From: an uncultured bacterium
Lineage (GTDB): Bacteria; Zhuqueibacterota; QNDG01; DTFT01
Assembly (NCBI GenBank): GCA_963736115.1
Contig: CAVTNR010000003.1
Location: forward strand, 32,001-96,000
DNA: 64,000 bases
Direction of reading: 5' to 3'
How positions within the stretch are numbered: the stretch's first letter is position 1; every line of letters begins with the position of its first letter. Both the position numbers and the translations under genes were made by a program. This document shows, one piece after another, positions 1-64,000 of the stretch. Below the pieces are notes generated by a model. That model saw only the letters and a list, made by a program, of their open reading frames with translations, was not told the DNA's origin and did not search any database.

Positions 1-3000
1 ATCCCCGCGGACAGCATGATTGAAAAAATCGAAGTGTACAAGTCCGACGCCAATTACGACAGAAAAACGGGCGAAGGCGCCTTCAGGGCCTGGGCGCTTC
101 TCGACCCCCTGCGGCCGGACACGTCCAGGACCGACCAGATGCATTACCGCGGATACTTCATGCGGATGAAGGCCGAGGAATACTATTACTCCGATAAATC
201 CGGATTCATCATCCTCGACACGCCCCTGCAGGAAAGCGAAGCCCTGGCCGTGGCTTTCCGGACCAAATCGGGAATGGAGTACGGGCTCGTCGATTGGGAC
301 TCGACCACGTCGAACCCGATAATGAAACTCGTTAAACCGCGCAACGCCAGGCCCTCGGACCCGACCTGGGACCTCGAATGGAAAAACGTCTATTCCATCG
401 GAAGCCGGAACATGGAAGAGGAGGGTTTCGAGCTCCTCATCTACCAGGATGTCTCCTCCGGAGAGCCGAAGCAGGCGTATGCGTATCCCAGCGGGGCCAA
501 GAAGGGTTTCCTCGAGATATTCGGCCTGGATCTCGCGAACAAGAACGGAGATCTCACGCCGGACAACATCATCGACGACAGGAGAAATTTCCTGAATCTG
601 GGCAACGGCGAGCTGGTTTTTCCGGATCAGCGTCCGTTCGCGCCGGTGGACGAATCACAGTTCCCGCTGCCCGACGGGCTCCGTTCCCCGTCCCTGTACG
701 ACACCACGGACAACGCCTATATCCGGAGCCAGAGCAAGTTTTTCATCGAGATCAAATCGTCCAGCCGGAGCGCGAACTACTCCCTCGGCATGAACGTGAT
801 CGAGAATTCCGAGGAGGTGATCCTGAACGGCACCCGGCTGGTCAAGGGGCAGGATTATGACATCGAATACACCTCCGGCAGTCTGACGTTGCTCAAGGAG
901 GAGGCGCGGAGCCCGACCGCCCGGCTGGAGATCAATTACGAATCCCAGCAGATGATTTCCGTCGAAAAGAAGTCCCTGATCGGTTTGCGCGCGGAGTACA
1001 ATTTCCGCGAGAATGCGGCGCAGAAATCCTTCATCGGCGCCACCTTGCTGTACATGAATCAGAAAACCATGGACCAGCGCATCCGGCTCGGCCAGGACGG
1101 CCCCATGAAGAACCTGGTCTGGGACGTGAACACCGCGTTGAACTTTCAGCCGAATTTCATGACCCGGGTGCTGGACGCCCTGCCGCTCATCGAAGCCACA
1201 TCGCCTTCCGCGCTCTCCTTCGAGGGTGAAATCGCCCAGGTCATCCCCAATCCCAATACCCTGAACAATAACAGCACCGGCGACAAGGACGGTGTGGCCT
1301 ATCTGGACGACTTCGAGGGATCCAAACGGGAGGTCCCGCTCGGCGTGATTTATTCGGGATGGGGTATGGGCTCGCTTCCGGATCCGCTCGGGAACATGCA
1401 GGATCAGCTGAGGCGGCGCGGCCACCTGATCTGGTACAATCCCTACGAACAGGTGGGGATCACGGATATCTGGCCGAACCGCGAAGTAACCACCAATTTC
1501 GGAGGCTCCACCCGAACCCATGTTCTGAACCTTCTCTTCCAGCCCAACCCGGGCGCCGACAACTCGGAATCCGAGCGCTCTCAATCCTGGGGCGGCATTC
1601 AGCGGTATCTGTCTTCCGGATACGCGGACCAGACCAACAGCCGCTTTCTCGAAGTCTGGCTGGACGGGAGCCAGGGCACGCTCCACGTGGATTTGGGCCA
1701 GGTTTCTGAGGACGTGATTCCCAACGGCATGCTGGACGAAGAGGACATGGAGCTGAACGGGTATCAGAAAAACGATCAGCTCGAGGACGAGGAGGATCGG
1801 GGTCTGGACATGGTCTTCGGTCCCGATCCGCCGGAGATTTTTCATCCCCACGAACCCGCGGCCATCGATGCGTCCGACCCGGCGAAAACTTTCGCCGAGC
1901 CCTATGATTTCTGGGACGTCGACGGGAATAAGCAGAAGGCGGAATGGGAGCCCTGGAGCAATGACACCTGGCGCTATGAGCCCCAGACGAACGATTACAA
2001 CCGCATCAACGGCACGGAGAGAAGCAAAGCCAGTTCGCAGTTTATCTATCCGAACAGCGAGGATCTGAACGGCAACGGAGACGTGGACCTCAACAACGAT
2101 TATTACGAATTCAGCTTCAATATAGAAAAAAACTCTCCGGGCGATTCCCTCATTTCCGGCGGCAAGCCGGACGGCTGGCGTCTGTACCGAATCCCCCTGA
2201 ACAATCCCTCCAAGGTCGTGGGACAGCCCCAGTGGTCCCGCATCGAATTCGTGCGGCTCTGGGTGGACGGCATACGGGATCCGTCCGCGATGATCCGCAT
2301 TGCGGAAATTTCCCTTGTGGGAAACGAGTGGAAATTCCAGGGCACGAAGACCTCTGATTCGGATCCGGCCTTCAGCACGGCCCGCGATTCGGTGATCGCC
2401 ATCGAGGTCATCAACACCCACGACAACCCGGATTACGAGCCGCCGCCTGGCGTGCGCGGCGTCGTCGACCCCATCCAGAAAATCCGCGCCAAGGAGCAGT
2501 CGCTCCGTCTCAAGGTGAACGAGCTCCAATCCGGAACCTCGGCTTATATCCAGCGGCAGTTCTACGAGGCAGAAGATCTCATCCATTACAAGACGCTCAA
2601 GATGTTTCTCCACGGTGGCGGCGTGCTGAAAAACGACCTCAAGACCGAGGACAGCATTACCGTCTTCCTGAGGCTCGGCTCGGATACGAACAACCGGTCC
2701 TACTATGAAATCCGTGTGCCCATGCGTCCGGGCTGGGATCCCGCCAATGCGGTGGAGCTGGATTTCGAAGTTCTCAGCAAGCTGAAGGAGAAGGCCAGAC
2801 TGAATCCGGCCGACAGCACCGAGAGCCTGGAATACGGGCACAAGGTCACGCTGGCCGGGTCCCCTTCCCTGCGCAACATCCGGTGGCTGACCGTCGGCGT
2901 CCGCAACAGCGGCACCGCCACTTTCACGGGCGAGATATGGCTGGATGAACTGCGGCTCTCGAACGTGCACAAGGACAAGGGCATCGCAATGCGCGTCCGT

Positions 3001-5088
3001 TCCGAGTTCCGCTGGTCCGATTTCCTCTCCGTCAACGGCGAGTACAACCGCAAGGACGCGGACTTTCACACAATCAACGAACGGTTCAGCGAGGGAAGCA
3101 CCACGCAGGGCGGCTCGCTCAACGCGAATTTTCAGCTTCAGAAACTGCTGCCCGCATCCTGGGGCGTTTCTCTTCCCGTCACCACCACCTATACGAAAAG
3201 TATTTCGGACCCCAAGTACTGCCCGGACGACACCGACATTCTGCTGAAAAGCGTCAAATCCGACTCCCTCCGGAAAACCTTTCAGGACCGGAACGAGCAG
3301 AAGGGAATCGGATTTTCCCTGGCCAAATCGAGCAAATCACGGAATTGGTTCGCCAGGCTCCTGCTGGATCCGATATCCGGAGGCGCCAATTACGCTTCCG
3401 GGACCCGGCACTCTTACCGGACGCCCAAGGCCAGGACGGAATCAAAAGGGGGATCGTTCCGGTACAGGCTGGTGCCCAGCGGGGATAATTATATTCTGCC
3501 TTTTTCCTGGGTCGGGAACAAAGGATTTATGAAAAAGATCTCCCAGGTCCGTTTCACCTACCTGCCCTCGGACGTGAATTTCGACATGACGGGATCCTTC
3601 AACCGGTCCAATTCCGAAACGCGCGAAGGCATTGCCACAAACGACACCACGGCCACGCTCTCAAGGAACTTCGACACCACCTTTCAGCCGTTCCGGGCGT
3701 TGACCCTCGAATTCGGCCGCGCTTCCACCGCGGACATGCGTTATGCCGAATGGAGCACGGAAATGCTGATCCCGACGGACAGCATTCAGACGGAGAAAAG
3801 CCAGAATTTCAGCGTCAAACTGAACCCGACTCTCGCCCAATGGCTCAAGCCCAATGCGTCGTTTTCCGCCAATTACCGCTGGCGTAACAACTTCCAGCAG
3901 AGGGCCAATCAAACCGGCGTCAGTTCCGGAATACAGAACAGCATCACGGTGTCCAATACTTTCGATCCTTCCAAGCTGTTCAGTTCAACCGGCAAGAAAA
4001 AGCCGGCCGGCAAGCCTTCGCCCGTCAAACGTCCCGCGCCTGCGGGTTCTGACGCGCCGAAACCGGGAGAACCCGCCAAACCGCAGGATGAAAAAAAGGA
4101 CGGGTCAAAAGGATTATCCGTTCTGACCCTATTCCCCAAAATGGCCGGTGTATTCCGGAAGATCGACCCCATCACAGTCAATGTCACGCACACCGCCTCG
4201 TCCAATGACCAGGGCATTCTCGGCCAGCCGGACATGGCGTATATGTTCGGCCTGACCATGGACCCGGGTGTTCCGTACTCCGAGAACTTGCTTTCGAATC
4301 CGGTCACCCGGACCCGCAATCTGCGTTGGTCGCTTAAATCGGGCGTAAAAATCACCAGTAGTCTGCAGGCAGGAATGGATTATAATTTTTCAGATAATTT
4401 GAACATAAGCTCTCAGTCCACTCAAACGATATCCAGAACCGCATATTTAAGCGATGAAACAGGGATACCGTTTCCAACTTGGAGTTTGACCTGGCAGGGT
4501 CTGGAAAAAGTAAAATATATTAATAAATATTTGAAATCATTGCGTTTGTCTCATTCCTTCTCCGGAAATCAGGAGGATAATTATACTCAATCCAAGCTGA
4601 CCAGCACCAAACTGACCAAAAATTTCAGGCCATTTTTCGGCATCGCCATATCCATGAAAAACGGTATTACAGGCAATATTCAATATAATAATACATCCTC
4701 TCTGACCACAACAGTCAAAGGCAGTTCTCTGGCAAGCCGAATAAGGCAACAGGCCAGCTCAATCAGTGTTTCAGGTTCATATTCGAAACGAGGCGGCCTG
4801 CGTCTTCCCTTCATGAAAAACAAAAAGTTAGATAATAATCTGGACTTCAAAATGTCATTTGAGAGCAGCAATTCCGAAGATTTCAGCGCTAAAACCCTGA
4901 AGTCCAAATATACCAGCACCCGGAGTCAGAAAACCTGGACCCTGGAGCCGCGCGTGGATTACTCCTTTTCCACTTCGGTCAACGGCGGCTGTTATCTGAA
5001 GCTGGGCCAAAGCAAGCACTTCCAGCTGGGAACCACAAAAACAACCGCATTCGGCATCAACTGCGTCATTTCCCTGGCTGGACGATAA
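1..5088 (+). CDS. sprA: Type IX secretion system outer-membrane translocon SprA/Sov (5'-truncated by the window)
   Basis: Frame is open from base 1. SprA-like motifs: WDLEWKNVYSIG, SEEVILNG.RL.KGQDY.IEY.SG, AYLDDFEG, LHVDLGQVSEDVIPNG, SEDLNGNG, WRLYRIPL, GEIWLDELRL; C-terminal half made of amphipathic beta strands. Confidence 0.88.
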   Translation: MPADSMIEKIEVYKSDANYDRKTGEGAFRAWALLDPLRPDTSRTDQMHYRGYFMRMKAEEYYYSDKSGFIILDTPLQESEALAVAFRTKSGMEYGLVDWDSTTSNPIMKLVKPRNARPSDPTWDLEWKNVYSIGSRNMEEEGFELLIYQDVSSGEPKQAYAYPSGAKKGFLEIFGLDLANKNGDLTPDNIIDDRRNFLNLGNGELVFPDQRPFAPVDESQFPLPDGLRSPSLYDTTDNAYIRSQSKFFIEIKSSSRSANYSLGMNVIENSEEVILNGTRLVKGQDYDIEYTSGSLTLLKEEARSPTARLEINYESQQMISVEKKSLIGLRAEYNFRENAAQKSFIGATLLYMNQKTMDQRIRLGQDGPMKNLVWDVNTALNFQPNFMTRVLDALPLIEATSPSALSFEGEIAQVIPNPNTLNNNSTGDKDGVAYLDDFEGSKREVPLGVIYSGWGMGSLPDPLGNMQDQLRRRGHLIWYNPYEQVGITDIWPNREVTTNFGGSTRTHVLNLLFQPNPGADNSESERSQSWGGIQRYLSSGYADQTNSRFLEVWLDGSQGTLHVDLGQVSEDVIPNGMLDEEDMELNGYQKNDQLEDEEDRGLDMVFGPDPPEIFHPHEPAAIDASDPAKTFAEPYDFWDVDGNKQKAEWEPWSNDTWRYEPQTNDYNRINGTERSKASSQFIYPNSEDLNGNGDVDLNNDYYEFSFNIEKNSPGDSLISGGKPDGWRLYRIPLNNPSKVVGQPQWSRIEFVRLWVDGIRDPSAMIRIAEISLVGNEWKFQGTKTSDSDPAFSTARDSVIAIEVINTHDNPDYEPPPGVRGVVDPIQKIRAKEQSLRLKVNELQSGTSAYIQRQFYEAEDLIHYKTLKMFLHGGGVLKNDLKTEDSITVFLRLGSDTNNRSYYEIRVPMRPGWDPANAVELDFEVLSKLKEKARLNPADSTESLEYGHKVTLAGSPSLRNIRWLTVGVRNSGTATFTGEIWLDELRLSNVHKDKGIAMRVRSEFRWSDFLSVNGEYNRKDADFHTINERFSEGSTTQGGSLNANFQLQKLLPASWGVSLPVTTTYTKSISDPKYCPDDTDILLKSVKSDSLRKTFQDRNEQKGIGFSLAKSSKSRNWFARLLLDPISGGANYASGTRHSYRTPKARTESKGGSFRYRLVPSGDNYILPFSWVGNKGFMKKISQVRFTYLPSDVNFDMTGSFNRSNSETREGIATNDTTATLSRNFDTTFQPFRALTLEFGRASTADMRYAEWSTEMLIPTDSIQTEKSQNFSVKLNPTLAQWLKPNASFSANYRWRNNFQQRANQTGVSSGIQNSITVSNTFDPSKLFSSTGKKKPAGKPSPVKRPAPAGSDAPKPGEPAKPQDEKKDGSKGLSVLTLFPKMAGVFRKIDPITVNVTHTASSNDQGILGQPDMAYMFGLTMDPGVPYSENLLSNPVTRTRNLRWSLKSGVKITSSLQAGMDYNFSDNLNISSQSTQTISRTAYLSDETGIPFPTWSLTWQGLEKVKYINKYLKSLRLSHSFSGNQEDNYTQSKLTSTKLTKNFRPFFGIAISMKNGITGNIQYNNTSSLTTTVKGSSLASRIRQQASSISVSGSYSKRGGLRLPFMKNKKLDNNLDFKMSFESSNSEDFSAKTLKSKYTSTRSQKTWTLEPRVDYSFSTSVNGGCYLKLGQSKHFQLGTTKTTAFGINCVISLAGR

Positions 5089-5092
5089 AATC

Positions 5093-5121
5093 TTGACTTT
5101 CTTCCGTATTTTCATTATAAT
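5093..5121 (+). promoter_or_regulatory. sigma70-type promoter for the rsmI operon
   Basis: TTGACT (5093-5098), 17-bp spacer, TATAAT (5116-5121), about 70 bp upstream of rsmI. Confidence 0.75.
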
Positions 5122-5190
5122 TAAAACTGTCTTTCCGATTTTTCAGCAGAAAGTGGCTTTCTGGATATCCGGGATCCTAAAGAAACGACT

Positions 5191-5889
5191 GTGCCGGCCG
5201 GAATCGGCACTCTTTTTCTGGTCAGCACCCCGATCGGCAATCTGGAAGACATGCCGCCGAGAGCCGTGCGCATTCTCGCCGAGGCGGATCTGGTGGCCGC
5301 GGAAGATACGCGGCATACCGGAATCCTCATGCGGCATTTCGGCATCAGCAACCGGCTGGAAAGCTATCACGATTATAATAAGGAAAGAACCGGCCCGCGT
5401 CTCATTCAGCGTCTGCTGAACGGAGAATCCATCGCGGTCGTTTCTGACGCCGGCACTCCGGGAATCTCGGATCCGGCGTTCAACCTGGTCCGCAGCGCGG
5501 CGGAAAACCGGATCCCCGTGATTCCGATTCCCGGACCCACGGCCGCCATTGCGGCCCTGTCCGTTTCGGGTCTGCCCACCGACCGTTTCGTCTTCGAAGG
5601 ATTCCTTCCGGCGAAGAAGGGACGCCGGACCCGCCTGGCGGAGCTGGCGAAAGAATCCAGGACCCTCATCCTGTACGAATCGCCACACCGGCTGATCCGC
5701 ACCCTGCGGGATCTGCTGGAAACGCTGGGAGACAGGCCCGCATCCGTCAGCCGCGAACTGACCAAGAAGTTCGAGGAAACGGTCCGCGGCCGGATCTCGG
5801 AACTGATCGTCGTGTTTTCGGGCCGCAGGATTCTCGGTGAATTCGTTCTCATCATACACGGTCACCTCGACAGGGAAAAAATAAAATGA
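5191..5889 (+). CDS. rsmI: 16S rRNA (cytidine-1402-2'-O)-methyltransferase
   Basis: LFLVSTPIGNLED, AAEDTR, VSDAGTPGISDP, FEGFLP, YESPHR, RELTKKFEE. Confidence 0.95.
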   Translation: MPAGIGTLFLVSTPIGNLEDMPPRAVRILAEADLVAAEDTRHTGILMRHFGISNRLESYHDYNKERTGPRLIQRLLNGESIAVVSDAGTPGISDPAFNLVRSAAENRIPVIPIPGPTAAIAALSVSGLPTDRFVFEGFLPAKKGRRTRLAELAKESRTLILYESPHRLIRTLRDLLETLGDRPASVSRELTKKFEETVRGRISELIVVFSGRRILGEFVLIIHGHLDREKIK

Positions 5890-6515
5890 CCCAACTCGTC
5901 GACCGCGAAGCCATTCCCGATTCACTCAAGGACGGATACGCCCGCGCGGTCTCTCCTCTCATCCGGCTGCTGACCCGCTGGGACATGCATCCGAACACAT
6001 TCACCGTTTTCGGACTGATCGTCAGCGCCGTGTCTTCCGTTTTCATGGCCGCGGGCTCTTTCCGCCTGGCGGCCCTGCTCGTTCTGCTCGCCGGCTTTTT
6101 TGACACCGTAGACGGCAAACTCGCGCGCCAGAGCGGAAAAGTCACGAAATTCGGCGCCTTGCTGGATTCCACTCTCGACCGCTATTCCGAGGCGCTGATC
6201 TTCTTCGGCATGGCCTACTGTTTCGTCCGTCAGGACCGCTATCTGACGACCCTGGCCGTGGCCGTGGCCCTCGGGGGTTCCCTCATGGTCAGCTATGTCC
6301 GCGCGCGTGCCGAAGGCCTGGGATTCGAATGCAAGGTCGGCATTTTACAGAGGCCGGAGCGCCTCATTCTGATCGCGGCGGGCGGCCTTCTGCATCCCGC
6401 GGCCCTGATCGCTTCCATTTGGATCATCGCGGTTCTCTCCAATGTCACCGTCTTCATCCGTCTCCTGCACGTCCGGAACGAGGAGCGGAAACGTGCCACG
6501 GCGCCATCGCCCTGA
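5886..6515 (+). CDS. CDP-alcohol phosphatidyltransferase, probably phosphatidylinositol-phosphate synthase
   Basis: Signature DxxDGxxARxxxxxxxxGxxxDxxxD (DTVDGKLARQSGKVTKFGALLDSTLD), plus SYVRARAE and RPERL motifs typical of PIP synthases; two genes from ino1. Confidence 0.85.
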   Translation: MTQLVDREAIPDSLKDGYARAVSPLIRLLTRWDMHPNTFTVFGLIVSAVSSVFMAAGSFRLAALLVLLAGFFDTVDGKLARQSGKVTKFGALLDSTLDRYSEALIFFGMAYCFVRQDRYLTTLAVAVALGGSLMVSYVRARAEGLGFECKVGILQRPERLILIAAGGLLHPAALIASIWIIAVLSNVTVFIRLLHVRNEERKRATAPSP

Positions 6516-6527
6516 CGGACCGGACCG

Positions 6528-6887
6528 ATGAACCGCCTGATGCTCAAATCGAAAATACACCGCGCCGTCGTCACCGGCGCGGATCTGTCTTATGAAGGCA
6601 GCATCGCCATCGACGAAGCGCTCATGGAGGCCGCGGATCTTCTGCCGAACGAACAGGTGCATGTCCTGAACCTGGCCAACGGTTCTCGTTCGGAGACCTA
6701 CGTGATCCGCGGCGGCCGGAACACCGGCGAGGTGGTGCTCAACGGCGCGCTCGCGCGTCTGGCACAGGCCGGCGACCCGGTCATCATACTGTCGTACACC
6801 TGGGCGGACACGGAAACCGCCAGCAGTCTTCAGCCGGTCATCGTCCATGTGGACGAAAAAAACCGGATCCGCCCGGCGAAACCCTGA
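6528..6887 (+). CDS. panD: Aspartate 1-decarboxylase (pyruvoyl-dependent)
   Basis: MLKSKIHRA, YEG/SIAID self-cleavage site, NG.R.ETY, LNGA.AR. Confidence 0.95.
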   Translation: MNRLMLKSKIHRAVVTGADLSYEGSIAIDEALMEAADLLPNEQVHVLNLANGSRSETYVIRGGRNTGEVVLNGALARLAQAGDPVIILSYTWADTETASSLQPVIVHVDEKNRIRPAKP

Positions 6888-6911
6888 CCTGTCATCCAAA
6901 AGGAGGATGCC

Positions 6912-8228
6912 TTGATCGATAAAAACGCGAAAATCACCGAGCCCAAGGGGAAGCTGGGCGTTCTCATCCCCGGACTGGGCGCCGTCTCCACCACCTTCAT
7001 CGCCGGCGTACAGGCGATCATCGACGGCCAAACCCCGCCGTACGGCTCCCTGACGCAGATGGGCACCATCCGCCTGGGCAAACGGACGGACGACCGCACG
7101 CCGATGATCAAGGATTTCGTGCCCCTGGCCCGTCTGGAGGATCTGGTTTTCGGCGCCTGGGACCCCATCGAGGATGACGGGTACGAATCCGCCCGCAAGT
7201 CCGGCGTTCTGAACGAAGCCGACCTTCTCAAGGCCAAAAAACGGCTGGAAGCGATCAAACCGATGAAAGCCGTGTTTGACCAGAAATACGTGAAGCGCCT
7301 CAACGGCACCTGGATGAAGAAGGGCGCCAATAAAATGGAACTGGCCGAACAGGTCATGGACGATATTGCCTCCTTCAAGAAGCGCGAGAACGCGGACCGG
7401 GCACTGATGATCTGGTGCGCTTCGACCGAAATCTTCATCAAGCCGCAGGACGTTCATTCCACGATAGAAAAATTCGAAAAGGGCCTCCTCGCGAATGACG
7501 ACGCGATTCCCAACTCGATGGTCTACGCCTACGCGGCGCTGAAATCCGGAGTCCCGTTCTTCAATGGCGCCCCGAACCTGACCGTCGACGTCCCCGCGCT
7601 GTTGAATCTCGCCCGCGACAACGGCCTGCCGGTCGGAGGAAAGGATTTCAAGTCCGGCCAGACACTCATGAAGACGATCCTCGCCCCGGGTTTCAAGGCG
7701 CGCATGCTCGGACTGAGCGGCTGGTTCTCCACCAATATCCTCGGGAACCGGGACGGCGAGGTGCTCGATGATCCGGAGTCGTTCAAAACCAAGGAGGAGT
7801 CGAAGCTCTCCGTCCTGGAATACATTCTCCAGCCGAAAGTCTATCCCGACCTGTACAAAGACTTCTATCACAAAGTCCGCATCAATTACTATCCGCCCCG
7901 CGGAGACAACAAGGAATCGTGGGACAACATTGATATCTTCGGCTGGATGGGGTATCCCATGCAGATCAAGGTGAATTTCCTGTGCCGTGACTCCATCCTG
8001 GCCGCGCCCATCGTGCTGGACCTCGTTCTGTTCGGCGACCTGGCGCATCGCGCCGGCATGCGCGGCGTCCAGGAGTGGCTGTCGTTCTACTTCAAGAGCC
8101 CCATGACCGCGCCCGGCCTGTACCCGGAGCATGACCTCTTCATCCAGCTCCAGAAGCTGAAGAACACGCTCCGGCACCTGAAGGGCGAGGAGCTGATCAC
8201 GCATCTCGGTCTGGAGTATTACGATTGA
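6912..8228 (+). CDS. ino1: myo-inositol-3-phosphate synthase
   Basis: PGLGAVSTT, GKDFKSGQT, WFSTNILGNRDG, RGDNKE, CRDSILAAP, SFYFKSP; AGGAGG RBS before a TTG start. Confidence 0.93.
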   Translation: MIDKNAKITEPKGKLGVLIPGLGAVSTTFIAGVQAIIDGQTPPYGSLTQMGTIRLGKRTDDRTPMIKDFVPLARLEDLVFGAWDPIEDDGYESARKSGVLNEADLLKAKKRLEAIKPMKAVFDQKYVKRLNGTWMKKGANKMELAEQVMDDIASFKKRENADRALMIWCASTEIFIKPQDVHSTIEKFEKGLLANDDAIPNSMVYAYAALKSGVPFFNGAPNLTVDVPALLNLARDNGLPVGGKDFKSGQTLMKTILAPGFKARMLGLSGWFSTNILGNRDGEVLDDPESFKTKEESKLSVLEYILQPKVYPDLYKDFYHKVRINYYPPRGDNKESWDNIDIFGWMGYPMQIKVNFLCRDSILAAPIVLDLVLFGDLAHRAGMRGVQEWLSFYFKSPMTAPGLYPEHDLFIQLQKLKNTLRHLKGEELITHLGLEYYD

Positions 8229-9595
8229 GTCGGCGCAGTTCCATATTTAAAATTCTCAAGACCTCGGTTCCCGCCGCCCTGGACCTGGCTTCCCAGCCCG
8301 TCATGTGGCTGGTGGAGGCGGTGTTCATCGGGCGGCTCAGCGCCGCGGCGCTGGGAGGCGTGGGATTCGCCCTGCAGATCATTCTGCTGACCATCACGCT
8401 GATGCTGACGTTCGTGATGGGCGCCATCATTCTCATCAACCGCCATCTCGGATCCAACGACCGATGGGGGGCGAACCACATTCTCGGCCAGACGCTCATG
8501 TCCGGCCTGATTTTTTCCTTTTTTATCGGTCTGCTCTGGTATTTCGGATCCCCGACCCTGTTCCGGATCATCCGGGAGCAGGACATGGCGAACGCCGGCG
8601 CTTCAACCCTCTCGGGCATCGATTCCGGAATCCAGTATCTTAAAATCATCTCGTTTTTCGCTCCGATCATCATCACCAATTTCCTGGCCGTTTCCATGAT
8701 CCGCGGGTCGGGCGACACGCGCCTGTCCATGATCATCAACATCACCATGAACCTGACCAACATCCTGCTGACGCCCATCTTCATCTACGGCCTCTTCGGC
8801 GTTCCGCGCCTGGAAGTCCGCGGCGCCGCGGTCGCAGTCGGAATCTCCCATTCTCTCGGACTGATGATCACGCTGCTGTCCCTCCGGAGGCCGACCTCGA
8901 CGCTGTTCCTTTCCGTCCACGAGATGACGCGGCCGAACTGGAAGAGCATCAAACAGCTCTTCAAGCTGGGATTTCCGACGACGGTCGAACAGCTGGTCTG
9001 GACCGTGGGCCAGGTCATCGTCACCGGATACGTGGCGTTGATCGGCATCTCCGCCCTGGCCGTGCATCAGGTCTTTCTGCGGATCCAGGCCGTTCTGTCG
9101 ATGGTATACATGGGCTTCAGCCTCACCGCCATGACCCATATGGGCAAAAACATCGGCGCCAACGAGCACTCGGCGGCGGAATCCATGGGCCGCATGACGC
9201 ACCGGATTTCGCTCCTGGCCGTCCTGTCCATTCTGGTCCTCATGATCGCGTTCTCCTCGCCTCTGCTCCACCTGTTCATCCGGCGGGAGGACGCCATCAT
9301 CGCGGATTTCGGCTTCCGGACCGCGTTCATTGTGTTCTCGCTGGTGCAGGTGCCCAAGGCCATGAACACCGTCATCGGCGGGAGTCTGAGGGGCGCCGGC
9401 GACCTGAAATGGATCATGACCGTCAACGCCGTGGCCGTCCTGCTTCTTGAAATCGGGTTCAACTGGGTCGGCACTTTCATGCTCCACTGGGGTCTGGTCG
9501 GTATCTGGGCCGTGCAGGGCGTCGACGAAACCGTAAAAAGCACAATCAACTATTTCCGCTTCCGCTGCGGCAAGTGGAAGCTCATCCGCTTCTAG
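8225..9595 (+). CDS. MATE family (MOP superfamily) transporter
   Basis: About 12 hydrophobic segments; RGSGDTR, RLEVRGAAVA, LRGAGD motifs; overlaps the ino1 stop. Confidence 0.88.
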   Translation: MSRRSSIFKILKTSVPAALDLASQPVMWLVEAVFIGRLSAAALGGVGFALQIILLTITLMLTFVMGAIILINRHLGSNDRWGANHILGQTLMSGLIFSFFIGLLWYFGSPTLFRIIREQDMANAGASTLSGIDSGIQYLKIISFFAPIIITNFLAVSMIRGSGDTRLSMIINITMNLTNILLTPIFIYGLFGVPRLEVRGAAVAVGISHSLGLMITLLSLRRPTSTLFLSVHEMTRPNWKSIKQLFKLGFPTTVEQLVWTVGQVIVTGYVALIGISALAVHQVFLRIQAVLSMVYMGFSLTAMTHMGKNIGANEHSAAESMGRMTHRISLLAVLSILVLMIAFSSPLLHLFIRREDAIIADFGFRTAFIVFSLVQVPKAMNTVIGGSLRGAGDLKWIMTVNAVAVLLLEIGFNWVGTFMLHWGLVGIWAVQGVDETVKSTINYFRFRCGKWKLIRF

Positions 9596-9606
9596 CGGAA
9601 ACCCGA

Positions 9607-9764
9607 TGAAAGACCCCGCCGGTTGCAGCGGGGTCTCACGCGAAACTTGGATGATGGACGCCGCAAGCGGCGGGGAATTCGACCCGTCGGAGCGGCCAGA
9701 AGCTCCATCTTCAATCATCCAGAAAAACTGGACCCGGAATGACCAGGCTTCTGGCCGCCCGATT
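9607..9764 (+). repeat. Dispersed structured repeat, family A, copy 1
   Basis: Aligns without gaps over 158 bp to the reverse complement of 57840-57997 (22 mismatches by hand count). Two CCCCGC-type hairpins, then a long stem TCGGAGCGGCCAGAAGC...GCTTCTGGCCGCCCGA. Confidence 0.85.
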
Positions 9765-9784
9765 AAACGCGTCAAGGGGACGAT

Positions 9785-11440
9785 ATGCAGCGCCAAGCGC
9801 AGATGAAATGGAGCCTCATCCTGGTCCTGACGGTTCTGGGAGCGGCCCTGCTCTGGACCAACTCGGCCCGCTCCACCGATACGTACTCCTCGATACAGAA
9901 CAGCCTCGTGCCTCTGGTCAACGTGTACAAGGAGGTGAGCCGGCGGTACGTCGACCCGGTGGACTCCCAGAAGTTCCTCCGGGCCGGCATCGACGGCATG
10001 CTCGGCACGCTCGATCCCTACACCAATTACATCGAGCGGGAGGACAAGGATCAGCTGGAAATCCTCACCGAGGGCAAATACGAAGGCGTCGGCCTGGTGC
10101 TCAATTACCGCAACAATGTGGTGACCGTGGCCGAGCCTCCCTTTCAGGGCACTCCGGCCGCCCGGGCGGGCCTCCGTGAGGGCGACCGGATCATCAAGGT
10201 CGGAAGCCTGCTGACGAAGGACCTCGGATTCGAAAAAACAGTGGGCCAGATACGCGGTCCCGCAGGTACGGAGGTGACGCTCACCATCGAGAGGGACGGC
10301 GAGCCCAAACCGCTGGAATTCACGCTCGTGCGGAAAAGCATCACCGTCGAGGATGTCCAGTACGCCGGTTTTCTGGAAAACGGCGTCGGATACATCCTGC
10401 TCACCCGCTTCTCCAAGAACGCCGGGCCCGAAGTGGACCGCGCCATCCAGCAGCTGAAGACCCGCGGCGAACTCAAGGCCCTGGTGCTCGATCTCCGCTC
10501 CAATCCCGGCGGTATGCTGGAGGCCGCGGTCGAGGTGTCCGAACTCTTTCTGCCCCGGAACTCGCAGATCGTCTCGACCCGGGGCCGTACGCCCGACGCC
10601 GAGCAGCAGCACCGGTCCCGGCGGGATCCGCTCTTCGGACAGGGCAGCCTCGTCGTCCTCGTGAACGCTTTCAGCGCCTCCGCTTCCGAGATCGTGGCCG
10701 GCGCCGTTCAGGACCACGACCGGGGCATCATCGTCGGCGACACCACATTCGGCAAGGGGCTCGTTCAGACCGTGGTTCCGCTGTCTCCGGACGCGGCGCT
10801 GAAAATCACAACGGCCAAGTACTACACGCCGAGCGGCCGCTGCATCCAGCGGAAGCATTATTCCGACTGGGAGGATTCCACCGACCTCGACACGGCCGCC
10901 GAGTTCCGCACGGTCTCCGGCCGGCCGGTCAGCGGCGGCGGCGGCATCATTCCGGATCTGGTCGTGCCCCTCCCCGAGGCGAGCGATTATTACTGGGATC
11001 TGCGCCGGAAATCGCTCTTCTTCAATTTCGCGGTCACCTACGCCAATACGCATCCGGCCAAGGACTCGACCGTGGCCGTCACGTCCGACATCATCGAGGC
11101 CTTCCGCGGCTACCTGAACGAGAAAAAGTACGAATACCGGCACCCGATCGAGAAAGAGCTCACTTCCCTGAAGAACGAAAGCATCCGCAAGGGCTACGGC
11201 AACGAGATCCTCAAGAACATCGATGTGCTGGAGAAAAGCCTGAACCGCGCCGAGGAGGACATGTTCGCGAACAGCCTGAGCGACATCCGGAAAACCCTGC
11301 AGTCCGAGCTGGTGTCCAAGTATTTCGGCGTCCGTCAGCAGGTGGCGGCCGGGCTCCGGGAGGACGCCACGGTCCAGAAAGCGCTTTCCCTGCTCGCGGA
11401 CCGCGGTTCGTACGAATTGCTACTGAAAAAACGAAATTAA
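9785..11440 (+). CDS. S41 family C-terminal processing protease (CtpA/Prc-like) with PDZ domain
   Basis: N-terminal signal/anchor, LDPYT, GVGL PDZ, DLRSNPGG, SASASEIVAGA, TFGKG, TTAKYYTPSGRCIQ. Start may be 9803. Confidence 0.92.
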   Translation: MQRQAQMKWSLILVLTVLGAALLWTNSARSTDTYSSIQNSLVPLVNVYKEVSRRYVDPVDSQKFLRAGIDGMLGTLDPYTNYIEREDKDQLEILTEGKYEGVGLVLNYRNNVVTVAEPPFQGTPAARAGLREGDRIIKVGSLLTKDLGFEKTVGQIRGPAGTEVTLTIERDGEPKPLEFTLVRKSITVEDVQYAGFLENGVGYILLTRFSKNAGPEVDRAIQQLKTRGELKALVLDLRSNPGGMLEAAVEVSELFLPRNSQIVSTRGRTPDAEQQHRSRRDPLFGQGSLVVLVNAFSASASEIVAGAVQDHDRGIIVGDTTFGKGLVQTVVPLSPDAALKITTAKYYTPSGRCIQRKHYSDWEDSTDLDTAAEFRTVSGRPVSGGGGIIPDLVVPLPEASDYYWDLRRKSLFFNFAVTYANTHPAKDSTVAVTSDIIEAFRGYLNEKKYEYRHPIEKELTSLKNESIRKGYGNEILKNIDVLEKSLNRAEEDMFANSLSDIRKTLQSELVSKYFGVRQQVAAGLREDATVQKALSLLADRGSYELLLKKRN

Positions 11441-11441
11441 T

Positions 11442-11645
11442 GACTCCGCCGCAAGTGGTGTAGTATCTCAAGAAAATTGGCTTACGGGCGCTGCAAGCAT
11501 CGGGCCTTCAATAATGAACAACTCATATCGCTTGGTCCGGCGAAACCGGGGAACCAGATTCGTCGGAGCAGTCAGAAGCCCGCATCAACCGACTTGTCGG
11601 CGTTTTAACATAAAATATGGTAAACGGGCTTCTGACTGCCCGATT
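11442..11645 (+). repeat. Dispersed structured repeat, family A, divergent copy 2
   Basis: 11442-11511 is a decayed match to the first half of copy 1. 11561-11645 (CGTCGGAGCAGTCAGAAGCC...GGCTTCTGACTGCCCGATT) keeps the long stem with paired substitutions. Confidence 0.65.
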
Positions 11646-11694
11646 CAAACGGTTCCACAGCCAACCCTAAATTTCATTCTGAGGAGGTTATCGT

Positions 11695-14469
11695 ATGTCT
11701 AAATACGTCTATTCCTTCGGCGGCGGAAAAGCCGACGGGAAAGCGGAAATGAAGGAACTGCTCGGCGGCAAAGGCGCCAACCTGGCTGAAATGGCCAACC
11801 TGGGCATTCCGGTTCCCGCGGGGTTCACCATCACCACGGAAGTGTGCACGCATTACTACAAGAACGGCAAGAAGTATCCGAAGGAACTGACCGGCCAGGT
11901 CAAACTCGCCGTGACGAAGATGGAGCGGGTCATGGCCGCCAAATTCGGCGACGTCAAGAATCCGCTTCTGGTGTCCGTCCGGTCGGGCGCGCGCAGTTCC
12001 ATGCCCGGCATGATGGAAACCGTTCTGAACGTGGGCCTGACCAGCAAAACCATTCCGGGCCTGATTCAGAAGACGGGGAACGACCGGTTCGTGTACGACG
12101 CCTACCGTCGTCTCATCATGATGTACTCGGACGTGGTAATGGAGAAAGCGGCCGGCATCGAGCCCAAGGAGGGGAAAGGCATCCGCCATCAGCTCGAGCG
12201 GGAAATGGCGGCCATGAAGGCGGAACGCGGCGTCACGCAGGACACCGACTTGACGGCCGAGGACCTGAAGCGTCTGGTGGAGATCTTCAAGACCAAAGTG
12301 AAGGACGTTCTCGGCAAGCCGTTTCCGGACGATCCGATTCAGCAGTTGTGGGGCGGCGTCGGCGCCGTGTTCCAGAGCTGGATCGGCCGCCGCGCCGTGG
12401 CTTACCGGCGGATCGAAGGCATACCGGACGAATGGGGCACAGCGGTGAACGTTCAGGCCATGGTGTTCGGCAACATGGGCGACACTTCGGCAACCGGTGT
12501 GGCCTTCACGCGCAACCCGGCCAACGGGGACAATAAATTCTACGGAGAATGGCTCGTCAACGCCCAGGGCGAGGACGTCGTCGCCGGCATCCGCACGCCG
12601 TCGCCGTTGAACGAGGACACAAAAAACGAGCAGAACCGGCACCTTTCCTCCCTCCAATCCGCCATGCCCAAGACATACAAGGAACTGGACCGGATCCGGC
12701 TGAACCTGGAGAAGCACTACCGGGACATGCTCGACATCGAATTCACGATTCAGGAAGGCCTCCTGTGGATGCTGCAATGCCGCGTCGGAAAACGCACCGG
12801 CACCGCGGCCCTGAACATGGCCATGGACATGCTCCAGGAAAAGCGGATCAGCGAATCGGAGGCCGTCCTGCGCCTGTCCCCGAATCAGCTGGACGAACTG
12901 CTGCATCCGATCGTGGATCCCTCGGCCGAAAAGGCCAATGCCCCCATCGCCAAGGGCCTTCCGGCCGGTCCCGGCGGCGCCGTCGGACAGATCGTTTTCA
13001 CGGCCGCAGACGCCGTGGAATGGGGCAAGCAGGGCCGCAAGGTCATTCTGCTCCGCGAAGAGACGAATCCCGAGGACGTTGAGGGCATGCGCGCGGCGCA
13101 GGGCATTCTCACCGGACGGGGCGGCATGACGTCCCACGCGGCTCTGGTCGCGCGCGGCTGGGGCAAGTGTTGCATCGTGGGCTGCAGCTCGCTGGACATC
13201 AATGTTCACGCCAAGACCATGACCGTGAACGGCCGGACGTTCCGCGAGGGCGACACCCTCACGCTCAACGGCACACGCGGGTACGTCTATGCCGGCGAAC
13301 TGGCGATGATCAGCGCCTCCGAAAATCCGCGCTTCGTCCAGTTCATGAAGATGGTCGATAAATTCCGCACGATGAAGGTGCGGACGAACGCGGACACCCC
13401 TGACGACGCCCGGAAGGCGCTCGAGTTCGGGGCCCAGGGGATCGGCCTGTTCAGGACCGAACACATGTTCTACGGCAAGAACTCCGAGGCCCCGCTGTTC
13501 TGCCTGCGTAAAATGATCGTCTCGCATTCCGAGGAGGAACGCCGACGCGCGCTGGATGAACTCTTCCCCTTTGTCAAGCGTGACATCAAGGCGACCCTCG
13601 AGGTGATGGATGGACTTCCGGTCACCATCCGGCTCCTCGACCCCCCGCTCCACGAGTTCGTGCCGCATGAAGCCGAAAAGCGCGCCGAGCTGGCGGCCAG
13701 CCTCGGCATCTCCACCGATGAACTGAACAAGCGGGCGGATGCGCTGCATGAGTCCAACCCCATGATGGGGCACCGCGGCGTCCGCCTCGGCGTGACCTAC
13801 CCGGAAATCACCGAGATGCAGGTGCGTGCGATTCTCGAGTCCTCGGCCGAACTGATCCTGGAAGGGAAGCGCGTCTTCCCGGAAATCATGGTTCCGGTGG
13901 TTTGCTCCGTCAAGGAGCTGGATGATCAGAAAGTCATCGTGGAGAGGATCTACGCCGAAGTCTGCGCCAAAACCGGCCTGAAGAGCTTCAAGTATATGTA
14001 CGGCACGATGATCGAAATCCCGCGCGCCGCTCTGACCGCGGGTAAAATCGCCGAAACCGCCGAGTTCTTCTCGTACGGCACCAATGATCTGACCCAGATG
14101 GCCTTCGGTTTCTCTCGCGACGACATCGGCGGGTTCGTCCCGGACTATGTCGAAAAACGAATCCTGCCCGTCGATCCGTTCCAGGTGCTGGATCAGGAAG
14201 GCATCGGCGAGCTCATCCAGATCGGCATCGAGCGCGGCCGTAAGGCGCGGCCGGGCTTGAAAGTCGGCATCTGCGGCGAACATGGAGGGGAACCGTCCTC
14301 GGTGGGATTCTGCCACAAGGTGGGGATGGATTATGTTTCCTGCTCCCCGTACCGGGTGCCGATCGCGCGTTTGGCGGCGGCCCAGGCGTCGATCAAGAGC
14401 CGTCCTGCAAAAGCAGGTAAAAAGGCTGTGAAGAAAACGGCTAAGAAAAAAACAAGCAGAAAAAAATAA
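11695..14469 (+). CDS. ppdK: Pyruvate, phosphate dikinase
   Basis: LGGKGANLAEM, VSVRSGARSSMPGMM, GGMTSHAALVARG (phospho-His), GIGLFRTEHM, GTNDLTQ, GICGEHGG. Confidence 0.97.
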   Translation: MSKYVYSFGGGKADGKAEMKELLGGKGANLAEMANLGIPVPAGFTITTEVCTHYYKNGKKYPKELTGQVKLAVTKMERVMAAKFGDVKNPLLVSVRSGARSSMPGMMETVLNVGLTSKTIPGLIQKTGNDRFVYDAYRRLIMMYSDVVMEKAAGIEPKEGKGIRHQLEREMAAMKAERGVTQDTDLTAEDLKRLVEIFKTKVKDVLGKPFPDDPIQQLWGGVGAVFQSWIGRRAVAYRRIEGIPDEWGTAVNVQAMVFGNMGDTSATGVAFTRNPANGDNKFYGEWLVNAQGEDVVAGIRTPSPLNEDTKNEQNRHLSSLQSAMPKTYKELDRIRLNLEKHYRDMLDIEFTIQEGLLWMLQCRVGKRTGTAALNMAMDMLQEKRISESEAVLRLSPNQLDELLHPIVDPSAEKANAPIAKGLPAGPGGAVGQIVFTAADAVEWGKQGRKVILLREETNPEDVEGMRAAQGILTGRGGMTSHAALVARGWGKCCIVGCSSLDINVHAKTMTVNGRTFREGDTLTLNGTRGYVYAGELAMISASENPRFVQFMKMVDKFRTMKVRTNADTPDDARKALEFGAQGIGLFRTEHMFYGKNSEAPLFCLRKMIVSHSEEERRRALDELFPFVKRDIKATLEVMDGLPVTIRLLDPPLHEFVPHEAEKRAELAASLGISTDELNKRADALHESNPMMGHRGVRLGVTYPEITEMQVRAILESSAELILEGKRVFPEIMVPVVCSVKELDDQKVIVERIYAEVCAKTGLKSFKYMYGTMIEIPRAALTAGKIAETAEFFSYGTNDLTQMAFGFSRDDIGGFVPDYVEKRILPVDPFQVLDQEGIGELIQIGIERGRKARPGLKVGICGEHGGEPSSVGFCHKVGMDYVSCSPYRVPIARLAAAQASIKSRPAKAGKKAVKKTAKKKTSRKK

Positions 14470-14490
14470 AGCGGTCGATTACTGACCATC

Positions 14491-14530
14491 GGGGGCGCGT
14501 GCCAAACACGCGCCCCTTTTTTTATTTTTC
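14491..14530 (+). terminator. Rho-independent terminator after ppdK
   Basis: GGGGCGCGTG-ccaaa-CACGCGCCCC followed by a long T run. Confidence 0.85.
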
Positions 14531-14533
14531 TCC

Positions 14534-14561
14534 TTGACATTCAACCCGAAAATGGTAAATT
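14534..14561 (+). promoter_or_regulatory. Putative dnaA promoter
   Basis: TTGACA (14534-14539), 16-bp spacer, extended -10 TGgTAAATT (14553-14561). Confidence 0.55.
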
Positions 14562-14765
14562 GATTCCGCGACAAGGGAGGGTTCTCCTGGTGGATAATTT
14601 GTGGATTTCTCCGTAAACCCATTCCGCGTGTCCGTCTCCCGGCGCGTTACAAAAAAGTTCCTGTGAATATTATCCGTTTTTTAAATAGGTTATCTTTCCT
14701 TTTTTAAATGGATTGACGGTTGTACCCTGTTTTATTTTTTTCATGACTCCCCGAAGGAGTGCTTC

Positions 14766-16163
<1,398 letters not shown>

Positions 16164-16451
16164 CCGGTTGATAAGCGGTGGACGGGGTGTGGATGAAATG
16201 GACGGATTCAACCGAATCGGCGAATGCGTTTTTCTTCTCCACATGTTCAGCGGATTTGTCCACCTCTCGTCCACATGAAGTGTTCTTATAAATATATTTA
16301 TAATTTATTGTTTTTGTTTGAATTAATCGCTATTAATTGCGGCTGGTGCACGTTTTCCACATCCCTATATTAACTATATTTTTCTTGAATCTATTTTAAA
16401 AAATCTTTAATTTATTAGACCGGTGGATATTTTTCTAGAAGGAGTTTCCCT
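16164..16451. other. Predicted replication origin oriC
   Basis: dnaA-dnaN intergenic region with DnaA-box variants at 16166, 16188, 16235, 16256, 16267, 16353 and 16422, an AT palindrome TTATAAATATATTTATAA (16286-16303), and an AT-rich unwinding-like tract after the 16353 box. Confidence 0.8.
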
Positions 16452-17570
16452 ATGAAGTTCACGATCTCGCAAGAAACCCTTTTTCAGTGTCTCCAGAAGG
16501 TGTCCGGTGTTGTCCCCGCCAAATCCGCCACACCGGTGCTCGAGAACGTGTTCTTCGAACTGGACGATGATGCACTCCGGCTCACCGGAACCGATCTGGA
16601 GGTTTCGGTCACCACGCAGACCGTACCCGAAAAAATCGAAAAAACCGGCGCCGTTGCCCTTCCGGCCCGGGTGCTCATTGAAATGATCCGCTCCATGCCC
16701 AACATCGCGATCCGCTTCGAAGTCGACAAGAACCACAAAGTGAAAATGACGACCGATCAGGGATATTATCAGATCTCCGGCATCTCCAAAGACAATTTTC
16801 CTGAAATTCCGAAAAGCGCTTCGGATACCTATTTCGAAATGGACAACGGCCGGCTTCATCGTATGTTCAGCAAGACGCTGTTTGCCGTGTCCTCGGACGA
16901 ACTGAGGCCGGCCCTGATGGGCGTCTATGTTCAGATCACGGCCAATGAATTCAGGATGGTGGCCACGGACGGCCACCGTCTCTCCAAAATTGTCGACCGG
17001 AACTTCAAGTCCAAACAAAAGCCCGTGAACCTGATCATTCCCCCGAAGGCGGCCCAGCTCGCGGTCAAGAACATCTCCGGAGAGGGAACGACCCGCATGA
17101 TCATTCAGGAAAAGATGCTTTGCTTCATTTTCGGCGGCACCACCCTTTTCACCCGTCTGGTCGACGGGCAGTATCCGGATTACGAGCGGGTCATCCCTTC
17201 GGACAATAAAAAACAGATGACCGTCGACCGGAATATTCTGAGCTCGGCCGTGAAGCGCGTGTCGCTTTTTTCCAATGCCTTCACGCATCAGGTTCGCTTC
17301 TCAGTCGCGAAAGACAGACTCACCGTGCAATCCGAAGACCTGGACGTCGGAGGAGAAGCCAAGGAGGAATTGGAGGTTCAGTACGCCGAAGATTCCATGG
17401 AGATCGGATACAACGCGATTTACGTCATGGACATACTGAAACAGATCGACACCGAATCGGCCACCTTTCACCTGAAAAGCCCCATGAACGCCGCCCTGGT
17501 CACCCCGGCCGAACAGATGCCGGGCGAAGAGTTTGAAATGCTTCTTATGCCCATCAAGCTGAGTTCGTAG
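16452..17570 (+). CDS. dnaN: DNA polymerase III beta clamp
   Basis: LTGTDLE, RPALMGV, VATDGHRLS, RLVDGQYPDYERVIP, C-terminal LLMPI. Confidence 0.97.
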   Translation: MKFTISQETLFQCLQKVSGVVPAKSATPVLENVFFELDDDALRLTGTDLEVSVTTQTVPEKIEKTGAVALPARVLIEMIRSMPNIAIRFEVDKNHKVKMTTDQGYYQISGISKDNFPEIPKSASDTYFEMDNGRLHRMFSKTLFAVSSDELRPALMGVYVQITANEFRMVATDGHRLSKIVDRNFKSKQKPVNLIIPPKAAQLAVKNISGEGTTRMIIQEKMLCFIFGGTTLFTRLVDGQYPDYERVIPSDNKKQMTVDRNILSSAVKRVSLFSNAFTHQVRFSVAKDRLTVQSEDLDVGGEAKEELEVQYAEDSMEIGYNAIYVMDILKQIDTESATFHLKSPMNAALVTPAEQMPGEEFEMLLMPIKLSS

Positions 17571-17574
17571 GGGC

Positions 17575-17850
17575 ATGCTGCCGCTCGGAGAGATCCTCCG
17601 TAGGACACTTCAAGATCTCGGCATTGAAAAGCCCGTCCATCAGTACGACGCCTTGTGGTTGTGGCCGAAGGCCGCCGGAGAAAGGATCGCGGCCGTCACG
17701 GAGGCGGTGCGGATGTCGAACGGCCGGCTGTTCGTGCGCGTGAAAAGCGCCGCTTGGCGCAACGAGCTGGTTTTTCACAAACGGGCCCTGATCCAGAACT
17801 TGAACGGGCTCGCGGGCCGTCCCGTGGTGAATGACATCGTCTGGATATGA
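17575..17850 (+). CDS. DUF721 / DciA helicase-loader family protein
   Basis: 91 aa; W...G..IA..T, L.V.V.SAAWRNEL; typical position before gyrB. Confidence 0.8.
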   Translation: MLPLGEILRRTLQDLGIEKPVHQYDALWLWPKAAGERIAAVTEAVRMSNGRLFVRVKSAAWRNELVFHKRALIQNLNGLAGRPVVNDIVWI

Positions 17851-19773
<1,923 letters not shown>

Positions 19774-19788
19774 CCCGTCCGGACCGGT

Positions 19789-19951
19789 TTGAAGCTCCCC
19801 GCGGCCCGTCCCGCTGCGCGGGACCAAGCTATTCAATTTTTAAATTGTGGAAGGCAAGCCGCGGGAATCTTCTATCTGTAGAGAAGAGATCATTTTATAT
19901 TCGATCGCTTACCCCGCCGCTAGCGGCGGGGTAAGCGATCAGACAGATTCA
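19789..19951 (+). mobile_element. MITE-like palindromic element, family B, copy 1, with a nested insert at 19805-19854
   Basis: Starts TTGAAGCTCCCCGC and ends GACAGATTCA; core GAATCTTCTATCTGTAGAGAAGAGA is shared with 60842-61047 (minus); perfect 38-bp palindrome at 19903-19940. Confidence 0.75.
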
Positions 19952-19967
19952 GCACAGAAGGAAAAAC

Positions 19968-22397
19968 ATGCAGAAAAATCGCGACCGCATCGTCCCCGTC
20001 TACATCGAGGAGGAGATGCGCAATTCGTACATCGATTATTCCATGTCCGTCATCGTGGCGCGGGCTCTGCCCGACGTCCGGGACGGCCTGAAGCCCGTCC
20101 ACAGGCGCATCCTCTACGGCATGACGGAGCTGGGCCTCCATCCCAACCGGCCCTACCGGAAATCGGCCCGTATCGTCGGAGACGTACTCGGCAAGTACCA
20201 TCCGCACGGCGACACGGCCGTGTACGACGCCATGGTTCGGATGGTGCAGGAGTTTTCGATGCGCTATCCCCTTGTGGACGGACAGGGGAATTTCGGCTCC
20301 GTCGACGGCGACTCCGCGGCGGCCATGCGGTACACCGAAGCCCGCCTCACAGCGATCGCCGAGGAGATCCTGGCGGACATCGACAAACAGACCGTCGATT
20401 TCGTACCCAATTTCGATGAATCCCTGCAGGAACCCTCGGTGATGCCCTGCGCCTACCCCAATCTGCTAGTGAACGGCGCGTCGGGAATCGCGGTGGGCAT
20501 GGCGACCAACATTCCGCCGCACAATCTGTCGGAAGTGGTGGACGCGCTCGCGGCCCTCATCCGGAGGCCCGAGACGACGATCGAGGCGCTGTCGCGCATC
20601 ATCAAGGGCCCGGATTTCCCGACCGGCGGCATCATCACGGGCACCGAGGGAATCATCGAGGCCTACAAGACCGGCCGGGGCCGTCTGCTCGTGCGCGCGC
20701 GCGCGGCCGTGGAAAAGGGCAAAAACGGCCGGGAAGCCGTCATCGTCAACGAGATCCCCTATCAGGTCAACAAGTCGAACCTGATCGCGTCCATCGCGGA
20801 CCTGGTCAAGGACAAGAAAATCGAAGGCATCTCCGACATCCGGGACGAATCCGACCGCGACGGCATGCGCATCGTTCTCGAGTTGAAGCGGGACGCGCAG
20901 GTGCAGGTGGTTCTGAACCAGCTCTACGTCCACACCCAGATGCAGACCACGTTCGGCGTGATTATGCTGGCCCTGGTGGACGGCCGTCCCCGAATCCTCA
21001 ATCTCAAGGAGATGCTCGAAAAATTCATCGCGCACCGCCATGAGATCGTGATCCGGCGGACGAAATTCGAGCTGGACAAGGCCGAAAAGAGGGCCCATAT
21101 CCTCGAGGGCCTGAAGAAGGCGCTCGACCACATCGACGAGATCATCCAGCTCATCAAGAAATCGAAGACGCCGGACGAAGCGCGCGAAGCCATGATGAAG
21201 CGGTTCCGCTTCTCGGAACTGCAGGCCAACGCGATTCTCGACATGCGGCTCCAGCGGCTCACCGGTCTCGAGCGCAAGAAAATCGAGGAGGAGTACGCCG
21301 CGGTGCTCAAGGAGATCGAGCGCCTGAAGAGCATTCTCACGAATAAGACGAAGCAGATGGAGGTGATCCGGGAGGAGCTGCTCGCGATCAAGGAGAAGTT
21401 CGGCGACGAACGGCGCACCGAGATCGTCGGCAAGGTGGACGATTTTTCAATCGAGGACATCATTGCCGAAGAGGACATGGTGATCACCATCTCCCATTCG
21501 GGATACATCAAGCGGTTCCCGGTCTCCGGGTACAAGCGGCAGGGCCGGGGCGGGAAGGGGGTCATCGGGGCCGACACAGGGGACGAGGACTCCGTTGAGC
21601 ACCTCTTCATCGCGTCCACCCACCACTACATTCTCTTCTTCACCGATCAGGGCCGCTGTCTCTGGATCAAGGTGCATGAGATCCCCCAGGTGGGCAAGGG
21701 ATCGCGGGGAAGGGCGATCATCAACCTGCTCGGCGTGCAGTCCGGCGAGAAAATCTCGGCCGTGGTGCCGGTTAAGGATTTCGATGAAAAGAAAAACCTG
21801 TTCATGGCCACCCGTCGCGGGCAGGTCAAGAAGACCAGCCTGGCCGCGTTCAGCCGTCCCATGCGCAAGGGCATACAGGCCATCGGACTCGGAAAGGACG
21901 ATCGTCTCATTTCGGTCAAACTCACCGAGGGCGGCCAGGACATCGTGCTGGGCACCCGCGACGGGCAGGCGATCCGGTTCCATGAATCCGAGGTGCGTGA
22001 GATGGGCCGCGCCGCGGCCGGCGTCCGCGGAATCAACCTCGGAAGCAAGGATGAAGTGATCGGCATGGTCGTGATCCGGCGCGAGGGGACTTTGCTGGTG
22101 GTCACGGAGAACGGATTCGGCAAGCGCTCCGACATTACGGACTACCGGGTTACGTCAAGGGGCGGCAAGGGCATCATCACCCTGAAGGTCAATGAAAAAG
22201 TCGGCCGCATGATCGCGCTCATGGACGTGCTGGACACGGACGACCTGCTCCTGATATCGGCAAAAGGCCAGATCCTGCGCCAGCAGATGCAGGACATCAG
22301 CGTCACCGGCCGAAACACTCAAGGCGTGCGCCTCATCCGGCTCAAGGGCGGGGATAAGGTGGCGGACGTCGCGCGTGTCGTCCGAGAGGAGGAATAA
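19968..22397 (+). CDS. gyrA: DNA gyrase subunit A
   Basis: [29 protein letters not shown] catalytic Tyr, GyrA box QGRGGKG, beta-pinwheel repeats. Confidence 0.98.
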
Positions 22398-22402
22398 ACC
22401 GC

Positions 22403-22843
22403 TTGCCAGGAGGCTACAAGCCGGTCGAGCATACGGCGGATGTCGGAATCAAGGCCTGGGGCCAGAATCAGAAGGAGCTTCTTGAAGAAGCGGCTCTGGG
22501 CATGATTTCCCAGACCTATAATCCCGATACCGTGGAGGAAAAGGAAGTCAGGGAATTGGAGCTGGAAGCGGAAACCATGGACGAGCTTCTGCTTCAATGG
22601 CTCAGGGAAATCCTTTATTATATGGAAAATGAGGCATTATTATTCAAACGATTTCAAATTGAAAAGGACAATTTTTCATTAAAAAACGAAAAAACTCTCC
22701 AGATAACAGCTTCCATGCATGGGGAGAAACGAGACCCCACAAGGCACGATATTTGCAAAGAAATCAAAGCGGTAACTCGACACGGGCTGTACGCGAAGAA
22801 AAACGGCCCTTGGTGGGAAGCGAACGTCCTTTTCGATGTATAG
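22403..22843 (+). CDS. Archease family protein
   Basis: N-terminal EHTADVGI, central LL..WL.E.LY, IKAVTRH and C-terminal FDV. Confidence 0.85.
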   Translation: MPGGYKPVEHTADVGIKAWGQNQKELLEEAALGMISQTYNPDTVEEKEVRELELEAETMDELLLQWLREILYYMENEALLFKRFQIEKDNFSLKNEKTLQITASMHGEKRDPTRHDICKEIKAVTRHGLYAKKNGPWWEANVLFDV

Positions 22844-24275
22844 AAAGGTGCCGGTTATGTGGGAAAATGAAACCGTCGTCCTGGTAGTGAGCCTGAAGAA
22901 AAGAATCATGGGCGGATCAGACAAAGTCCGGTTCGGCCGCATTCAAGCGGACAATGCCATCCCTCCCTTTATAAAAGTGATTTTCAGAAACCGGGTGGAG
23001 GAATACCTGATTTCTGAATCCCCCCTGAGCTTCAAATCCACTCCGCATTTTGACCTGAAACCTGAGGATATCGAGGGCCTGAGGGGGCAAATACTCGATG
23101 TTTTCCGCGAAACCGCCATATTCCATCAGGAAGAAGTGGAAGAAATCCTCCGCCAGGCGCTGGTTATGCGTCTCGATTACCTGGTCAAGCCGGTGCGGAC
23201 CATGGAAAATCTCCTGTTCGGGAAAAAGGACAGAATCGACATATTCGACCTCGAAAAGCGGCTTGACCCCTTCTCCAAAGTGCTCCCCTATTCGGAAAAT
23301 GTCATCAAGGAATGCCGGAGACTGGGCTACACGGAACTGGAAAAAGATGAATTCCCCCGCCTGGCCGCGGACGTCGTTCAGAAAATGGCGGGCCAGGATC
23401 CGGTGAAGCTGGTCCTGCATGATTTTTCCGTTCTGACTGATTTTGTGTCCGAAACCAAAGGCGAGGAAATCGGCCGCATCGGCGGCGACGTTCTCGGGGA
23501 ATTTCTCGAGGACCGGTCCATGGCGTCCTTCCGCAAGGCCGTTGAAGTCGAAGTCAAGCTGGGCAAGGAGGACTTTGACGCGGCCGATCTTGAAATGACC
23601 ATCAAGCGCTATCTGGAACTGAGAGAGGCTTTCGGCTCCGCTCCCGGAGCCGCGGCGCCCGCGGTGGAACGAATTGAACGGTCTGAACCGTCCGAACCGG
23701 TCCGGCCCGTTGCCAGAAAACCGGCGCCGGCCCCTGCCCCCGCGCCTGAACCGGTTGTGATCGAGGAGCCGGAAAAGCTCGAGGACTCCTGGGATCTCGA
23801 TTCGGTGCTCGGAGAGGAAACGCCCCTGCTGGCCGTGGAGCCCGAGAAAGCGCTGTCCGCGCCCGCTGAAAAACCGAAAGCCGTGAAGAAACCGATGCGG
23901 ATCATCCGGCGGGAACAAGCGGAAGAGGAGGAAGAGCCGGAGACCGAGGATGCGGATTCGCTCGAGTCCATCGACGCGGAATTGATCTCGGAGCGCCGCG
24001 AGAACGGCCCCAGGCGGCCGTCGTTCCGGTCCCTGATCGACGAGAAAACCGAGAAAGTCTTCGTGAAAAAGCTGTTCAACGGCGACGGCGACGCGTATGG
24101 AAAGCTCATGCAGAAACTCGAGGACGCAGAAAGCTGGCGCGTGGCCAAGATCCTCATCGACAACGAACTGTTCAAGCGCGACGTAGATCCCTTCTCGCGT
24201 GAAGCCATCAAGCTGGTCGACCTGATCTACAGCCGTTATTATCCCGAAGAAAACGTGGGGGGAGCGAAGCGATGA
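22836..24275 (+). CDS. Hypothetical protein: helical N-domain, acidic/Pro-rich linker, compact C-terminal domain
   Basis: 479-codon ORF overlapping both neighbours; C-terminal FVKKLFNGD...Y...L....SW..A...V.LIY.RY pattern that I recall from FCB hypotheticals. Start uncertain. Confidence 0.7.
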   Translation: MYRKVPVMWENETVVLVVSLKKRIMGGSDKVRFGRIQADNAIPPFIKVIFRNRVEEYLISESPLSFKSTPHFDLKPEDIEGLRGQILDVFRETAIFHQEEVEEILRQALVMRLDYLVKPVRTMENLLFGKKDRIDIFDLEKRLDPFSKVLPYSENVIKECRRLGYTELEKDEFPRLAADVVQKMAGQDPVKLVLHDFSVLTDFVSETKGEEIGRIGGDVLGEFLEDRSMASFRKAVEVEVKLGKEDFDAADLEMTIKRYLELREAFGSAPGAAAPAVERIERSEPSEPVRPVARKPAPAPAPAPEPVVIEEPEKLEDSWDLDSVLGEETPLLAVEPEKALSAPAEKPKAVKKPMRIIRREQAEEEEEPETEDADSLESIDAELISERRENGPRRPSFRSLIDEKTEKVFVKKLFNGDGDAYGKLMQKLEDAESWRVAKILIDNELFKRDVDPFSREAIKLVDLIYSRYYPEENVGGAKR

Positions 24276-25057
24276 GACGGTTCAGGTGGATATTCTGGCT
24301 GGTTCTGCCCGCGATGGTGATGCTGGCGGACGGCCGCTTCTCGCGGAGCGAGGAGCGCAAGGGAATCGTGGCTTTCGCCGAGGGCGAGGTCCGGAAACAG
24401 CCGCCGGCCTCGGAGATGTGGGAGAACGCGCCCGTCCAGTCCGCGGTGAATTCCGGGGAGAAGGTGCGCACCTATCAGCTGTCCCGAGCCGAACTCGAGC
24501 TCATCCAGCTGGACATCATCCGTCTCGCGCCCAAGACCACGATTCTGCTCGACCGTCTGTACGAGGAGACGAAGGAAAAGAAGCTGGCCACATCCATCAA
24601 GGTGGAAAAAGGCGAGATCTGGGCGTCCGTGCACGAGGTGAACGCGGAAACGGAATTCGACATCAGCGCGCCCGTGGCGGCCGCGGCCATCACCGGCACT
24701 GTACTCCGCATGACCGTGCGGGAAGATTCGACCACACAGCTCAAGGTTTACAAGGGCGAGGTCAAGATCACCAATGCGCCGGAAAAGCCCGATCTCGCGC
24801 CGAAGCCCTCCGGAAAGCCCGTGCAGATCGAAGGCCCGAAGCCCATCCAGGGGCCCCGCGAAGTCTCTTTGGACGAATGGGTATATATTGTCAAGGGCAT
24901 GCAGCAGATCACGATCGACCCGAAGGGCATCGTACTCTCCATGGGTCAGTTCTCCAGAAAGGACATGGACGAGCAGACCGACTGGGTGAAGTGGAATAAA
25001 CAGCGCGAGGACATCCGCCAGCGCAGACTTCAGAATATGATGCAGAAACGAAGATAG
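24272..25057 (+). CDS. Exported FecR-domain protein
   Basis: Signal-like N-terminus; GEKVRT...SRAEL, G.IWA.V, APVAAAAITGT, T.L.VYKGEV.I motifs. Confidence 0.75.
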   Translation: MRRFRWIFWLVLPAMVMLADGRFSRSEERKGIVAFAEGEVRKQPPASEMWENAPVQSAVNSGEKVRTYQLSRAELELIQLDIIRLAPKTTILLDRLYEETKEKKLATSIKVEKGEIWASVHEVNAETEFDISAPVAAAAITGTVLRMTVREDSTTQLKVYKGEVKITNAPEKPDLAPKPSGKPVQIEGPKPIQGPREVSLDEWVYIVKGMQQITIDPKGIVLSMGQFSRKDMDEQTDWVKWNKQREDIRQRRLQNMMQKRR

Positions 25058-25078
25058 ACATCCGTTCACAAGGAACCC

Positions 25079-25112
25079 AAATCCCGCGGGCCCAAAACCC
25101 GCGGGATTTTTT
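25079..25112 (+). terminator. Rho-independent terminator
   Basis: AAATCCCGCGGG-cccaaaa-CCCGCGGGATTTTTT. Confidence 0.8.
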
Positions 25113-25197
25113 GTCTGCCCCTGTCCGGGATGAAGAAACAGTTTGATTTTTTGGAAAAAAGTATGAATTTTAGGTATCGAAACCCCGTCCGGATCGG

Positions 25198-28100
25198 GTG
25201 AGCATGAAAAACGGCCTCCAGTACATTCTTTTTTTTGCATTATTCGCTTCCCCGGTGAAAACCTGCTTCGGCCTGGAAACTGCTTCCGGACCGGCGAATG
25301 TACAGGAAGCTTCCGAACTTTTACATTTCCGCCGTCTCTCCAAAAACCTCTCCTACAACACAGCCGAATGCATTTTTCAGGACCAGCGCGGATTTCTCTG
25401 GATCGGGACGCCGAGGGGCCTGAACCGGTACGATGGAATCAATATCCGCATTTACGTCCATGATCCGGACGACAGCACCAGCCTGTCGAACGACCATATC
25501 CGTAAAATTACGGAGGATCAAAAAGGCGATCTTTGGATCGCAACTGAAAACGGCCTGAACCGGTACGACCGGTCCAGGGACCGCTTCGTCCGGTATCACG
25601 CATCCGCACGGGCCAACAGCCTGGCCGGCAGTACGGTCAGCGACGTCCGGGCGGACCGGCAGGGCCGGGTCTGGGTCGCCGCGGATAACCTGTGCCTGTA
25701 CCGGCCGGAGACGGATGATTTTCTCCGTTTTCTCCCGGACGTTCCTCCGACCCCGGGAGATCCGGCGAATTACCATAATTTCATTTACGATGACAGCGAA
25801 GGACGGATCTGGTACGGAAGGTGGCGGGAATTGTACCGTCTCGATTCACCGACCGGCCGGCTGGAGCGGGTTTTCAACGGAAACGCGGAACCGCTCGGCA
25901 ATGAGTTCTGGAACTTCCAGGAAATGATGCAGGACGCTTCCGGCACATTCTGGGTGGCCACCAATCAGGCCGGGCTCCGGTATTTCAAGAACGGCACCGG
26001 ACCGATCCGGATGCGGCGTTTTCCGGATTCCATAGGCGAGAATGACTTTCTGAGCCGGTACCGGATTCTGGCGATCTGCGGGGACCGGCAGGGACGGCTG
26101 TGGGTAAGCATGGAGGACAACGGGCTCGCGGTTTATGATCGGGAAAGACGGCTCAGCCACAGGTTTAAAAGCAGGCGCGACGAGGAATTCTCGATCAGCG
26201 GCAATTCCGTGTGGTCCATATTCGAAGACCGCCAGGCCAGGCTGTGGTTCGGAACATGGATGGCGGGCGTCAATTGCATCGACCCGAACGAACTCAAGTT
26301 TAGCCGCATCCACGGCTTTCCGGGAAGCGGATTCAGCGGCGGTATTGTGACCGCGTTTCTGGAGGACCCCTCCGGTAATTTCTGGATCGGCACGGACGGC
26401 GGCGGGCTGAACCATTACAACCGGCTGAAACGGACGTTCCGCTCATACCGGCACGATCCCCGGGATTCGCGAAGCCTCGGCAGTAACGCCGTGCTTTCGC
26501 TTGCGACGGACGATTTGGGCCGGCTGTGGGCCGGGACCTGGAACGGCGGAATCAGCATTCTGAACGCGGACGGGAACGGATTCCAGCGCCTGAATTCGGG
26601 GAACAGCGCATTACAGAGCAATCACGTATTTGCGCTCGTCAATGACGGCAAAGGCCGCATGGCGGTCGGGACATACGGGGGGGGGCTCACTCTGGTCGAT
26701 TCGCGGACCGGAGTGATGACGACCTATCAGACGAACCCCGCGGACCCGGCCAGCCTGCAGAGCAACATCGTATTCTCCCTGTACCGGGACCGCAGGAGCA
26801 TTTTGTGGGTGGGCACCTTGTCCGACGGTCTGGCCCGGTTCCGGGAAGACAAGCCGGGAAAGGGAAGCTTCGTCCGGTACACGCAGGATCCCACGGACAC
26901 GGCGGGCCTGTGCGACAACCGGATTCATTCGATGTTCGAGGACGGGCAGGGCCGGTTCTGGGTCGGGACTTCGAACGGACTGGGCCTGTTGGACCGGGAC
27001 ACCGGGCGTTTCCGGACGGTTCGCACGAGACACGGGCTTGCGAATGATTTCATTCTCGCCGTGCAGGGCGACGGAAAGGGGAACTTGTGGATCAGCTCTC
27101 TGGCCGGAGTCACGCGGTTCAATACGGACTCGGCCGTGTTCCGGACATTCGAAAGCCTCGCCGAAGCGCCCGGGGGCCAGTTCAACCTGAAGGCGGTTTT
27201 CCGGACCCGGAGAGGGGAACTGCTGTTCGGCGGCGCGGACGGCTTCGTTCTGTTTCATCCGGACAGCATACGGCCCAATCCGTATCCCCCGCAGATCGCG
27301 TTCACGGACCTCCGGATTTTCAACAGATCCGTTCCAGTCGGGAAAGAGGGGCCGCTCCGTTCCCAGATCGGAGAAACGCGGGATCTGACGCTTTCTCACC
27401 GCGCTTCCGTTTTTTCCGTTGAGTTCACGGCCCTGAATTTCACCCATCCGGAACGGAACCGGTACGCCTTTCGCATGGAGGGGTTCGAGAAGGAGTGGAA
27501 CGAGGTCGGCACTCAGAACCATGCGACCTACACCAACCTGAATCCGGGCCGCTACGTGTTTCGCGTAAAAGCCGCGAATAACGACGGGGTGTGGAACGAG
27601 GAGGGCATCTCTCTCCGGATCCGGATCAAACCCCCGTTCTGGAAAACCTGGATTGCCTTTTTGATGTACGGCCTGCTTGCCGGCGGCGTCATTATGGCCT
27701 TCATCCGTTTTAGACTGAAACGGCAGAGAATGAAGCATGAACTGGAGATGGAGCACCTTCAGTTCGAAAAACTGGTGGAAGCGGATCGGATGAAATCACG
27801 GTTTTTCAGCAGTGTGTCCCACGAACTGCGCACGCCGATCATGCTGATTCTCGGCCCGCTGGACCACCTCATCCGGACAAGCCGAATGGACACCGCCTTC
27901 AAGGGAACGCTGGAAATGGCGGCACGCAATGCCAGGCGGCTTTCGCGTCTGTTGAACCAGTTCATTGAATTCTACAAAACGGAACCCTCCGAACTCCGGC
28001 TGAAAACCGAACAGCTCGACATGGTCCGGTTCCTGCAGGACGCGTATCTTTCCTTCCGGGAATACGCAAGCCTGCACCAAATCGACTTTCAGTTTCACAG

Positions 28101-29409
28101 CACGATTTCATACGGATTGACCTGGTTCGATCCGGACGCGCTGGATAAAATCGTCTACAATCTCCTGTCCAATGCGTTCAAGTTCACCCCGGACGGCGGT
28201 TGCGTCACGCTGACCCTTGAGGTTCCGGGCGAGGATGAGGAAACGGAGAAGACCGTCCGAATCCGCGTCGCGGACACGGGCGTCGGAATTCCGGCGGACC
28301 GCCTGGAGCGTCTTTTCGACCGCTCAAGCCGGCCGGAATCAGCGTCTCCGTCCGGAGAGCGGGGACTGGGCATTGGACTTCACCTGGCGCATGAGCTGGT
28401 CGAAATGCACCAGGGCCGGATCACCGTGCAGAGCGAGGAGGGCAAGGGAACGATTTTCACCGTGCAGATCCCGGTGGACGTGATGGTGTCGGAGCGTCCG
28501 GCGGACCGTGAACCGGCGCAGGCTCCGGATTTCGGAACGGACGATCCGCAGGAATCCGACCCGGCCGTCGGAACCGGCGGGGAGTCAGACGGCCGGCCGG
28601 CCGAGGCGGTCAAATCGCCCCACCTGATACTGGTCGTGGACGACGATCCGGACATGCACCGGCACATCCAGAACTTGTTCGGCCCTTCCGTACGCATGCT
28701 GTCCGCAATGGACGGAAAAACGGGCCTCGAGAAGGCCATATCCGCGGTGCCGGATCTCGTGATCAGCGATCTCGAAATGCCCGGACTGAACGGATACGAC
28801 TTGTGCCGCAGAATCAAGACCGAGGAGAAAACCAGCCATATCCCCGTGCTTCTGCTGACCGTGCACAGCGAGCGCCAGCATAAAATCAAGGGCATACTGA
28901 TCGGCGCGGACGATTACCTGCCCAAGCCTTTCGACGCCAAGGAACTTGAGGCGCGGGTTATCAATCTGCTGGAGTCGAGAAAAAAACTGAGGACGCATTT
29001 CAGAAACCAGATCCTGACGGAACCCAAGGATACTCCGGTGATGAGCCTGGATGAGCGGTTTCTCGAACGCGCCCGCCAGATCGTGGAGAACCGTCTGTCG
29101 GACTGGAAATTGGACGCGGACGGTCTCAGCCGGGAGGCCGGGGTCAGCAGGACCCAGCTGTACAGGAAACTCAGGAGCCTCACGGGACAGACGGTGCACG
29201 AATTCATACGCACCATACGCCTCAAGGCCGCGGCTCAGCTTCTTGACAGCAGAAAGATGAAAATATCCGAAATTGCCTATCATGTTGGATTCAATGATCT
29301 GAATTATTTTTCCAGGTGTTTCCGCAAGCAATTCGGTCAGTCGCCCTCCGAGTATCTCGCTTCGAAGCTTAATATCGATCTGTCAAAAACAGGCAAAACA
29401 AGAAGTTAG
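25198..29409 (+). CDS. Hybrid two-component sensor/regulator (beta-propeller, Y_Y_Y, TM, HisKA, HATPase, receiver, AraC HTH)
   Basis: Repeated ED..G.LWIGT..GL motifs; YTNLNPGRYVFRVKAAN; SHELRTP; NLLSNAFKFT; DTGVGI; VVDDD...SDLEMP; IAYHVGFND..YFSRCFRKQFG. Confidence 0.93.
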   Translation: MSMKNGLQYILFFALFASPVKTCFGLETASGPANVQEASELLHFRRLSKNLSYNTAECIFQDQRGFLWIGTPRGLNRYDGINIRIYVHDPDDSTSLSNDHIRKITEDQKGDLWIATENGLNRYDRSRDRFVRYHASARANSLAGSTVSDVRADRQGRVWVAADNLCLYRPETDDFLRFLPDVPPTPGDPANYHNFIYDDSEGRIWYGRWRELYRLDSPTGRLERVFNGNAEPLGNEFWNFQEMMQDASGTFWVATNQAGLRYFKNGTGPIRMRRFPDSIGENDFLSRYRILAICGDRQGRLWVSMEDNGLAVYDRERRLSHRFKSRRDEEFSISGNSVWSIFEDRQARLWFGTWMAGVNCIDPNELKFSRIHGFPGSGFSGGIVTAFLEDPSGNFWIGTDGGGLNHYNRLKRTFRSYRHDPRDSRSLGSNAVLSLATDDLGRLWAGTWNGGISILNADGNGFQRLNSGNSALQSNHVFALVNDGKGRMAVGTYGGGLTLVDSRTGVMTTYQTNPADPASLQSNIVFSLYRDRRSILWVGTLSDGLARFREDKPGKGSFVRYTQDPTDTAGLCDNRIHSMFEDGQGRFWVGTSNGLGLLDRDTGRFRTVRTRHGLANDFILAVQGDGKGNLWISSLAGVTRFNTDSAVFRTFESLAEAPGGQFNLKAVFRTRRGELLFGGADGFVLFHPDSIRPNPYPPQIAFTDLRIFNRSVPVGKEGPLRSQIGETRDLTLSHRASVFSVEFTALNFTHPERNRYAFRMEGFEKEWNEVGTQNHATYTNLNPGRYVFRVKAANNDGVWNEEGISLRIRIKPPFWKTWIAFLMYGLLAGGVIMAFIRFRLKRQRMKHELEMEHLQFEKLVEADRMKSRFFSSVSHELRTPIMLILGPLDHLIRTSRMDTAFKGTLEMAARNARRLSRLLNQFIEFYKTEPSELRLKTEQLDMVRFLQDAYLSFREYASLHQIDFQFHSTISYGLTWFDPDALDKIVYNLLSNAFKFTPDGGCVTLTLEVPGEDEETEKTVRIRVADTGVGIPADRLERLFDRSSRPESASPSGERGLGIGLHLAHELVEMHQGRITVQSEEGKGTIFTVQIPVDVMVSERPADREPAQAPDFGTDDPQESDPAVGTGGESDGRPAEAVKSPHLILVVDDDPDMHRHIQNLFGPSVRMLSAMDGKTGLEKAISAVPDLVISDLEMPGLNGYDLCRRIKTEEKTSHIPVLLLTVHSERQHKIKGILIGADDYLPKPFDAKELEARVINLLESRKKLRTHFRNQILTEPKDTPVMSLDERFLERARQIVENRLSDWKLDADGLSREAGVSRTQLYRKLRSLTGQTVHEFIRTIRLKAAAQLLDSRKMKISEIAYHVGFNDLNYFSRCFRKQFGQSPSEYLASKLNIDLSKTGKTRS

Positions 29410-29557
29410 CGTCATCCTCGCCCGGCTTTCAGCCCATCAGCCCCGATTTTGGGAATAGGGTGCTAATAATCCGCACCCGGTTATGAGCATTTTACCCTCC
29501 ATCATTCTATCTTACGGACATTCCGCAATCCCATTCCTTGATCAGGGAGAAAGGGTT

Positions 29558-32518
29558 ATGAGAAGGAAACCAAAAAGCGTTTCGGCCTGGCTGTGGCTGT
29601 CTCTTTCGGTTTGGACAGGGGCGGCAGGCCTGCTGGCCGGCACGACCGGCAAGATTTCAGGCGTGGTCCTGGACGCGGTCACGAAACAGCCGCTGGTCGG
29701 CGCAAACGTCATCGTGACAGGCGCGGGTATCGGCGCGGCCGTGGACCTGGACGGCTCCTATGCGATCCTGAACGTTCCGCCCGGCACGTACACCGTCCGC
29801 TTCACCATGATGGGGTACAGGCAGACCGTGATCGAGAACGCCCGGGTATCGATCGACATGACCACGGTACTGGACGGTCTCCTCAGTCCCACGGTGCTGA
29901 ACAGCGACGAGATCGTGATCATTCAGGCCGAGCGGCCCCTGGTGAAAAAGGACATGACCAGTTCGCTCGTTTCCGTGTCATCCGATGAAATCAGCAACCT
30001 GCCGGTTTCCGAGGTGAGCGAGGTGCTTGCCCTCCAGGCCGGTGTCGTGCGGTCGGACGGACTGCATATCCGGGGCGGCCGGTCGAACGAAATCGCGTAC
30101 TGGGTCGACGGCGTATCCGCCACCAATGTTTTCTCCGGCACCATGGGCGTGACGGTCGAGAACGCGGCGATCAAGGAACTGCAGGTGATCAGCGGGACCT
30201 TCAACGCCGAGTACGGGCAGGCAATGTCCGGAATCGTCAACATTATCACCAAGGAGGGGAGCGAGAAATACACCGGCCAGGTGCGCGCCTATGTCGGCGA
30301 TTATGTGAGCCCGGGCGGTAAATTCGGGGTTCTGAAGTCGGTCCGGACCGGAACGAATACGGCTACGGGGAAACCGGAGGCGGTCGGTGTCGAACAGAAC
30401 CCCCTTTCGAAATTCAATCCCGTTGCGGACGCGGAGATGAATCTCAGCGGGCCGGTGCCGGGATTCGGCCGGAAACTCACATTTTTCGCCAATGCCCGGG
30501 TTTTCTCGAACGAGGGGTATCTCTACGGCCGGGACTGGTTCAGGCCCACGGGCGCGGCCGGAGACAGCGGCCTGGTTCCGATGAGCCCCTATGAGCGGCA
30601 GAACGTCCAGGTTAAGCTGAAATACCAGGCCGGCGCCCAACTGAAATTCACGCATAATGTCTTCTGGAGCCATGACGGCCAGGACCGGGTGTACAACCAC
30701 CTCTATAAATACAATCCGTACGGCACGGCCCGTCATTTCAACGACGGGCTGACGCAGATCTTCACCATGAACCACGTTCTTTCCGAAAAGATGTTTTACG
30801 AGCTGAAACTGAGCCGTTTCGACAACACGTACAAGCAGTACGTGTACGAGAACCCGGAAGCTAAGCCCGATTATCTCGTGCGGATGACGGATGCGGGGGG
30901 CAATGCCGTCACCTTCGATCCGGTCACGGCCGCGGGCCGGGCCAGGCTCGATTCGCTGATCGCCGAGCAGGCGCCCTACTCCTACATCGTCGATCCGGAC
31001 GGCCCGGACGGGTACATCCATCATGATCAGGACCAGTCTCCGACCCCGTACAGTTTTCTGAACGACGGGATGGACCGGGATCATTTCAAGCAGAGCACCG
31101 GATACTGGCTCGGAAAACTGGACCTGACCAGCCAGGTCAACCGCATCCACCAGATCAAGGCGGGCGTGGAGATGCGCCTCTACCGGCTGTTCTTCGAACA
31201 GTTCACGCTGCGTCCGAAACTGAAGACCGAGGCGGACGAGGAAATCGTGCCGTACGAACCGGAGATCAAGCCGCTGTCGAGCATGTACCATTGGAAATAC
31301 GACCGCAAGCCGAAGGAATTCTCCGCGTATGCGCAGGACAAGATCGAGCTGAACGACCTCATCGTCAATCTCGGGCTCCGGTTCGATTATTTCAATTCGA
31401 TGGGCGTCGTCCCGGCGGATCCCTCGGATCCCAACATCTATTACCCGTTCAAGGACGCGCACATCTACCGGAATCCGGACGCGCCCGATTCTCTGCGGGT
31501 GGAATACACGCCGGACGAGCGGCGCGCCTTCATGCATAAAAAGGCGGGTTCCAAGACCCAGGTCAGCCCGAGACTGGGCATCGCGTATCCGGTCACGGAC
31601 CGGGGCGTCATCCATTTCTCCTACGGTCATTTCTTCCAGATCCCGACGTTCAATTATCTGTACGACCGGCCGGATTTCAAGATCGACCCCTCGACCACCC
31701 GCGTCATCATGGGCAACGCGGATCTGAAACCCCAGCGGACCGTCCAGTACGAAATCGGCCTGCAGCAGCAGGTATCGGACAATATCGGAATGGACGTGAC
31801 GGTTTTCTATCGGGATGTGCGCGACTGGGTCAGCACCAGCGCGATGATCGTCACGCCCATGCCCGGCGTGGAATATGCCCGGTGGGAGAACAAGGACTAC
31901 TCCAATGTCCGCGGGGTTACGGTGGGCGTATCCAAACGGTTCTCGAACCGTTTTTCGGCCGAGCTGGATTATTATTACCAGGTGGCTGAAGGCACCTATT
32001 CCAACCCGAACGACGCGTTTCTCGCGATGATCGGGAATCAGGAGCCGCGGCTGAAACTGGTTCCGATGAGCTGGGACCAGACCCATACGATCAACGGAAG
32101 CTTCAGCTGGGCCCGGGACGGGTGGACGGTGTCCATGATCGCGAGTTATTACACCGGCCGGCCGTATACGCCGACGGTGGCCAGGGCCTCCACGGTCGGA
32201 TCGGCCGCGGTCCTCGAATTCGACGACAACAGCCGGCGTATGCCCTCGAGGAAGAACGTGGATCTCCTGGTCCGGAAAGCTTTCCCCTTCCGGAGCCTCC
32301 AGGTGTCGCTGTTCGTCAACGCGTACAACCTGCTCGACATCGAGAATCAGAATGCCGTCTGGTCTGACACGGGCACGGCGGATTACACGACCACGATCGA
32401 ACCGTCGGCCATCCCGTTCGACGCGAACCGGGTCGGCACCCTCGGGGACTACAGCCGGATTTCCGGATACTACGCGGAACCCCGGCGCATCGAAATCGGC
32501 ATGGCGGTCGGATTCTGA
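29558..32518 (+). CDS. TonB-dependent receptor with N-terminal carboxypeptidase-regulatory-like domain
   Basis: Signal peptide then GTTGKISG.V.D..T..PL.GANV; plug HIRGGRSNE..Y.VDG and SGTFNAEYG.AMSG.VNI.TKEG; SPRLGIAYP; GNADLKP; terminal Phe. ATG 29558 chosen over 29483 because of its RBS. Confidence 0.9.
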   Translation: MRRKPKSVSAWLWLSLSVWTGAAGLLAGTTGKISGVVLDAVTKQPLVGANVIVTGAGIGAAVDLDGSYAILNVPPGTYTVRFTMMGYRQTVIENARVSIDMTTVLDGLLSPTVLNSDEIVIIQAERPLVKKDMTSSLVSVSSDEISNLPVSEVSEVLALQAGVVRSDGLHIRGGRSNEIAYWVDGVSATNVFSGTMGVTVENAAIKELQVISGTFNAEYGQAMSGIVNIITKEGSEKYTGQVRAYVGDYVSPGGKFGVLKSVRTGTNTATGKPEAVGVEQNPLSKFNPVADAEMNLSGPVPGFGRKLTFFANARVFSNEGYLYGRDWFRPTGAAGDSGLVPMSPYERQNVQVKLKYQAGAQLKFTHNVFWSHDGQDRVYNHLYKYNPYGTARHFNDGLTQIFTMNHVLSEKMFYELKLSRFDNTYKQYVYENPEAKPDYLVRMTDAGGNAVTFDPVTAAGRARLDSLIAEQAPYSYIVDPDGPDGYIHHDQDQSPTPYSFLNDGMDRDHFKQSTGYWLGKLDLTSQVNRIHQIKAGVEMRLYRLFFEQFTLRPKLKTEADEEIVPYEPEIKPLSSMYHWKYDRKPKEFSAYAQDKIELNDLIVNLGLRFDYFNSMGVVPADPSDPNIYYPFKDAHIYRNPDAPDSLRVEYTPDERRAFMHKKAGSKTQVSPRLGIAYPVTDRGVIHFSYGHFFQIPTFNYLYDRPDFKIDPSTTRVIMGNADLKPQRTVQYEIGLQQQVSDNIGMDVTVFYRDVRDWVSTSAMIVTPMPGVEYARWENKDYSNVRGVTVGVSKRFSNRFSAELDYYYQVAEGTYSNPNDAFLAMIGNQEPRLKLVPMSWDQTHTINGSFSWARDGWTVSMIASYYTGRPYTPTVARASTVGSAAVLEFDDNSRRMPSRKNVDLLVRKAFPFRSLQVSLFVNAYNLLDIENQNAVWSDTGTADYTTTIEPSAIPFDANRVGTLGDYSRISGYYAEPRRIEIGMAVGF

Positions 32519-32554
32519 TCCGTCGCGGCCATGGACTCGGATAAGGAGAAGAAG

Positions 32555-35500
32555 ATGAAAAAAGCGACGGGCATATTCCTCCTCGCGGCCTGGACCGGGG
32601 CGGCCGGCCTGTACGGCCAGATGCAGGGCCTTCACGGCGTGTTCCGGGAACGGAAAGACGGCGTCCACTCGGGCAACCAGTTCCGGACGACGTTCTACAA
32701 CGACGGCATGTTCGGAATCACCACGTTCAACGACCCGACCCTGATCGGGGGCGAGTGGCCCATCAATTCCGGCTATTCGTACCTGATCGACGCCAGTGTG
32801 CTGGTGGGTTCCGAGGCGCTCTGCAACGACGGCATCGTCCGTCACATCATCACCGAACCGGTCGCCATCGGGGACGGCACGAACTCCAGCGGAAAGATCG
32901 GGCCCAACGGGGATCCGTACACCTTTCTGCCCCTTCCCGGATTTTCAAATCCGGACACGAATAAAATCGCCATGAGCAAATGGCCCTGGTCTTGGCCTTC
33001 GTTCTGGCCGGACAGGAACGAAGACGTCATGGATCCGGGCTGGCGCGGCAAATGGAACGGCTATTTCGGGAAAGGCGTACTGAACGCGGACGAGGAAAGC
33101 TATTTCGTGGTGGACGATTACGAGAACCGGGAATATCCGTTCTATCCGGACAGCACGGACCTGTCGCGACGGGGGCTGGGGGTCCGTGTCTATATCCGCG
33201 GATTCCAGTGGTCCCAGGCACTCGTGGAGGACGCGCTGTTCTGCCTGTACGACGTCGAGAACATCGGCACGACGAACCACAACAAGACGGTTTTCGGGCT
33301 CAAGATCGGCAACATCATGGGCCATGTCATGAACACGGCCTTCGGAAACGAATCGCAGGACGACAACGGCGGATACGACATCTCGGCGGATCTGGCTTAT
33401 TCGTGGGACAATGATTATATCGGCACCGGCGGATGGGGGCCGGTCGGGTACCTGGGCGGCGCTTTCCTGGAGAGCCCGGGCAATGCTTTCGACGGCATCG
33501 ACAATGACGGCGACGGCGCGGACGGGCCGGGCCCTGTGCTGACCGAGGCGGATTTTGCGCCGAGGACGCTGAATGCCGGGGACAACATTGTGCTCATCGA
33601 CTATTCGAATTACGGACGGTCCGTGATCCGGATGGCGGCGGACACACTGCGCGTGCTGTGGCAGGACAGGACCTTTTTGTACTGGCCCGGAAAAGAAATC
33701 GTCGAGGAACCGTTCAATGGTTTCGACGACAACCTGAACGGGCTCATCGACGAGAACACCGGCGTGATCATCGGTTCGCCGCCCAATGAAATCACCACCT
33801 ATCTCAATGTGGGCGCCAAGGTCATCGACTATGCCGCGGCCGGGACGTACGCCAATATCCTGCTGGACGAAAGACGGGATGACGGCATCGACAATGACGG
33901 CGACTGGGACCCCCGGGTCGACGATGTGGGGATGGACGGCGTGGCCCGCTCGAACGACGCCGGAGAGGGGGACGGTCGGCCCACTTCGGGAGCCGGGACC
34001 AATCTACCCGGAGAGCCCCATATCGACAAGACCGACATCGACGAATCGGACATGCTGGGCCTGACCAGCTTCTACTTGTACCTGTACACGGCCCTGCCCC
34101 TGCACAAGGACGAGGACGTCTGGACCGCCCTCACGCCCGGCCGGCTCGACGACCTGATGGAAGCGGGCGACACCGAGCTGATGTTCGGTTCCGGCTACTT
34201 CCCCATGGCGCCGAAGCAGATCGAACGGTTCTCGATGGGGCTGATCTGCGGCGAAGACCGCGACGACCTGTTCGAAAACAAGAGATGGGTCGCCAAGGCC
34301 TATTCGGAGAACTACAACTTCTCCCAGGCGCCTGTCATTCCCGCATTGCGGGCCGTGGCCGGAGACCGCCGGGTCACGCTGATCTGGGATGACCGGGCCG
34401 AGCATTCGGAGGATCCCATCGCGGGACGCGATTTCGAGGGATACCGCATCTACCGGTCAACGGATCCGGGCTGGAACGACATGAAGGCGATCACGGACGG
34501 ACAGGGGGTCAAGACCTACACCAAGCCCCTGGCGCAGTTCGATCTGGACAACGGCGTCCGGGGCTACGCGGCCGTGCCGGTCAAGGGTGTTCATTACTGG
34601 CTCGGCGACGACACCGGCCTCGTCCATGCCTGGACCGATACCACGGTAGTGAACGGACAGCAGTATTATTACGCGGTCACATCGTACGACCGGGGCCTGG
34701 GCGAGCAGGGCATCCCCCCGACGGAATGCGCCCGGTACATCGCCATCGGCGCCACCGGCGTGCTCGACAAGGGGACGAATGTCGCGGTCGTTCGGCCGGA
34801 AGCTCCGGCCGCGGGTTTCTTGCCCTCGGGCGCGGGGTCCGCGGGCTGGCTGGCCGGCAGCACGACCGGCGGACGGATCGGCATCCGGATCATCGATCCG
34901 CAGGCCGTGCTGCCGCACACGTACCGGGTCACCTTCACGGACCGCAGGGTCACGGTCGGAAACCAGAAAAATCTGCCCGCGACAAAGGACTTCACCTGGA
35001 CCAATGTGACGACCGGAGAAATCCTGGCGGAGGCCGACACATCCTGCAATAACGGCGACGAACAGCCGATCACGAATGGATTCATCCTGTCCTTTCACAA
35101 CTCGGCGGACGTGCTCGGCATCAATGATTACGCCACTGCCTGGAGCCGTCCGGGCGTGTATCCGCCGGCCGTGGCGCCGTTCAGCTTCCAGACCATGCCG
35201 GTGACCCTCATGGCCGCGGATTTCAAGATTATTTTCGGGGAGGTCGGCATCGACACATCGACCTCCTTCTTCCGCGGCACTTCGGAAATACCGGCCAAGC
35301 CCGTGAATTTTACGGTGCGGAACACGCTGACCGGCGAAAAGGTCCGCTTCGCCTTCCGCGAGCGGGACCTGATTACCGGTGAGGATGGAAAATTCACCGC
35401 TCGCACATCGCGTACGTCGAGCGACGAGATCATTCTGCTCGATCCGGATTCCCTGCACGCCTCCTGGCAGATCACGCTCGCGAACTCCGAAACGGATACG

Positions 35501-35935
35501 CTCCAGGCTTCGGCCGGGGATACCCTGTCGCTCGTTTTCCACCGGCCTTTCCTGTCGAATGACGTGTTCGAATTCACCATGACCGCCGAGACCGTGGATC
35601 CGGCACTGGCGAAAAAGGGAATGGACGACATCCGGGTGGTGCCGAATCCCTACATTGCGGCCAACACGTGGGAGGCGTCGAACCCATTTGCCAGCGGAAG
35701 GGGGCCGCGTGAACTGCATTTCACGCATCTGCCGCAGAAGTGCCGCATCCGCATTTTCGACATCAGCGGGCAGACGGTGGCGGACATCGACCACGCGTCC
35801 GACCTGCGCGACGGCACGGAAATCTGGGACATGCGGACCCGGGACAACCTGGACATTGCGTACGGCGTCTACATCTATCACGTCCAGGCGCCCGGCATCG
35901 GCGAAAAGGTCGGCAAGTTCGCGGTCATCAAATAA
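32555..35935 (+). CDS. Large secreted protein with acidic Ca-binding-like repeats, Fn3-like domain and T9SS-type C-terminal domain
   Basis: Signal peptide; DGIDNDGD repeats; GDRRVTLIWD...FEGYRIYRS...YYYAVTSYD; C-terminal IRVVPNPY...IRIFDISG...WD...AYGVYIYHV...KFAVIK; AGGAG RBS. Confidence 0.8.
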   Translation: MKKATGIFLLAAWTGAAGLYGQMQGLHGVFRERKDGVHSGNQFRTTFYNDGMFGITTFNDPTLIGGEWPINSGYSYLIDASVLVGSEALCNDGIVRHIITEPVAIGDGTNSSGKIGPNGDPYTFLPLPGFSNPDTNKIAMSKWPWSWPSFWPDRNEDVMDPGWRGKWNGYFGKGVLNADEESYFVVDDYENREYPFYPDSTDLSRRGLGVRVYIRGFQWSQALVEDALFCLYDVENIGTTNHNKTVFGLKIGNIMGHVMNTAFGNESQDDNGGYDISADLAYSWDNDYIGTGGWGPVGYLGGAFLESPGNAFDGIDNDGDGADGPGPVLTEADFAPRTLNAGDNIVLIDYSNYGRSVIRMAADTLRVLWQDRTFLYWPGKEIVEEPFNGFDDNLNGLIDENTGVIIGSPPNEITTYLNVGAKVIDYAAAGTYANILLDERRDDGIDNDGDWDPRVDDVGMDGVARSNDAGEGDGRPTSGAGTNLPGEPHIDKTDIDESDMLGLTSFYLYLYTALPLHKDEDVWTALTPGRLDDLMEAGDTELMFGSGYFPMAPKQIERFSMGLICGEDRDDLFENKRWVAKAYSENYNFSQAPVIPALRAVAGDRRVTLIWDDRAEHSEDPIAGRDFEGYRIYRSTDPGWNDMKAITDGQGVKTYTKPLAQFDLDNGVRGYAAVPVKGVHYWLGDDTGLVHAWTDTTVVNGQQYYYAVTSYDRGLGEQGIPPTECARYIAIGATGVLDKGTNVAVVRPEAPAAGFLPSGAGSAGWLAGSTTGGRIGIRIIDPQAVLPHTYRVTFTDRRVTVGNQKNLPATKDFTWTNVTTGEILAEADTSCNNGDEQPITNGFILSFHNSADVLGINDYATAWSRPGVYPPAVAPFSFQTMPVTLMAADFKIIFGEVGIDTSTSFFRGTSEIPAKPVNFTVRNTLTGEKVRFAFRERDLITGEDGKFTARTSRTSSDEIILLDPDSLHASWQITLANSETDTLQASAGDTLSLVFHRPFLSNDVFEFTMTAETVDPALAKKGMDDIRVVPNPYIAANTWEASNPFASGRGPRELHFTHLPQKCRIRIFDISGQTVADIDHASDLRDGTEIWDMRTRDNLDIAYGVYIYHVQAPGIGEKVGKFAVIK

Positions 35936-35957
35936 AAGAGGGAAAGAGGAGTCACCC

Positions 35958-36983
35958 ATGAAAAAAGTATCCGTTTTTTTCACAGCGGCGGCGATCCTGG
36001 CCCTCCATCAGGCGGTTGAGGGTCAGGGCGTCTCGAAATCCGGGACCATTGCGGCCAAATTTCTTTCGATCGATGCAGGCGCCAGGGCCGTGGCCATGGG
36101 CGGCGCGTTCGCCTCGGTCGCGGACGACGCCACGGCCATGTTCTGGAATCCGGCCGGCATCGCCGGTATCCGGGGCACCGAGTTCCTCGTCACCTACGGC
36201 CGCTGGCTCGCGGACATCCAATGCAACTATACCGGCTTGGTGCTCCCGGCCGGCGGCCTCGGAACGGTGGGCGTCAATGCCACGTTCGTGACCATGGACG
36301 ACATGGAGCGGACCACAATCGAGGCGCCGGACGGAACCGGCGAGTATTTCGACGCCGGCAGTCTGGCTTTCGGGCTCAGCTACGGCCGGGCGCTGACCGA
36401 CCGGTTCAGTATCGGGTTCAACGGCAAATACATCCGGGAGTCCATCTACCACAGCCGGGCTCAGGGCCTGGCCCTGGATATCGGCACGCTGTTTCGGACC
36501 CAATTTCACGACATGCGGATCGGGATGTCCATTTCCAATTTCGGGACTAAAATGCGCATGACCGGGGACGATATGCTCGTGCAGCATGACATCGACCCTG
36601 TTCTCTCGGGCAACAACGGGAATATCAAGGCGGATCTGCGGACTGATGCGTTCGACCTGCCTCTGCTGTTCCGCGTCGGAGTGTCCGCGGATCTGCTCAA
36701 GGGCGCCGGCGGGGACAAGCTGATCGTGGCCGTGGACGCTTTGCATCCGAACGACAACATCGAATGCGTCAATGCGGGCTGTGAATACGTGTTCCGGAAC
36801 CGGGTTCGGCTCCGGGCCGGGTACAAGGCCCTGTTCTCCCGGGACAGCCAGCAGGGGCTGACGCTGGGCGGCGGCCTCACCCACCGCATCGGAGGCATGG
36901 GGAATATCAGCATCGATTACGCGTATCAGGATTTCGGCATTCTGAACAACACCCAGCGGTTTACTCTGGCCGTACGGCTGTAG
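35958..36983 (+). CDS. PorV/PorQ-family outer-membrane beta-barrel (T9SS shuttle paralogue)
   Basis: FLSIDAGARAVAMGGA, DATAMFWNPAG, SIGFNGKYIRE, ALDIG, LPLLFRVG, LRAGY, IDYAY; GAGGAG RBS before ATG 35958. Confidence 0.85.
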   Translation: MKKVSVFFTAAAILALHQAVEGQGVSKSGTIAAKFLSIDAGARAVAMGGAFASVADDATAMFWNPAGIAGIRGTEFLVTYGRWLADIQCNYTGLVLPAGGLGTVGVNATFVTMDDMERTTIEAPDGTGEYFDAGSLAFGLSYGRALTDRFSIGFNGKYIRESIYHSRAQGLALDIGTLFRTQFHDMRIGMSISNFGTKMRMTGDDMLVQHDIDPVLSGNNGNIKADLRTDAFDLPLLFRVGVSADLLKGAGGDKLIVAVDALHPNDNIECVNAGCEYVFRNRVRLRAGYKALFSRDSQQGLTLGGGLTHRIGGMGNISIDYAYQDFGILNNTQRFTLAVRL

Positions 36984-37105
36984 CTTCAACCGGATCAAAA
37001 ATCCGGAGGCCGGAACGGGCGTCCGAGGCAAACCCGTCGGTTCGCGAAGAACGGGACGCACGCCGCTTCGGCGAGGTCCCGGCTTGATGAAGAAAAGGAG
37101 TACGC

Positions 37106-39154
37106 ATGGATTCGCGTTTCATATGGGGTGTTCTGTTTTTTCTCTGCGCAGCCGCGGGCCTGTCTTCCGCGGGGCCCGCGACCGTTGACTCGCCGGACGG
37201 ATCGGTTCGGGTCACTTTCGATGCGGAGGAGGGGCGGCCGAGATACCGCATCGACCGTTTTGGGAGGGAACTGATCCGTCCATCGGCCATGGGCTTCATT
37301 CTGAAAAAAGCCGCACCGCTGGACGGACCGTTCGAAATCAGTTCCGTCCGGACCCGGGCATTTGACGAGACCTGGGTTCAGCCGTGGGGAGAAAAACGGG
37401 AGATCCGGAACCGGTATAATGAACTGACCGTGTCGCTCACCGAAAAGAAGAAAACCGGCCGTCGGATGGATGTGGTGTTCCGCGTCTACGAGGACGGGGT
37501 CGGCTTCCGGTACGAGATACCGGCCCAAAAGGGACTGGAGCGGTTTGAAATCACGGACGAACTCACGGAATTCGCGATCGCCGGAGACCCCGGGGCCTGG
37601 TGGATACCGGCCTACAACCGGGATCAGGTGGAATACGAACAGCTTTACCGCCGCACTCCGGTCAGCGCCATGGACACCGCGCATACGCCCCTGACTCTGG
37701 AAACCGCGAACGGTCTTTATCTCAGCATCCACGAGGCCGCGTTGACGGATTACGCTTCCATGCAGATCGCACCGGCCGGCCGGAACACCCTCAAGGCGGA
37801 CCTCACGCCCTGGTCGGACGGCGTGCGGGTGAAGACGCGGGCGCCGATGAAGACGCCCTGGCGAACAATTCAGATCGCGGACGACCCGGCAGGCCTGATT
37901 ACCTCCTACCTGATTCTCAACCTAAATGAGCCGAATGCGATCGGTGATGTGTCCTGGATCAAGCCCGGTAAATACGCGGGGATCTGGTGGGCCATGCACC
38001 TGGACCTGGCCACCTGGAGCACCGGCCCCAGACACGGAGCCACAACGGAAAACGCGAAGCGATACATCGATTTCGCGGCCCGGGAGGGGCTGGGGGGCGT
38101 GCTGGTGGAGGGCTGGAACAGGGGATGGAACGGAGACTGGACCGTGCACGGAGACCGGTTCGATTTCATCCGGAGCGCGGCCGATTACAATATCCGCGAA
38201 GTGGCGGCCTACGCGGCAGAAAAGGGAGTGGGCCTCATCGGGCACAATGAAACAGGCGGCGCAGTGCACAATTATGAGCGCCAGATGCAGGACGCGTTCC
38301 GGCTGTATGAAAAGCTCGGTATCCGGTGCGTGAAAACGGGTTATGTGAGCAACGGGCCCAGGCTCCAGCGCATCGATGAGAAAGGGAAGAAAGCCGGGGA
38401 ATGGCATCACGGCCAGTACATGGTCCTGCACCACCAGAAAGTGGTCGAGGAGGCCGGCCGAAGGCACATCATGATCGACGTGCACGAGCCGGTCAAGGAC
38501 ACCGGCCTGCGGCGAACCTGGCCGAACCTGATGACGCGCGAAGGCGCGAGGGGCCAGGAATACGAGGCCTGGTCTCCGGACGGCGGCAATCCGCCCGAGC
38601 ATGCCACGATTCTGCCTTTCACGCGCCTTCTGGCGGGCCCCATGGATTATACACCGGGCGTGCTCGGCCTGAGGTTCGGTCCGGAAAGGCCGCGGAACCG
38701 GGTCAACACCACGGCGGCCAAACAGCTGGCCCTCTATGTGGTGCTGTACAGCCCGCTCCAGATGGCCGCGGATCTGCCGGAGAACTATGAAAAATACCCG
38801 GATGCCTTCCGCTTTATCAGGGACGTGCCCACGGACTGGGAGGACACCAAAGTGCTCCATGCCCGTATCGGCGATTATGTGACTGTGGTCCGCAGGGACC
38901 GAAACAGCGGGGACTGGTATCTGGGCAGTGTCACGGACGAAGAGGGCCGGATTCTGGAGGCGTCGCTCGCATTTCTTGATCCGGGCGTGAAATACACGGC
39001 GCAGATTTACAGGGACGGAGAAGGCGCGCATTGGGAAAAGAATCCATACCCCCTGACCGTGACTGAGGAACCTGTGGACGCGTCCGGTGTTATAAGAATG
39101 AGGCTCGCGCCCGGCGGGGGACAGGCCATCCGCTTCGTCCGGATACAGCCGTAA
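37106..39154 (+). CDS. Glycoside hydrolase family 97, SusB-like alpha-glucosidase
   Basis: IHEAAL.DY, TPWRTIQI, SWIKPGKY.GIWW.MH, VLVEGWN, HNETGG, VKTGYV, REGARGQE, PFTR.LAGPMDYTPG, YSPLQMAADLPENY. Confidence 0.93.
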   Translation: MDSRFIWGVLFFLCAAAGLSSAGPATVDSPDGSVRVTFDAEEGRPRYRIDRFGRELIRPSAMGFILKKAAPLDGPFEISSVRTRAFDETWVQPWGEKREIRNRYNELTVSLTEKKKTGRRMDVVFRVYEDGVGFRYEIPAQKGLERFEITDELTEFAIAGDPGAWWIPAYNRDQVEYEQLYRRTPVSAMDTAHTPLTLETANGLYLSIHEAALTDYASMQIAPAGRNTLKADLTPWSDGVRVKTRAPMKTPWRTIQIADDPAGLITSYLILNLNEPNAIGDVSWIKPGKYAGIWWAMHLDLATWSTGPRHGATTENAKRYIDFAAREGLGGVLVEGWNRGWNGDWTVHGDRFDFIRSAADYNIREVAAYAAEKGVGLIGHNETGGAVHNYERQMQDAFRLYEKLGIRCVKTGYVSNGPRLQRIDEKGKKAGEWHHGQYMVLHHQKVVEEAGRRHIMIDVHEPVKDTGLRRTWPNLMTREGARGQEYEAWSPDGGNPPEHATILPFTRLLAGPMDYTPGVLGLRFGPERPRNRVNTTAAKQLALYVVLYSPLQMAADLPENYEKYPDAFRFIRDVPTDWEDTKVLHARIGDYVTVVRRDRNSGDWYLGSVTDEEGRILEASLAFLDPGVKYTAQIYRDGEGAHWEKNPYPLTVTEEPVDASGVIRMRLAPGGGQAIRFVRIQP

Positions 39155-39214
39155 CCGCGGTTTCCGGATTGGAAGGATCCTCCCCCTGGAACCCAAAAAC
39201 AAAGGAGGCCATCC

Positions 39215-40327
39215 ATGAGACGGCCATTGCTGTTTTCATCTGTTTTTGCGATGTTTTTCATCGCGGTTGAATTGTCCGGCCAGGCCGTGACGGTCCGCAT
39301 TACCAGCCCGGTTAACAAAGCGCGGTACGCGAGCTGTTCGGACATCCCTTTCGTGATCGACGCTCAGGCGACCGGAACCACACTCACGAAAATTGAAATC
39401 TACGAGAACGGGGCCCGATTCCGGAACCTGACCAAGGCGCCCTATGAGTTCAATCGGACGGCTCCGCCGGACGGCCTGTACCGTTACGCGGCCAGGGCCA
39501 TATCCGCGGCCGGCGACACCGTGACGTCCGACACGGTTCTGGTTTTTATGGGGAATGTCAAGGACGGCAACATGATCTTCAACGGGGATTTCAACTGCGG
39601 CACGGCCCCGTGGCGCCTGGACTATTACGTGAACGCCCTGGCGACGTTTACGGTGGTTCCCGACCTGGGCCTTACCGTGGATTCCTCAGGCGCCTATATC
39701 GAGATCCAGAATATCGGAGACGCGACCTGGGCGGTTCAGCTCATGCAGACCTTCAAGATCCAGAAGGGCCACACCTATGAGATCAGTTTCACCGCTGAAA
39801 CCTCGGAGCCCAAGGACATCTCGGTCGATATCTCCATGGATTACGACCCCTATGCCCAGCACTGGACCCAGCCGGTCACGGTTTCACAGTGGGGCGTGTA
39901 CGGGCCGTACACGTTCGCGTGCGAAGTCGATGATCCGAAAACCATGTTTAAATTCGTCGTGGGCGGGAATAAGATCCCCATCGCCATTGACGCGGTCGAG
40001 GTTATCGACAGAATGTGGACGGACGTGAAGTCCGATAGAACCCCGGCTGTCCGGTCCTTCGGCCTGGCTCCGAATTTCCCCAATCCCTTCAATCCGGAAA
40101 CCACCATTCCGTACACCCTCGGAAGAGGCGGAAAAGTGAGGCTGGGCATTTACAATTCTCTTGGAGAAACCGTCGCCGTGTTTGAAGGGACACAGCCTGC
40201 TGGAATTCATTTTTACAGGTGGAACGGACTGGACAGCAAGGGCAATCCGGTCAGGTCGGGTCTGTATGTGTACAGGCTCGAAACGGACGGGGCGTCGCTT
40301 TCCGGAAAAATGATGCTGGTCCGGTGA
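39215..40327 (+). CDS. Secreted Ig-like + CBM4/9-type protein with FlgD-Ig/T9SS C-terminal domain
   Basis: Signal peptide; V.ITSP Ig fold; NMIFNGDF...W...WAVQL.Q...I.KG.TY.ISF.A; NFPNPFNPET...SGLYVYRL...KMMLVR. Confidence 0.75.
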   Translation: MRRPLLFSSVFAMFFIAVELSGQAVTVRITSPVNKARYASCSDIPFVIDAQATGTTLTKIEIYENGARFRNLTKAPYEFNRTAPPDGLYRYAARAISAAGDTVTSDTVLVFMGNVKDGNMIFNGDFNCGTAPWRLDYYVNALATFTVVPDLGLTVDSSGAYIEIQNIGDATWAVQLMQTFKIQKGHTYEISFTAETSEPKDISVDISMDYDPYAQHWTQPVTVSQWGVYGPYTFACEVDDPKTMFKFVVGGNKIPIAIDAVEVIDRMWTDVKSDRTPAVRSFGLAPNFPNPFNPETTIPYTLGRGGKVRLGIYNSLGETVAVFEGTQPAGIHFYRWNGLDSKGNPVRSGLYVYRLETDGASLSGKMMLVR

Positions 40328-40337
40328 GACCGCGGGG

Positions 40338-41801
40338 TTGAAACGCTTGCGACGAATCCGCATTTTCTTCATCCTGGCCGCGGCCTGCCTGGTTCAGGCG
40401 GGCCACGGTCAGTCTCCCTCCGTGCGCCGGTCGGTGGATGCCGACCGGCCGTTTTTTCTCGCGCATGTGATGCCCTGGTATCAGTCCAAACCGATGAGCG
40501 GCAGATGGGGCTGGCATTGGACCATGAACCGCTTCAATCCGGATCAAATCGGTCCGGACGGCAGGCGGGAAATCGCCTCGCATTATTACCCCCTGACCGG
40601 GCCGTATGACTCCGGGGATCCGGATCTCCTGGAATACCAGACGCTCCTGATGAAACTGGCGGGAATAGACGGGATCCTGGTCGACTGGTACGGGAATGAG
40701 GATTACAGGGACTACGGGACGCTCCACGAAGCCACCACAGCCCTGTTCGAGGCTGTGGGCAGGGCCGGACTCGGCTTTGCGGTTGTGTACGAAGACCAGA
40801 CCGTCAAACACATGGTGAATGACGGTCATTTGGCCGGATCGAATGCCCTGGCATACGGCAAAACGGTCATGCGTTTCATGGATGAAAACTGGTTCGGCGA
40901 TTCCAGGTACTTGAAACTGGAGGGCAGGCCGCTTCTTTTGACTTTCGGGCCGCAGTATTTTTTCAACAGTTCAGACTGGGAATCCATGTTTTCCGGTCTG
41001 TCATCGGATCCTCTGTTTTTCACTTTGGACAACAGGCTATCGCCTGCCGCGGCAGGCGCATATCCCTGGCCTCCCATGTCACGGTCGAACGCGGACGGCA
41101 TTCTGACACAGGATGCTCTGGATCGGTATCTGACACAGTTCTACACGATGGCGCAGTCCTGGGATTTTCTGGTCGCGGGCGCATTCCCCGGATTCAACGA
41201 TATTTACGAGGAAGCGGGGCAGGGCGAGGGATACGGCTATCTGTCGGACAGGGACGGTGAGACTTTCCGCTCCACCCTGCAGTCCGCTCTGGACCGGAAT
41301 CCGGACGTGATTCAGCTCATTACGTGGAACGATTACGGCGAAGGCACCATGATCGAGCCCACCCGGGAATGCGGATACCGGGAGCTGGAAACCGTGCAGG
41401 ACCGGAGAACCCGCCTTGATCCTTCTTTCAGCTTCAGCCCGGCGGATCTGCGTCTTCCGCTCAGAGTGTGGAATTTCAGAAAAACCCGGCCCGGAGACGC
41501 GTCTGTACATCCGGTTCTGGACCGGGTCTCGGATTTGATCCTGTCAGGGGATGCATCCTCCGCTTCAGCCGTACTGGACAGCCTGTACACGGCCCTGTAT
41601 GGAAACGAGGAGGAGGACATCCGATTCGGCCTGGAACCGGTATATCCGAATCCGTTCCGAACCGGAACAACGGTCACCTACAGTCTGGCCGAATCGGGTG
41701 ATACGGATTTGTCCGTTTTCGACGCACTGGGCCGGGAGGTGGAAGTACTCCTGAGGGGCCGCAGGGATGCGGGACAGGGATTCCATTTTCTGGGAGCCTG
41801 A
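40338..41801 (+). CDS. GH71/GH99-like glycoside hydrolase; T9SS C-terminal domain frameshifted (continues in the +1 frame to 41883)
   Basis: AHVMPWY, IASHYYPLTGPYDS, MKLAGIDG..VDWYG, QLITWNDYGEGT.IEP; YPNPF begins the CTD, whose last strands lie in another frame. Confidence 0.78.
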   Translation: MKRLRRIRIFFILAAACLVQAGHGQSPSVRRSVDADRPFFLAHVMPWYQSKPMSGRWGWHWTMNRFNPDQIGPDGRREIASHYYPLTGPYDSGDPDLLEYQTLLMKLAGIDGILVDWYGNEDYRDYGTLHEATTALFEAVGRAGLGFAVVYEDQTVKHMVNDGHLAGSNALAYGKTVMRFMDENWFGDSRYLKLEGRPLLLTFGPQYFFNSSDWESMFSGLSSDPLFFTLDNRLSPAAAGAYPWPPMSRSNADGILTQDALDRYLTQFYTMAQSWDFLVAGAFPGFNDIYEEAGQGEGYGYLSDRDGETFRSTLQSALDRNPDVIQLITWNDYGEGTMIEPTRECGYRELETVQDRRTRLDPSFSFSPADLRLPLRVWNFRKTRPGDASVHPVLDRVSDLILSGDASSASAVLDSLYTALYGNEEEDIRFGLEPVYPNPFRTGTTVTYSLAESGDTDLSVFDALGREVEVLLRGRRDAGQGFHFLGA

Positions 41802-41910
41802 TGCCGCGGGTTCAGGGTTGTATTTCATCAGGCTGAGCTGTGCGGGGAAAACCGCTGTTCGAAAAGCCGTTAAAGTCAGATAAAATTATTTTTTCGATAA
41901 CACACCGGAA

Positions 41911-41990
41911 AAGACCTGAAAGGTCATTCAGACCTTTCAGGTCTTCTTAACGCTCCGGGAGGTTTGGAACCTCCCGGAGCGTATTTTTAT
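41911..41990. repeat. Two tandem perfect 15-bp inverted repeats (REP-like; the second may act as a terminator)
   Basis: AAGACCTGAAAGGTC-attca-GACCTTTCAGGTCTT (41911-41945) and ACGCTCCGGGAGGTT-tgg-AACCTCCCGGAGCGT (41950-41982) followed by ATTTTTAT. Confidence 0.7.
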
Positions 41991-41998
41991 ATTCACGC

Positions 41999-42026
41999 TT
42001 GACAATCCGTATTTTTTCAATATCTT
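41999..42026 (+). promoter_or_regulatory. Putative sigma70 promoter for the GH5 gene
   Basis: TTGACA (41999-42004), 16-bp spacer, TATCTT (42021-42026); AAGGAGG RBS before ATG 42056. Confidence 0.5.
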
Positions 42027-42055
42027 CCTTTTGTCCATCGACAAGGAGGCCGATC

Positions 42056-43390
42056 ATGATAAAACGGATGTTATCCGTCATTCTGATTATGTCCGCGGTT
42101 GCCGCATCCGCGCAGAAAATCACGATCCAGGGCAACCGGTTTTACGAGGGGACGGCGCCGGTTTTTCTGAACGGAGTGAATACGCCCTGGAACAACTGGA
42201 ACGATTTCGGCGGCTCGTACAATCATGACTGGTGGAACGCGGAATTCATCCGCCTCAAGGAGGCGCACGTCAACTGCGTGCGCGTCTGGATTCATTGCGA
42301 CGGCGGCAAGTCGCCATCCACGGACGCGGAGGGAGTGGTGAGCGGAGCGTCGGAGGCATTCTGGACACACATGGACGACCTGATGGATCTCGCGTTTTAT
42401 CATGAGATTTATATTCTGCCAGCCCTCTGGTCGTTCGACATGCCGAAAACAAATGACCGGTATAAAAAAATGCTGGCGGACACGAACAAGGTCCAGTCCT
42501 ACGTCGATCATTTTCTGATCCCCCTGGTGGAGCGTTATGACGGGGCCCCTTACCTGCTGGCATGGGAAATCTGCAATGAACCTGAGTGGATTTTCGAGAA
42601 TCAAGGCGTTCCCCAGGCGCAGGTGGTTCGCATGCATGCCATGATCGCGGCCGCGATACACGAGCACTGCTCCGAGTACGTCACCACCGGTTCGGCCTGC
42701 GTGAAATGGAACGGATCGTGCTCGTCCTGCGTGGGCAATCTGTGGAGCAATGCGAGCCTGAAAAACGCGCATCCCCGCAAATCAGAAAACGCCTTTCTGG
42801 ATTTCTACCAGGTCCACTATTATTCCTGGCAGGATCCCTGGTTTAGCACGCCCATGGCAAGAACGGTATCCGCTTACGGCGTGCCGGACGATCGACCTGT
42901 TCTGCTGGGCGAGATGTCCGCGAAGGGAGACGCGGACCGCTACATCCGGCTTCACGAAAACGGCTTCGACGGCGGTATGGGGTGGACTTCGAATGGCGTG
43001 GACGACAACGGCTCGCTTGCGGATCTGAACCCGGCACTGGCCGCATTCTACGCGGCGTATCCGGATCTCGTGGACGCGACGCAGACAGGCGTGCAATCCG
43101 GAGACGCCGGGCCATCCGGATTCAGGCTCAGGAATTTTCCGAATCCGTTCAATTCCGAAACGGTTTTCTCATTCGAACTGCCTGAAGGCAGAGGCGTGAC
43201 TCTGACCGTTTACACCAGCCAGGGTCTGCCGGTGCGCACCCTGTCGCGCAAAGCACTTCCCGCGGGTCCGGCTTCGCTGAAATGGAACGGCCTGGATGAG
43301 AGCGGCAGGCCGCTGTCTTCGGGCGTTTACCTGTACCGTTTCTCCGCCGGGGACATCGCATCCGGGGGCAGGCTGGTTCTGCTGCGATGA
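42056..43390 (+). CDS. GH5-family glycoside hydrolase (resembles GH5_10 beta-mannanases) with FlgD-Ig/T9SS C-terminal domain
   Basis: FLNGVN.PW...DFG, VRVWIH.DG, WEICNEPE (acid/base), LDFYQVHYY.W, PVLLGE (nucleophile); NFPNPFN...SSGVYLYR...LVLLR. Confidence 0.8.
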   Translation: MIKRMLSVILIMSAVAASAQKITIQGNRFYEGTAPVFLNGVNTPWNNWNDFGGSYNHDWWNAEFIRLKEAHVNCVRVWIHCDGGKSPSTDAEGVVSGASEAFWTHMDDLMDLAFYHEIYILPALWSFDMPKTNDRYKKMLADTNKVQSYVDHFLIPLVERYDGAPYLLAWEICNEPEWIFENQGVPQAQVVRMHAMIAAAIHEHCSEYVTTGSACVKWNGSCSSCVGNLWSNASLKNAHPRKSENAFLDFYQVHYYSWQDPWFSTPMARTVSAYGVPDDRPVLLGEMSAKGDADRYIRLHENGFDGGMGWTSNGVDDNGSLADLNPALAAFYAAYPDLVDATQTGVQSGDAGPSGFRLRNFPNPFNSETVFSFELPEGRGVTLTVYTSQGLPVRTLSRKALPAGPASLKWNGLDESGRPLSSGVYLYRFSAGDIASGGRLVLLR

Positions 43391-43448
43391 TCGAATGCGG
43401 ACCAATCCTGTTCGGATGGTTTCCGGGATAAACGACAAGGACGACTGC

Positions 43449-44390
43449 ATGCGCTTAAAGATAAAAGCAATTTTCGGATGGATGCTGACGGCCTCGATCC
43501 TGTTCGCCGGCCCGATACCCGTTCAGGCCGCGGAAAAGGGCGGTTTGGAGGTTCCCGTGCGGTTCGGCAGGGTGGTTCCTTTAAGCCGTTATATCCGGCT
43601 TATCGCCCGGGGAAAAAGAATCCATCCGGATTCGCTGGCCGCGCTGAGATCCCGGGATGTCCGGGAGCTGAAAGTGGTTTTTCTGCGGGACAGCCTGGAC
43701 GTCAAGGACGGGCCCCAGTATCTGAAAATAACAACGGTCTCGACGGACGTGAACGGCAGGACGCTGGACGACGACACGCAGTACGCGATCACCTTCAGCA
43801 GGCTGGCCGACGCGGAAGCGGACCGGGTCCAACTCGAGCGTTTCGTGGATCAGGTGAATCCCATGGGCTTCTATAATCCGGAATTGATCGAGGGTGTTTC
43901 CGTTCAGGTCGATTCCCTCGGTCCCTGGGGGCATGTTTATGTCCGGGTCGAACCGGAGAACGAACTCGTCAAGTACTACGGCCGGATCCGGAACAGGCTG
44001 GAATACGCCATACGCGTGAGAGGCGGAAGATTCCAGACCGCGTTCACGCTCAGCGTTCCGAAAGTCCTCTACGACACCTGCGACGACGACTCCGTCGAGT
44101 ACGGCAAGACCAGCGCCATGCTCCGCATCAATGCGCTGCGCGGCGAGACCGGAGAGCCCTTTCCGGTCAGTGTGGGCTTCGGCACATTCGGCATGGACTC
44201 TCCGATCGATGTGTCGAGAAAAGGAGGCGGTTTCGCGTTTTCTCTCTATTTCGATGTCATCCAGATGTGCCGGATATTCGACATGAAACTGCCTCCTCGC
44301 GTCAACGCCGGTTTCGACATCTCCCCGTTTTTTCCGATAGATCACAAGGCCCGCATTTTGTTCAGCGCCCGGCTGGGCATCAATCCCTGA
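43449..44390 (+). CDS. Hypothetical exported protein with a beta-strand-rich C-terminus
   Basis: Signal peptide MRLKIK...VQA after an AAGGA RBS; alternating hydrophobic strands at the C-terminus. Confidence 0.65.
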   Translation: MRLKIKAIFGWMLTASILFAGPIPVQAAEKGGLEVPVRFGRVVPLSRYIRLIARGKRIHPDSLAALRSRDVRELKVVFLRDSLDVKDGPQYLKITTVSTDVNGRTLDDDTQYAITFSRLADAEADRVQLERFVDQVNPMGFYNPELIEGVSVQVDSLGPWGHVYVRVEPENELVKYYGRIRNRLEYAIRVRGGRFQTAFTLSVPKVLYDTCDDDSVEYGKTSAMLRINALRGETGEPFPVSVGFGTFGMDSPIDVSRKGGGFAFSLYFDVIQMCRIFDMKLPPRVNAGFDISPFFPIDHKARILFSARLGINP

Positions 44391-44404
44391 AGGAGAATAG
44401 TCCA

Positions 44405-44809
44405 TTGTCAGCTGCTGAAGCACGCATTAGAAAAACCCTGAAGAAGGGCGGTCCTACGACAAAGCCCAAGTCAGGCCGAAGCTCCGCTCATGAAAATGAA
44501 GACGGAACCTATGCCCGGATTTTCAGTGTTGTCCGCCGGATTCCTGCCGGAAAAGTGACGACCTACGGCCGGATCGCGGGTCTTGCCGGATTTCCCGGAC
44601 AGGCCCGGCTGACGGGATACGCCCTGCACAGCCTGAAGGAGGGAACGGATGTGCCGTGGTATCGCGTTTTAAATGTGTCAGGCAGGATCAGTTTTCCGAC
44701 AGGTTCGGACGCGGAGGCGGTTCAGCGGTCCCTGCTTGAGGCGGAAGGCGTTGTTTTTAAAGAAAACGGATCCGTGGATTTGGAACGGTATGGATGGAAG
44801 AAGCGGTGA
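44405..44809 (+). CDS. Alkyltransferase-like (ATL/YbaZ, MGMT family) protein
   Basis: VRRIPAGKVTTYG.IA.LAG.P..AR..G, PWYRV (Trp where active methyltransferases have Cys), Q..LL.AEGV; TTG start after AAGGAG is inferred. Confidence 0.85.
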   Translation: MSAAEARIRKTLKKGGPTTKPKSGRSSAHENEDGTYARIFSVVRRIPAGKVTTYGRIAGLAGFPGQARLTGYALHSLKEGTDVPWYRVLNVSGRISFPTGSDAEAVQRSLLEAEGVVFKENGSVDLERYGWKKR

Positions 44810-44830
44810 TTCGATGATTGAAAACGGAAC

Positions 44831-44854
44831 AAAGGGACCATCAGGTCCTTTTTT
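44831..44854. terminator. Probable bidirectional terminator between convergent ATL and suhB
   Basis: AAAGGGACC-atca-GGTCCTTTTTT. Confidence 0.65.
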
Positions 44855-44855
44855 C

Positions 44856-44879
44856 GTAGGGGCGCCGCGTCGCCCCTAC
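44856..44879. repeat. GTAG-family REP-like palindrome
   Basis: GTAGGGGCG-ccgcgt-CGCCCCTAC; related copies at 61488-61517 and 63165-63186. Confidence 0.65.
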
Positions 44880-44895
44880 ACATGTGGGACTTTTT

Positions 44896-45699
44896 TTACT
44901 CCACTCCCTTCAAGTGTTTTTTCACGATCCTCAGCATCTGCGGAAACACAGCCGTATTCGCAGACACGATGTTTCCTGTCTCCATGAAGTTCTGACCTCC
45001 CCTGAAATCCGACACAATTCCCCCGGCCTCACGTACGATCAGCACGCCCGCGGCCACGTCCCAAGGCTTCAGTTTCATCTCCCAGAAACCGTCATACCGG
45101 CCGCAGGCCGTATAAGCCAGGTCTATGGCTGCTGACCCCATGCGGCGTATGCCAGCGGATGCGTCGAAAATTTCCTCGAATGAGTCCAGATAGGGCCGCA
45201 GATACCGCTTGGAACGCCAGGGAAACCCGGACGCGAAGAAGCATTCGGACAGGCTTTTTTTGTCGGACACGCTGATCCGCGACCGGTTCCTGAAGGCGCC
45301 GCCCCCTTTGACTGCCCAGAACATCTCGTTATGAACCGGATCAAACACCACGCCCGCCACTGTTTCCCTGTCCACCGCAGCGGCAATGGACACGGAAAAA
45401 ACCGGAATGCCGTGCACGTAATTCGTGGTGCCGTCCAGGGGGTCGATGAACCAGCGGATTTCGGAATTGCCGCTGTCGGTGCCGGACTCCTCGGCCTGGA
45501 TGGAGTGATCCGGAAAGGATTTGCGTATGCGGCGTATGATCGCGGCCTCGGACTTGTGGTCGAGATCCGTGACCCAGTCGCCCGAGCCCTTGGTCCGGAT
45601 CTGGCTTTTTTTCAAGCCGCGGAAGCCACGGAGTATGATACTGCCCCCGATGAGAGCGGCGTCTTTGGCTGTGGAGAGAAGGTTGTCATGTTTCGTCAA
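44896..45699 (-). CDS. suhB: Inositol monophosphatase family protein
   Basis: DWVT..D..SE, EES, WFIDPLDGTTNY.HG, RRMGSAAIDLAY.A.GR.DG.WE, KPWDVAAG. Confidence 0.9.
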   Translation of the reverse strand: MTKHDNLLSTAKDAALIGGSIILRGFRGLKKSQIRTKGSGDWVTDLDHKSEAAIIRRIRKSFPDHSIQAEESGTDSGNSEIRWFIDPLDGTTNYVHGIPVFSVSIAAAVDRETVAGVVFDPVHNEMFWAVKGGGAFRNRSRISVSDKKSLSECFFASGFPWRSKRYLRPYLDSFEEIFDASAGIRRMGSAAIDLAYTACGRYDGFWEMKLKPWDVAAGVLIVREAGGIVSDFRGGQNFMETGNIVSANTAVFPQMLRIVKKHLKGVE

Positions 45700-45773
45700 A
45701 AAAGTGTTCCTCCTGATTCAAATCGGTTATCGCCGTTGACTGGTAGTTCGCAGTTCCATTCTCATTCATCAAA

Positions 45774-45799
45774 TGGATCCCCGCGGTCGCGGGGATGAC
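45774..45799. repeat. GTCA-family REP-like palindrome
   Basis: TGGATCCCCGCG-gt-CGCGGGGATGAC (GTCATCCCCGCG... on the minus strand). Confidence 0.5.
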
Positions 45800-45859
45800 A
45801 TTGAGTATGGTTATGGGGATATACGCCGATTGGCGCAGAGGCTGATGATATCCGCCCGT

Positions 45860-48800
45860 TTACCTGAAATCCCCGGACAGCTCGAACGCTGCCCAGGCGG
45901 ACGGATGGCTGTCCACAGCGTTGCGGACGAGAAGCTGCGCCCTGCGGAGCGCTTCGGCCCTGGAATGACCGGCCCGGACATACCTGTAAAACCGTTTCAT
46001 CAGAACAGCGGAAGCCAGATCATCCACTTTCCACATGCTGGACAGAACGGACGGCGCGCCCGCGGTCATGAAACCCCAGGTGAAGCTTGAAACGCCGTGC
46101 TCGGTTCCGCCTTTTCCGAGACCGGTTTCGCATGCGGATAAAGCCACCAGCCCGCATTTGAGAGACGCGCCGAAAGCGTCCGCTGCGGAAAGACGGCCGT
46201 CATCCACCCCGGAAGGTGACAGGAGCAGGGCCGAGGACAGCGGTTGCTCCGGGACATATGAAGCGTGACAGGCGAAATGCACGACTCCAGTGGCCGCGGC
46301 AGCGTGATCCGAAAAGGTTTTACGTGTGGCGGACAACCCGGAGAAGGCATTCACAGCGCCGAAGGATCTCTTCAGGGAGCGGACCTCCTTGTCCGCGAAC
46401 GGTAGGTTCAGCCGCTCCTCTCCCAGATCGGGGTTGGCGGCCGCGAATACGGATCCCGAAAGCCGGCGGCCGGAAGGGCCGCGATCGGACCGGGCCAGAG
46501 AGAGGCGGAAGGCATCGGCCGACGGTGCGTATGAAATCGACCGGCTGTCGATCAGGGTTTCACCGGCCGCGTTCTGAAGCGCGCCGAAGGGAAGTCCTGC
46601 CAGAACGCCGTGCGGGACTATCACAAGACCGCTGATTCCGGTCAAATCCGCCGTGATCGGATCGATGAGTTTGAGATACAGCGCCTTGGCCTCGATATCG
46701 GGTGAAAGGTTGGATTGGATCGAGGACCGGAATTTTGATATCAAACTTTCCAGTTCCTCGAAAGGCTGATCGACCCGGCGCCAGCGCAATCCTTCCTTAC
46801 GCACCACGCAGATGAAGAGCTCCTTGCGGCCCGTGACGTATTCGATGAGGGCCGTGCTGTCCGGAAGAATCAGCCGTATGTCATCCGGCCGGCATGTTTC
46901 CACTGAAACGATCGAGGCAAGATCCGGATCCGATCGGCGCAGTTCGTCAAGCAGTGCGCGGTGTTCCGATTCGAGGCGGCCGAGTTCCCCGGCAATCGCG
47001 GCCGTTCCGGACAATGAATCCCCGGAATCCGTTTCGACCGCAGGGGAAGAGTCCCGCGCCGGGCGGTTTCGGGCTTCCAGAACAGCCGACTGGGACCGGT
47101 TGATCTTCTCCATCCATCCCCTGCGGCTGCCGGTAAAGAGATCGGAGCGGCCGGACAGGAGTTTCACCACGGGGAAAGCCTTGGCGCGCTCCGCGTAGGC
47201 GAAGGCCTCCTCCGGCCGGCCGGCATCGAGAGACAGGCGTATCGCCTCGTCGTACACGTCCTGCGGTTTTTCAAAATCCCCGAGCCTGAATGATTCCATC
47301 CCCTGGCCGCCGGCCGCATGTTCCGCCGCGTCCACGGCTGTCCGGATCTCCGCGAGCGACTCATCGGCCCGGCCCGACCGGGCGAGCCAAACGGCTCTCT
47401 GGCCGTACATCTGCCAGGCGAGATCCGCTCCGTCCGGGCCCGAGGACTCGGCGATCGCGCTGTCCAGCAGGGCCAGTCCGATACGGATGTCGCCGGAACG
47501 TTCGGTCGCGATGGCGACTCCGTACAGGCTGAGCGCCGCGTTTTTCCGATCCGACATGCCGCGGTACAGTTCAAGGGCCTTTGCGAGCAGAGTTTTCCCC
47601 TCAGCCCACCGGCCCTGCGCCAGAAGCACGCCTCCTATGTTCCGGCGGTCATAGGCGAGCCCGGACTGCAGATTGAGAGCGGAATCGATTTCCATGGCCC
47701 TGGTGAAATAGAAGAGGGCCCTGTCTTTCCGGTCCTCCCGAAGCGCAATCAGTCCCAGGTTTTTCAAGTAAGCCGCGCGATCCTCCTGAAGCCGTGGTTC
47801 GGTTCCGACCGCGTCGAGCGCCCTTTGTTCCGCTATTTTGGCCTGCACGGTATCCCCGAAGCTCAGATGGATGAGCCCCAGAGTGCCGTACGCCATGCCG
47901 ATCCGCTTTTGATCGCCCGAATTCCGGAGCGTGTCGAGAATGCGGTTCTGATGTTCGAGGGCCGTAGCCAGGCTGCCCATTTTCCAATGGACATTCGTCA
48001 GGTATTGCATGCCCTGGACGGTCTGCGGAAACCGGTTCAGCGAACGAAACAGCTCGATTCCTTTTTTCTGCAGGCTGAGAGCCTCGTCGAACCGGGAAAG
48101 CTTTTCGCAGGCAATGCCCAGGAGTTGGACACCGGACGCATGATCGAACCGGAGCCGGTTCTCGGCGCCGGGCCGGTCTTTCAGCGAATCCAGGCCGGCC
48201 ACGCCCGCGGTGAGGAGGGACCGGGCCTCCCAGGTGTCGTCCGCTTCGAGTCTGAACCGGCCTCTGAGCACAAGCGCCCGTGCCAGGCCGGCCAGGTCTC
48301 CGGACGACTGTCTCCGGTCCACCGCTTTTACCATCCATTCATCCGCTTGCCCGTACAGACGCTGGCCCGCGCGTATGAAGGCCATGTCCTCGAAAGCCGT
48401 GAATGCGTCTCCGTTCCGGCTGAGCGAATCCAGAAGCGCAATCTGTCGTTTTTTCGCGGTTGCGGCCGCTTCCGCGTCGCCCGCATTCATGTGAAAAACA
48501 GAGAGATTCCGGAATCCGGAAACCAGTCCGGACGTGTTCGCCGTTCTTTCGGCGCGGCCGAGCAGACGGTTCTGATAGAACACCGCCTTCTGCCAGTTTC
48601 TTCCTCTCATGGAGGAACGGACTATTTCCTGCTCGATTCTGGCGACCCCCACGGAATCGCCCATCATTTCAGTGAGCGACAGCGCTTTCTCGTAAACAAT
48701 GACCGCGTCCGCGTGTTCGGTTTTTTCCTCGAGGCCGCGCGCCTGCAGGACGAAACGCGCCTGATTTTCAGAGGCGAAGGCCGACCTTTCTTCCGAATCC

Positions 48801-51800
48801 ATGCCCGGGAATCCGATGAGACGGAACGCGGAACGGTCGCGGCTCTCGGGGTGCGCCGCCGCCGTGACAACCGCGGCTTTCCGGACCGCGGACGCGAAGG
48901 AAAGCGTGTCCACGGCCGAATAGAAAGCCCGCATGAATGTGCGCCGGATTTCCGGCCGGACCGGCCATGCGGTCCAGACCAGAGAGGGGGCGCCCGCGTA
49001 CAGAAAACCCCAGCTGAAGAGTTCAGGCGACCAGCCGGAATCCGCGGATCCGGACGCCGGAGGCAGAAAAACGCAATTCGCGGTCGCGTCTATCGAGAAG
49101 CATTCCTCGGCCCGGAAATAGCCGTCATCCGAAGAACCCGGCTGGAGAACGATGGAGGATCCCATGGGATCCTCCGGATTGGGCAGTATCCAGGTTGCGA
49201 TGTCTACGAAATCAGCGGATTTCAGCATGGATTTGAATTCCGTCTCAGTCGCGTCAGGTCCGAAGCGGGACGTTTCGGTCAGACCGGCGGACCGGCCCGC
49301 GCCCGCGAGACCACGGTCGGACGACTGGCCGAGCACGGCGCAGGTCCGCTGATTGATCTTTTTACGGTCCGACGCGAGACCGAGAAACGCGAGACTGGGC
49401 GCGTAATCCACGACCGCCCGGGAGACGGCTTCGGATTCCAGGACACGGTCGAAGGCCAGAAACCAGAGGGACTCATCCGGAATGACCGTGATCCGGCCGC
49501 AGGAAGCGAGCATGGGCGAAAAGGGCAGGACGAGCGCGCACAGGAGGCGGCGGGATGCGGAATCGGCCGGAGCGCCGGCCCGCAGGGAATCGGCCCAGGC
49601 CTGTACCGCGGAAGCGGTTAAGCGGCGTCCGAAAGGCAGAACAGCCGCGGCCACGGTGTCCGTAGAAGCGAACCAGGCTGTCGTCCGGTCCGGGCCGGAC
49701 AGATAACAGAGAACCCCCTCTCCCGGGCCCAGAGAAGCGATGCGCGCCTCAGCGTCCGGGGGGAGAGCGCCCGCGAGATAGGCGAGCAGGCCGTCTTCGT
49801 TTTCCAGACTTTGCATCTGGGCCGCGAAATCGGACTCGAGCCTTTTTTCCTCATTTTTCAGGCGTCTCATGTGGGAAGGCCGTGTTTTCAGAGCGGACGC
49901 GGCGAGAATCTCGTTTCTCTTTTCCGAGAGTAAAGCACGCGTGAAGCGGAGATTGCCCCAGGCGATTTTGTGTCTTTCCTTACGGAGATCCGGAGGCCGG
50001 CGCATGAGGATGTCGGCCACGCGTTTCTGCCTTCCGCGCTCCGCAATCCTGAGACCTTCGAGGGCGTTTCCCGAACGAACCAGCGCTTCGGACGCTTTTA
50101 CGTACAGATCACCGCGCGCCTCCCGGTCCATGCGACGGATGTCCGCGGTATTTTCCTCGATGGGGAGCAGTTCCAGCCTGTCCATCGCGGACCGGAAAAG
50201 GATGACGGCCTCGTTGAGCCGGCCGGAATCAGGATCCGCGGAGGCGGAGGCCAGCAGATCCGCCAGGCCGGCCTCGGCGCGCCACAGCATTTCGCCGTCG
50301 CCCAGGCGGATCAGCAATTCCCGGCTTTCGCGCAGTTTCGCTTCCGCTGAGGCGTGTTCCCCCAGGAACCGGTCGAGTTCCGCCGACTGGGCGAGCAGGA
50401 TGGCTCGGGTCCTGCCGTTCTCGCCCGCGAGATCGAGCCCCGCTCGGAACTGACGGTCAGCCTCGGATGTCCACGCGAGAGACTGAAGCGAGAGGCGGAC
50501 GGCCGCTTCAAGTGGAATCCCCTCCGGCTGTGAAGCGCATGTCCGGGAGAGCACCGTATACAGGGTTCCCAGGGTCCCGTGCGCCGAAGCCCGGTCGGAA
50601 GCGGACACGGGCGGATCCCCGGCCGCGGGGGAATGATTCCCGTCGAAACCCTCCAAAGCGGCTTTTAATATGTTTTTCGCGGCTGTAATGTCAGACACGT
50701 CCCCGTTCAGCGAGTACCGGACAACGGCCGCTGTGCCGAGGTTCACGGCATTGGCCCATTGGCCCGGGCCGTCTTTCGCCTTGAGAGAGGCTTCGTACGA
50801 CTCGCTGAAATGCCGCCAGGCGCTGTCATAGGCAGCGGCTTTGAAATGGAGGAGACCCAGCCGGTTGAGGCTGATTCGCTCGCCGAGGCGCTCCTTCCCG
50901 CCGCGGAAGAGTTCGAGACGCTTTTTTTCAGCGGAGATGGAAGGGCCGTACTGATTCAGCGATTCAGCGCTCCGGCTGATGAGACTCAGCACGAAAGCCA
51001 TTTCGTCGGCCGGGGTGAATCCCGCCGCCGAAGCCCTGCCGAGTTCCTCCATTCCCCAGACCGGAACGGAGAATCCGAACAGGCCGAGGCGCAGGTAGTT
51101 TTTATCGGGCTTGCCGGGCGAGATTTTTCGTCCCGCCATCAGGCTTTCCGCTTTCCGCGCAAACCGGAGGGCGTCTTCGGATTCCCCGAGCAGATGATAA
51201 TTGTAGGCGACGTTCCGGTAGTCGAGTTCCAGCCGGTCGAGACGGCCCGCGTTTTCGTCCTTTTGCGCGAGACTCAGATAGAGGGGTACGGCATCCTCGT
51301 ACCGGCCCGAGCGCTGGCGGAGAAGAGCCAAACGTCCCAGGCTGATCAGCGCCGCCTCCTCGCGTCCCATGGCGCTGTAGGTCGCCACCGCGGTTTCAAG
51401 ACACCGGGCGGAGAAATCGAAGTCGTCCATGTAGAGCGCGGCATGACCGGCGCGTTCGTGAAAAGTGGCCTTTTGCTCAAGTCCCGCGAAGACGGTGTCC
51501 AGATCCAGGCGGCGCTTGTAGTGCTGAAGCGCTCGGGTGTACCCGAATTCTCCGAGATGGTAGAAGTTGTTCGCCAGGTTCTGCGTGAGCGCGGTTTCCA
51601 TGGCCGGGTCCGCGCTTTCGTCGTTCAGCTCGATGGCCTCGGTGAGAGCGTCGATCGCTTTTTCCAGGTACCCGGTTTCCGTCCGCTTTTTTCCGAAGGG
51701 AAGGGCGCCGAACAGCCAGGTGGCCGGCGAGACCAGGGTTTTAGCGGCCCGAACCGCGACAGGCTGTTTCCTGGCCCTTTCCCGCTGCTGATGGCTTTCG

Positions 51801-54094
51801 AGCAGTTCGAAGTTGTAGCCCAGGGTTCGGTACGGGTAAACGACCCGGTAATCCTCCTCGAGGGACTGGAGGAGCACCGCGTTGGAACGGTTCAGCGTTT
51901 CGGGATTCGATTCGCCCTGGTATGAAAGGGCGAGACCGAAAGCATAGAGGAGAATGGGGTTTTTCGGCTTCTGGCCGAGAAGCTCGCCGTACTTGTCCAC
52001 TACCTCGTCGATACGGCCGAGCCGGTGCTGGATCTCCACGTATCCCCGGTGGGCCCGGATGTCGTTCGGGTTCGTGGTCAACGCCTTCCAGTAACGGCTG
52101 GCCGCGAGCGAAGGGTCCCCCTGGTTTTTCAGCCGCTCCGCGGACTGGAAGGCCACGTTGAAAAGCGCCTCCCGGATTGGGCCCTCATACCGGCCGCCTT
52201 CCAACGATCCGAATTCCTTTTGCGCCGACTCCAGAATGAAAATCGCCCGGAGTTCGTCACCCCTGCGGCGGCTGACTTCCGCATGACGGATCCTCGCCTC
52301 CGCGTGCGCCCAGTACTGGGTGGGCACCAGCTCCGGGACGCGTTCGAGCTCGCGGGCCGCTTCGTCATTCCGTCCCGATTCCATCAGCAGGTCCACGATC
52401 GCGAACTGGGCCTGGGCCATGAGCGCCGGGTAATCGGAGAACGACTGAATCATACGGCCGAAATGCGCGATCCGCTCCTCGGCGGAGCCGGTCACCTGCT
52501 CCAGCAGGCGCCTTCCGGAGCGCTCGCGCCACAGCGGCACGTCGCCCAGCTCGCGCAGCACGGAGAAATACGCCTGCCGCGCGGTTTCCTCCTGGCCCCA
52601 GGATCGCAGAAGGTCCCCGATTTTCATCTGCGCCTGTCCGCGGCTGTTCCGGAGGCGAGGGAAATCGGAGAGCACGCGGCCGTACGCGGAGAAGCCCTCC
52701 GAACGGAGACCCTTGTCGAGCAGAAGGTCCCCCAGGAGAATCCACGCATCGGCCCGGATCGCGGGGTCTGCGGATTCGGAGGCGATGAGCCGCCTGCAGT
52801 AGCCGATGCGGTTGTCCGCGGCTTCGGATTTCAGGCCCGCTTTTTTCAGAAGCGCGGTTTCGGTTTCACGGGTTCTTCCCGTATATCCGGAAATGACCCG
52901 GTCGAATGCCATGGCCGCATTCCGGTCATGACCCAGAACCGTTTCCAGTTCACCGATGCGCAGCCAGGCCCTGGCGGACCAGAGCGAATCCGACGGAAAG
53001 AGCGAAGAGATTTTTCTGTATTCCACGATTTGCTGTCTGAAGGCCGCTTCGGTTTCCGATTCCGAAAACCGGAGTTCCGCGTCCGCAGTCATTTCCGCGG
53101 CTTGCGGCCGCAGTCGGATCAGGCCGTTTTCAGGGATGGACCAGATGTCCGGATTCTTCCCGTTGTCGGATTCAAAATAGATCAGCCCGGACCGGCTCCA
53201 GTCGGGCCTGGTATCGTCCGACAACCCCGATGTGATCTGGAATTCGGCTTGCTGAAGTCCTGCCAGACTGTCCGGAAGTCCGCCCCACAGCCGCACCCAG
53301 ATGTGCCCCTGGTCGACCGGGGTGACTTTTCCGTCTCCGTCCGTGTCCGAATCCCGGCGCACGAAAGCGATGCGGTCCGAACCCGTGGACCAGCAGGCGC
53401 GGCTGTCGAGCGCGGGGCCTTCCGTGACAGCCGTAATCCGATGGATCCCGATTTGACCGTCCGCCCCGGATCCGAGTTCCAGGAGAGCGATGTCGCCGCC
53501 GGGATCGCGCAGGAATGAGGTGAATAGAATGGAACGGCCATCCGGCGACCATGACGGATCCGTGCCGCCGTTTCGGGTGAGAGGCTCGGATTTTTTCGTC
53601 GCAGGATTGAGAAGCTGGAGATTTTGGAGCCCGCCCTCATCCGATACATAAACGATTCTCCTACCGGCGGGGGAGAAGCGCGGACTGCGCTCCGGTCCCA
53701 GGCGGTCGGTCAACGGAACGGGATCGCCGGATGGGGCGCAGCCCTGCCTGGGATCAACCCGGACCATCCACAGGTCGCCTTCCGCGTCGCGGCGTCTCGA
53801 GGCGAAAACGATCGTCTTGCCGTCCTGTGACCAGGCCGGATCGAGGTCGTCCGCCTCGTGCGTCGTGATCCGCACGGCGTCCCCGCTGGGCAGGCGTTTC
53901 ACCCAGATGTCGGGGTTGCCGGAGCGCTCGGACACGAACGCGAGCCATCTGCCGTCGCGCGAAACCGAGGGTGCAAAATCGGCCTGGGGGTATACCGTTA
54001 CCTGCCTGATTTCAGGCATTTCCCCGGCCGCGAAAACCGCGGACGCCCATGCGACGATCGGGAGGACAAAGATTTTCGTGCGGCGTGTAATCAT
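45860..54094 (-). CDS. Giant exported protein: PD40/TolB-like beta-propeller, TPR arrays, two CHAT (caspase-like) domains
   Basis: Signal peptide; repeats PSVSRDGRWLAFVSERSGNPDIW, PAWSQDGKTIVFAS, PSWSPDGRSILF; long Ala/Leu helical repeats; C-terminal IVPHG.L..LPF, VVHFACHA, VALSACETG, SMWKVDD, ALRRAQ, HP..WAAF.L.G. Confidence 0.88.
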   Translation of the reverse strand: MITRRTKIFVLPIVAWASAVFAAGEMPEIRQVTVYPQADFAPSVSRDGRWLAFVSERSGNPDIWVKRLPSGDAVRITTHEADDLDPAWSQDGKTIVFASRRRDAEGDLWMVRVDPRQGCAPSGDPVPLTDRLGPERSPRFSPAGRRIVYVSDEGGLQNLQLLNPATKKSEPLTRNGGTDPSWSPDGRSILFTSFLRDPGGDIALLELGSGADGQIGIHRITAVTEGPALDSRACWSTGSDRIAFVRRDSDTDGDGKVTPVDQGHIWVRLWGGLPDSLAGLQQAEFQITSGLSDDTRPDWSRSGLIYFESDNGKNPDIWSIPENGLIRLRPQAAEMTADAELRFSESETEAAFRQQIVEYRKISSLFPSDSLWSARAWLRIGELETVLGHDRNAAMAFDRVISGYTGRTRETETALLKKAGLKSEAADNRIGYCRRLIASESADPAIRADAWILLGDLLLDKGLRSEGFSAYGRVLSDFPRLRNSRGQAQMKIGDLLRSWGQEETARQAYFSVLRELGDVPLWRERSGRRLLEQVTGSAEERIAHFGRMIQSFSDYPALMAQAQFAIVDLLMESGRNDEAARELERVPELVPTQYWAHAEARIRHAEVSRRRGDELRAIFILESAQKEFGSLEGGRYEGPIREALFNVAFQSAERLKNQGDPSLAASRYWKALTTNPNDIRAHRGYVEIQHRLGRIDEVVDKYGELLGQKPKNPILLYAFGLALSYQGESNPETLNRSNAVLLQSLEEDYRVVYPYRTLGYNFELLESHQQRERARKQPVAVRAAKTLVSPATWLFGALPFGKKRTETGYLEKAIDALTEAIELNDESADPAMETALTQNLANNFYHLGEFGYTRALQHYKRRLDLDTVFAGLEQKATFHERAGHAALYMDDFDFSARCLETAVATYSAMGREEAALISLGRLALLRQRSGRYEDAVPLYLSLAQKDENAGRLDRLELDYRNVAYNYHLLGESEDALRFARKAESLMAGRKISPGKPDKNYLRLGLFGFSVPVWGMEELGRASAAGFTPADEMAFVLSLISRSAESLNQYGPSISAEKKRLELFRGGKERLGERISLNRLGLLHFKAAAYDSAWRHFSESYEASLKAKDGPGQWANAVNLGTAAVVRYSLNGDVSDITAAKNILKAALEGFDGNHSPAAGDPPVSASDRASAHGTLGTLYTVLSRTCASQPEGIPLEAAVRLSLQSLAWTSEADRQFRAGLDLAGENGRTRAILLAQSAELDRFLGEHASAEAKLRESRELLIRLGDGEMLWRAEAGLADLLASASADPDSGRLNEAVILFRSAMDRLELLPIEENTADIRRMDREARGDLYVKASEALVRSGNALEGLRIAERGRQKRVADILMRRPPDLRKERHKIAWGNLRFTRALLSEKRNEILAASALKTRPSHMRRLKNEEKRLESDFAAQMQSLENEDGLLAYLAGALPPDAEARIASLGPGEGVLCYLSGPDRTTAWFASTDTVAAAVLPFGRRLTASAVQAWADSLRAGAPADSASRRLLCALVLPFSPMLASCGRITVIPDESLWFLAFDRVLESEAVSRAVVDYAPSLAFLGLASDRKKINQRTCAVLGQSSDRGLAGAGRSAGLTETSRFGPDATETEFKSMLKSADFVDIATWILPNPEDPMGSSIVLQPGSSDDGYFRAEECFSIDATANCVFLPPASGSADSGWSPELFSWGFLYAGAPSLVWTAWPVRPEIRRTFMRAFYSAVDTLSFASAVRKAAVVTAAAHPESRDRSAFRLIGFPGMDSEERSAFASENQARFVLQARGLEEKTEHADAVIVYEKALSLTEMMGDSVGVARIEQEIVRSSMRGRNWQKAVFYQNRLLGRAERTANTSGLVSGFRNLSVFHMNAGDAEAAATAKKRQIALLDSLSRNGDAFTAFEDMAFIRAGQRLYGQADEWMVKAVDRRQSSGDLAGLARALVLRGRFRLEADDTWEARSLLTAGVAGLDSLKDRPGAENRLRFDHASGVQLLGIACEKLSRFDEALSLQKKGIELFRSLNRFPQTVQGMQYLTNVHWKMGSLATALEHQNRILDTLRNSGDQKRIGMAYGTLGLIHLSFGDTVQAKIAEQRALDAVGTEPRLQEDRAAYLKNLGLIALREDRKDRALFYFTRAMEIDSALNLQSGLAYDRRNIGGVLLAQGRWAEGKTLLAKALELYRGMSDRKNAALSLYGVAIATERSGDIRIGLALLDSAIAESSGPDGADLAWQMYGQRAVWLARSGRADESLAEIRTAVDAAEHAAGGQGMESFRLGDFEKPQDVYDEAIRLSLDAGRPEEAFAYAERAKAFPVVKLLSGRSDLFTGSRRGWMEKINRSQSAVLEARNRPARDSSPAVETDSGDSLSGTAAIAGELGRLESEHRALLDELRRSDPDLASIVSVETCRPDDIRLILPDSTALIEYVTGRKELFICVVRKEGLRWRRVDQPFEELESLISKFRSSIQSNLSPDIEAKALYLKLIDPITADLTGISGLVIVPHGVLAGLPFGALQNAAGETLIDSRSISYAPSADAFRLSLARSDRGPSGRRLSGSVFAAANPDLGEERLNLPFADKEVRSLKRSFGAVNAFSGLSATRKTFSDHAAAATGVVHFACHASYVPEQPLSSALLLSPSGVDDGRLSAADAFGASLKCGLVALSACETGLGKGGTEHGVSSFTWGFMTAGAPSVLSSMWKVDDLASAVLMKRFYRYVRAGHSRAEALRRAQLLVRNAVDSHPSAWAAFELSGDFR

Positions 54095-54648
54095 TTCCGG
54101 ATCCAGGTCCCGTCCGTTTTTTGTGTCCAGGTTCCGTCCGGCGAGTTGTCCTGGTACATTTTCGCGAATACCCCGGCCACGTCGGCCGGTACGGCCCGCT
54201 TGAGCGCGTCATTCAACTCCACCACGCGTTCCAGGATAACGGCGCGGTCGCTATTCTCCTCCGCGATGATTTCTTCCACAAAACGCTTCTCTTCCGCGCT
54301 GAAATCGGAATCCGCGGCTGCCCTCGGGACGAGACGGCCGTCATTCGTTTCGCCGACCCATCCTTTCCGCTTGAACTCCTCCACGTCGTCGCGGTTGAAC
54401 GCCTGCTGCTGGAGGGCCTCGAGGGATCGCCGTTTTTCCGGGGACATGATCGGCGATTCCGGAGCGGGAGCCGCGGCACGGGTCGAGGCGGCCATCCAGG
54501 TGTCCTCGCGCATCAACGAATAGGTTCCGAGTATTTCCTTTTCCAGTGATGTCTTTTCCCCGGTCACGTTCACCACCTCGGGAAGGCGAACACTGCACGA
54601 GAGGCAGGCGGCCAGAATCGTCGGCCCGATCAGGAATTTAATCTGCAT
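54091..54648 (-). CDS. DUF1318 (YdbL-like) lipoprotein
   Basis: Lipobox LSC; K..GWVGETNDG.L, ENSDR, GTWTQ..DG.W..K pattern; ATGA overlap with the CHAT gene. Confidence 0.78.
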   Translation of the reverse strand: MQIKFLIGPTILAACLSCSVRLPEVVNVTGEKTSLEKEILGTYSLMREDTWMAASTRAAAPAPESPIMSPEKRRSLEALQQQAFNRDDVEEFKRKGWVGETNDGRLVPRAAADSDFSAEEKRFVEEIIAEENSDRAVILERVVELNDALKRAVPADVAGVFAKMYQDNSPDGTWTQKTDGTWIRK

Positions 54649-54661
54649 CGGTCACCCCGAA

Positions 54662-57600
54662 TTATTTCTCCGTGAACAAGGCCATATTCTGCATCATAAA
54701 TTCCACGGACAGACGTCCGTAGATGATCCTGTCCGTCATATTCAGCGGAACGAACCATGGTTTCTCGATATACAGCGAGGGATAGACGAATCCGTGGCGT
54801 AATTCGAAGGAGAAGACGCGCGGCTTGTACCAGAGATTGAGCAGGCGGCGCGTCATCCGGATCGAGGCGTCGGTTCCCTGTGGATCGAGCCCCTGGAGGA
54901 GCAGGTCCGTGAACTGGGGGCCGATCCGGGTGATGTTGAGCGCTCCCACGGCGTTCGACAGGGAATCCGGACCCAGGCCCCGGCCGGTGAAGTCCAGGCA
55001 TGCATCCAGCTCGGATTTTTCTCCGACCCTGTCGGTTTTAAGCAATGCGGCCGAATTGATGCGGGCTGCGGTCGCCCGGACCGCATAGGTCATGGACTCC
55101 GGCCGGCCGTTGTTCAGGTCGAGACGGAGGCTTCCGGCCAGGTTTCCGCCGAGAAGCCGGGCGCTGAACCGGGGGACCTGTATCATCCCCTGCCCGGCTG
55201 ACACATCCAGCCGGATGTCTTCGATGCGATAGTCGGCCGCGCGTACGGACGCGATGGAGATTTCCGAAATGCCGGGGAACAGGCGTTTGAAAAGGCCGCG
55301 ATCCGTTTCATAGGCCATCGGCGGGAATACGGTTTTCCGGGCCGGAACGAGAAGCCTCGCCTTCAACGGATCCGCTTCGAATTCGAACGGGATGCGGCCC
55401 CGGATGCCGAGGACTTCGACCAGAGGCGGACTGAAAACGGCCAGGGAATCGGAGACCAGTTCTCCGGAAAGCGTCAGGCGGCGGGGATTCGAGTCGTCGG
55501 TGTTTATGGAACAGCCGCCGGACGCGTCTCCCAGAACGAGCAGGAGCGGAGCGAAGCGGACCGAATCGGTTGAAGAGAAAACAAAGTCGGCCCGTCCCTT
55601 CAGGCCCGGGAATGCGCCGTCGAGTGTCGCGTCCAGGCCGGCCTTGGCCTGCAAAGCGAGATCCGGGACGGAAAGACTCAAATCCCTGACGGACAGGCGA
55701 TCCGGCGCATCGAAGGAAAACCCGAAGGCGGCCGTCGAACCGGTGATCGGTTCCGGCCGCATCCGCGAGAGAGTCAGGTCCCCAGCGGTCAGGGAACCGC
55801 TTCCCTCCAGGCGGCTGCTGCTGCCTGAGAAATCCACGCGGCCGTCCAAGCCCGAGACCCGAATGAATTGCAACGGCAGAAGCATGCCGGCATCCTCTAC
55901 GGTCAGGCTTCCCCTGATCTCCACAGCATTCGGGTCGCCGCCCGGCGCGGTTCGGATCGAGGCGTTCAGCCGTTCCGCGCCGAATGCTGTGATGCCTTCG
56001 AGTATTTCAGCCAGCGTGTCGGGCAGAAATCCGGGCAGGGCCGCGTTCCGGATCATGGCGTCCTTCAGGGTGAAAGAGAAGCCGGCCCGCGAAGGATCGA
56101 TTTCTCCGAAGAGCCCGGCCGTGATGCAGTCCAGAGCGCGGAAATCGGTCTTTTCAAGGACCCATTTCCGGAATGCGTTTTCAGGCCGCCACACCATGTC
56201 CGCGTCCAGCCGGACGGGTTTCAGGGTTTCGGTTTTTCCGCCGTACGGATAGCGGACGGACGGAGCCGAAGCGTACAACGAGACATGAAAGAGGCGGCCG
56301 GCCGAGGGTTTCACTTCGATTCCCGCGTCAAAAAGGCCGGAAAGGCCCGGAGGAGCGGCAGGCAGGCCGGACAGGTCAGCGTCGGCCAGACGAACCGAGC
56401 CCACTACGGACAGGGAATCCGGGGTTGCATTGCCGAGTTCTTTCGCGGCCCAGGTCGCGTCCAGATTTACGGATCCGCCGAACAGTTTCTGAACGGAGCC
56501 GGTCAGGGTGCCGGCCGTGGGCATGCCTTTGTTGTCCAGAATGGCCATGAGATCCAGGCTTGATTCGTCCGCTGTGACGGAAATGGAATCATTGATCGCG
56601 TATCGGAACCGGGGAATGCGGAGCGAGCCGGACGCTTCAGCCCTGCGCAGTCCTTCTGTGGAGGCATTTCCGCTGAACCGCAGGCTTGCTTCACCGTTTT
56701 CCAGTTTTATTGGAGGAAGCGGACTGCTCATCGTCAGTCCTCTGATTCCTGGCGCGATGCTGAATCGGATGTTGTCCAGGGCGCCTTTGACGTTTCCGAC
56801 GCCCAGGTCCAAGGTTCCGCGGATTTCAACAGGCCGCAAGGCTTTGGACAGGGTGTCCGGCAGATATCGCAGCAGAACGGGCTTGAGTGATTCCAGCGGA
56901 AACGGCCTGCCGGACAGAGTGAAATCCACTGAAGGAACGCTGTCCGGCATGGAGAAAAGCCCTTTGGCCTGCACGAGTATGCGCGATACGGCTGTCACGT
57001 CGCATGAATCAAGTAGGATTTCTTCGGCAATGCCTTTTCCCTTGATTCGGAAAAGGATGCCTGCGACGTGGCCGGAGTCGGCTCCCGCGTCCAGTAGTTC
57101 CGCTTTTCCGCCGAATGTCCACCGGCCTTTTCCGGCCCAACGGAAACGCATGTCCGCTTCAGGACGGAAGAGGAAGCGTCCATGCGCCGCGACCACGGAC
57201 AGGCGGGCGTTTTTCGCGAACAGGCGGATGTTGCCGTGGACATTGTCCACCGATTGGCCGGCTTCAGGCGGCACCCAGAGATTGTCCGCTTCGAGATTCA
57301 GTCCTTCCAGATCGATTCCGGAGAGGGATGGGGAGCCGGGAATGACAGCGCTGAAACTGAAATCGTGGAGTTCGAGGTGCCGTATACCGATGCCGAGCGG
57401 AAGCGTTTTCGGGGGTTGCTTGGGCTCGGATGGTTTCACGGCCAGTTCACGCAATGCGGTCATGAAACTGTCCGACAGCGCGAGGTCGGGATTTTCCACG
57501 CGGATTTCGGATATGGAAAGCTCGCGGCGCAGAAGGGGGGCGATACGGAAACGGACGAACAGCCGCTCCAGCTCAAGGAAGCGGACGGCTTCCGCTTCCG

Positions 57601-57865
57601 GGCCGGTCTGAACGGAAACCCGCACGTCCCTGAAATCCAGACGGCCGGGCGTGCGCCAGGCGAGGCTCCGGATTTCCACGGGCCACCCCGCGGTCCGGCT
57701 CTGTGATTCAATGAAGGAGAGAATGCGGCCCACAGGGAAGAAAAGCCAGAACGCGATCACCATCAGCGTGACCGCGGCTGCGATTCCCGCGATGGCCAGA
57801 GCCGTAATCCGGAGAATCCGGCGCAGGCGTTTTTTCTTCAATCGGGCGGCCAGAAGCCTAGTCAT
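54662..57865 (-). CDS. AsmA-like / YdbH-like bridge protein with an N-terminal membrane anchor
   Basis: Basic N-terminus plus one TM helix; L.LERL.VRF...PLLRR.L.I.EI.V.NP AsmA-type start; about 1,000 aa of amphipathic beta strands; C-terminal F.A.LLGG.L.G; directly upstream of DUF1318. Confidence 0.7.
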   Translation of the reverse strand: MTRLLAARLKKKRLRRILRITALAIAGIAAAVTLMVIAFWLFFPVGRILSFIESQSRTAGWPVEIRSLAWRTPGRLDFRDVRVSVQTGPEAEAVRFLELERLFVRFRIAPLLRRELSISEIRVENPDLALSDSFMTALRELAVKPSEPKQPPKTLPLGIGIRHLELHDFSFSAVIPGSPSLSGIDLEGLNLEADNLWVPPEAGQSVDNVHGNIRLFAKNARLSVVAAHGRFLFRPEADMRFRWAGKGRWTFGGKAELLDAGADSGHVAGILFRIKGKGIAEEILLDSCDVTAVSRILVQAKGLFSMPDSVPSVDFTLSGRPFPLESLKPVLLRYLPDTLSKALRPVEIRGTLDLGVGNVKGALDNIRFSIAPGIRGLTMSSPLPPIKLENGEASLRFSGNASTEGLRRAEASGSLRIPRFRYAINDSISVTADESSLDLMAILDNKGMPTAGTLTGSVQKLFGGSVNLDATWAAKELGNATPDSLSVVGSVRLADADLSGLPAAPPGLSGLFDAGIEVKPSAGRLFHVSLYASAPSVRYPYGGKTETLKPVRLDADMVWRPENAFRKWVLEKTDFRALDCITAGLFGEIDPSRAGFSFTLKDAMIRNAALPGFLPDTLAEILEGITAFGAERLNASIRTAPGGDPNAVEIRGSLTVEDAGMLLPLQFIRVSGLDGRVDFSGSSSRLEGSGSLTAGDLTLSRMRPEPITGSTAAFGFSFDAPDRLSVRDLSLSVPDLALQAKAGLDATLDGAFPGLKGRADFVFSSTDSVRFAPLLLVLGDASGGCSINTDDSNPRRLTLSGELVSDSLAVFSPPLVEVLGIRGRIPFEFEADPLKARLLVPARKTVFPPMAYETDRGLFKRLFPGISEISIASVRAADYRIEDIRLDVSAGQGMIQVPRFSARLLGGNLAGSLRLDLNNGRPESMTYAVRATAARINSAALLKTDRVGEKSELDACLDFTGRGLGPDSLSNAVGALNITRIGPQFTDLLLQGLDPQGTDASIRMTRRLLNLWYKPRVFSFELRHGFVYPSLYIEKPWFVPLNMTDRIIYGRLSVEFMMQNMALFTEK

Positions 57866-57997
57866 TCTGGTTCCAATTTTTCTGGATGATCCGAGATTGG
57901 GCTTCTGGCCGCTCCGACGGGCCTGATGCCCCGCCGCTTGCGGCGTCGAGCATCCAAGTTTCTTGTGATACCCCGCTGCTTGCGGCGGGGTCCTTCA
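57840..57997 (-). repeat. Dispersed structured repeat, family A, copy 3
   Basis: Reverse complement matches 9607-9764; begins at the kamA stop codon and overlaps the start of the AsmA-like ORF. Confidence 0.85.
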
Positions 57998-59065
57998 ACG
58001 TTCCGGTCCGGCAGGCGCGGGGTATCGATACTCCGCGCCGAGATAATTGCGGAAGATCCAGTCGCCCTTTTCCTTCCGCAGGGTGTAGCCCGGCACGAGC
58101 GGCACCTTGCCGCCGCCGCCCGGCAGGTCCACCACATAATGCGGCAGGGCCAGTCCCGTCACGTGACCTCTCAGCTTGTCCATGACCGCCAATCCGGTTT
58201 CGATGGTCGTCCTGAAATGGTCCGTGCCTTTGGTGAGATCCGTCTGGAGCAGGTAATAGGGCCGCACGCGCATTTTCAGAAGGCCGCGGAAAAGAGCGGC
58301 CAGAACGGAGGAGTCATCATTAATGCCTTTCAGCAGGACCGTCTGGTTTCCCAGCACGGCGCCCGCATCCGACAGCCGGTTGCAGGCCTGGGCGGCGGTT
58401 TGCGTCAGTTCAGCCGGATGGTTGAAATGCACGTTGATATAGAGGGGCCGGATTTTTTTTAGTATTTTTGCGAGGGACGGGGTCACGCGCGACGGCAGAA
58501 CGCAGGGCATGCGCGTTCCGAGTCGTATGGTCTCGACATGCGGAATTTCGCGGAGCCTGCGGAGTATCCACTCCAGCCGTTCGTCAGACAGCATGAGAGG
58601 ATCTCCGCCGGACACCAGCACGTCCCGAATCGCAGGCGTCATGCGGATGTACCGGATGCCGTCGTCGATTTCCCTGACGGATACGGCTTTGCCGCGGCCG
58701 ATGCGGCGCTTGCGCGTGCAGAAGCGGCAGTACACGGCGCAGACATTCGTCACGGTGAACAGGACGCGGTCCGGGTAGCGGTGGGTGATCTGGGGGACGG
58801 GGCTGTTGGCGTCCTCGGCGAGGGGGTCGTCCATGCCGATACAATCTTCGAGTTCACGGGGGTCCGGAACAACCTGATCGAGAAGGGGCCTGCCGGTTTT
58901 CACGGCCAGGTCGAGGAAATACGGATTGATCCGCATGGGATACGCATCGGTTACGGGCTTGATTTTCAGGGGGTCTATCGGAATTCGTCCGGCCAGGGCC
59001 TTCGGAGTCTCCACCGAGCGGCGAAGAAAGTCTTTCCAGGAGGGGATTTTGGATGTGGATTTCAT
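57995..59065 (-). CDS. KamA family radical SAM protein (lysine/glutamate 2,3-aminomutase-like)
   Basis: THRYPDRVL, CAVYCRFCTRKR, SGGDPL, HFNHP.E, NQTVLLKGIND, VRPYYL, DLPGGGGK (PLP Lys). Confidence 0.92.
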   Translation of the reverse strand: MKSTSKIPSWKDFLRRSVETPKALAGRIPIDPLKIKPVTDAYPMRINPYFLDLAVKTGRPLLDQVVPDPRELEDCIGMDDPLAEDANSPVPQITHRYPDRVLFTVTNVCAVYCRFCTRKRRIGRGKAVSVREIDDGIRYIRMTPAIRDVLVSGGDPLMLSDERLEWILRRLREIPHVETIRLGTRMPCVLPSRVTPSLAKILKKIRPLYINVHFNHPAELTQTAAQACNRLSDAGAVLGNQTVLLKGINDDSSVLAALFRGLLKMRVRPYYLLQTDLTKGTDHFRTTIETGLAVMDKLRGHVTGLALPHYVVDLPGGGGKVPLVPGYTLRKEKGDWIFRNYLGAEYRYPAPAGPER

Positions 59066-59131
59066 AATAGTGTCGCTCTGAGCTATGCTTACATGCTTTG
59101 CCCCTGAAGAGCCTCCCGAAGGAACGTTCCC

Positions 59132-59431
59132 CTACTCCTCCCCATCCCCCAGCTCCTTCGCCATCACCCAATGCTTTTTGTCATCGAGTTTGGTGCCGCG
59201 ATCGCAGTACATCTCGAAGGCGGCGCCTGAATCCGTACGTACATGGAAATAATTACGGTGCCTGCGCGTCCGCCAGGTCTTTTTGTGGGCCAGGGGAGAG
59301 AAATCGTAATCCTGCCATTGGCGGAGCACGGAAATCACCCGGTATTCCCGTCTCTTCCATTTGAAAGAGACCGGCACGCCGCCTTTTTCCGTTTCAACCG
59401 TTCTGAGGGGCTCGCAGATGAACCGCTTCAC
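59132..59431 (-). CDS. DUF6504-like small protein
   Basis: P..F.W..REY.V..V...W.D...R.YF.V.T..G..FE.Y.DR...W pattern. Confidence 0.65.
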   Translation of the reverse strand: MKRFICEPLRTVETEKGGVPVSFKWKRREYRVISVLRQWQDYDFSPLAHKKTWRTRRHRNYFHVRTDSGAAFEMYCDRGTKLDDKKHWVMAKELGDGEE

Positions 59432-59712
59432 GGCAGTTCTTCCAGCACAGAAAGCACGAGATGCACGTCTGCTTCCTTGAGCCGGTCGAACAGTTCCTTG
59501 GCTTTTCCGTCCATCTGGATCATGCGGACCACCTCGTCCACGGTCCTTTCCGTGAAGAAGGTGCCGACGTACCGCGTGCCGTTCGACGAGTGCCTGAAGA
59601 TCGTGAAGCGGACCTCGTGACCCGCCCAGTAATCCCTGAAATCGTCCACGTCGGCCAGCAGTCTGCCCGCGTCCTCGGGGTCGAGCTCGAATTCAAGCGT
59701 AATCATTCGCAT
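59428..59712 (-). CDS. Small hypothetical protein
   Basis: 94 codons, GC-rich codon style, 4-bp overlap with the next gene. Confidence 0.6.
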   Translation of the reverse strand: MRMITLEFELDPEDAGRLLADVDDFRDYWAGHEVRFTIFRHSSNGTRYVGTFFTERTVDEVVRMIQMDGKAKELFDRLKEADVHLVLSVLEELP

Positions 59713-59765
59713 ACGTAAAATTAGGAAAAATAAGGGAAAAAGGAAAGGGGAAAATGCAGATTCCG

Positions 59766-59801
59766 AACCTCCCGCGGGCTTTTACCAGCCTGCGGGAGGT
59801 T
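59766..59801. repeat. REP-like inverted repeat
   Basis: AACCTCCCGCGGGCT-tttacc-AGCCTGCGGGAGGTT; shares AACCTCCC/GGGAGGTT with 41950-41982. Confidence 0.5.
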
Positions 59802-60025
59802 GAAGGTTGTCGTCCCGAGGCACGTTTCCTTGCTTTGCCCACGAAGGATCTTTGGGAGGAATCCTAGATTGCCCTGAATACCGAAGGTCCCGGGCGAGAG
59901 ACGAAATGCTACAAACAGACCGAACCAAATTTGTAGTCGTCGATTAAATCATCAAAAAAGACTTGATTTTTTCCGGATAGATTCCGTTGTTATATGGTGC
60001 TTGTCATTTCCGGAGAAAACGGACG

Positions 60026-60670
60026 ATGGATAATTTAATCGATACTTTGAAGACTTGCTGGTCCGGCCTAATCAAATCCGTTCAGCCACGAATCCAGCTG
60101 TTGAGATCTTTTGACCAGCGCGAACACAGCTATCTTGGCTACAATCTTTGCATAGAGGGAGAATGCGGCGGGCAAACAGGTGAATTTGTTGTTGCTGTCG
60201 GTCCGGGAGCTCATGAGAAGCATAAATTTAAGGCAGGCATGCGATTAAGCGGCCTTTCGATACCGATCCAGGATTCAACGATGGAAATGGCCGGGTACTA
60301 TAAAACGAGTGGTATTAAAATTCTTGAAAAACCTTTGGATAATGTTCCAGAAGGTCCTCCATTCCTCGGCATCCCGCCGAGCCTGGAGACATATCGGACT
60401 CGCGGTCATCTGCGGCTCGACAGCCGTACATACGATTCCAAATGCACAACGTGCATCTGGGGTTGCAGGATGCCTGTCGAAATGATCATCGACCATTGGA
60501 ATCCTTCGCAAGTTGAATACCGGCTGGAGACATTCTGCTACGGGCCCAAGAGTTGCCGGTTTTACAAAGCTGGGCCGCTTCGTCGGGTGCCGGGCCGAAG
60601 AGGGATGTCGTATACGGAGGAAGACTGGGTGGATGAGATGGACACAGAACGTCTCGGGCAGGATGAGTGA
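60026..60670 (+). CDS. Hypothetical protein with a Cys-rich, possibly metal-binding C-terminus
   Basis: GGAG RBS; CTTCIWGC...FCYGPKSC; lower GC than the core genes. Confidence 0.7.
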   Translation: MDNLIDTLKTCWSGLIKSVQPRIQLLRSFDQREHSYLGYNLCIEGECGGQTGEFVVAVGPGAHEKHKFKAGMRLSGLSIPIQDSTMEMAGYYKTSGIKILEKPLDNVPEGPPFLGIPPSLETYRTRGHLRLDSRTYDSKCTTCIWGCRMPVEMIIDHWNPSQVEYRLETFCYGPKSCRFYKAGPLRRVPGRRGMSYTEEDWVDEMDTERLGQDE

Positions 60671-60704
60671 AATTGCTCTAAAGGTAAGAAAAACCGAATC
60701 AGCT

Positions 60705-60769
60705 GAGATTGCCACGGCCCGTCCCCGGATCAAGTCCGGGGCTAGCCTATGGACGGACCTCGCAATGAC
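60705..60769. repeat. GAGATTGC...CTCGCAATGAC REP-like element with a nested CCCCGGATCAAGTCCGGGG hairpin
   Basis: Same ends as 63113-63151, with an extra hairpin at 60723-60741. Confidence 0.7.
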
Positions 60770-60841
60770 TACCGTTTGAAGCTCCGGACGATCATGAAGA
60801 TGAAATAAAATTATAGCCTCAATTTTGTGTAATGAGAACAA

Positions 60842-61047
60842 TTGAATCTGTCAGCGAGCGCATTCCCCGCGGCCCGCTTCGCGGGATCAAGCTGTTTTAT
60901 GGTTGCATTATTGAAGACTTGCCGCGGGGTTAGCGAGCGAATATCAGATGTCTCTTCTCTACAGATAGAAGATTCCCCGCCGCTTGCCTTCAATCAGAAG
61001 GCATATAATAGCTCGGTCCCGCGCAGCGGGACGGCGGGGAGCTTCAA
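60842..61047 (-). mobile_element. MITE-like palindromic element, family B, copy 2, with two nested 45-bp inserts
   Basis: Terminal inverted repeats TTGAA...TTCAA; homologous to 19789-19951; inserts at 60873-60917 and 60987-61031. Confidence 0.78.
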
Positions 61048-61116
61048 TTAACTTACACGTTAGCTTTCATTCTGAAACAGCACCTATTTTCAAAAATTTA
61101 ATGATCGGAGGAGTAA

Positions 61117-61362
61117 ATGGAGAAAAAAATATTAAAAGGATTATCCGACGAAGAATTGAAACAAGAAGTAAAAAAAGGTAAACAAAGAAACCTTTATGAT
61201 GCTGTATTCTTAGGTGTATTGATTGGGATTGCAGCTTATAGTTCCGTAAAAAATGGATTAGGTTTGTTAACTTTTCTTCCCTTAGTCTATCTACCTATAG
61301 CTGTTAAGAATAATAAAAAAACCAAGGAAGTGGATAAATTATTAAAAGAAAGGAATTTATAA
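61117..61362 (+). CDS. Small AT-rich membrane protein (two hydrophobic segments)
   Basis: GGAGGAG RBS; LSDEELK...FLGVLIGIAAYS...LLTFLPLVY...LKERNL; 17/60 G+C in 61141-61200. Confidence 0.7.
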   Translation: MEKKILKGLSDEELKQEVKKGKQRNLYDAVFLGVLIGIAAYSSVKNGLGLLTFLPLVYLPIAVKNNKKTKEVDKLLKERNL

Positions 61363-61487
61363 TAAAGAAATAGCGGACGGGTGGCCATGATGTTGGGTAA
61401 AGATAATAATTCGCCCGGGATTGAGAAATCCTGGACGATCTTCCGTTTGTAACCAAGCATAGATAGCTTTCGTATCATGAATGTACA

Positions 61488-61517
61488 GTAGGGGCGACGC
61501 TGCCACGTCGCCCCTGC
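61488..61517. repeat. GTAG-family REP-like palindrome
   Basis: GTAGGGGCGACG-ctgcca-CGTCGCCCCTGC. Confidence 0.6.
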
Positions 61518-61572
61518 TAATACACCATAAGACCAAGCATCGTATCGAACCCGTTCCTGGAGACTTTTATTA

Positions 61573-63108
61573 ATGAACACAGAGAGCAATCCCTCGCGAC
61601 GAAAAGCTGTAATCGTCTTGCTCATCCTCATGGCCGCCAAGGTCGTGCTGCAGCTCTTTCTCAATAGCCGGGCCGGACTGCACAGGGATGAGTACTTGTA
61701 TCTCGCATTCGCGGATCACATGGACTGGGGCTATGTGTCCGTGCCGCCTATGATCGGTGCATTTTCATGGATCATCCAGAACGTGTTCACGGCCTCTCCG
61801 TTCTGGGTGCGGTTTTTCCCGGTTCTGGCGAGCCTGGCAACCATGGGACTGATGGGATGGATAGTTCTGGAACTGGGCGGAGGGACAATCGCCATGCTTC
61901 TGTCAGGCCTGGCATTCATGTTTTCAGTCTCCTATCTGCGAACAGCCGGGCTGTTCATGCCTGTGGTATTCGACATTCTGCTCTGGACCGGCCTCATTTT
62001 CCTATTCGTCAAATGGATGAAGACGCGTGAACCGAAATGGTGGGCCCTGATTTTTCCCCTGGCAGGCCTCGCGTTTCTCAACAAGTACATGATCGCGCCA
62101 CTCGTGCTCAGTCTGGTGATTGCCGCGTTTTTAACAAAGGACAGAAAACAGGTTTTTTCAAAGTATGGGCTTGCAGGAATTGGCATCGCTTTGCTCATCG
62201 TGCTTCCCAATATCCTCTGGCAATTCAAACACCATCTTCCGGTATTGGAGCATATGGCGGCCTTGAACGCCACGCAGCTCAAGAACGTGAACCGGCTGGC
62301 CTTTCTGATCGATCAACTGCTGATGAGCCCCTCCGGTGTGTGGGTGTGGATCGCGGGCCTGGCAGCGCTTCTCGTTTCCCCGAGATGGAAACAGTTCAGG
62401 CCTTTCGGATGGGCCTGCCTGATTGTTATCTTCATCATGATGGCCCTGCGCGGCAAGAGTTACTATACTTTAGGGTTGTATCCCGCTCTTTTCGCTTTCG
62501 GAGCAGTTGCTCTGGAGCGGATGCACGGCTGGAAGGGCCGGATTTTCCGGAGCGTGGCTGTGGTGTTCGCTTTGGTACTGGCGTTTCCCCTGATTCCTTT
62601 CGCGATGCCCGTGCTTTCACCTCCGGCCATGGCGAAATATGCCAAATCCATCGGATCGCCGGGTCTGACCTGGGAGGACGGAAAGAACCACGCGATTCCG
62701 CAGGATTTCGCGGACATGATGGTGTGGGACGAAATCGGCCGGAAGGTGCGGGACGTGTGGATGGGGCTGGATGAAGATGTCCGGAAGGACGCGGTGATTT
62801 ACGCGGACAATTACGGCCAGGCCGGATCGATCCGGCTTTACGGCAGGCGGGACGGGGTTCCGGAGGCGGTCTCGTTCTCTGATAATTTCATGCTCTGGGC
62901 CCCGGACAGCCTGAAGTTAAAAACCCTGATTGCTGTTTATACAGACACCCTTCATTTCGGAAGTTATTTTAAACGTGCTGAAAAAGTGGCGGTGTTCGAC
63001 AATCCGTATTTTCGGGAGTACGCGACATCGGTATGGATCTACACCGAGCCGGAGCCGAAGTTGTTCCGGGAATATAAAGAATGGATCAGTAGAAGGAGGG
63101 GGGAGTAA
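61573..63108 (+). CDS. GT-C fold membrane glycosyltransferase (ArnT/PMT-like, GT39/83)
   Basis: LHRDEYLY...H.DWGY...PP, many TM helices, LNKY, PN..WQ, GKSYY, periplasmic tail with NYGQAG. Confidence 0.85.
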   Translation: MNTESNPSRRKAVIVLLILMAAKVVLQLFLNSRAGLHRDEYLYLAFADHMDWGYVSVPPMIGAFSWIIQNVFTASPFWVRFFPVLASLATMGLMGWIVLELGGGTIAMLLSGLAFMFSVSYLRTAGLFMPVVFDILLWTGLIFLFVKWMKTREPKWWALIFPLAGLAFLNKYMIAPLVLSLVIAAFLTKDRKQVFSKYGLAGIGIALLIVLPNILWQFKHHLPVLEHMAALNATQLKNVNRLAFLIDQLLMSPSGVWVWIAGLAALLVSPRWKQFRPFGWACLIVIFIMMALRGKSYYTLGLYPALFAFGAVALERMHGWKGRIFRSVAVVFALVLAFPLIPFAMPVLSPPAMAKYAKSIGSPGLTWEDGKNHAIPQDFADMMVWDEIGRKVRDVWMGLDEDVRKDAVIYADNYGQAGSIRLYGRRDGVPEAVSFSDNFMLWAPDSLKLKTLIAVYTDTLHFGSYFKRAEKVAVFDNPYFREYATSVWIYTEPEPKLFREYKEWISRRRGE

Positions 63109-63112
63109 ATCC

Positions 63113-63186
63113 GAGATTGCTTCGGCCCGCGGCAGCGGGCCTCGCAATGACATATTTCTCTCCCCGCAGGGGCTCCTGCCCCTGCG
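63113..63186. repeat. REP-like pair between convergent genes
   Basis: GAGATTGCTTCGGCCCGC-ggca-GCGGGCCTCGCAATGAC (63113-63151) then CGCAGGGGC-tcct-GCCCCTGCG (63165-63186). Confidence 0.65.
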
Positions 63187-63229
63187 ATCGCCGCGCGGAG
63201 GGACATTGTTCAAACCGAGGGATGAAGGA

Positions 63230-64000
63230 TCACCCTTCCAGTTCAACCAGCCATTTTTGTAAAAACGTTTTCGTTGCTGCAGTCGCCTCTCTGCCGGCCC
63301 TGAAACACAGCTTCCAGTCATGTGACTTGGCTTCGTAATCCTCGACCGCAAAGATCCACACCGCATTTTTTTTAATCAGTTTCGCGTTGAAATCCACGTC
63401 CGCGCTCATGGCGAGGAATTCCCGGATGCGGACTGCGATCAGCTTTTTCGGATTTTCAGGGAAATCGCGGTTCCATGCGGCCAGAGCTTCTTCGTATTCG
63501 CTCCTGCCTGAGCTACCCTGGTTCTTGAGCATTTGGCCGATCATTTCCCTCTGGGACGGGTCTTTCTCCATTGTCGTGATCTGATCGATCATCTGTTTAA
63601 AACCGGCCTCGAGTGTTTTCTTTGTCTCAGCATCCATGGAAGCCATTGCCTTGCGTGATTCCGCAAACTGCGCTTCCAGGTCCTTTTTCTGGCCCGCGAA
63701 ATAGGCATCCACGGTTTGCGCGGCTTTCGGAGGCTCCGGTTTGTTTTCATTGCGGATGGAGGCATACTTTGCGGTGAATTCAGAGGAAGCCGAATAGGAC
63801 CGGATCCAGGTCAGGCCTGATTTCACGATTCCGGCCCTGTCTCCTGTAGCGAGGGCTTTGAAGGTGCCGAACGCATCCCGGTGATAAGCCCTGCCGGTGC
63901 GGAGCATGTCCAGAACGGCTTCGCCCGCGTCAGCAGGCGTGATCTTCAACCGAGACAGCGCGTCAGTGCTGGTCTGGGTCAGAGCGGTTCCTATGATCCC
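63230..64000 (-). CDS. Hypothetical protein, 5'-truncated, helical/coiled-coil
   Basis: Frame stays open to the window end (GIIGTALTQTSTDALSRLKITP...); C-terminal DVDF.AKL...YE.K...WK..FRAG.E...W..EL. Confidence 0.7.
   Translation of the reverse strand, partial: GIIGTALTQTSTDALSRLKITPADAGEAVLDMLRTGRAYHRDAFGTFKALATGDRAGIVKSGLTWIRSYSASSEFTAKYASIRNENKPEPPKAAQTVDAYFAGQKKDLEAQFAESRKAMASMDAETKKTLEAGFKQMIDQITTMEKDPSQREMIGQMLKNQGSSGRSEYEEALAAWNRDFPENPKKLIAVRIREFLAMSADVDFNAKLIKKNAVWIFAVEDYEAKSHDWKLCFRAGREATAATKTFLQKWLVELEG

Follow-up and report, generated by a model that had tools for sequence, protein, structure and literature searches.

A conserved three-gene locus of Zhuqueibacterota and Calditrichota joins genes for an AsmA-like protein, a YdbL-like lipoprotein and a giant CHAT-domain protein with a signal-peptide-like N-terminus

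Could a lipid bridge between the two membranes of a diderm bacterium have its own protease partner? The question is raised by three adjoining genes in a window of 64,000 nucleotides (the whole stretch of DNA that was analysed) from an uncultured sediment bacterium of the KSB1 group, or Zhuqueibacterota. Among the candidates for phospholipid movement to the outer membrane in diderm bacteria, AsmA-like bridges are currently the strongest and, to our knowledge, their partners and regulation are barely known outside E. coli. By their ORF coordinates the three genes are co-oriented, all on the minus strand. Gene A (P0001; 54662..57865) encodes a 1067-aa, putatively inner-membrane-anchored protein of the AsmA-like, repeating-beta-groove kind; gene L (P0002; 54091..54648) a 185-aa predicted lipoprotein in which a conserved tether and a helix precede a YdbL-like domain; and gene C (P0003; 45860..54094) a 2744-aa, probably exported giant with the order PD40-TPR-pseudoCHAT-TPR-CHAT. 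Between A and L the stop codon TAA is followed by 13 nt that include GGGGTG and then by ATG, and the stop and start codons of L and C overlap as ATGA; judged by these letters, the genes are packed for translational coupling. Coordinates and junctions agree with the tightly linked trio, 13-bp gap and ATGA overlap described in the first-pass annotation of this locus. We found no description in the literature of an AsmA-like protein, a YdbL-like lipoprotein and an exported CHAT protease in combination, and its occurrence is a hint that a protease can serve as the dedicated partner of an outer-membrane lipid bridge.

The three genes are not chance ORFs, because their homologues (21-85% identity) stand in the same order across dozens of genomes. 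This A-L-C linkage is conserved across the candidate phylum KSB1/Zhuqueibacterota and Calditrichota. We fetched 36 loci of relatives that contain an L homologue; every one had a C homologue directly downstream of L on the same strand, and 32 had an A homologue upstream, the other 4 having <500 nt of upstream contig. Scoring of 80 species-representative L loci with our own HMMs revealed that C follows L in 57/67 assessable loci and that A precedes L in 40/60. Where both flanks were readable (n=52), the order was A-L-C in 32 loci, L-C in 12 (with A not within 10 kb) and A-L in 1, with L alone in 7. Genes flanking the trio were far less conserved, with the IMPase gene kept in 10/31 loci and the KamA-like gene in 11/36. 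One family is rearranged to C-(FecR-like gene)-A with L elsewhere (3/3 fetched loci), and coordinates place C and A on one contig in genomes G053 and G117 too.

Co-occurrence was evaluated in 121 genomes from the phylum, each at least 85% complete, including one unpublished genome that holds A, L and C. L was present in 89 of these genomes, and C and full-type A in 90 each, with all three in 87 and none in 29, and the presence or absence of L agreed with that of C in 120/121. This co-occurrence is largely family-structured (0/14 in one family and 0/8 in another) and therefore represents few independent gain or loss events. Across the phylum the genes are single-copy, vertically distributed and outside any variable island, and four L-bearing genomes under other phylum labels each possess an orthologue of CHAT2, the C-terminal CHAT domain of C (E 1e-95 to 1e-129). 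The three-gene linkage proposed at first pass thus holds across a phylum, both as gene order (32/52 A-L-C) and as shared presence (87/121 genomes).

Such linkage might be inherited gene order only, with A and L forming a bridge module and C being an unrelated periplasmic TPR protein that lies downstream by chance. Most of our counts do come from one phylum of kin, L stands alone in 7/52 loci, and contact between C and A or L is something that we infer. Against this, the trio outlasts its flanks (57/67 and 40/60 vs 10/31 and 11/36), C and A stay adjacent in a different order after rearrangement, L and C coincide in all but one of the 121 genomes, the L/C start and stop codons overlap, and MAGs that carry other phylum labels contain divergent versions, such that we regard chance adjacency as quite improbable.

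Evaluating L further, we found that residues 88-185 match Pfam DUF1318 (41.1 bits vs a cut-off of 27) and that Foldseek and hhalign both assign residues 70-185 (54094..54441, minus strand) to a YdbL-like (DUF1318) domain. The top Foldseek match was 28oj, the crystal structure of E. coli YdbL (TM 0.80 on the target, rmsd 2.7 A, E 2.7e-4), and hhalign against E. coli YdbL gave a probability of 93.7% (E 1.8e-7). R135 and N132 of L align with R61 and N58 of YdbL and are both invariant in 20/20 homologues, and R61 is the residue that a preprint describes as contacting the YnbE helix (bioRxiv 10.64898/2026.03.16.712125). If L, too, has a basic pocket for a partner helix, that helix could be its own helix 34-55 or one from another protein. 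L is not the soluble form seen in E. coli YdbL, as it carries a lipobox cysteine, Cys18 (54595..54597, minus strand), invariant in 20/20 aligned homologues, and a conserved N-terminal extension of 50 residues. DUF1318 match, fold match and invariant cysteine together bear out the earlier assignment of L as a YdbL-like lipoprotein.

Directly after Cys18, residues 19-33 (54550..54594, minus strand) form a near-invariant, extended PEVxVTGExT segment, which is a candidate beta-augmentation strand. Across 20 aligned homologues P23, E24 and G30 are invariant and V26, V28, T29, E31 and T33 are at least 90% conserved. The most conserved stretch of L is the one that is unstructured in the monomer model (pLDDT about 50, low confidence), and the YnbE strand is likewise described as unstructured without YdbH (bioRxiv 10.64898/2026.03.16.712125). 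By analogy with that strand, residues 19-33 are a candidate strand partner. Sequence comparison gave no match of L to Lipoprotein_19 (PF13617) at E<=10, none to that family in the host genome (87% complete) at E<=0.1, and an hhalign probability of 4% between L and YnbE, with no N-terminal similarity beyond the lipobox.

Protein A is predicted to be a transmembrane-anchored rod of repeating beta-groove, AsmA-like type. Residues 868-977 match Pfam AsmA (PF05170; 39.3 bits vs a cut-off of 29.8), and the DUF748 and TamB matches in Pfam/NCBIfam fell under their cut-offs. The AF2 model (pLDDT 84.4, pTM 0.60) consists of a helix at 7-42 followed by about 60 consecutive beta-strands that run through residue ~1048. 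The helix, one long modelled element with a basic and then a hydrophobic run, would be the N-terminal transmembrane anchor (57740..57847, minus strand), and by the secondary structure of the model residues 63-1050 (54716..57679, minus strand) would form the periplasmic beta-groove rod. Foldseek placed 9cap_A first (E 5e-9, prob 1.00), which is LPD-3, a bridge-like lipid-transfer protein, and also matched the Vps13 N-terminal fragment 6cbc_B (prob 1.00); global TM-scores were low (0.11-0.16), a range to be expected of long flexible rods. Conservation is highest in the C-terminal ~170 residues, with invariant and near-invariant columns clustering at 898-1057. The beta-groove fold anticipated for the 1,067-aa protein is therefore predicted by the model and its top match.

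A further description of A, as a "YdbH-like" bridge, stands for gene neighbourhood and fold class and fails for family membership. A shares with the YdbH family its position beside a DUF1318/YdbL gene, 13 nt from L; its sequence gives no match to PF11739 (Pfam DctA-YdbH) at E<=10, comparison of the A family with E. coli YdbH by hhalign gives a probability of 0.4%, and no YnbE homologue was found in L or in the 87% complete host genome. Judged by sequence, A does not belong to the YdbH family.

Protein C yielded Pfam matches to CHAT (248.6 bits, two stretches), PD40 (117.6 bits, four stretches) and several TPR families. Residues 1-23 (54026..54094, minus strand) resemble a signal peptide, with a basic n-region, a hydrophobic core and AFA before the putative mature start. 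Among 36 C homologues examined, the conserved propeller start was located in 28, and in 24 of those it is preceded by a hydrophobic 12-mer (mean Kyte-Doolittle >=2.0), so that the signal peptide noted at first pass reappears as a conserved signal-peptide-like segment. The first-pass annotation had named unconserved linkage, a missing beta-groove fold and a non-functional signal peptide as findings that would speak against it; none of the three turned up in our in silico work.

Next along C is a predicted TolB-like PD40 beta-propeller (residues ~25-335; 53090..54022, minus strand), identified by Pfam PD40 and by the NCBIfam TolB propeller TIGR02800, which scores 108.5 bits on residues 30-193, below its equivalog cut-off of 343, and is matched only over profile positions 228-384 of 418. 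With the cut-off missed and the N-terminal domain unmatched, C is not TolB. A first TPR/helical-repeat array (residues ~336-1480; 49655..53089, minus strand) was assigned from TPR-family matches, and our own segment HMMs find this stretch of ~1,100 residues in all full-length C homologues. It leads to CHAT1 (residues ~1481-1770; 48785..49654, minus strand), a pseudoprotease in which Trp replaces the catalytic His and Cys is missing. CHAT1 and CHAT2 align by hhalign (prob 100%, E 2.6e-45), with "IATW" opposite "FACH" and "LPPASGS" opposite "LSACETG", and CHAT1 is dead in the broader homologue set as well. A second TPR array (residues ~1771-2440; 46775..48784, minus strand), with TPR_12, TPR_2 and TPR_8 at 2107-2204 and TPR matches in the PDB, separates it from CHAT2 (residues ~2441-2744; 45863..46774, minus strand), an intact caspase-like domain that covers Pfam CHAT positions 4-289/289. 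The CHAT2 dyad is His2610 (46265-46267) and Cys2655 (46130-46132), both on the minus strand; it is conserved in 22/22 homologues and in 39/42 of a broader set, where the only 3 genes without it are truncated at contig ends, such that 39/39 complete genes keep it. Of the CHAT domains claimed earlier, then, the C-terminal one has a conserved dyad and the middle one is a pseudoprotease.

Some lineages with the trio have a short C (1815 and 1831 aa) that ends after the dead CHAT, with no live TPR-CHAT module. As these lineages keep the trio, proteolysis cannot be the core function of the module, and the live protease is dispensable for the core role.

This bears on whether C might instead be a periplasmic stress or defence sensor-protease of the DdvA or craspase pattern, in which TPR or propeller senses envelope damage or a phage protein, CHAT fires, and the AsmA-like pair is mere target or neighbour. 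For DdvA, it has been proposed that its periplasmic TPR-CHAT acts as an autoprotease activated by a signal (PMC11506125), the CHAT2 profile matches both Csx29 and DdvA structures, and in one family C and A are separated by a gene with a FecR domain. Set against these points, Pfam and NCBIfam find no anti-sigma domain in C, the trio in the window holds no anti-sigma or sigma-factor domain or gene, PADLOC returns only a generic TPR match, the single-copy genes occur family-wise in 87/121 genomes outside any variable island, and lineages without a live CHAT retain the module. The DdvA-type layout is also absent, as the propeller begins ~25 residues after the N-terminus of C. We consider a sensor-protease of this kind hardly probable. 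The defence role suggested at first pass finds no support in the PADLOC result or in this phylum-wide, vertical, single-copy distribution, nor does the suggested export of C by the bridge.

AsmA-like TamB functions in outer-membrane protein assembly in other bacteria. With that precedent, A and L could work in the manner of TamB, assembling or translocating C as cargo so that it is delivered to, or anchored at, the outer membrane or cell surface, and the protease would act outside the module, on proteins of the envelope or the extracellular space for instance. C is predicted to be exported, is always encoded with A and L, and stays beside A even where L has moved away. Yet a Pfam search of C gave neither a beta-barrel nor an autotransporter or sorting domain, the locus has no TamA/BamA-like gene, the host genome has separate TamB-family genes on other contigs, and the YdbL-like domain of L points to YdbH-type bridge logic. 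We therefore judge cargo delivery unlikely.

Our preferred reading, held with moderate confidence, is that A-L-C combines an intermembrane bridge akin to YdbH/YnbE/YdbL with a periplasmic scaffold-protease that serves as its lineage-specific partner. The three proteins would form one conserved cell-envelope module of the KSB1/Zhuqueibacterota-Calditrichota lineage, in which A would span the periplasm as an inner-membrane-anchored AsmA-like beta-groove rod and L would be lipid-anchored, probably in the outer membrane, with its near-invariant N-terminal strand capping or extending the C-terminal end of A. L may thereby merge the YnbE role (anchor, strand and helix) and the YdbL role (helix-binding chaperone) in one chain, and A and L may act together like the YdbH-YnbE-YdbL phospholipid bridge. 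C would be a Sec-exported periplasmic scaffold of TolB-like propeller, long TPR solenoid and dead CHAT. In most lineages C also has a further TPR-CHAT module whose His/Cys dyad is live, so that a pseudo and an active domain are paired in the manner of separase. Gene linkage and co-occurrence suggest that C may associate with, and be physically wired to, the bridge. Where the live module is present, C could cut itself, or else a component of the bridge or the envelope, in a regulated manner, which would control bridge assembly or turnover. A more specific version, in which separase-like C docks on the AsmA-like bridge via L and cuts itself or a bridge component, switching the bridge on, off or over, is tentative and to our minds rather doubtful.

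Several observations count against a bridge partnership: A lacks YdbH-family sequence, the N-terminus of L is unlike YnbE, and A is distant in 12/52 loci and L alone in 7/52. The retention of the trio by short-C lineages is a further point against a protease-centred view.

If the preferred reading is true, bridges would have a novel type of accessory, a ~300 kDa partner that is translationally coupled, occurs throughout a phylum and has a live caspase-like domain, and one catalytic Cys, one lipoprotein and one rod would offer a concrete handle on bridge regulation. The more specific, docking version would make C a proteolytic checkpoint devoted to the supply of lipid to the outer membrane, one that several little-studied diderm phyla conserve and that the model organisms where bridges were discovered lack. 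A single lipoprotein may combine functions of the YnbE and YdbL types, and exported TPR-CHAT proteins would not be confined to defence signalling.

The closest known system is described as an AsmA-like intermembrane phospholipid bridge, YdbH-YnbE-YdbL of E. coli (PMC11126948), in which YnbE supplies anchor, strand and helix and YdbL is a helix-binding chaperone (PMC11126948; bioRxiv 10.64898/2026.03.16.712125); a recent account has DegP degrading YdbL in vitro unless YnbE is bound (bioRxiv 10.64898/2026.03.16.712125). Both loci place an inner-membrane-anchored AsmA-like beta-groove gene directly upstream of a DUF1318/YdbL-type gene and include a lipid-anchored element, and the L domain superposes on YdbL (28oj) with the YnbE-helix-contacting Arg invariant. 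Unlike YdbH, A has no detectable YdbH-family signal and is ~190 residues longer; a separate YnbE is absent, whereas L carries lipobox, strand-like segment and helix ahead of its YdbL-like domain; and a 2,744-aa PD40-TPR-CHAT gene, of which the E. coli operon has none, is coupled to the A-L pair.

DdvA of Myxococcus xanthus is described as an anti-sigma factor whose periplasmic TPR-CHAT has a solved structure (PMC11506125; PDB 8rot/8rw5); it is a dimerizing protein that crosses the membrane once, carries a zinc anti-sigma domain on the cytoplasmic side and controls a defence regulon (PMC11506125). C likewise has a putatively extracytoplasmic TPR-CHAT with the canonical His-Cys dyad, and its CHAT2 profile matches 8rot_B (E 9.4e-5), so the earlier generalisation that characterised bacterial TPR-CHAT proteins are cytoplasmic does not hold for DdvA as described there. 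Unlike DdvA, C starts with a putative signal peptide of the cleavable type, followed by a TolB-like propeller and tandem dead and live CHAT domains, and is encoded with AsmA-like and YdbL-like genes and no sigma partner.

Like Csx29, C has a TPR solenoid followed by a caspase-like CHAT, and its best PDB sequence matches are Csx29-type (8d9f_A, E 3.2e-8); as an equivalog of Csx29 from type III-E craspase it was rejected (NCBIfam NF041237, 24 bits vs a cut-off of 300). Like separase, described as a pseudo-protease plus active protease architecture (PMC11506125), it pairs a dead with a live domain. Csx29 and separase are cytoplasmic or nuclear and regulated by RNA or securin, whereas C is predicted to be exported and has ~670 residues of TPR between its two CHAT domains.

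The Tol-Pal system offers a last comparison. C scores far below the TolB and CpoB/YbgF equivalog cut-offs (343 and 90), is without the N-terminal, TolA-binding domain of TolB, and its locus has no tolQRA or pal genes. It has a probably periplasmic PD40 propeller like that of TolB (108.5 bits, residues 30-193) and a weak YbgF-type TPR match like CpoB/YbgF and, by analogy with TolB, the propeller of C may bind an outer-membrane lipoprotein.

The three open reading frames lie head-to-tail on the minus strand, in the order AsmA-like protein (P0001, hereafter A; 54662-57865, 1067 aa), DUF1318/YdbL-like lipoprotein (P0002, L; 54091-54648, 185 aa) and PD40-TPR-CHAT giant (P0003, C; 45860-54094, 2744 aa). 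The TAA stop of A and the ATG of L are separated by 13 nt that include GGGGTG, and the stop of L overlaps the start of C in ATGA, such that ORF coordinates, junction reading and Pfam/NCBIfam searches bear out the tight cluster, with its 13-nt gap and ATGA overlap, that the first-pass annotation had described. The upstream neighbour of A is a KamA-like radical-SAM gene (57995-59065, minus) and the downstream neighbour of C an inositol monophosphatase (IMPase) gene (44896-45699). The gap of about 130 nt between the KamA-like gene and A contains two GC-rich hairpins, copies of a palindromic type (pattern CCGCCGCWWGCNGCGG, ≤1 mismatch) located at 57931-57988, 9616-9673 and 19914-19929 of the window, with 10 strand-matches against 0.1 expected from shuffles; these may be REP-like intergenic elements or terminators. 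Counts of promoter-like sites (2 found, 2.4 expected from shuffles) and terminator-like sites (19 found, 16.3 expected) across 44500-59500 stay at shuffle level and are uninformative. A look for data sets covering 52500-56500 listed no RNA and yielded just DNA contigs of small share, all from a single sediment study. Farther out, three plus-strand genes at 39215-43390 encode probable secreted carbohydrate-active proteins (one with CBM_4_9, Big_7 and a C-terminal FlgD_ig, one GH99/GH71-like, and one of 463 aa also ending in FlgD_ig), and the FlgD_ig C-terminus common to two of them could serve as a sorting tag. Upstream of A, at a distance of 3.7 kb, is a gene for a PMT_2 protein, an ArnT-like membrane glycosyltransferase (61573-63108, plus), and in two other species a PMT_2 gene sits between L and C (L122 10613-12172; L091 5683-7221), positions that may reflect a loose association of the three genes with envelope glycosylation.

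Conservation of the three-gene linkage, on which the first-pass annotation had made its proposal depend, was evident across relatives. L homologues occurred in 37 of 41 relatives, and in all 36 outside the source genome C followed directly on the same strand, with A ahead of L in 32 and the four misses having <500 nt of contig upstream. A wider scan of one genome per species returned 80 L loci, whose record titles read candidate division KSB1, Ca. Zhuqueibacterota, Calditrichota or Caldithrix, with a few other labels; scored with HMMs built from the first locus set, C followed L at 57/67 assessable loci and A preceded L at 40/60. Among the 52 loci readable on both flanks, 32 carried A-L-C, 12 L-C, one A-L and seven L alone, while the flanking genes were kept far less (IMPase at 10/31 loci, the KamA-like gene at 11/36). 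Synteny without shared function, a reading to which the incomplete strings would be no obstacle and which would have to accommodate this difference from the flanking genes, seems to us quite improbable. The pair L-C also occurs in a MAG labelled Caldithrix (L102). Four genomes with other phylum labels and an L locus also held a close orthologue of the C-terminal CHAT domain of C, and in two of the four (L129, L131) a divergent A-L-C string runs as far as the end of the contig. One family carries two additional genes without confident family assignment (~283-306 aa and ~492 aa) between A and L (L084 7573-9903; L081 4224-6600).

Co-occurrence was evaluated in 121 genomes of the phylum KSB1/Zhuqueibacterota that were ≥85% complete, the unpublished G084 counted. 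L was present in 89, C (queried with its N-terminal 800 residues) in 90 and full-type A in 90, with 3 more genomes giving just a weak N-terminal AsmA-type match. All three genes occurred in 87 genomes and none in 29, leaving L and C only in 2 (G068, G098), A and C only in 1 (G053, some of whose bases are withheld) and A only in 2 (G079, and a fragment in G092). In G059, a closed 6.5-Mb genome of the phylum, A, L and C are adjacent to one another. Because the absences mostly affect whole families (0/14 in f8, 0/8 in f14), they amount to few independent events. Family f16 shows the order C, FecR-domain gene, A, with L elsewhere (3/3 fetched loci), and, judging by coordinates, G053 and G117 likewise have C and A on a shared contig. 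The intervening protein of 267 aa (L134 6218-7021, minus) has a FecR domain, a domain that serves anti-sigma factors as their periplasmic sensor. The relocated L is preceded by a conserved ~737-aa protein (L135 8433-10646, minus; homologous in L137/L107, L079, L080, L139/L089, L097 and L095) that matched no Pfam or NCBIfam family and had no profile similarity to A. An 857-aa AsmA-family gene downstream of the relocated L in L135 was seen again in only one near-identical locus among 11 searched and is therefore not a general feature.

Evaluating the proteins individually, A gave an AsmA match above threshold and sub-threshold matches to DUF748, GspN-type and TamB families (Pfam, NCBIfam). Its AF2 model, from a 24-row alignment (mean pLDDT 84.4), comprises a single long N-terminal helix (residues 7-42) and then an unbroken run of ~60 beta-strands. 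The top PDB hit in Foldseek was LPD-3, a lipid-transfer protein of the bridge-like kind (9cap_A, E 5e-9, prob 1.00), and a Vps13 N-terminal fragment was matched as well (6cbc_B, prob 1.00); global TM-scores were only 0.11-0.16, as is to be expected of rods that are long and flexible. On the strength of the helix-plus-strands model and the LPD-3 and Vps13 matches, A is a predicted AsmA-like/RBG-type rod, with conservation in the homologue alignment highest in its C-terminal ~170 residues. The YdbH family profile PF11739 did not match A at E≤10, and when the A family was compared with E. coli YdbH in hhalign the probability was 0.4%; judged by sequence, A stands outside the YdbH family. Two further genes of the source genome, located on other contigs, belong to the TamB family, so that its AsmA-clan proteins number at least three with A included.

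L carries a DUF1318 domain at residues 88-185 (Pfam), and alignment of 20 homologues revealed an invariant Cys18, then a near-invariant stretch (P23, E24 and G30 invariant; V26, V28, T29, E31 and T33 ≥90%), a helix, a hypervariable linker and then the DUF1318 domain. Ser occupies the +2 position; under the sorting rule of E. coli, which may not hold in this phylum, this directs a lipoprotein to the outer membrane. In the AF2 model (pLDDT 82.9), residues 19-33 are extended with low confidence; a helix follows (34-55, pLDDT 85-88), which a loose linker (56-69) joins to the compact domain formed by residues 70-185. The sole significant PDB fold match (Foldseek) was 28oj, the crystal structure of E. 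coli YdbL (E 2.7e-4, TM 0.80 on target, rmsd 2.7 Å), and hhalign against E. coli YdbL gave 93.7%, pairing YdbL R61 and N58 with R135 and N132, both invariant in the L family. R61 is listed in the YdbL preprint among the residues touching the C-terminal helix of YnbE (bioRxiv 10.64898/2026.03.16.712125). YnbE, according to two reports on the E. coli bridge, is a lipoprotein with a strand that extends the groove of YdbH and a C-terminal helix that YdbL accommodates, and its strand is disordered in models without YdbH (PMC11126948; bioRxiv 10.64898/2026.03.16.712125). The element order of YnbE plus YdbL, namely lipid anchor, strand-like segment, helix and YdbL domain, recurs in L in one chain, and the conserved strand-like segment of L is likewise unstructured when modeled alone. 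A YnbE-YdbL fusion by homology was dropped: Lipoprotein_19, the YnbE family, matched neither L nor anything in the source genome, which is 87% complete, and hhalign of L against E. coli YnbE matched the lipobox alone (prob 4%). As sequence similarity to YnbE was not found, L would be a fused YnbE plus YdbL by architecture, not by homology. An invariant Ser55/Arg57 ('ASTR') ahead of the variable linker was considered as a site for cleavage by the C-terminal CHAT domain of C; because the Arg is kept where C has no live CHAT (L035, L051), it does not go with the protease in particular, and the idea was dropped.

In C, Pfam and NCBIfam pick out PD40 in four stretches that resemble a TolB propeller, TPRs of many families and CHAT in two stretches. 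The C family is labeled in public databases just 'CHAT domain-containing protein' or 'TPR repeat protein', and of 7,999 candidates scored in a search, 58 clusters reached E≤1e-10. The propeller (residues ~25-335) is followed by helical repeats to residue ~1480, a first CHAT domain (CHAT1, ~1481-1770), a second array of helical repeats to ~2440 and a C-terminal CHAT domain (CHAT2, 2441-2744). The two CHAT domains align at 100% probability (E 2.6e-45), which reveals CHAT1 to be a pseudoprotease with Trp in place of the catalytic His and the Cys absent, whereas the CHAT2 dyad is intact. His2610 and Cys2655 of CHAT2 are kept in 22/22 full-length relatives and in 39/42 of a wider set, where in each of the three exceptions (L098, L099, L119) the contig stops within the gene and the middle domain was scored instead; both dyad residues appeared in just 2/44 middle domains (L111, L117), and these are C-terminal domains picked by the length filter. 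The N-terminus of C reads as a basic n-region, a hydrophobic core and AFA ahead of the mature end, and among the 28 of 36 homologues whose conserved propeller start could be located, 24 have a strongly hydrophobic 12-mer just N-terminal to it (mean Kyte-Doolittle ≥2.0; the other 4 score 1.67-1.97); this segment is signal-peptide-like and predicts export. The CHAT2 profile matched Csx29-type TPR-CHAT structures (E 3e-8) and DdvA (8rot_B, E 9.4e-5), similarities that would fit a sensor-protease of the DdvA kind in a stress or defence pathway, with A and L as its target or mere neighbours; we hold this reading to be very unlikely, and for defence the PADLOC match was a generic TPR only. Outside the window, the source genome holds a second CHAT-domain locus (G000:C8:167848-170963; frames of 371 and 1019 aa, matches of 153.9 and 25.9 bits), perhaps a TPR-CHAT gene that has been split or frameshifted.

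Some families of the phylum have a C of only ~1,640-1,840 residues. The two short forms analysed (L035, 1815 aa; L052, 1831 aa) stop after a dead domain of CHAT1 type, ahead of which lie the propeller and the two first TPR blocks; Pfam found no CHAT in either. Because they remain beside A and L, the conserved core of C is a propeller-TPR-pseudoCHAT scaffold, and the live TPR-CHAT module that ends in CHAT2 is an addition or loss-prone part, with the dyad strictly kept where the module is present.

Taken as a joint module, a reading whose support is in silico and to which we give an even chance, A would form a lipid groove spanning most of the periplasm and L would be seated in the outer membrane, with its conserved strand presented to the C-terminal end of A and a helix held by its YdbL-like domain. 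C would bind this assembly via its propeller or TPR surfaces and, where it has a live CHAT, would cleave itself or a component of the assembly, although it is doubtful that the protease substrate lies within the module. C might alternatively be the cargo of a TamB-like device; its signal-peptide-like N-terminus and its place beside A even where L has moved away speak for this role, the separate TamB-family genes and the YdbL-like domain of L against it, and we regard it as very unlikely.

In the literature, supplements aside, we found no description that brings together CHAT or PD40 proteins and proteins of the AsmA-like or DUF1318 kind, and the papers on CHAT domains in connection with signal peptides and the periplasm, or with TPR, secretion and the outer membrane, were unrelated. 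A periplasmic TPR-CHAT is itself not new, because DdvA is one (PMC11506125), and the pairing of a dead and a live CHAT in C recalls separase. E. coli offers a precedent for proteolysis that acts on such a bridge, since DegP is reported to degrade unbound YdbL in vitro (bioRxiv 10.64898/2026.03.16.712125). The closest system to the A-L-C locus is E. coli YdbH-YnbE-YdbL, from which the locus differs in its non-YdbH AsmA-like rod, in a single lipoprotein that replaces YnbE and YdbL, and in the giant C coupled to them.
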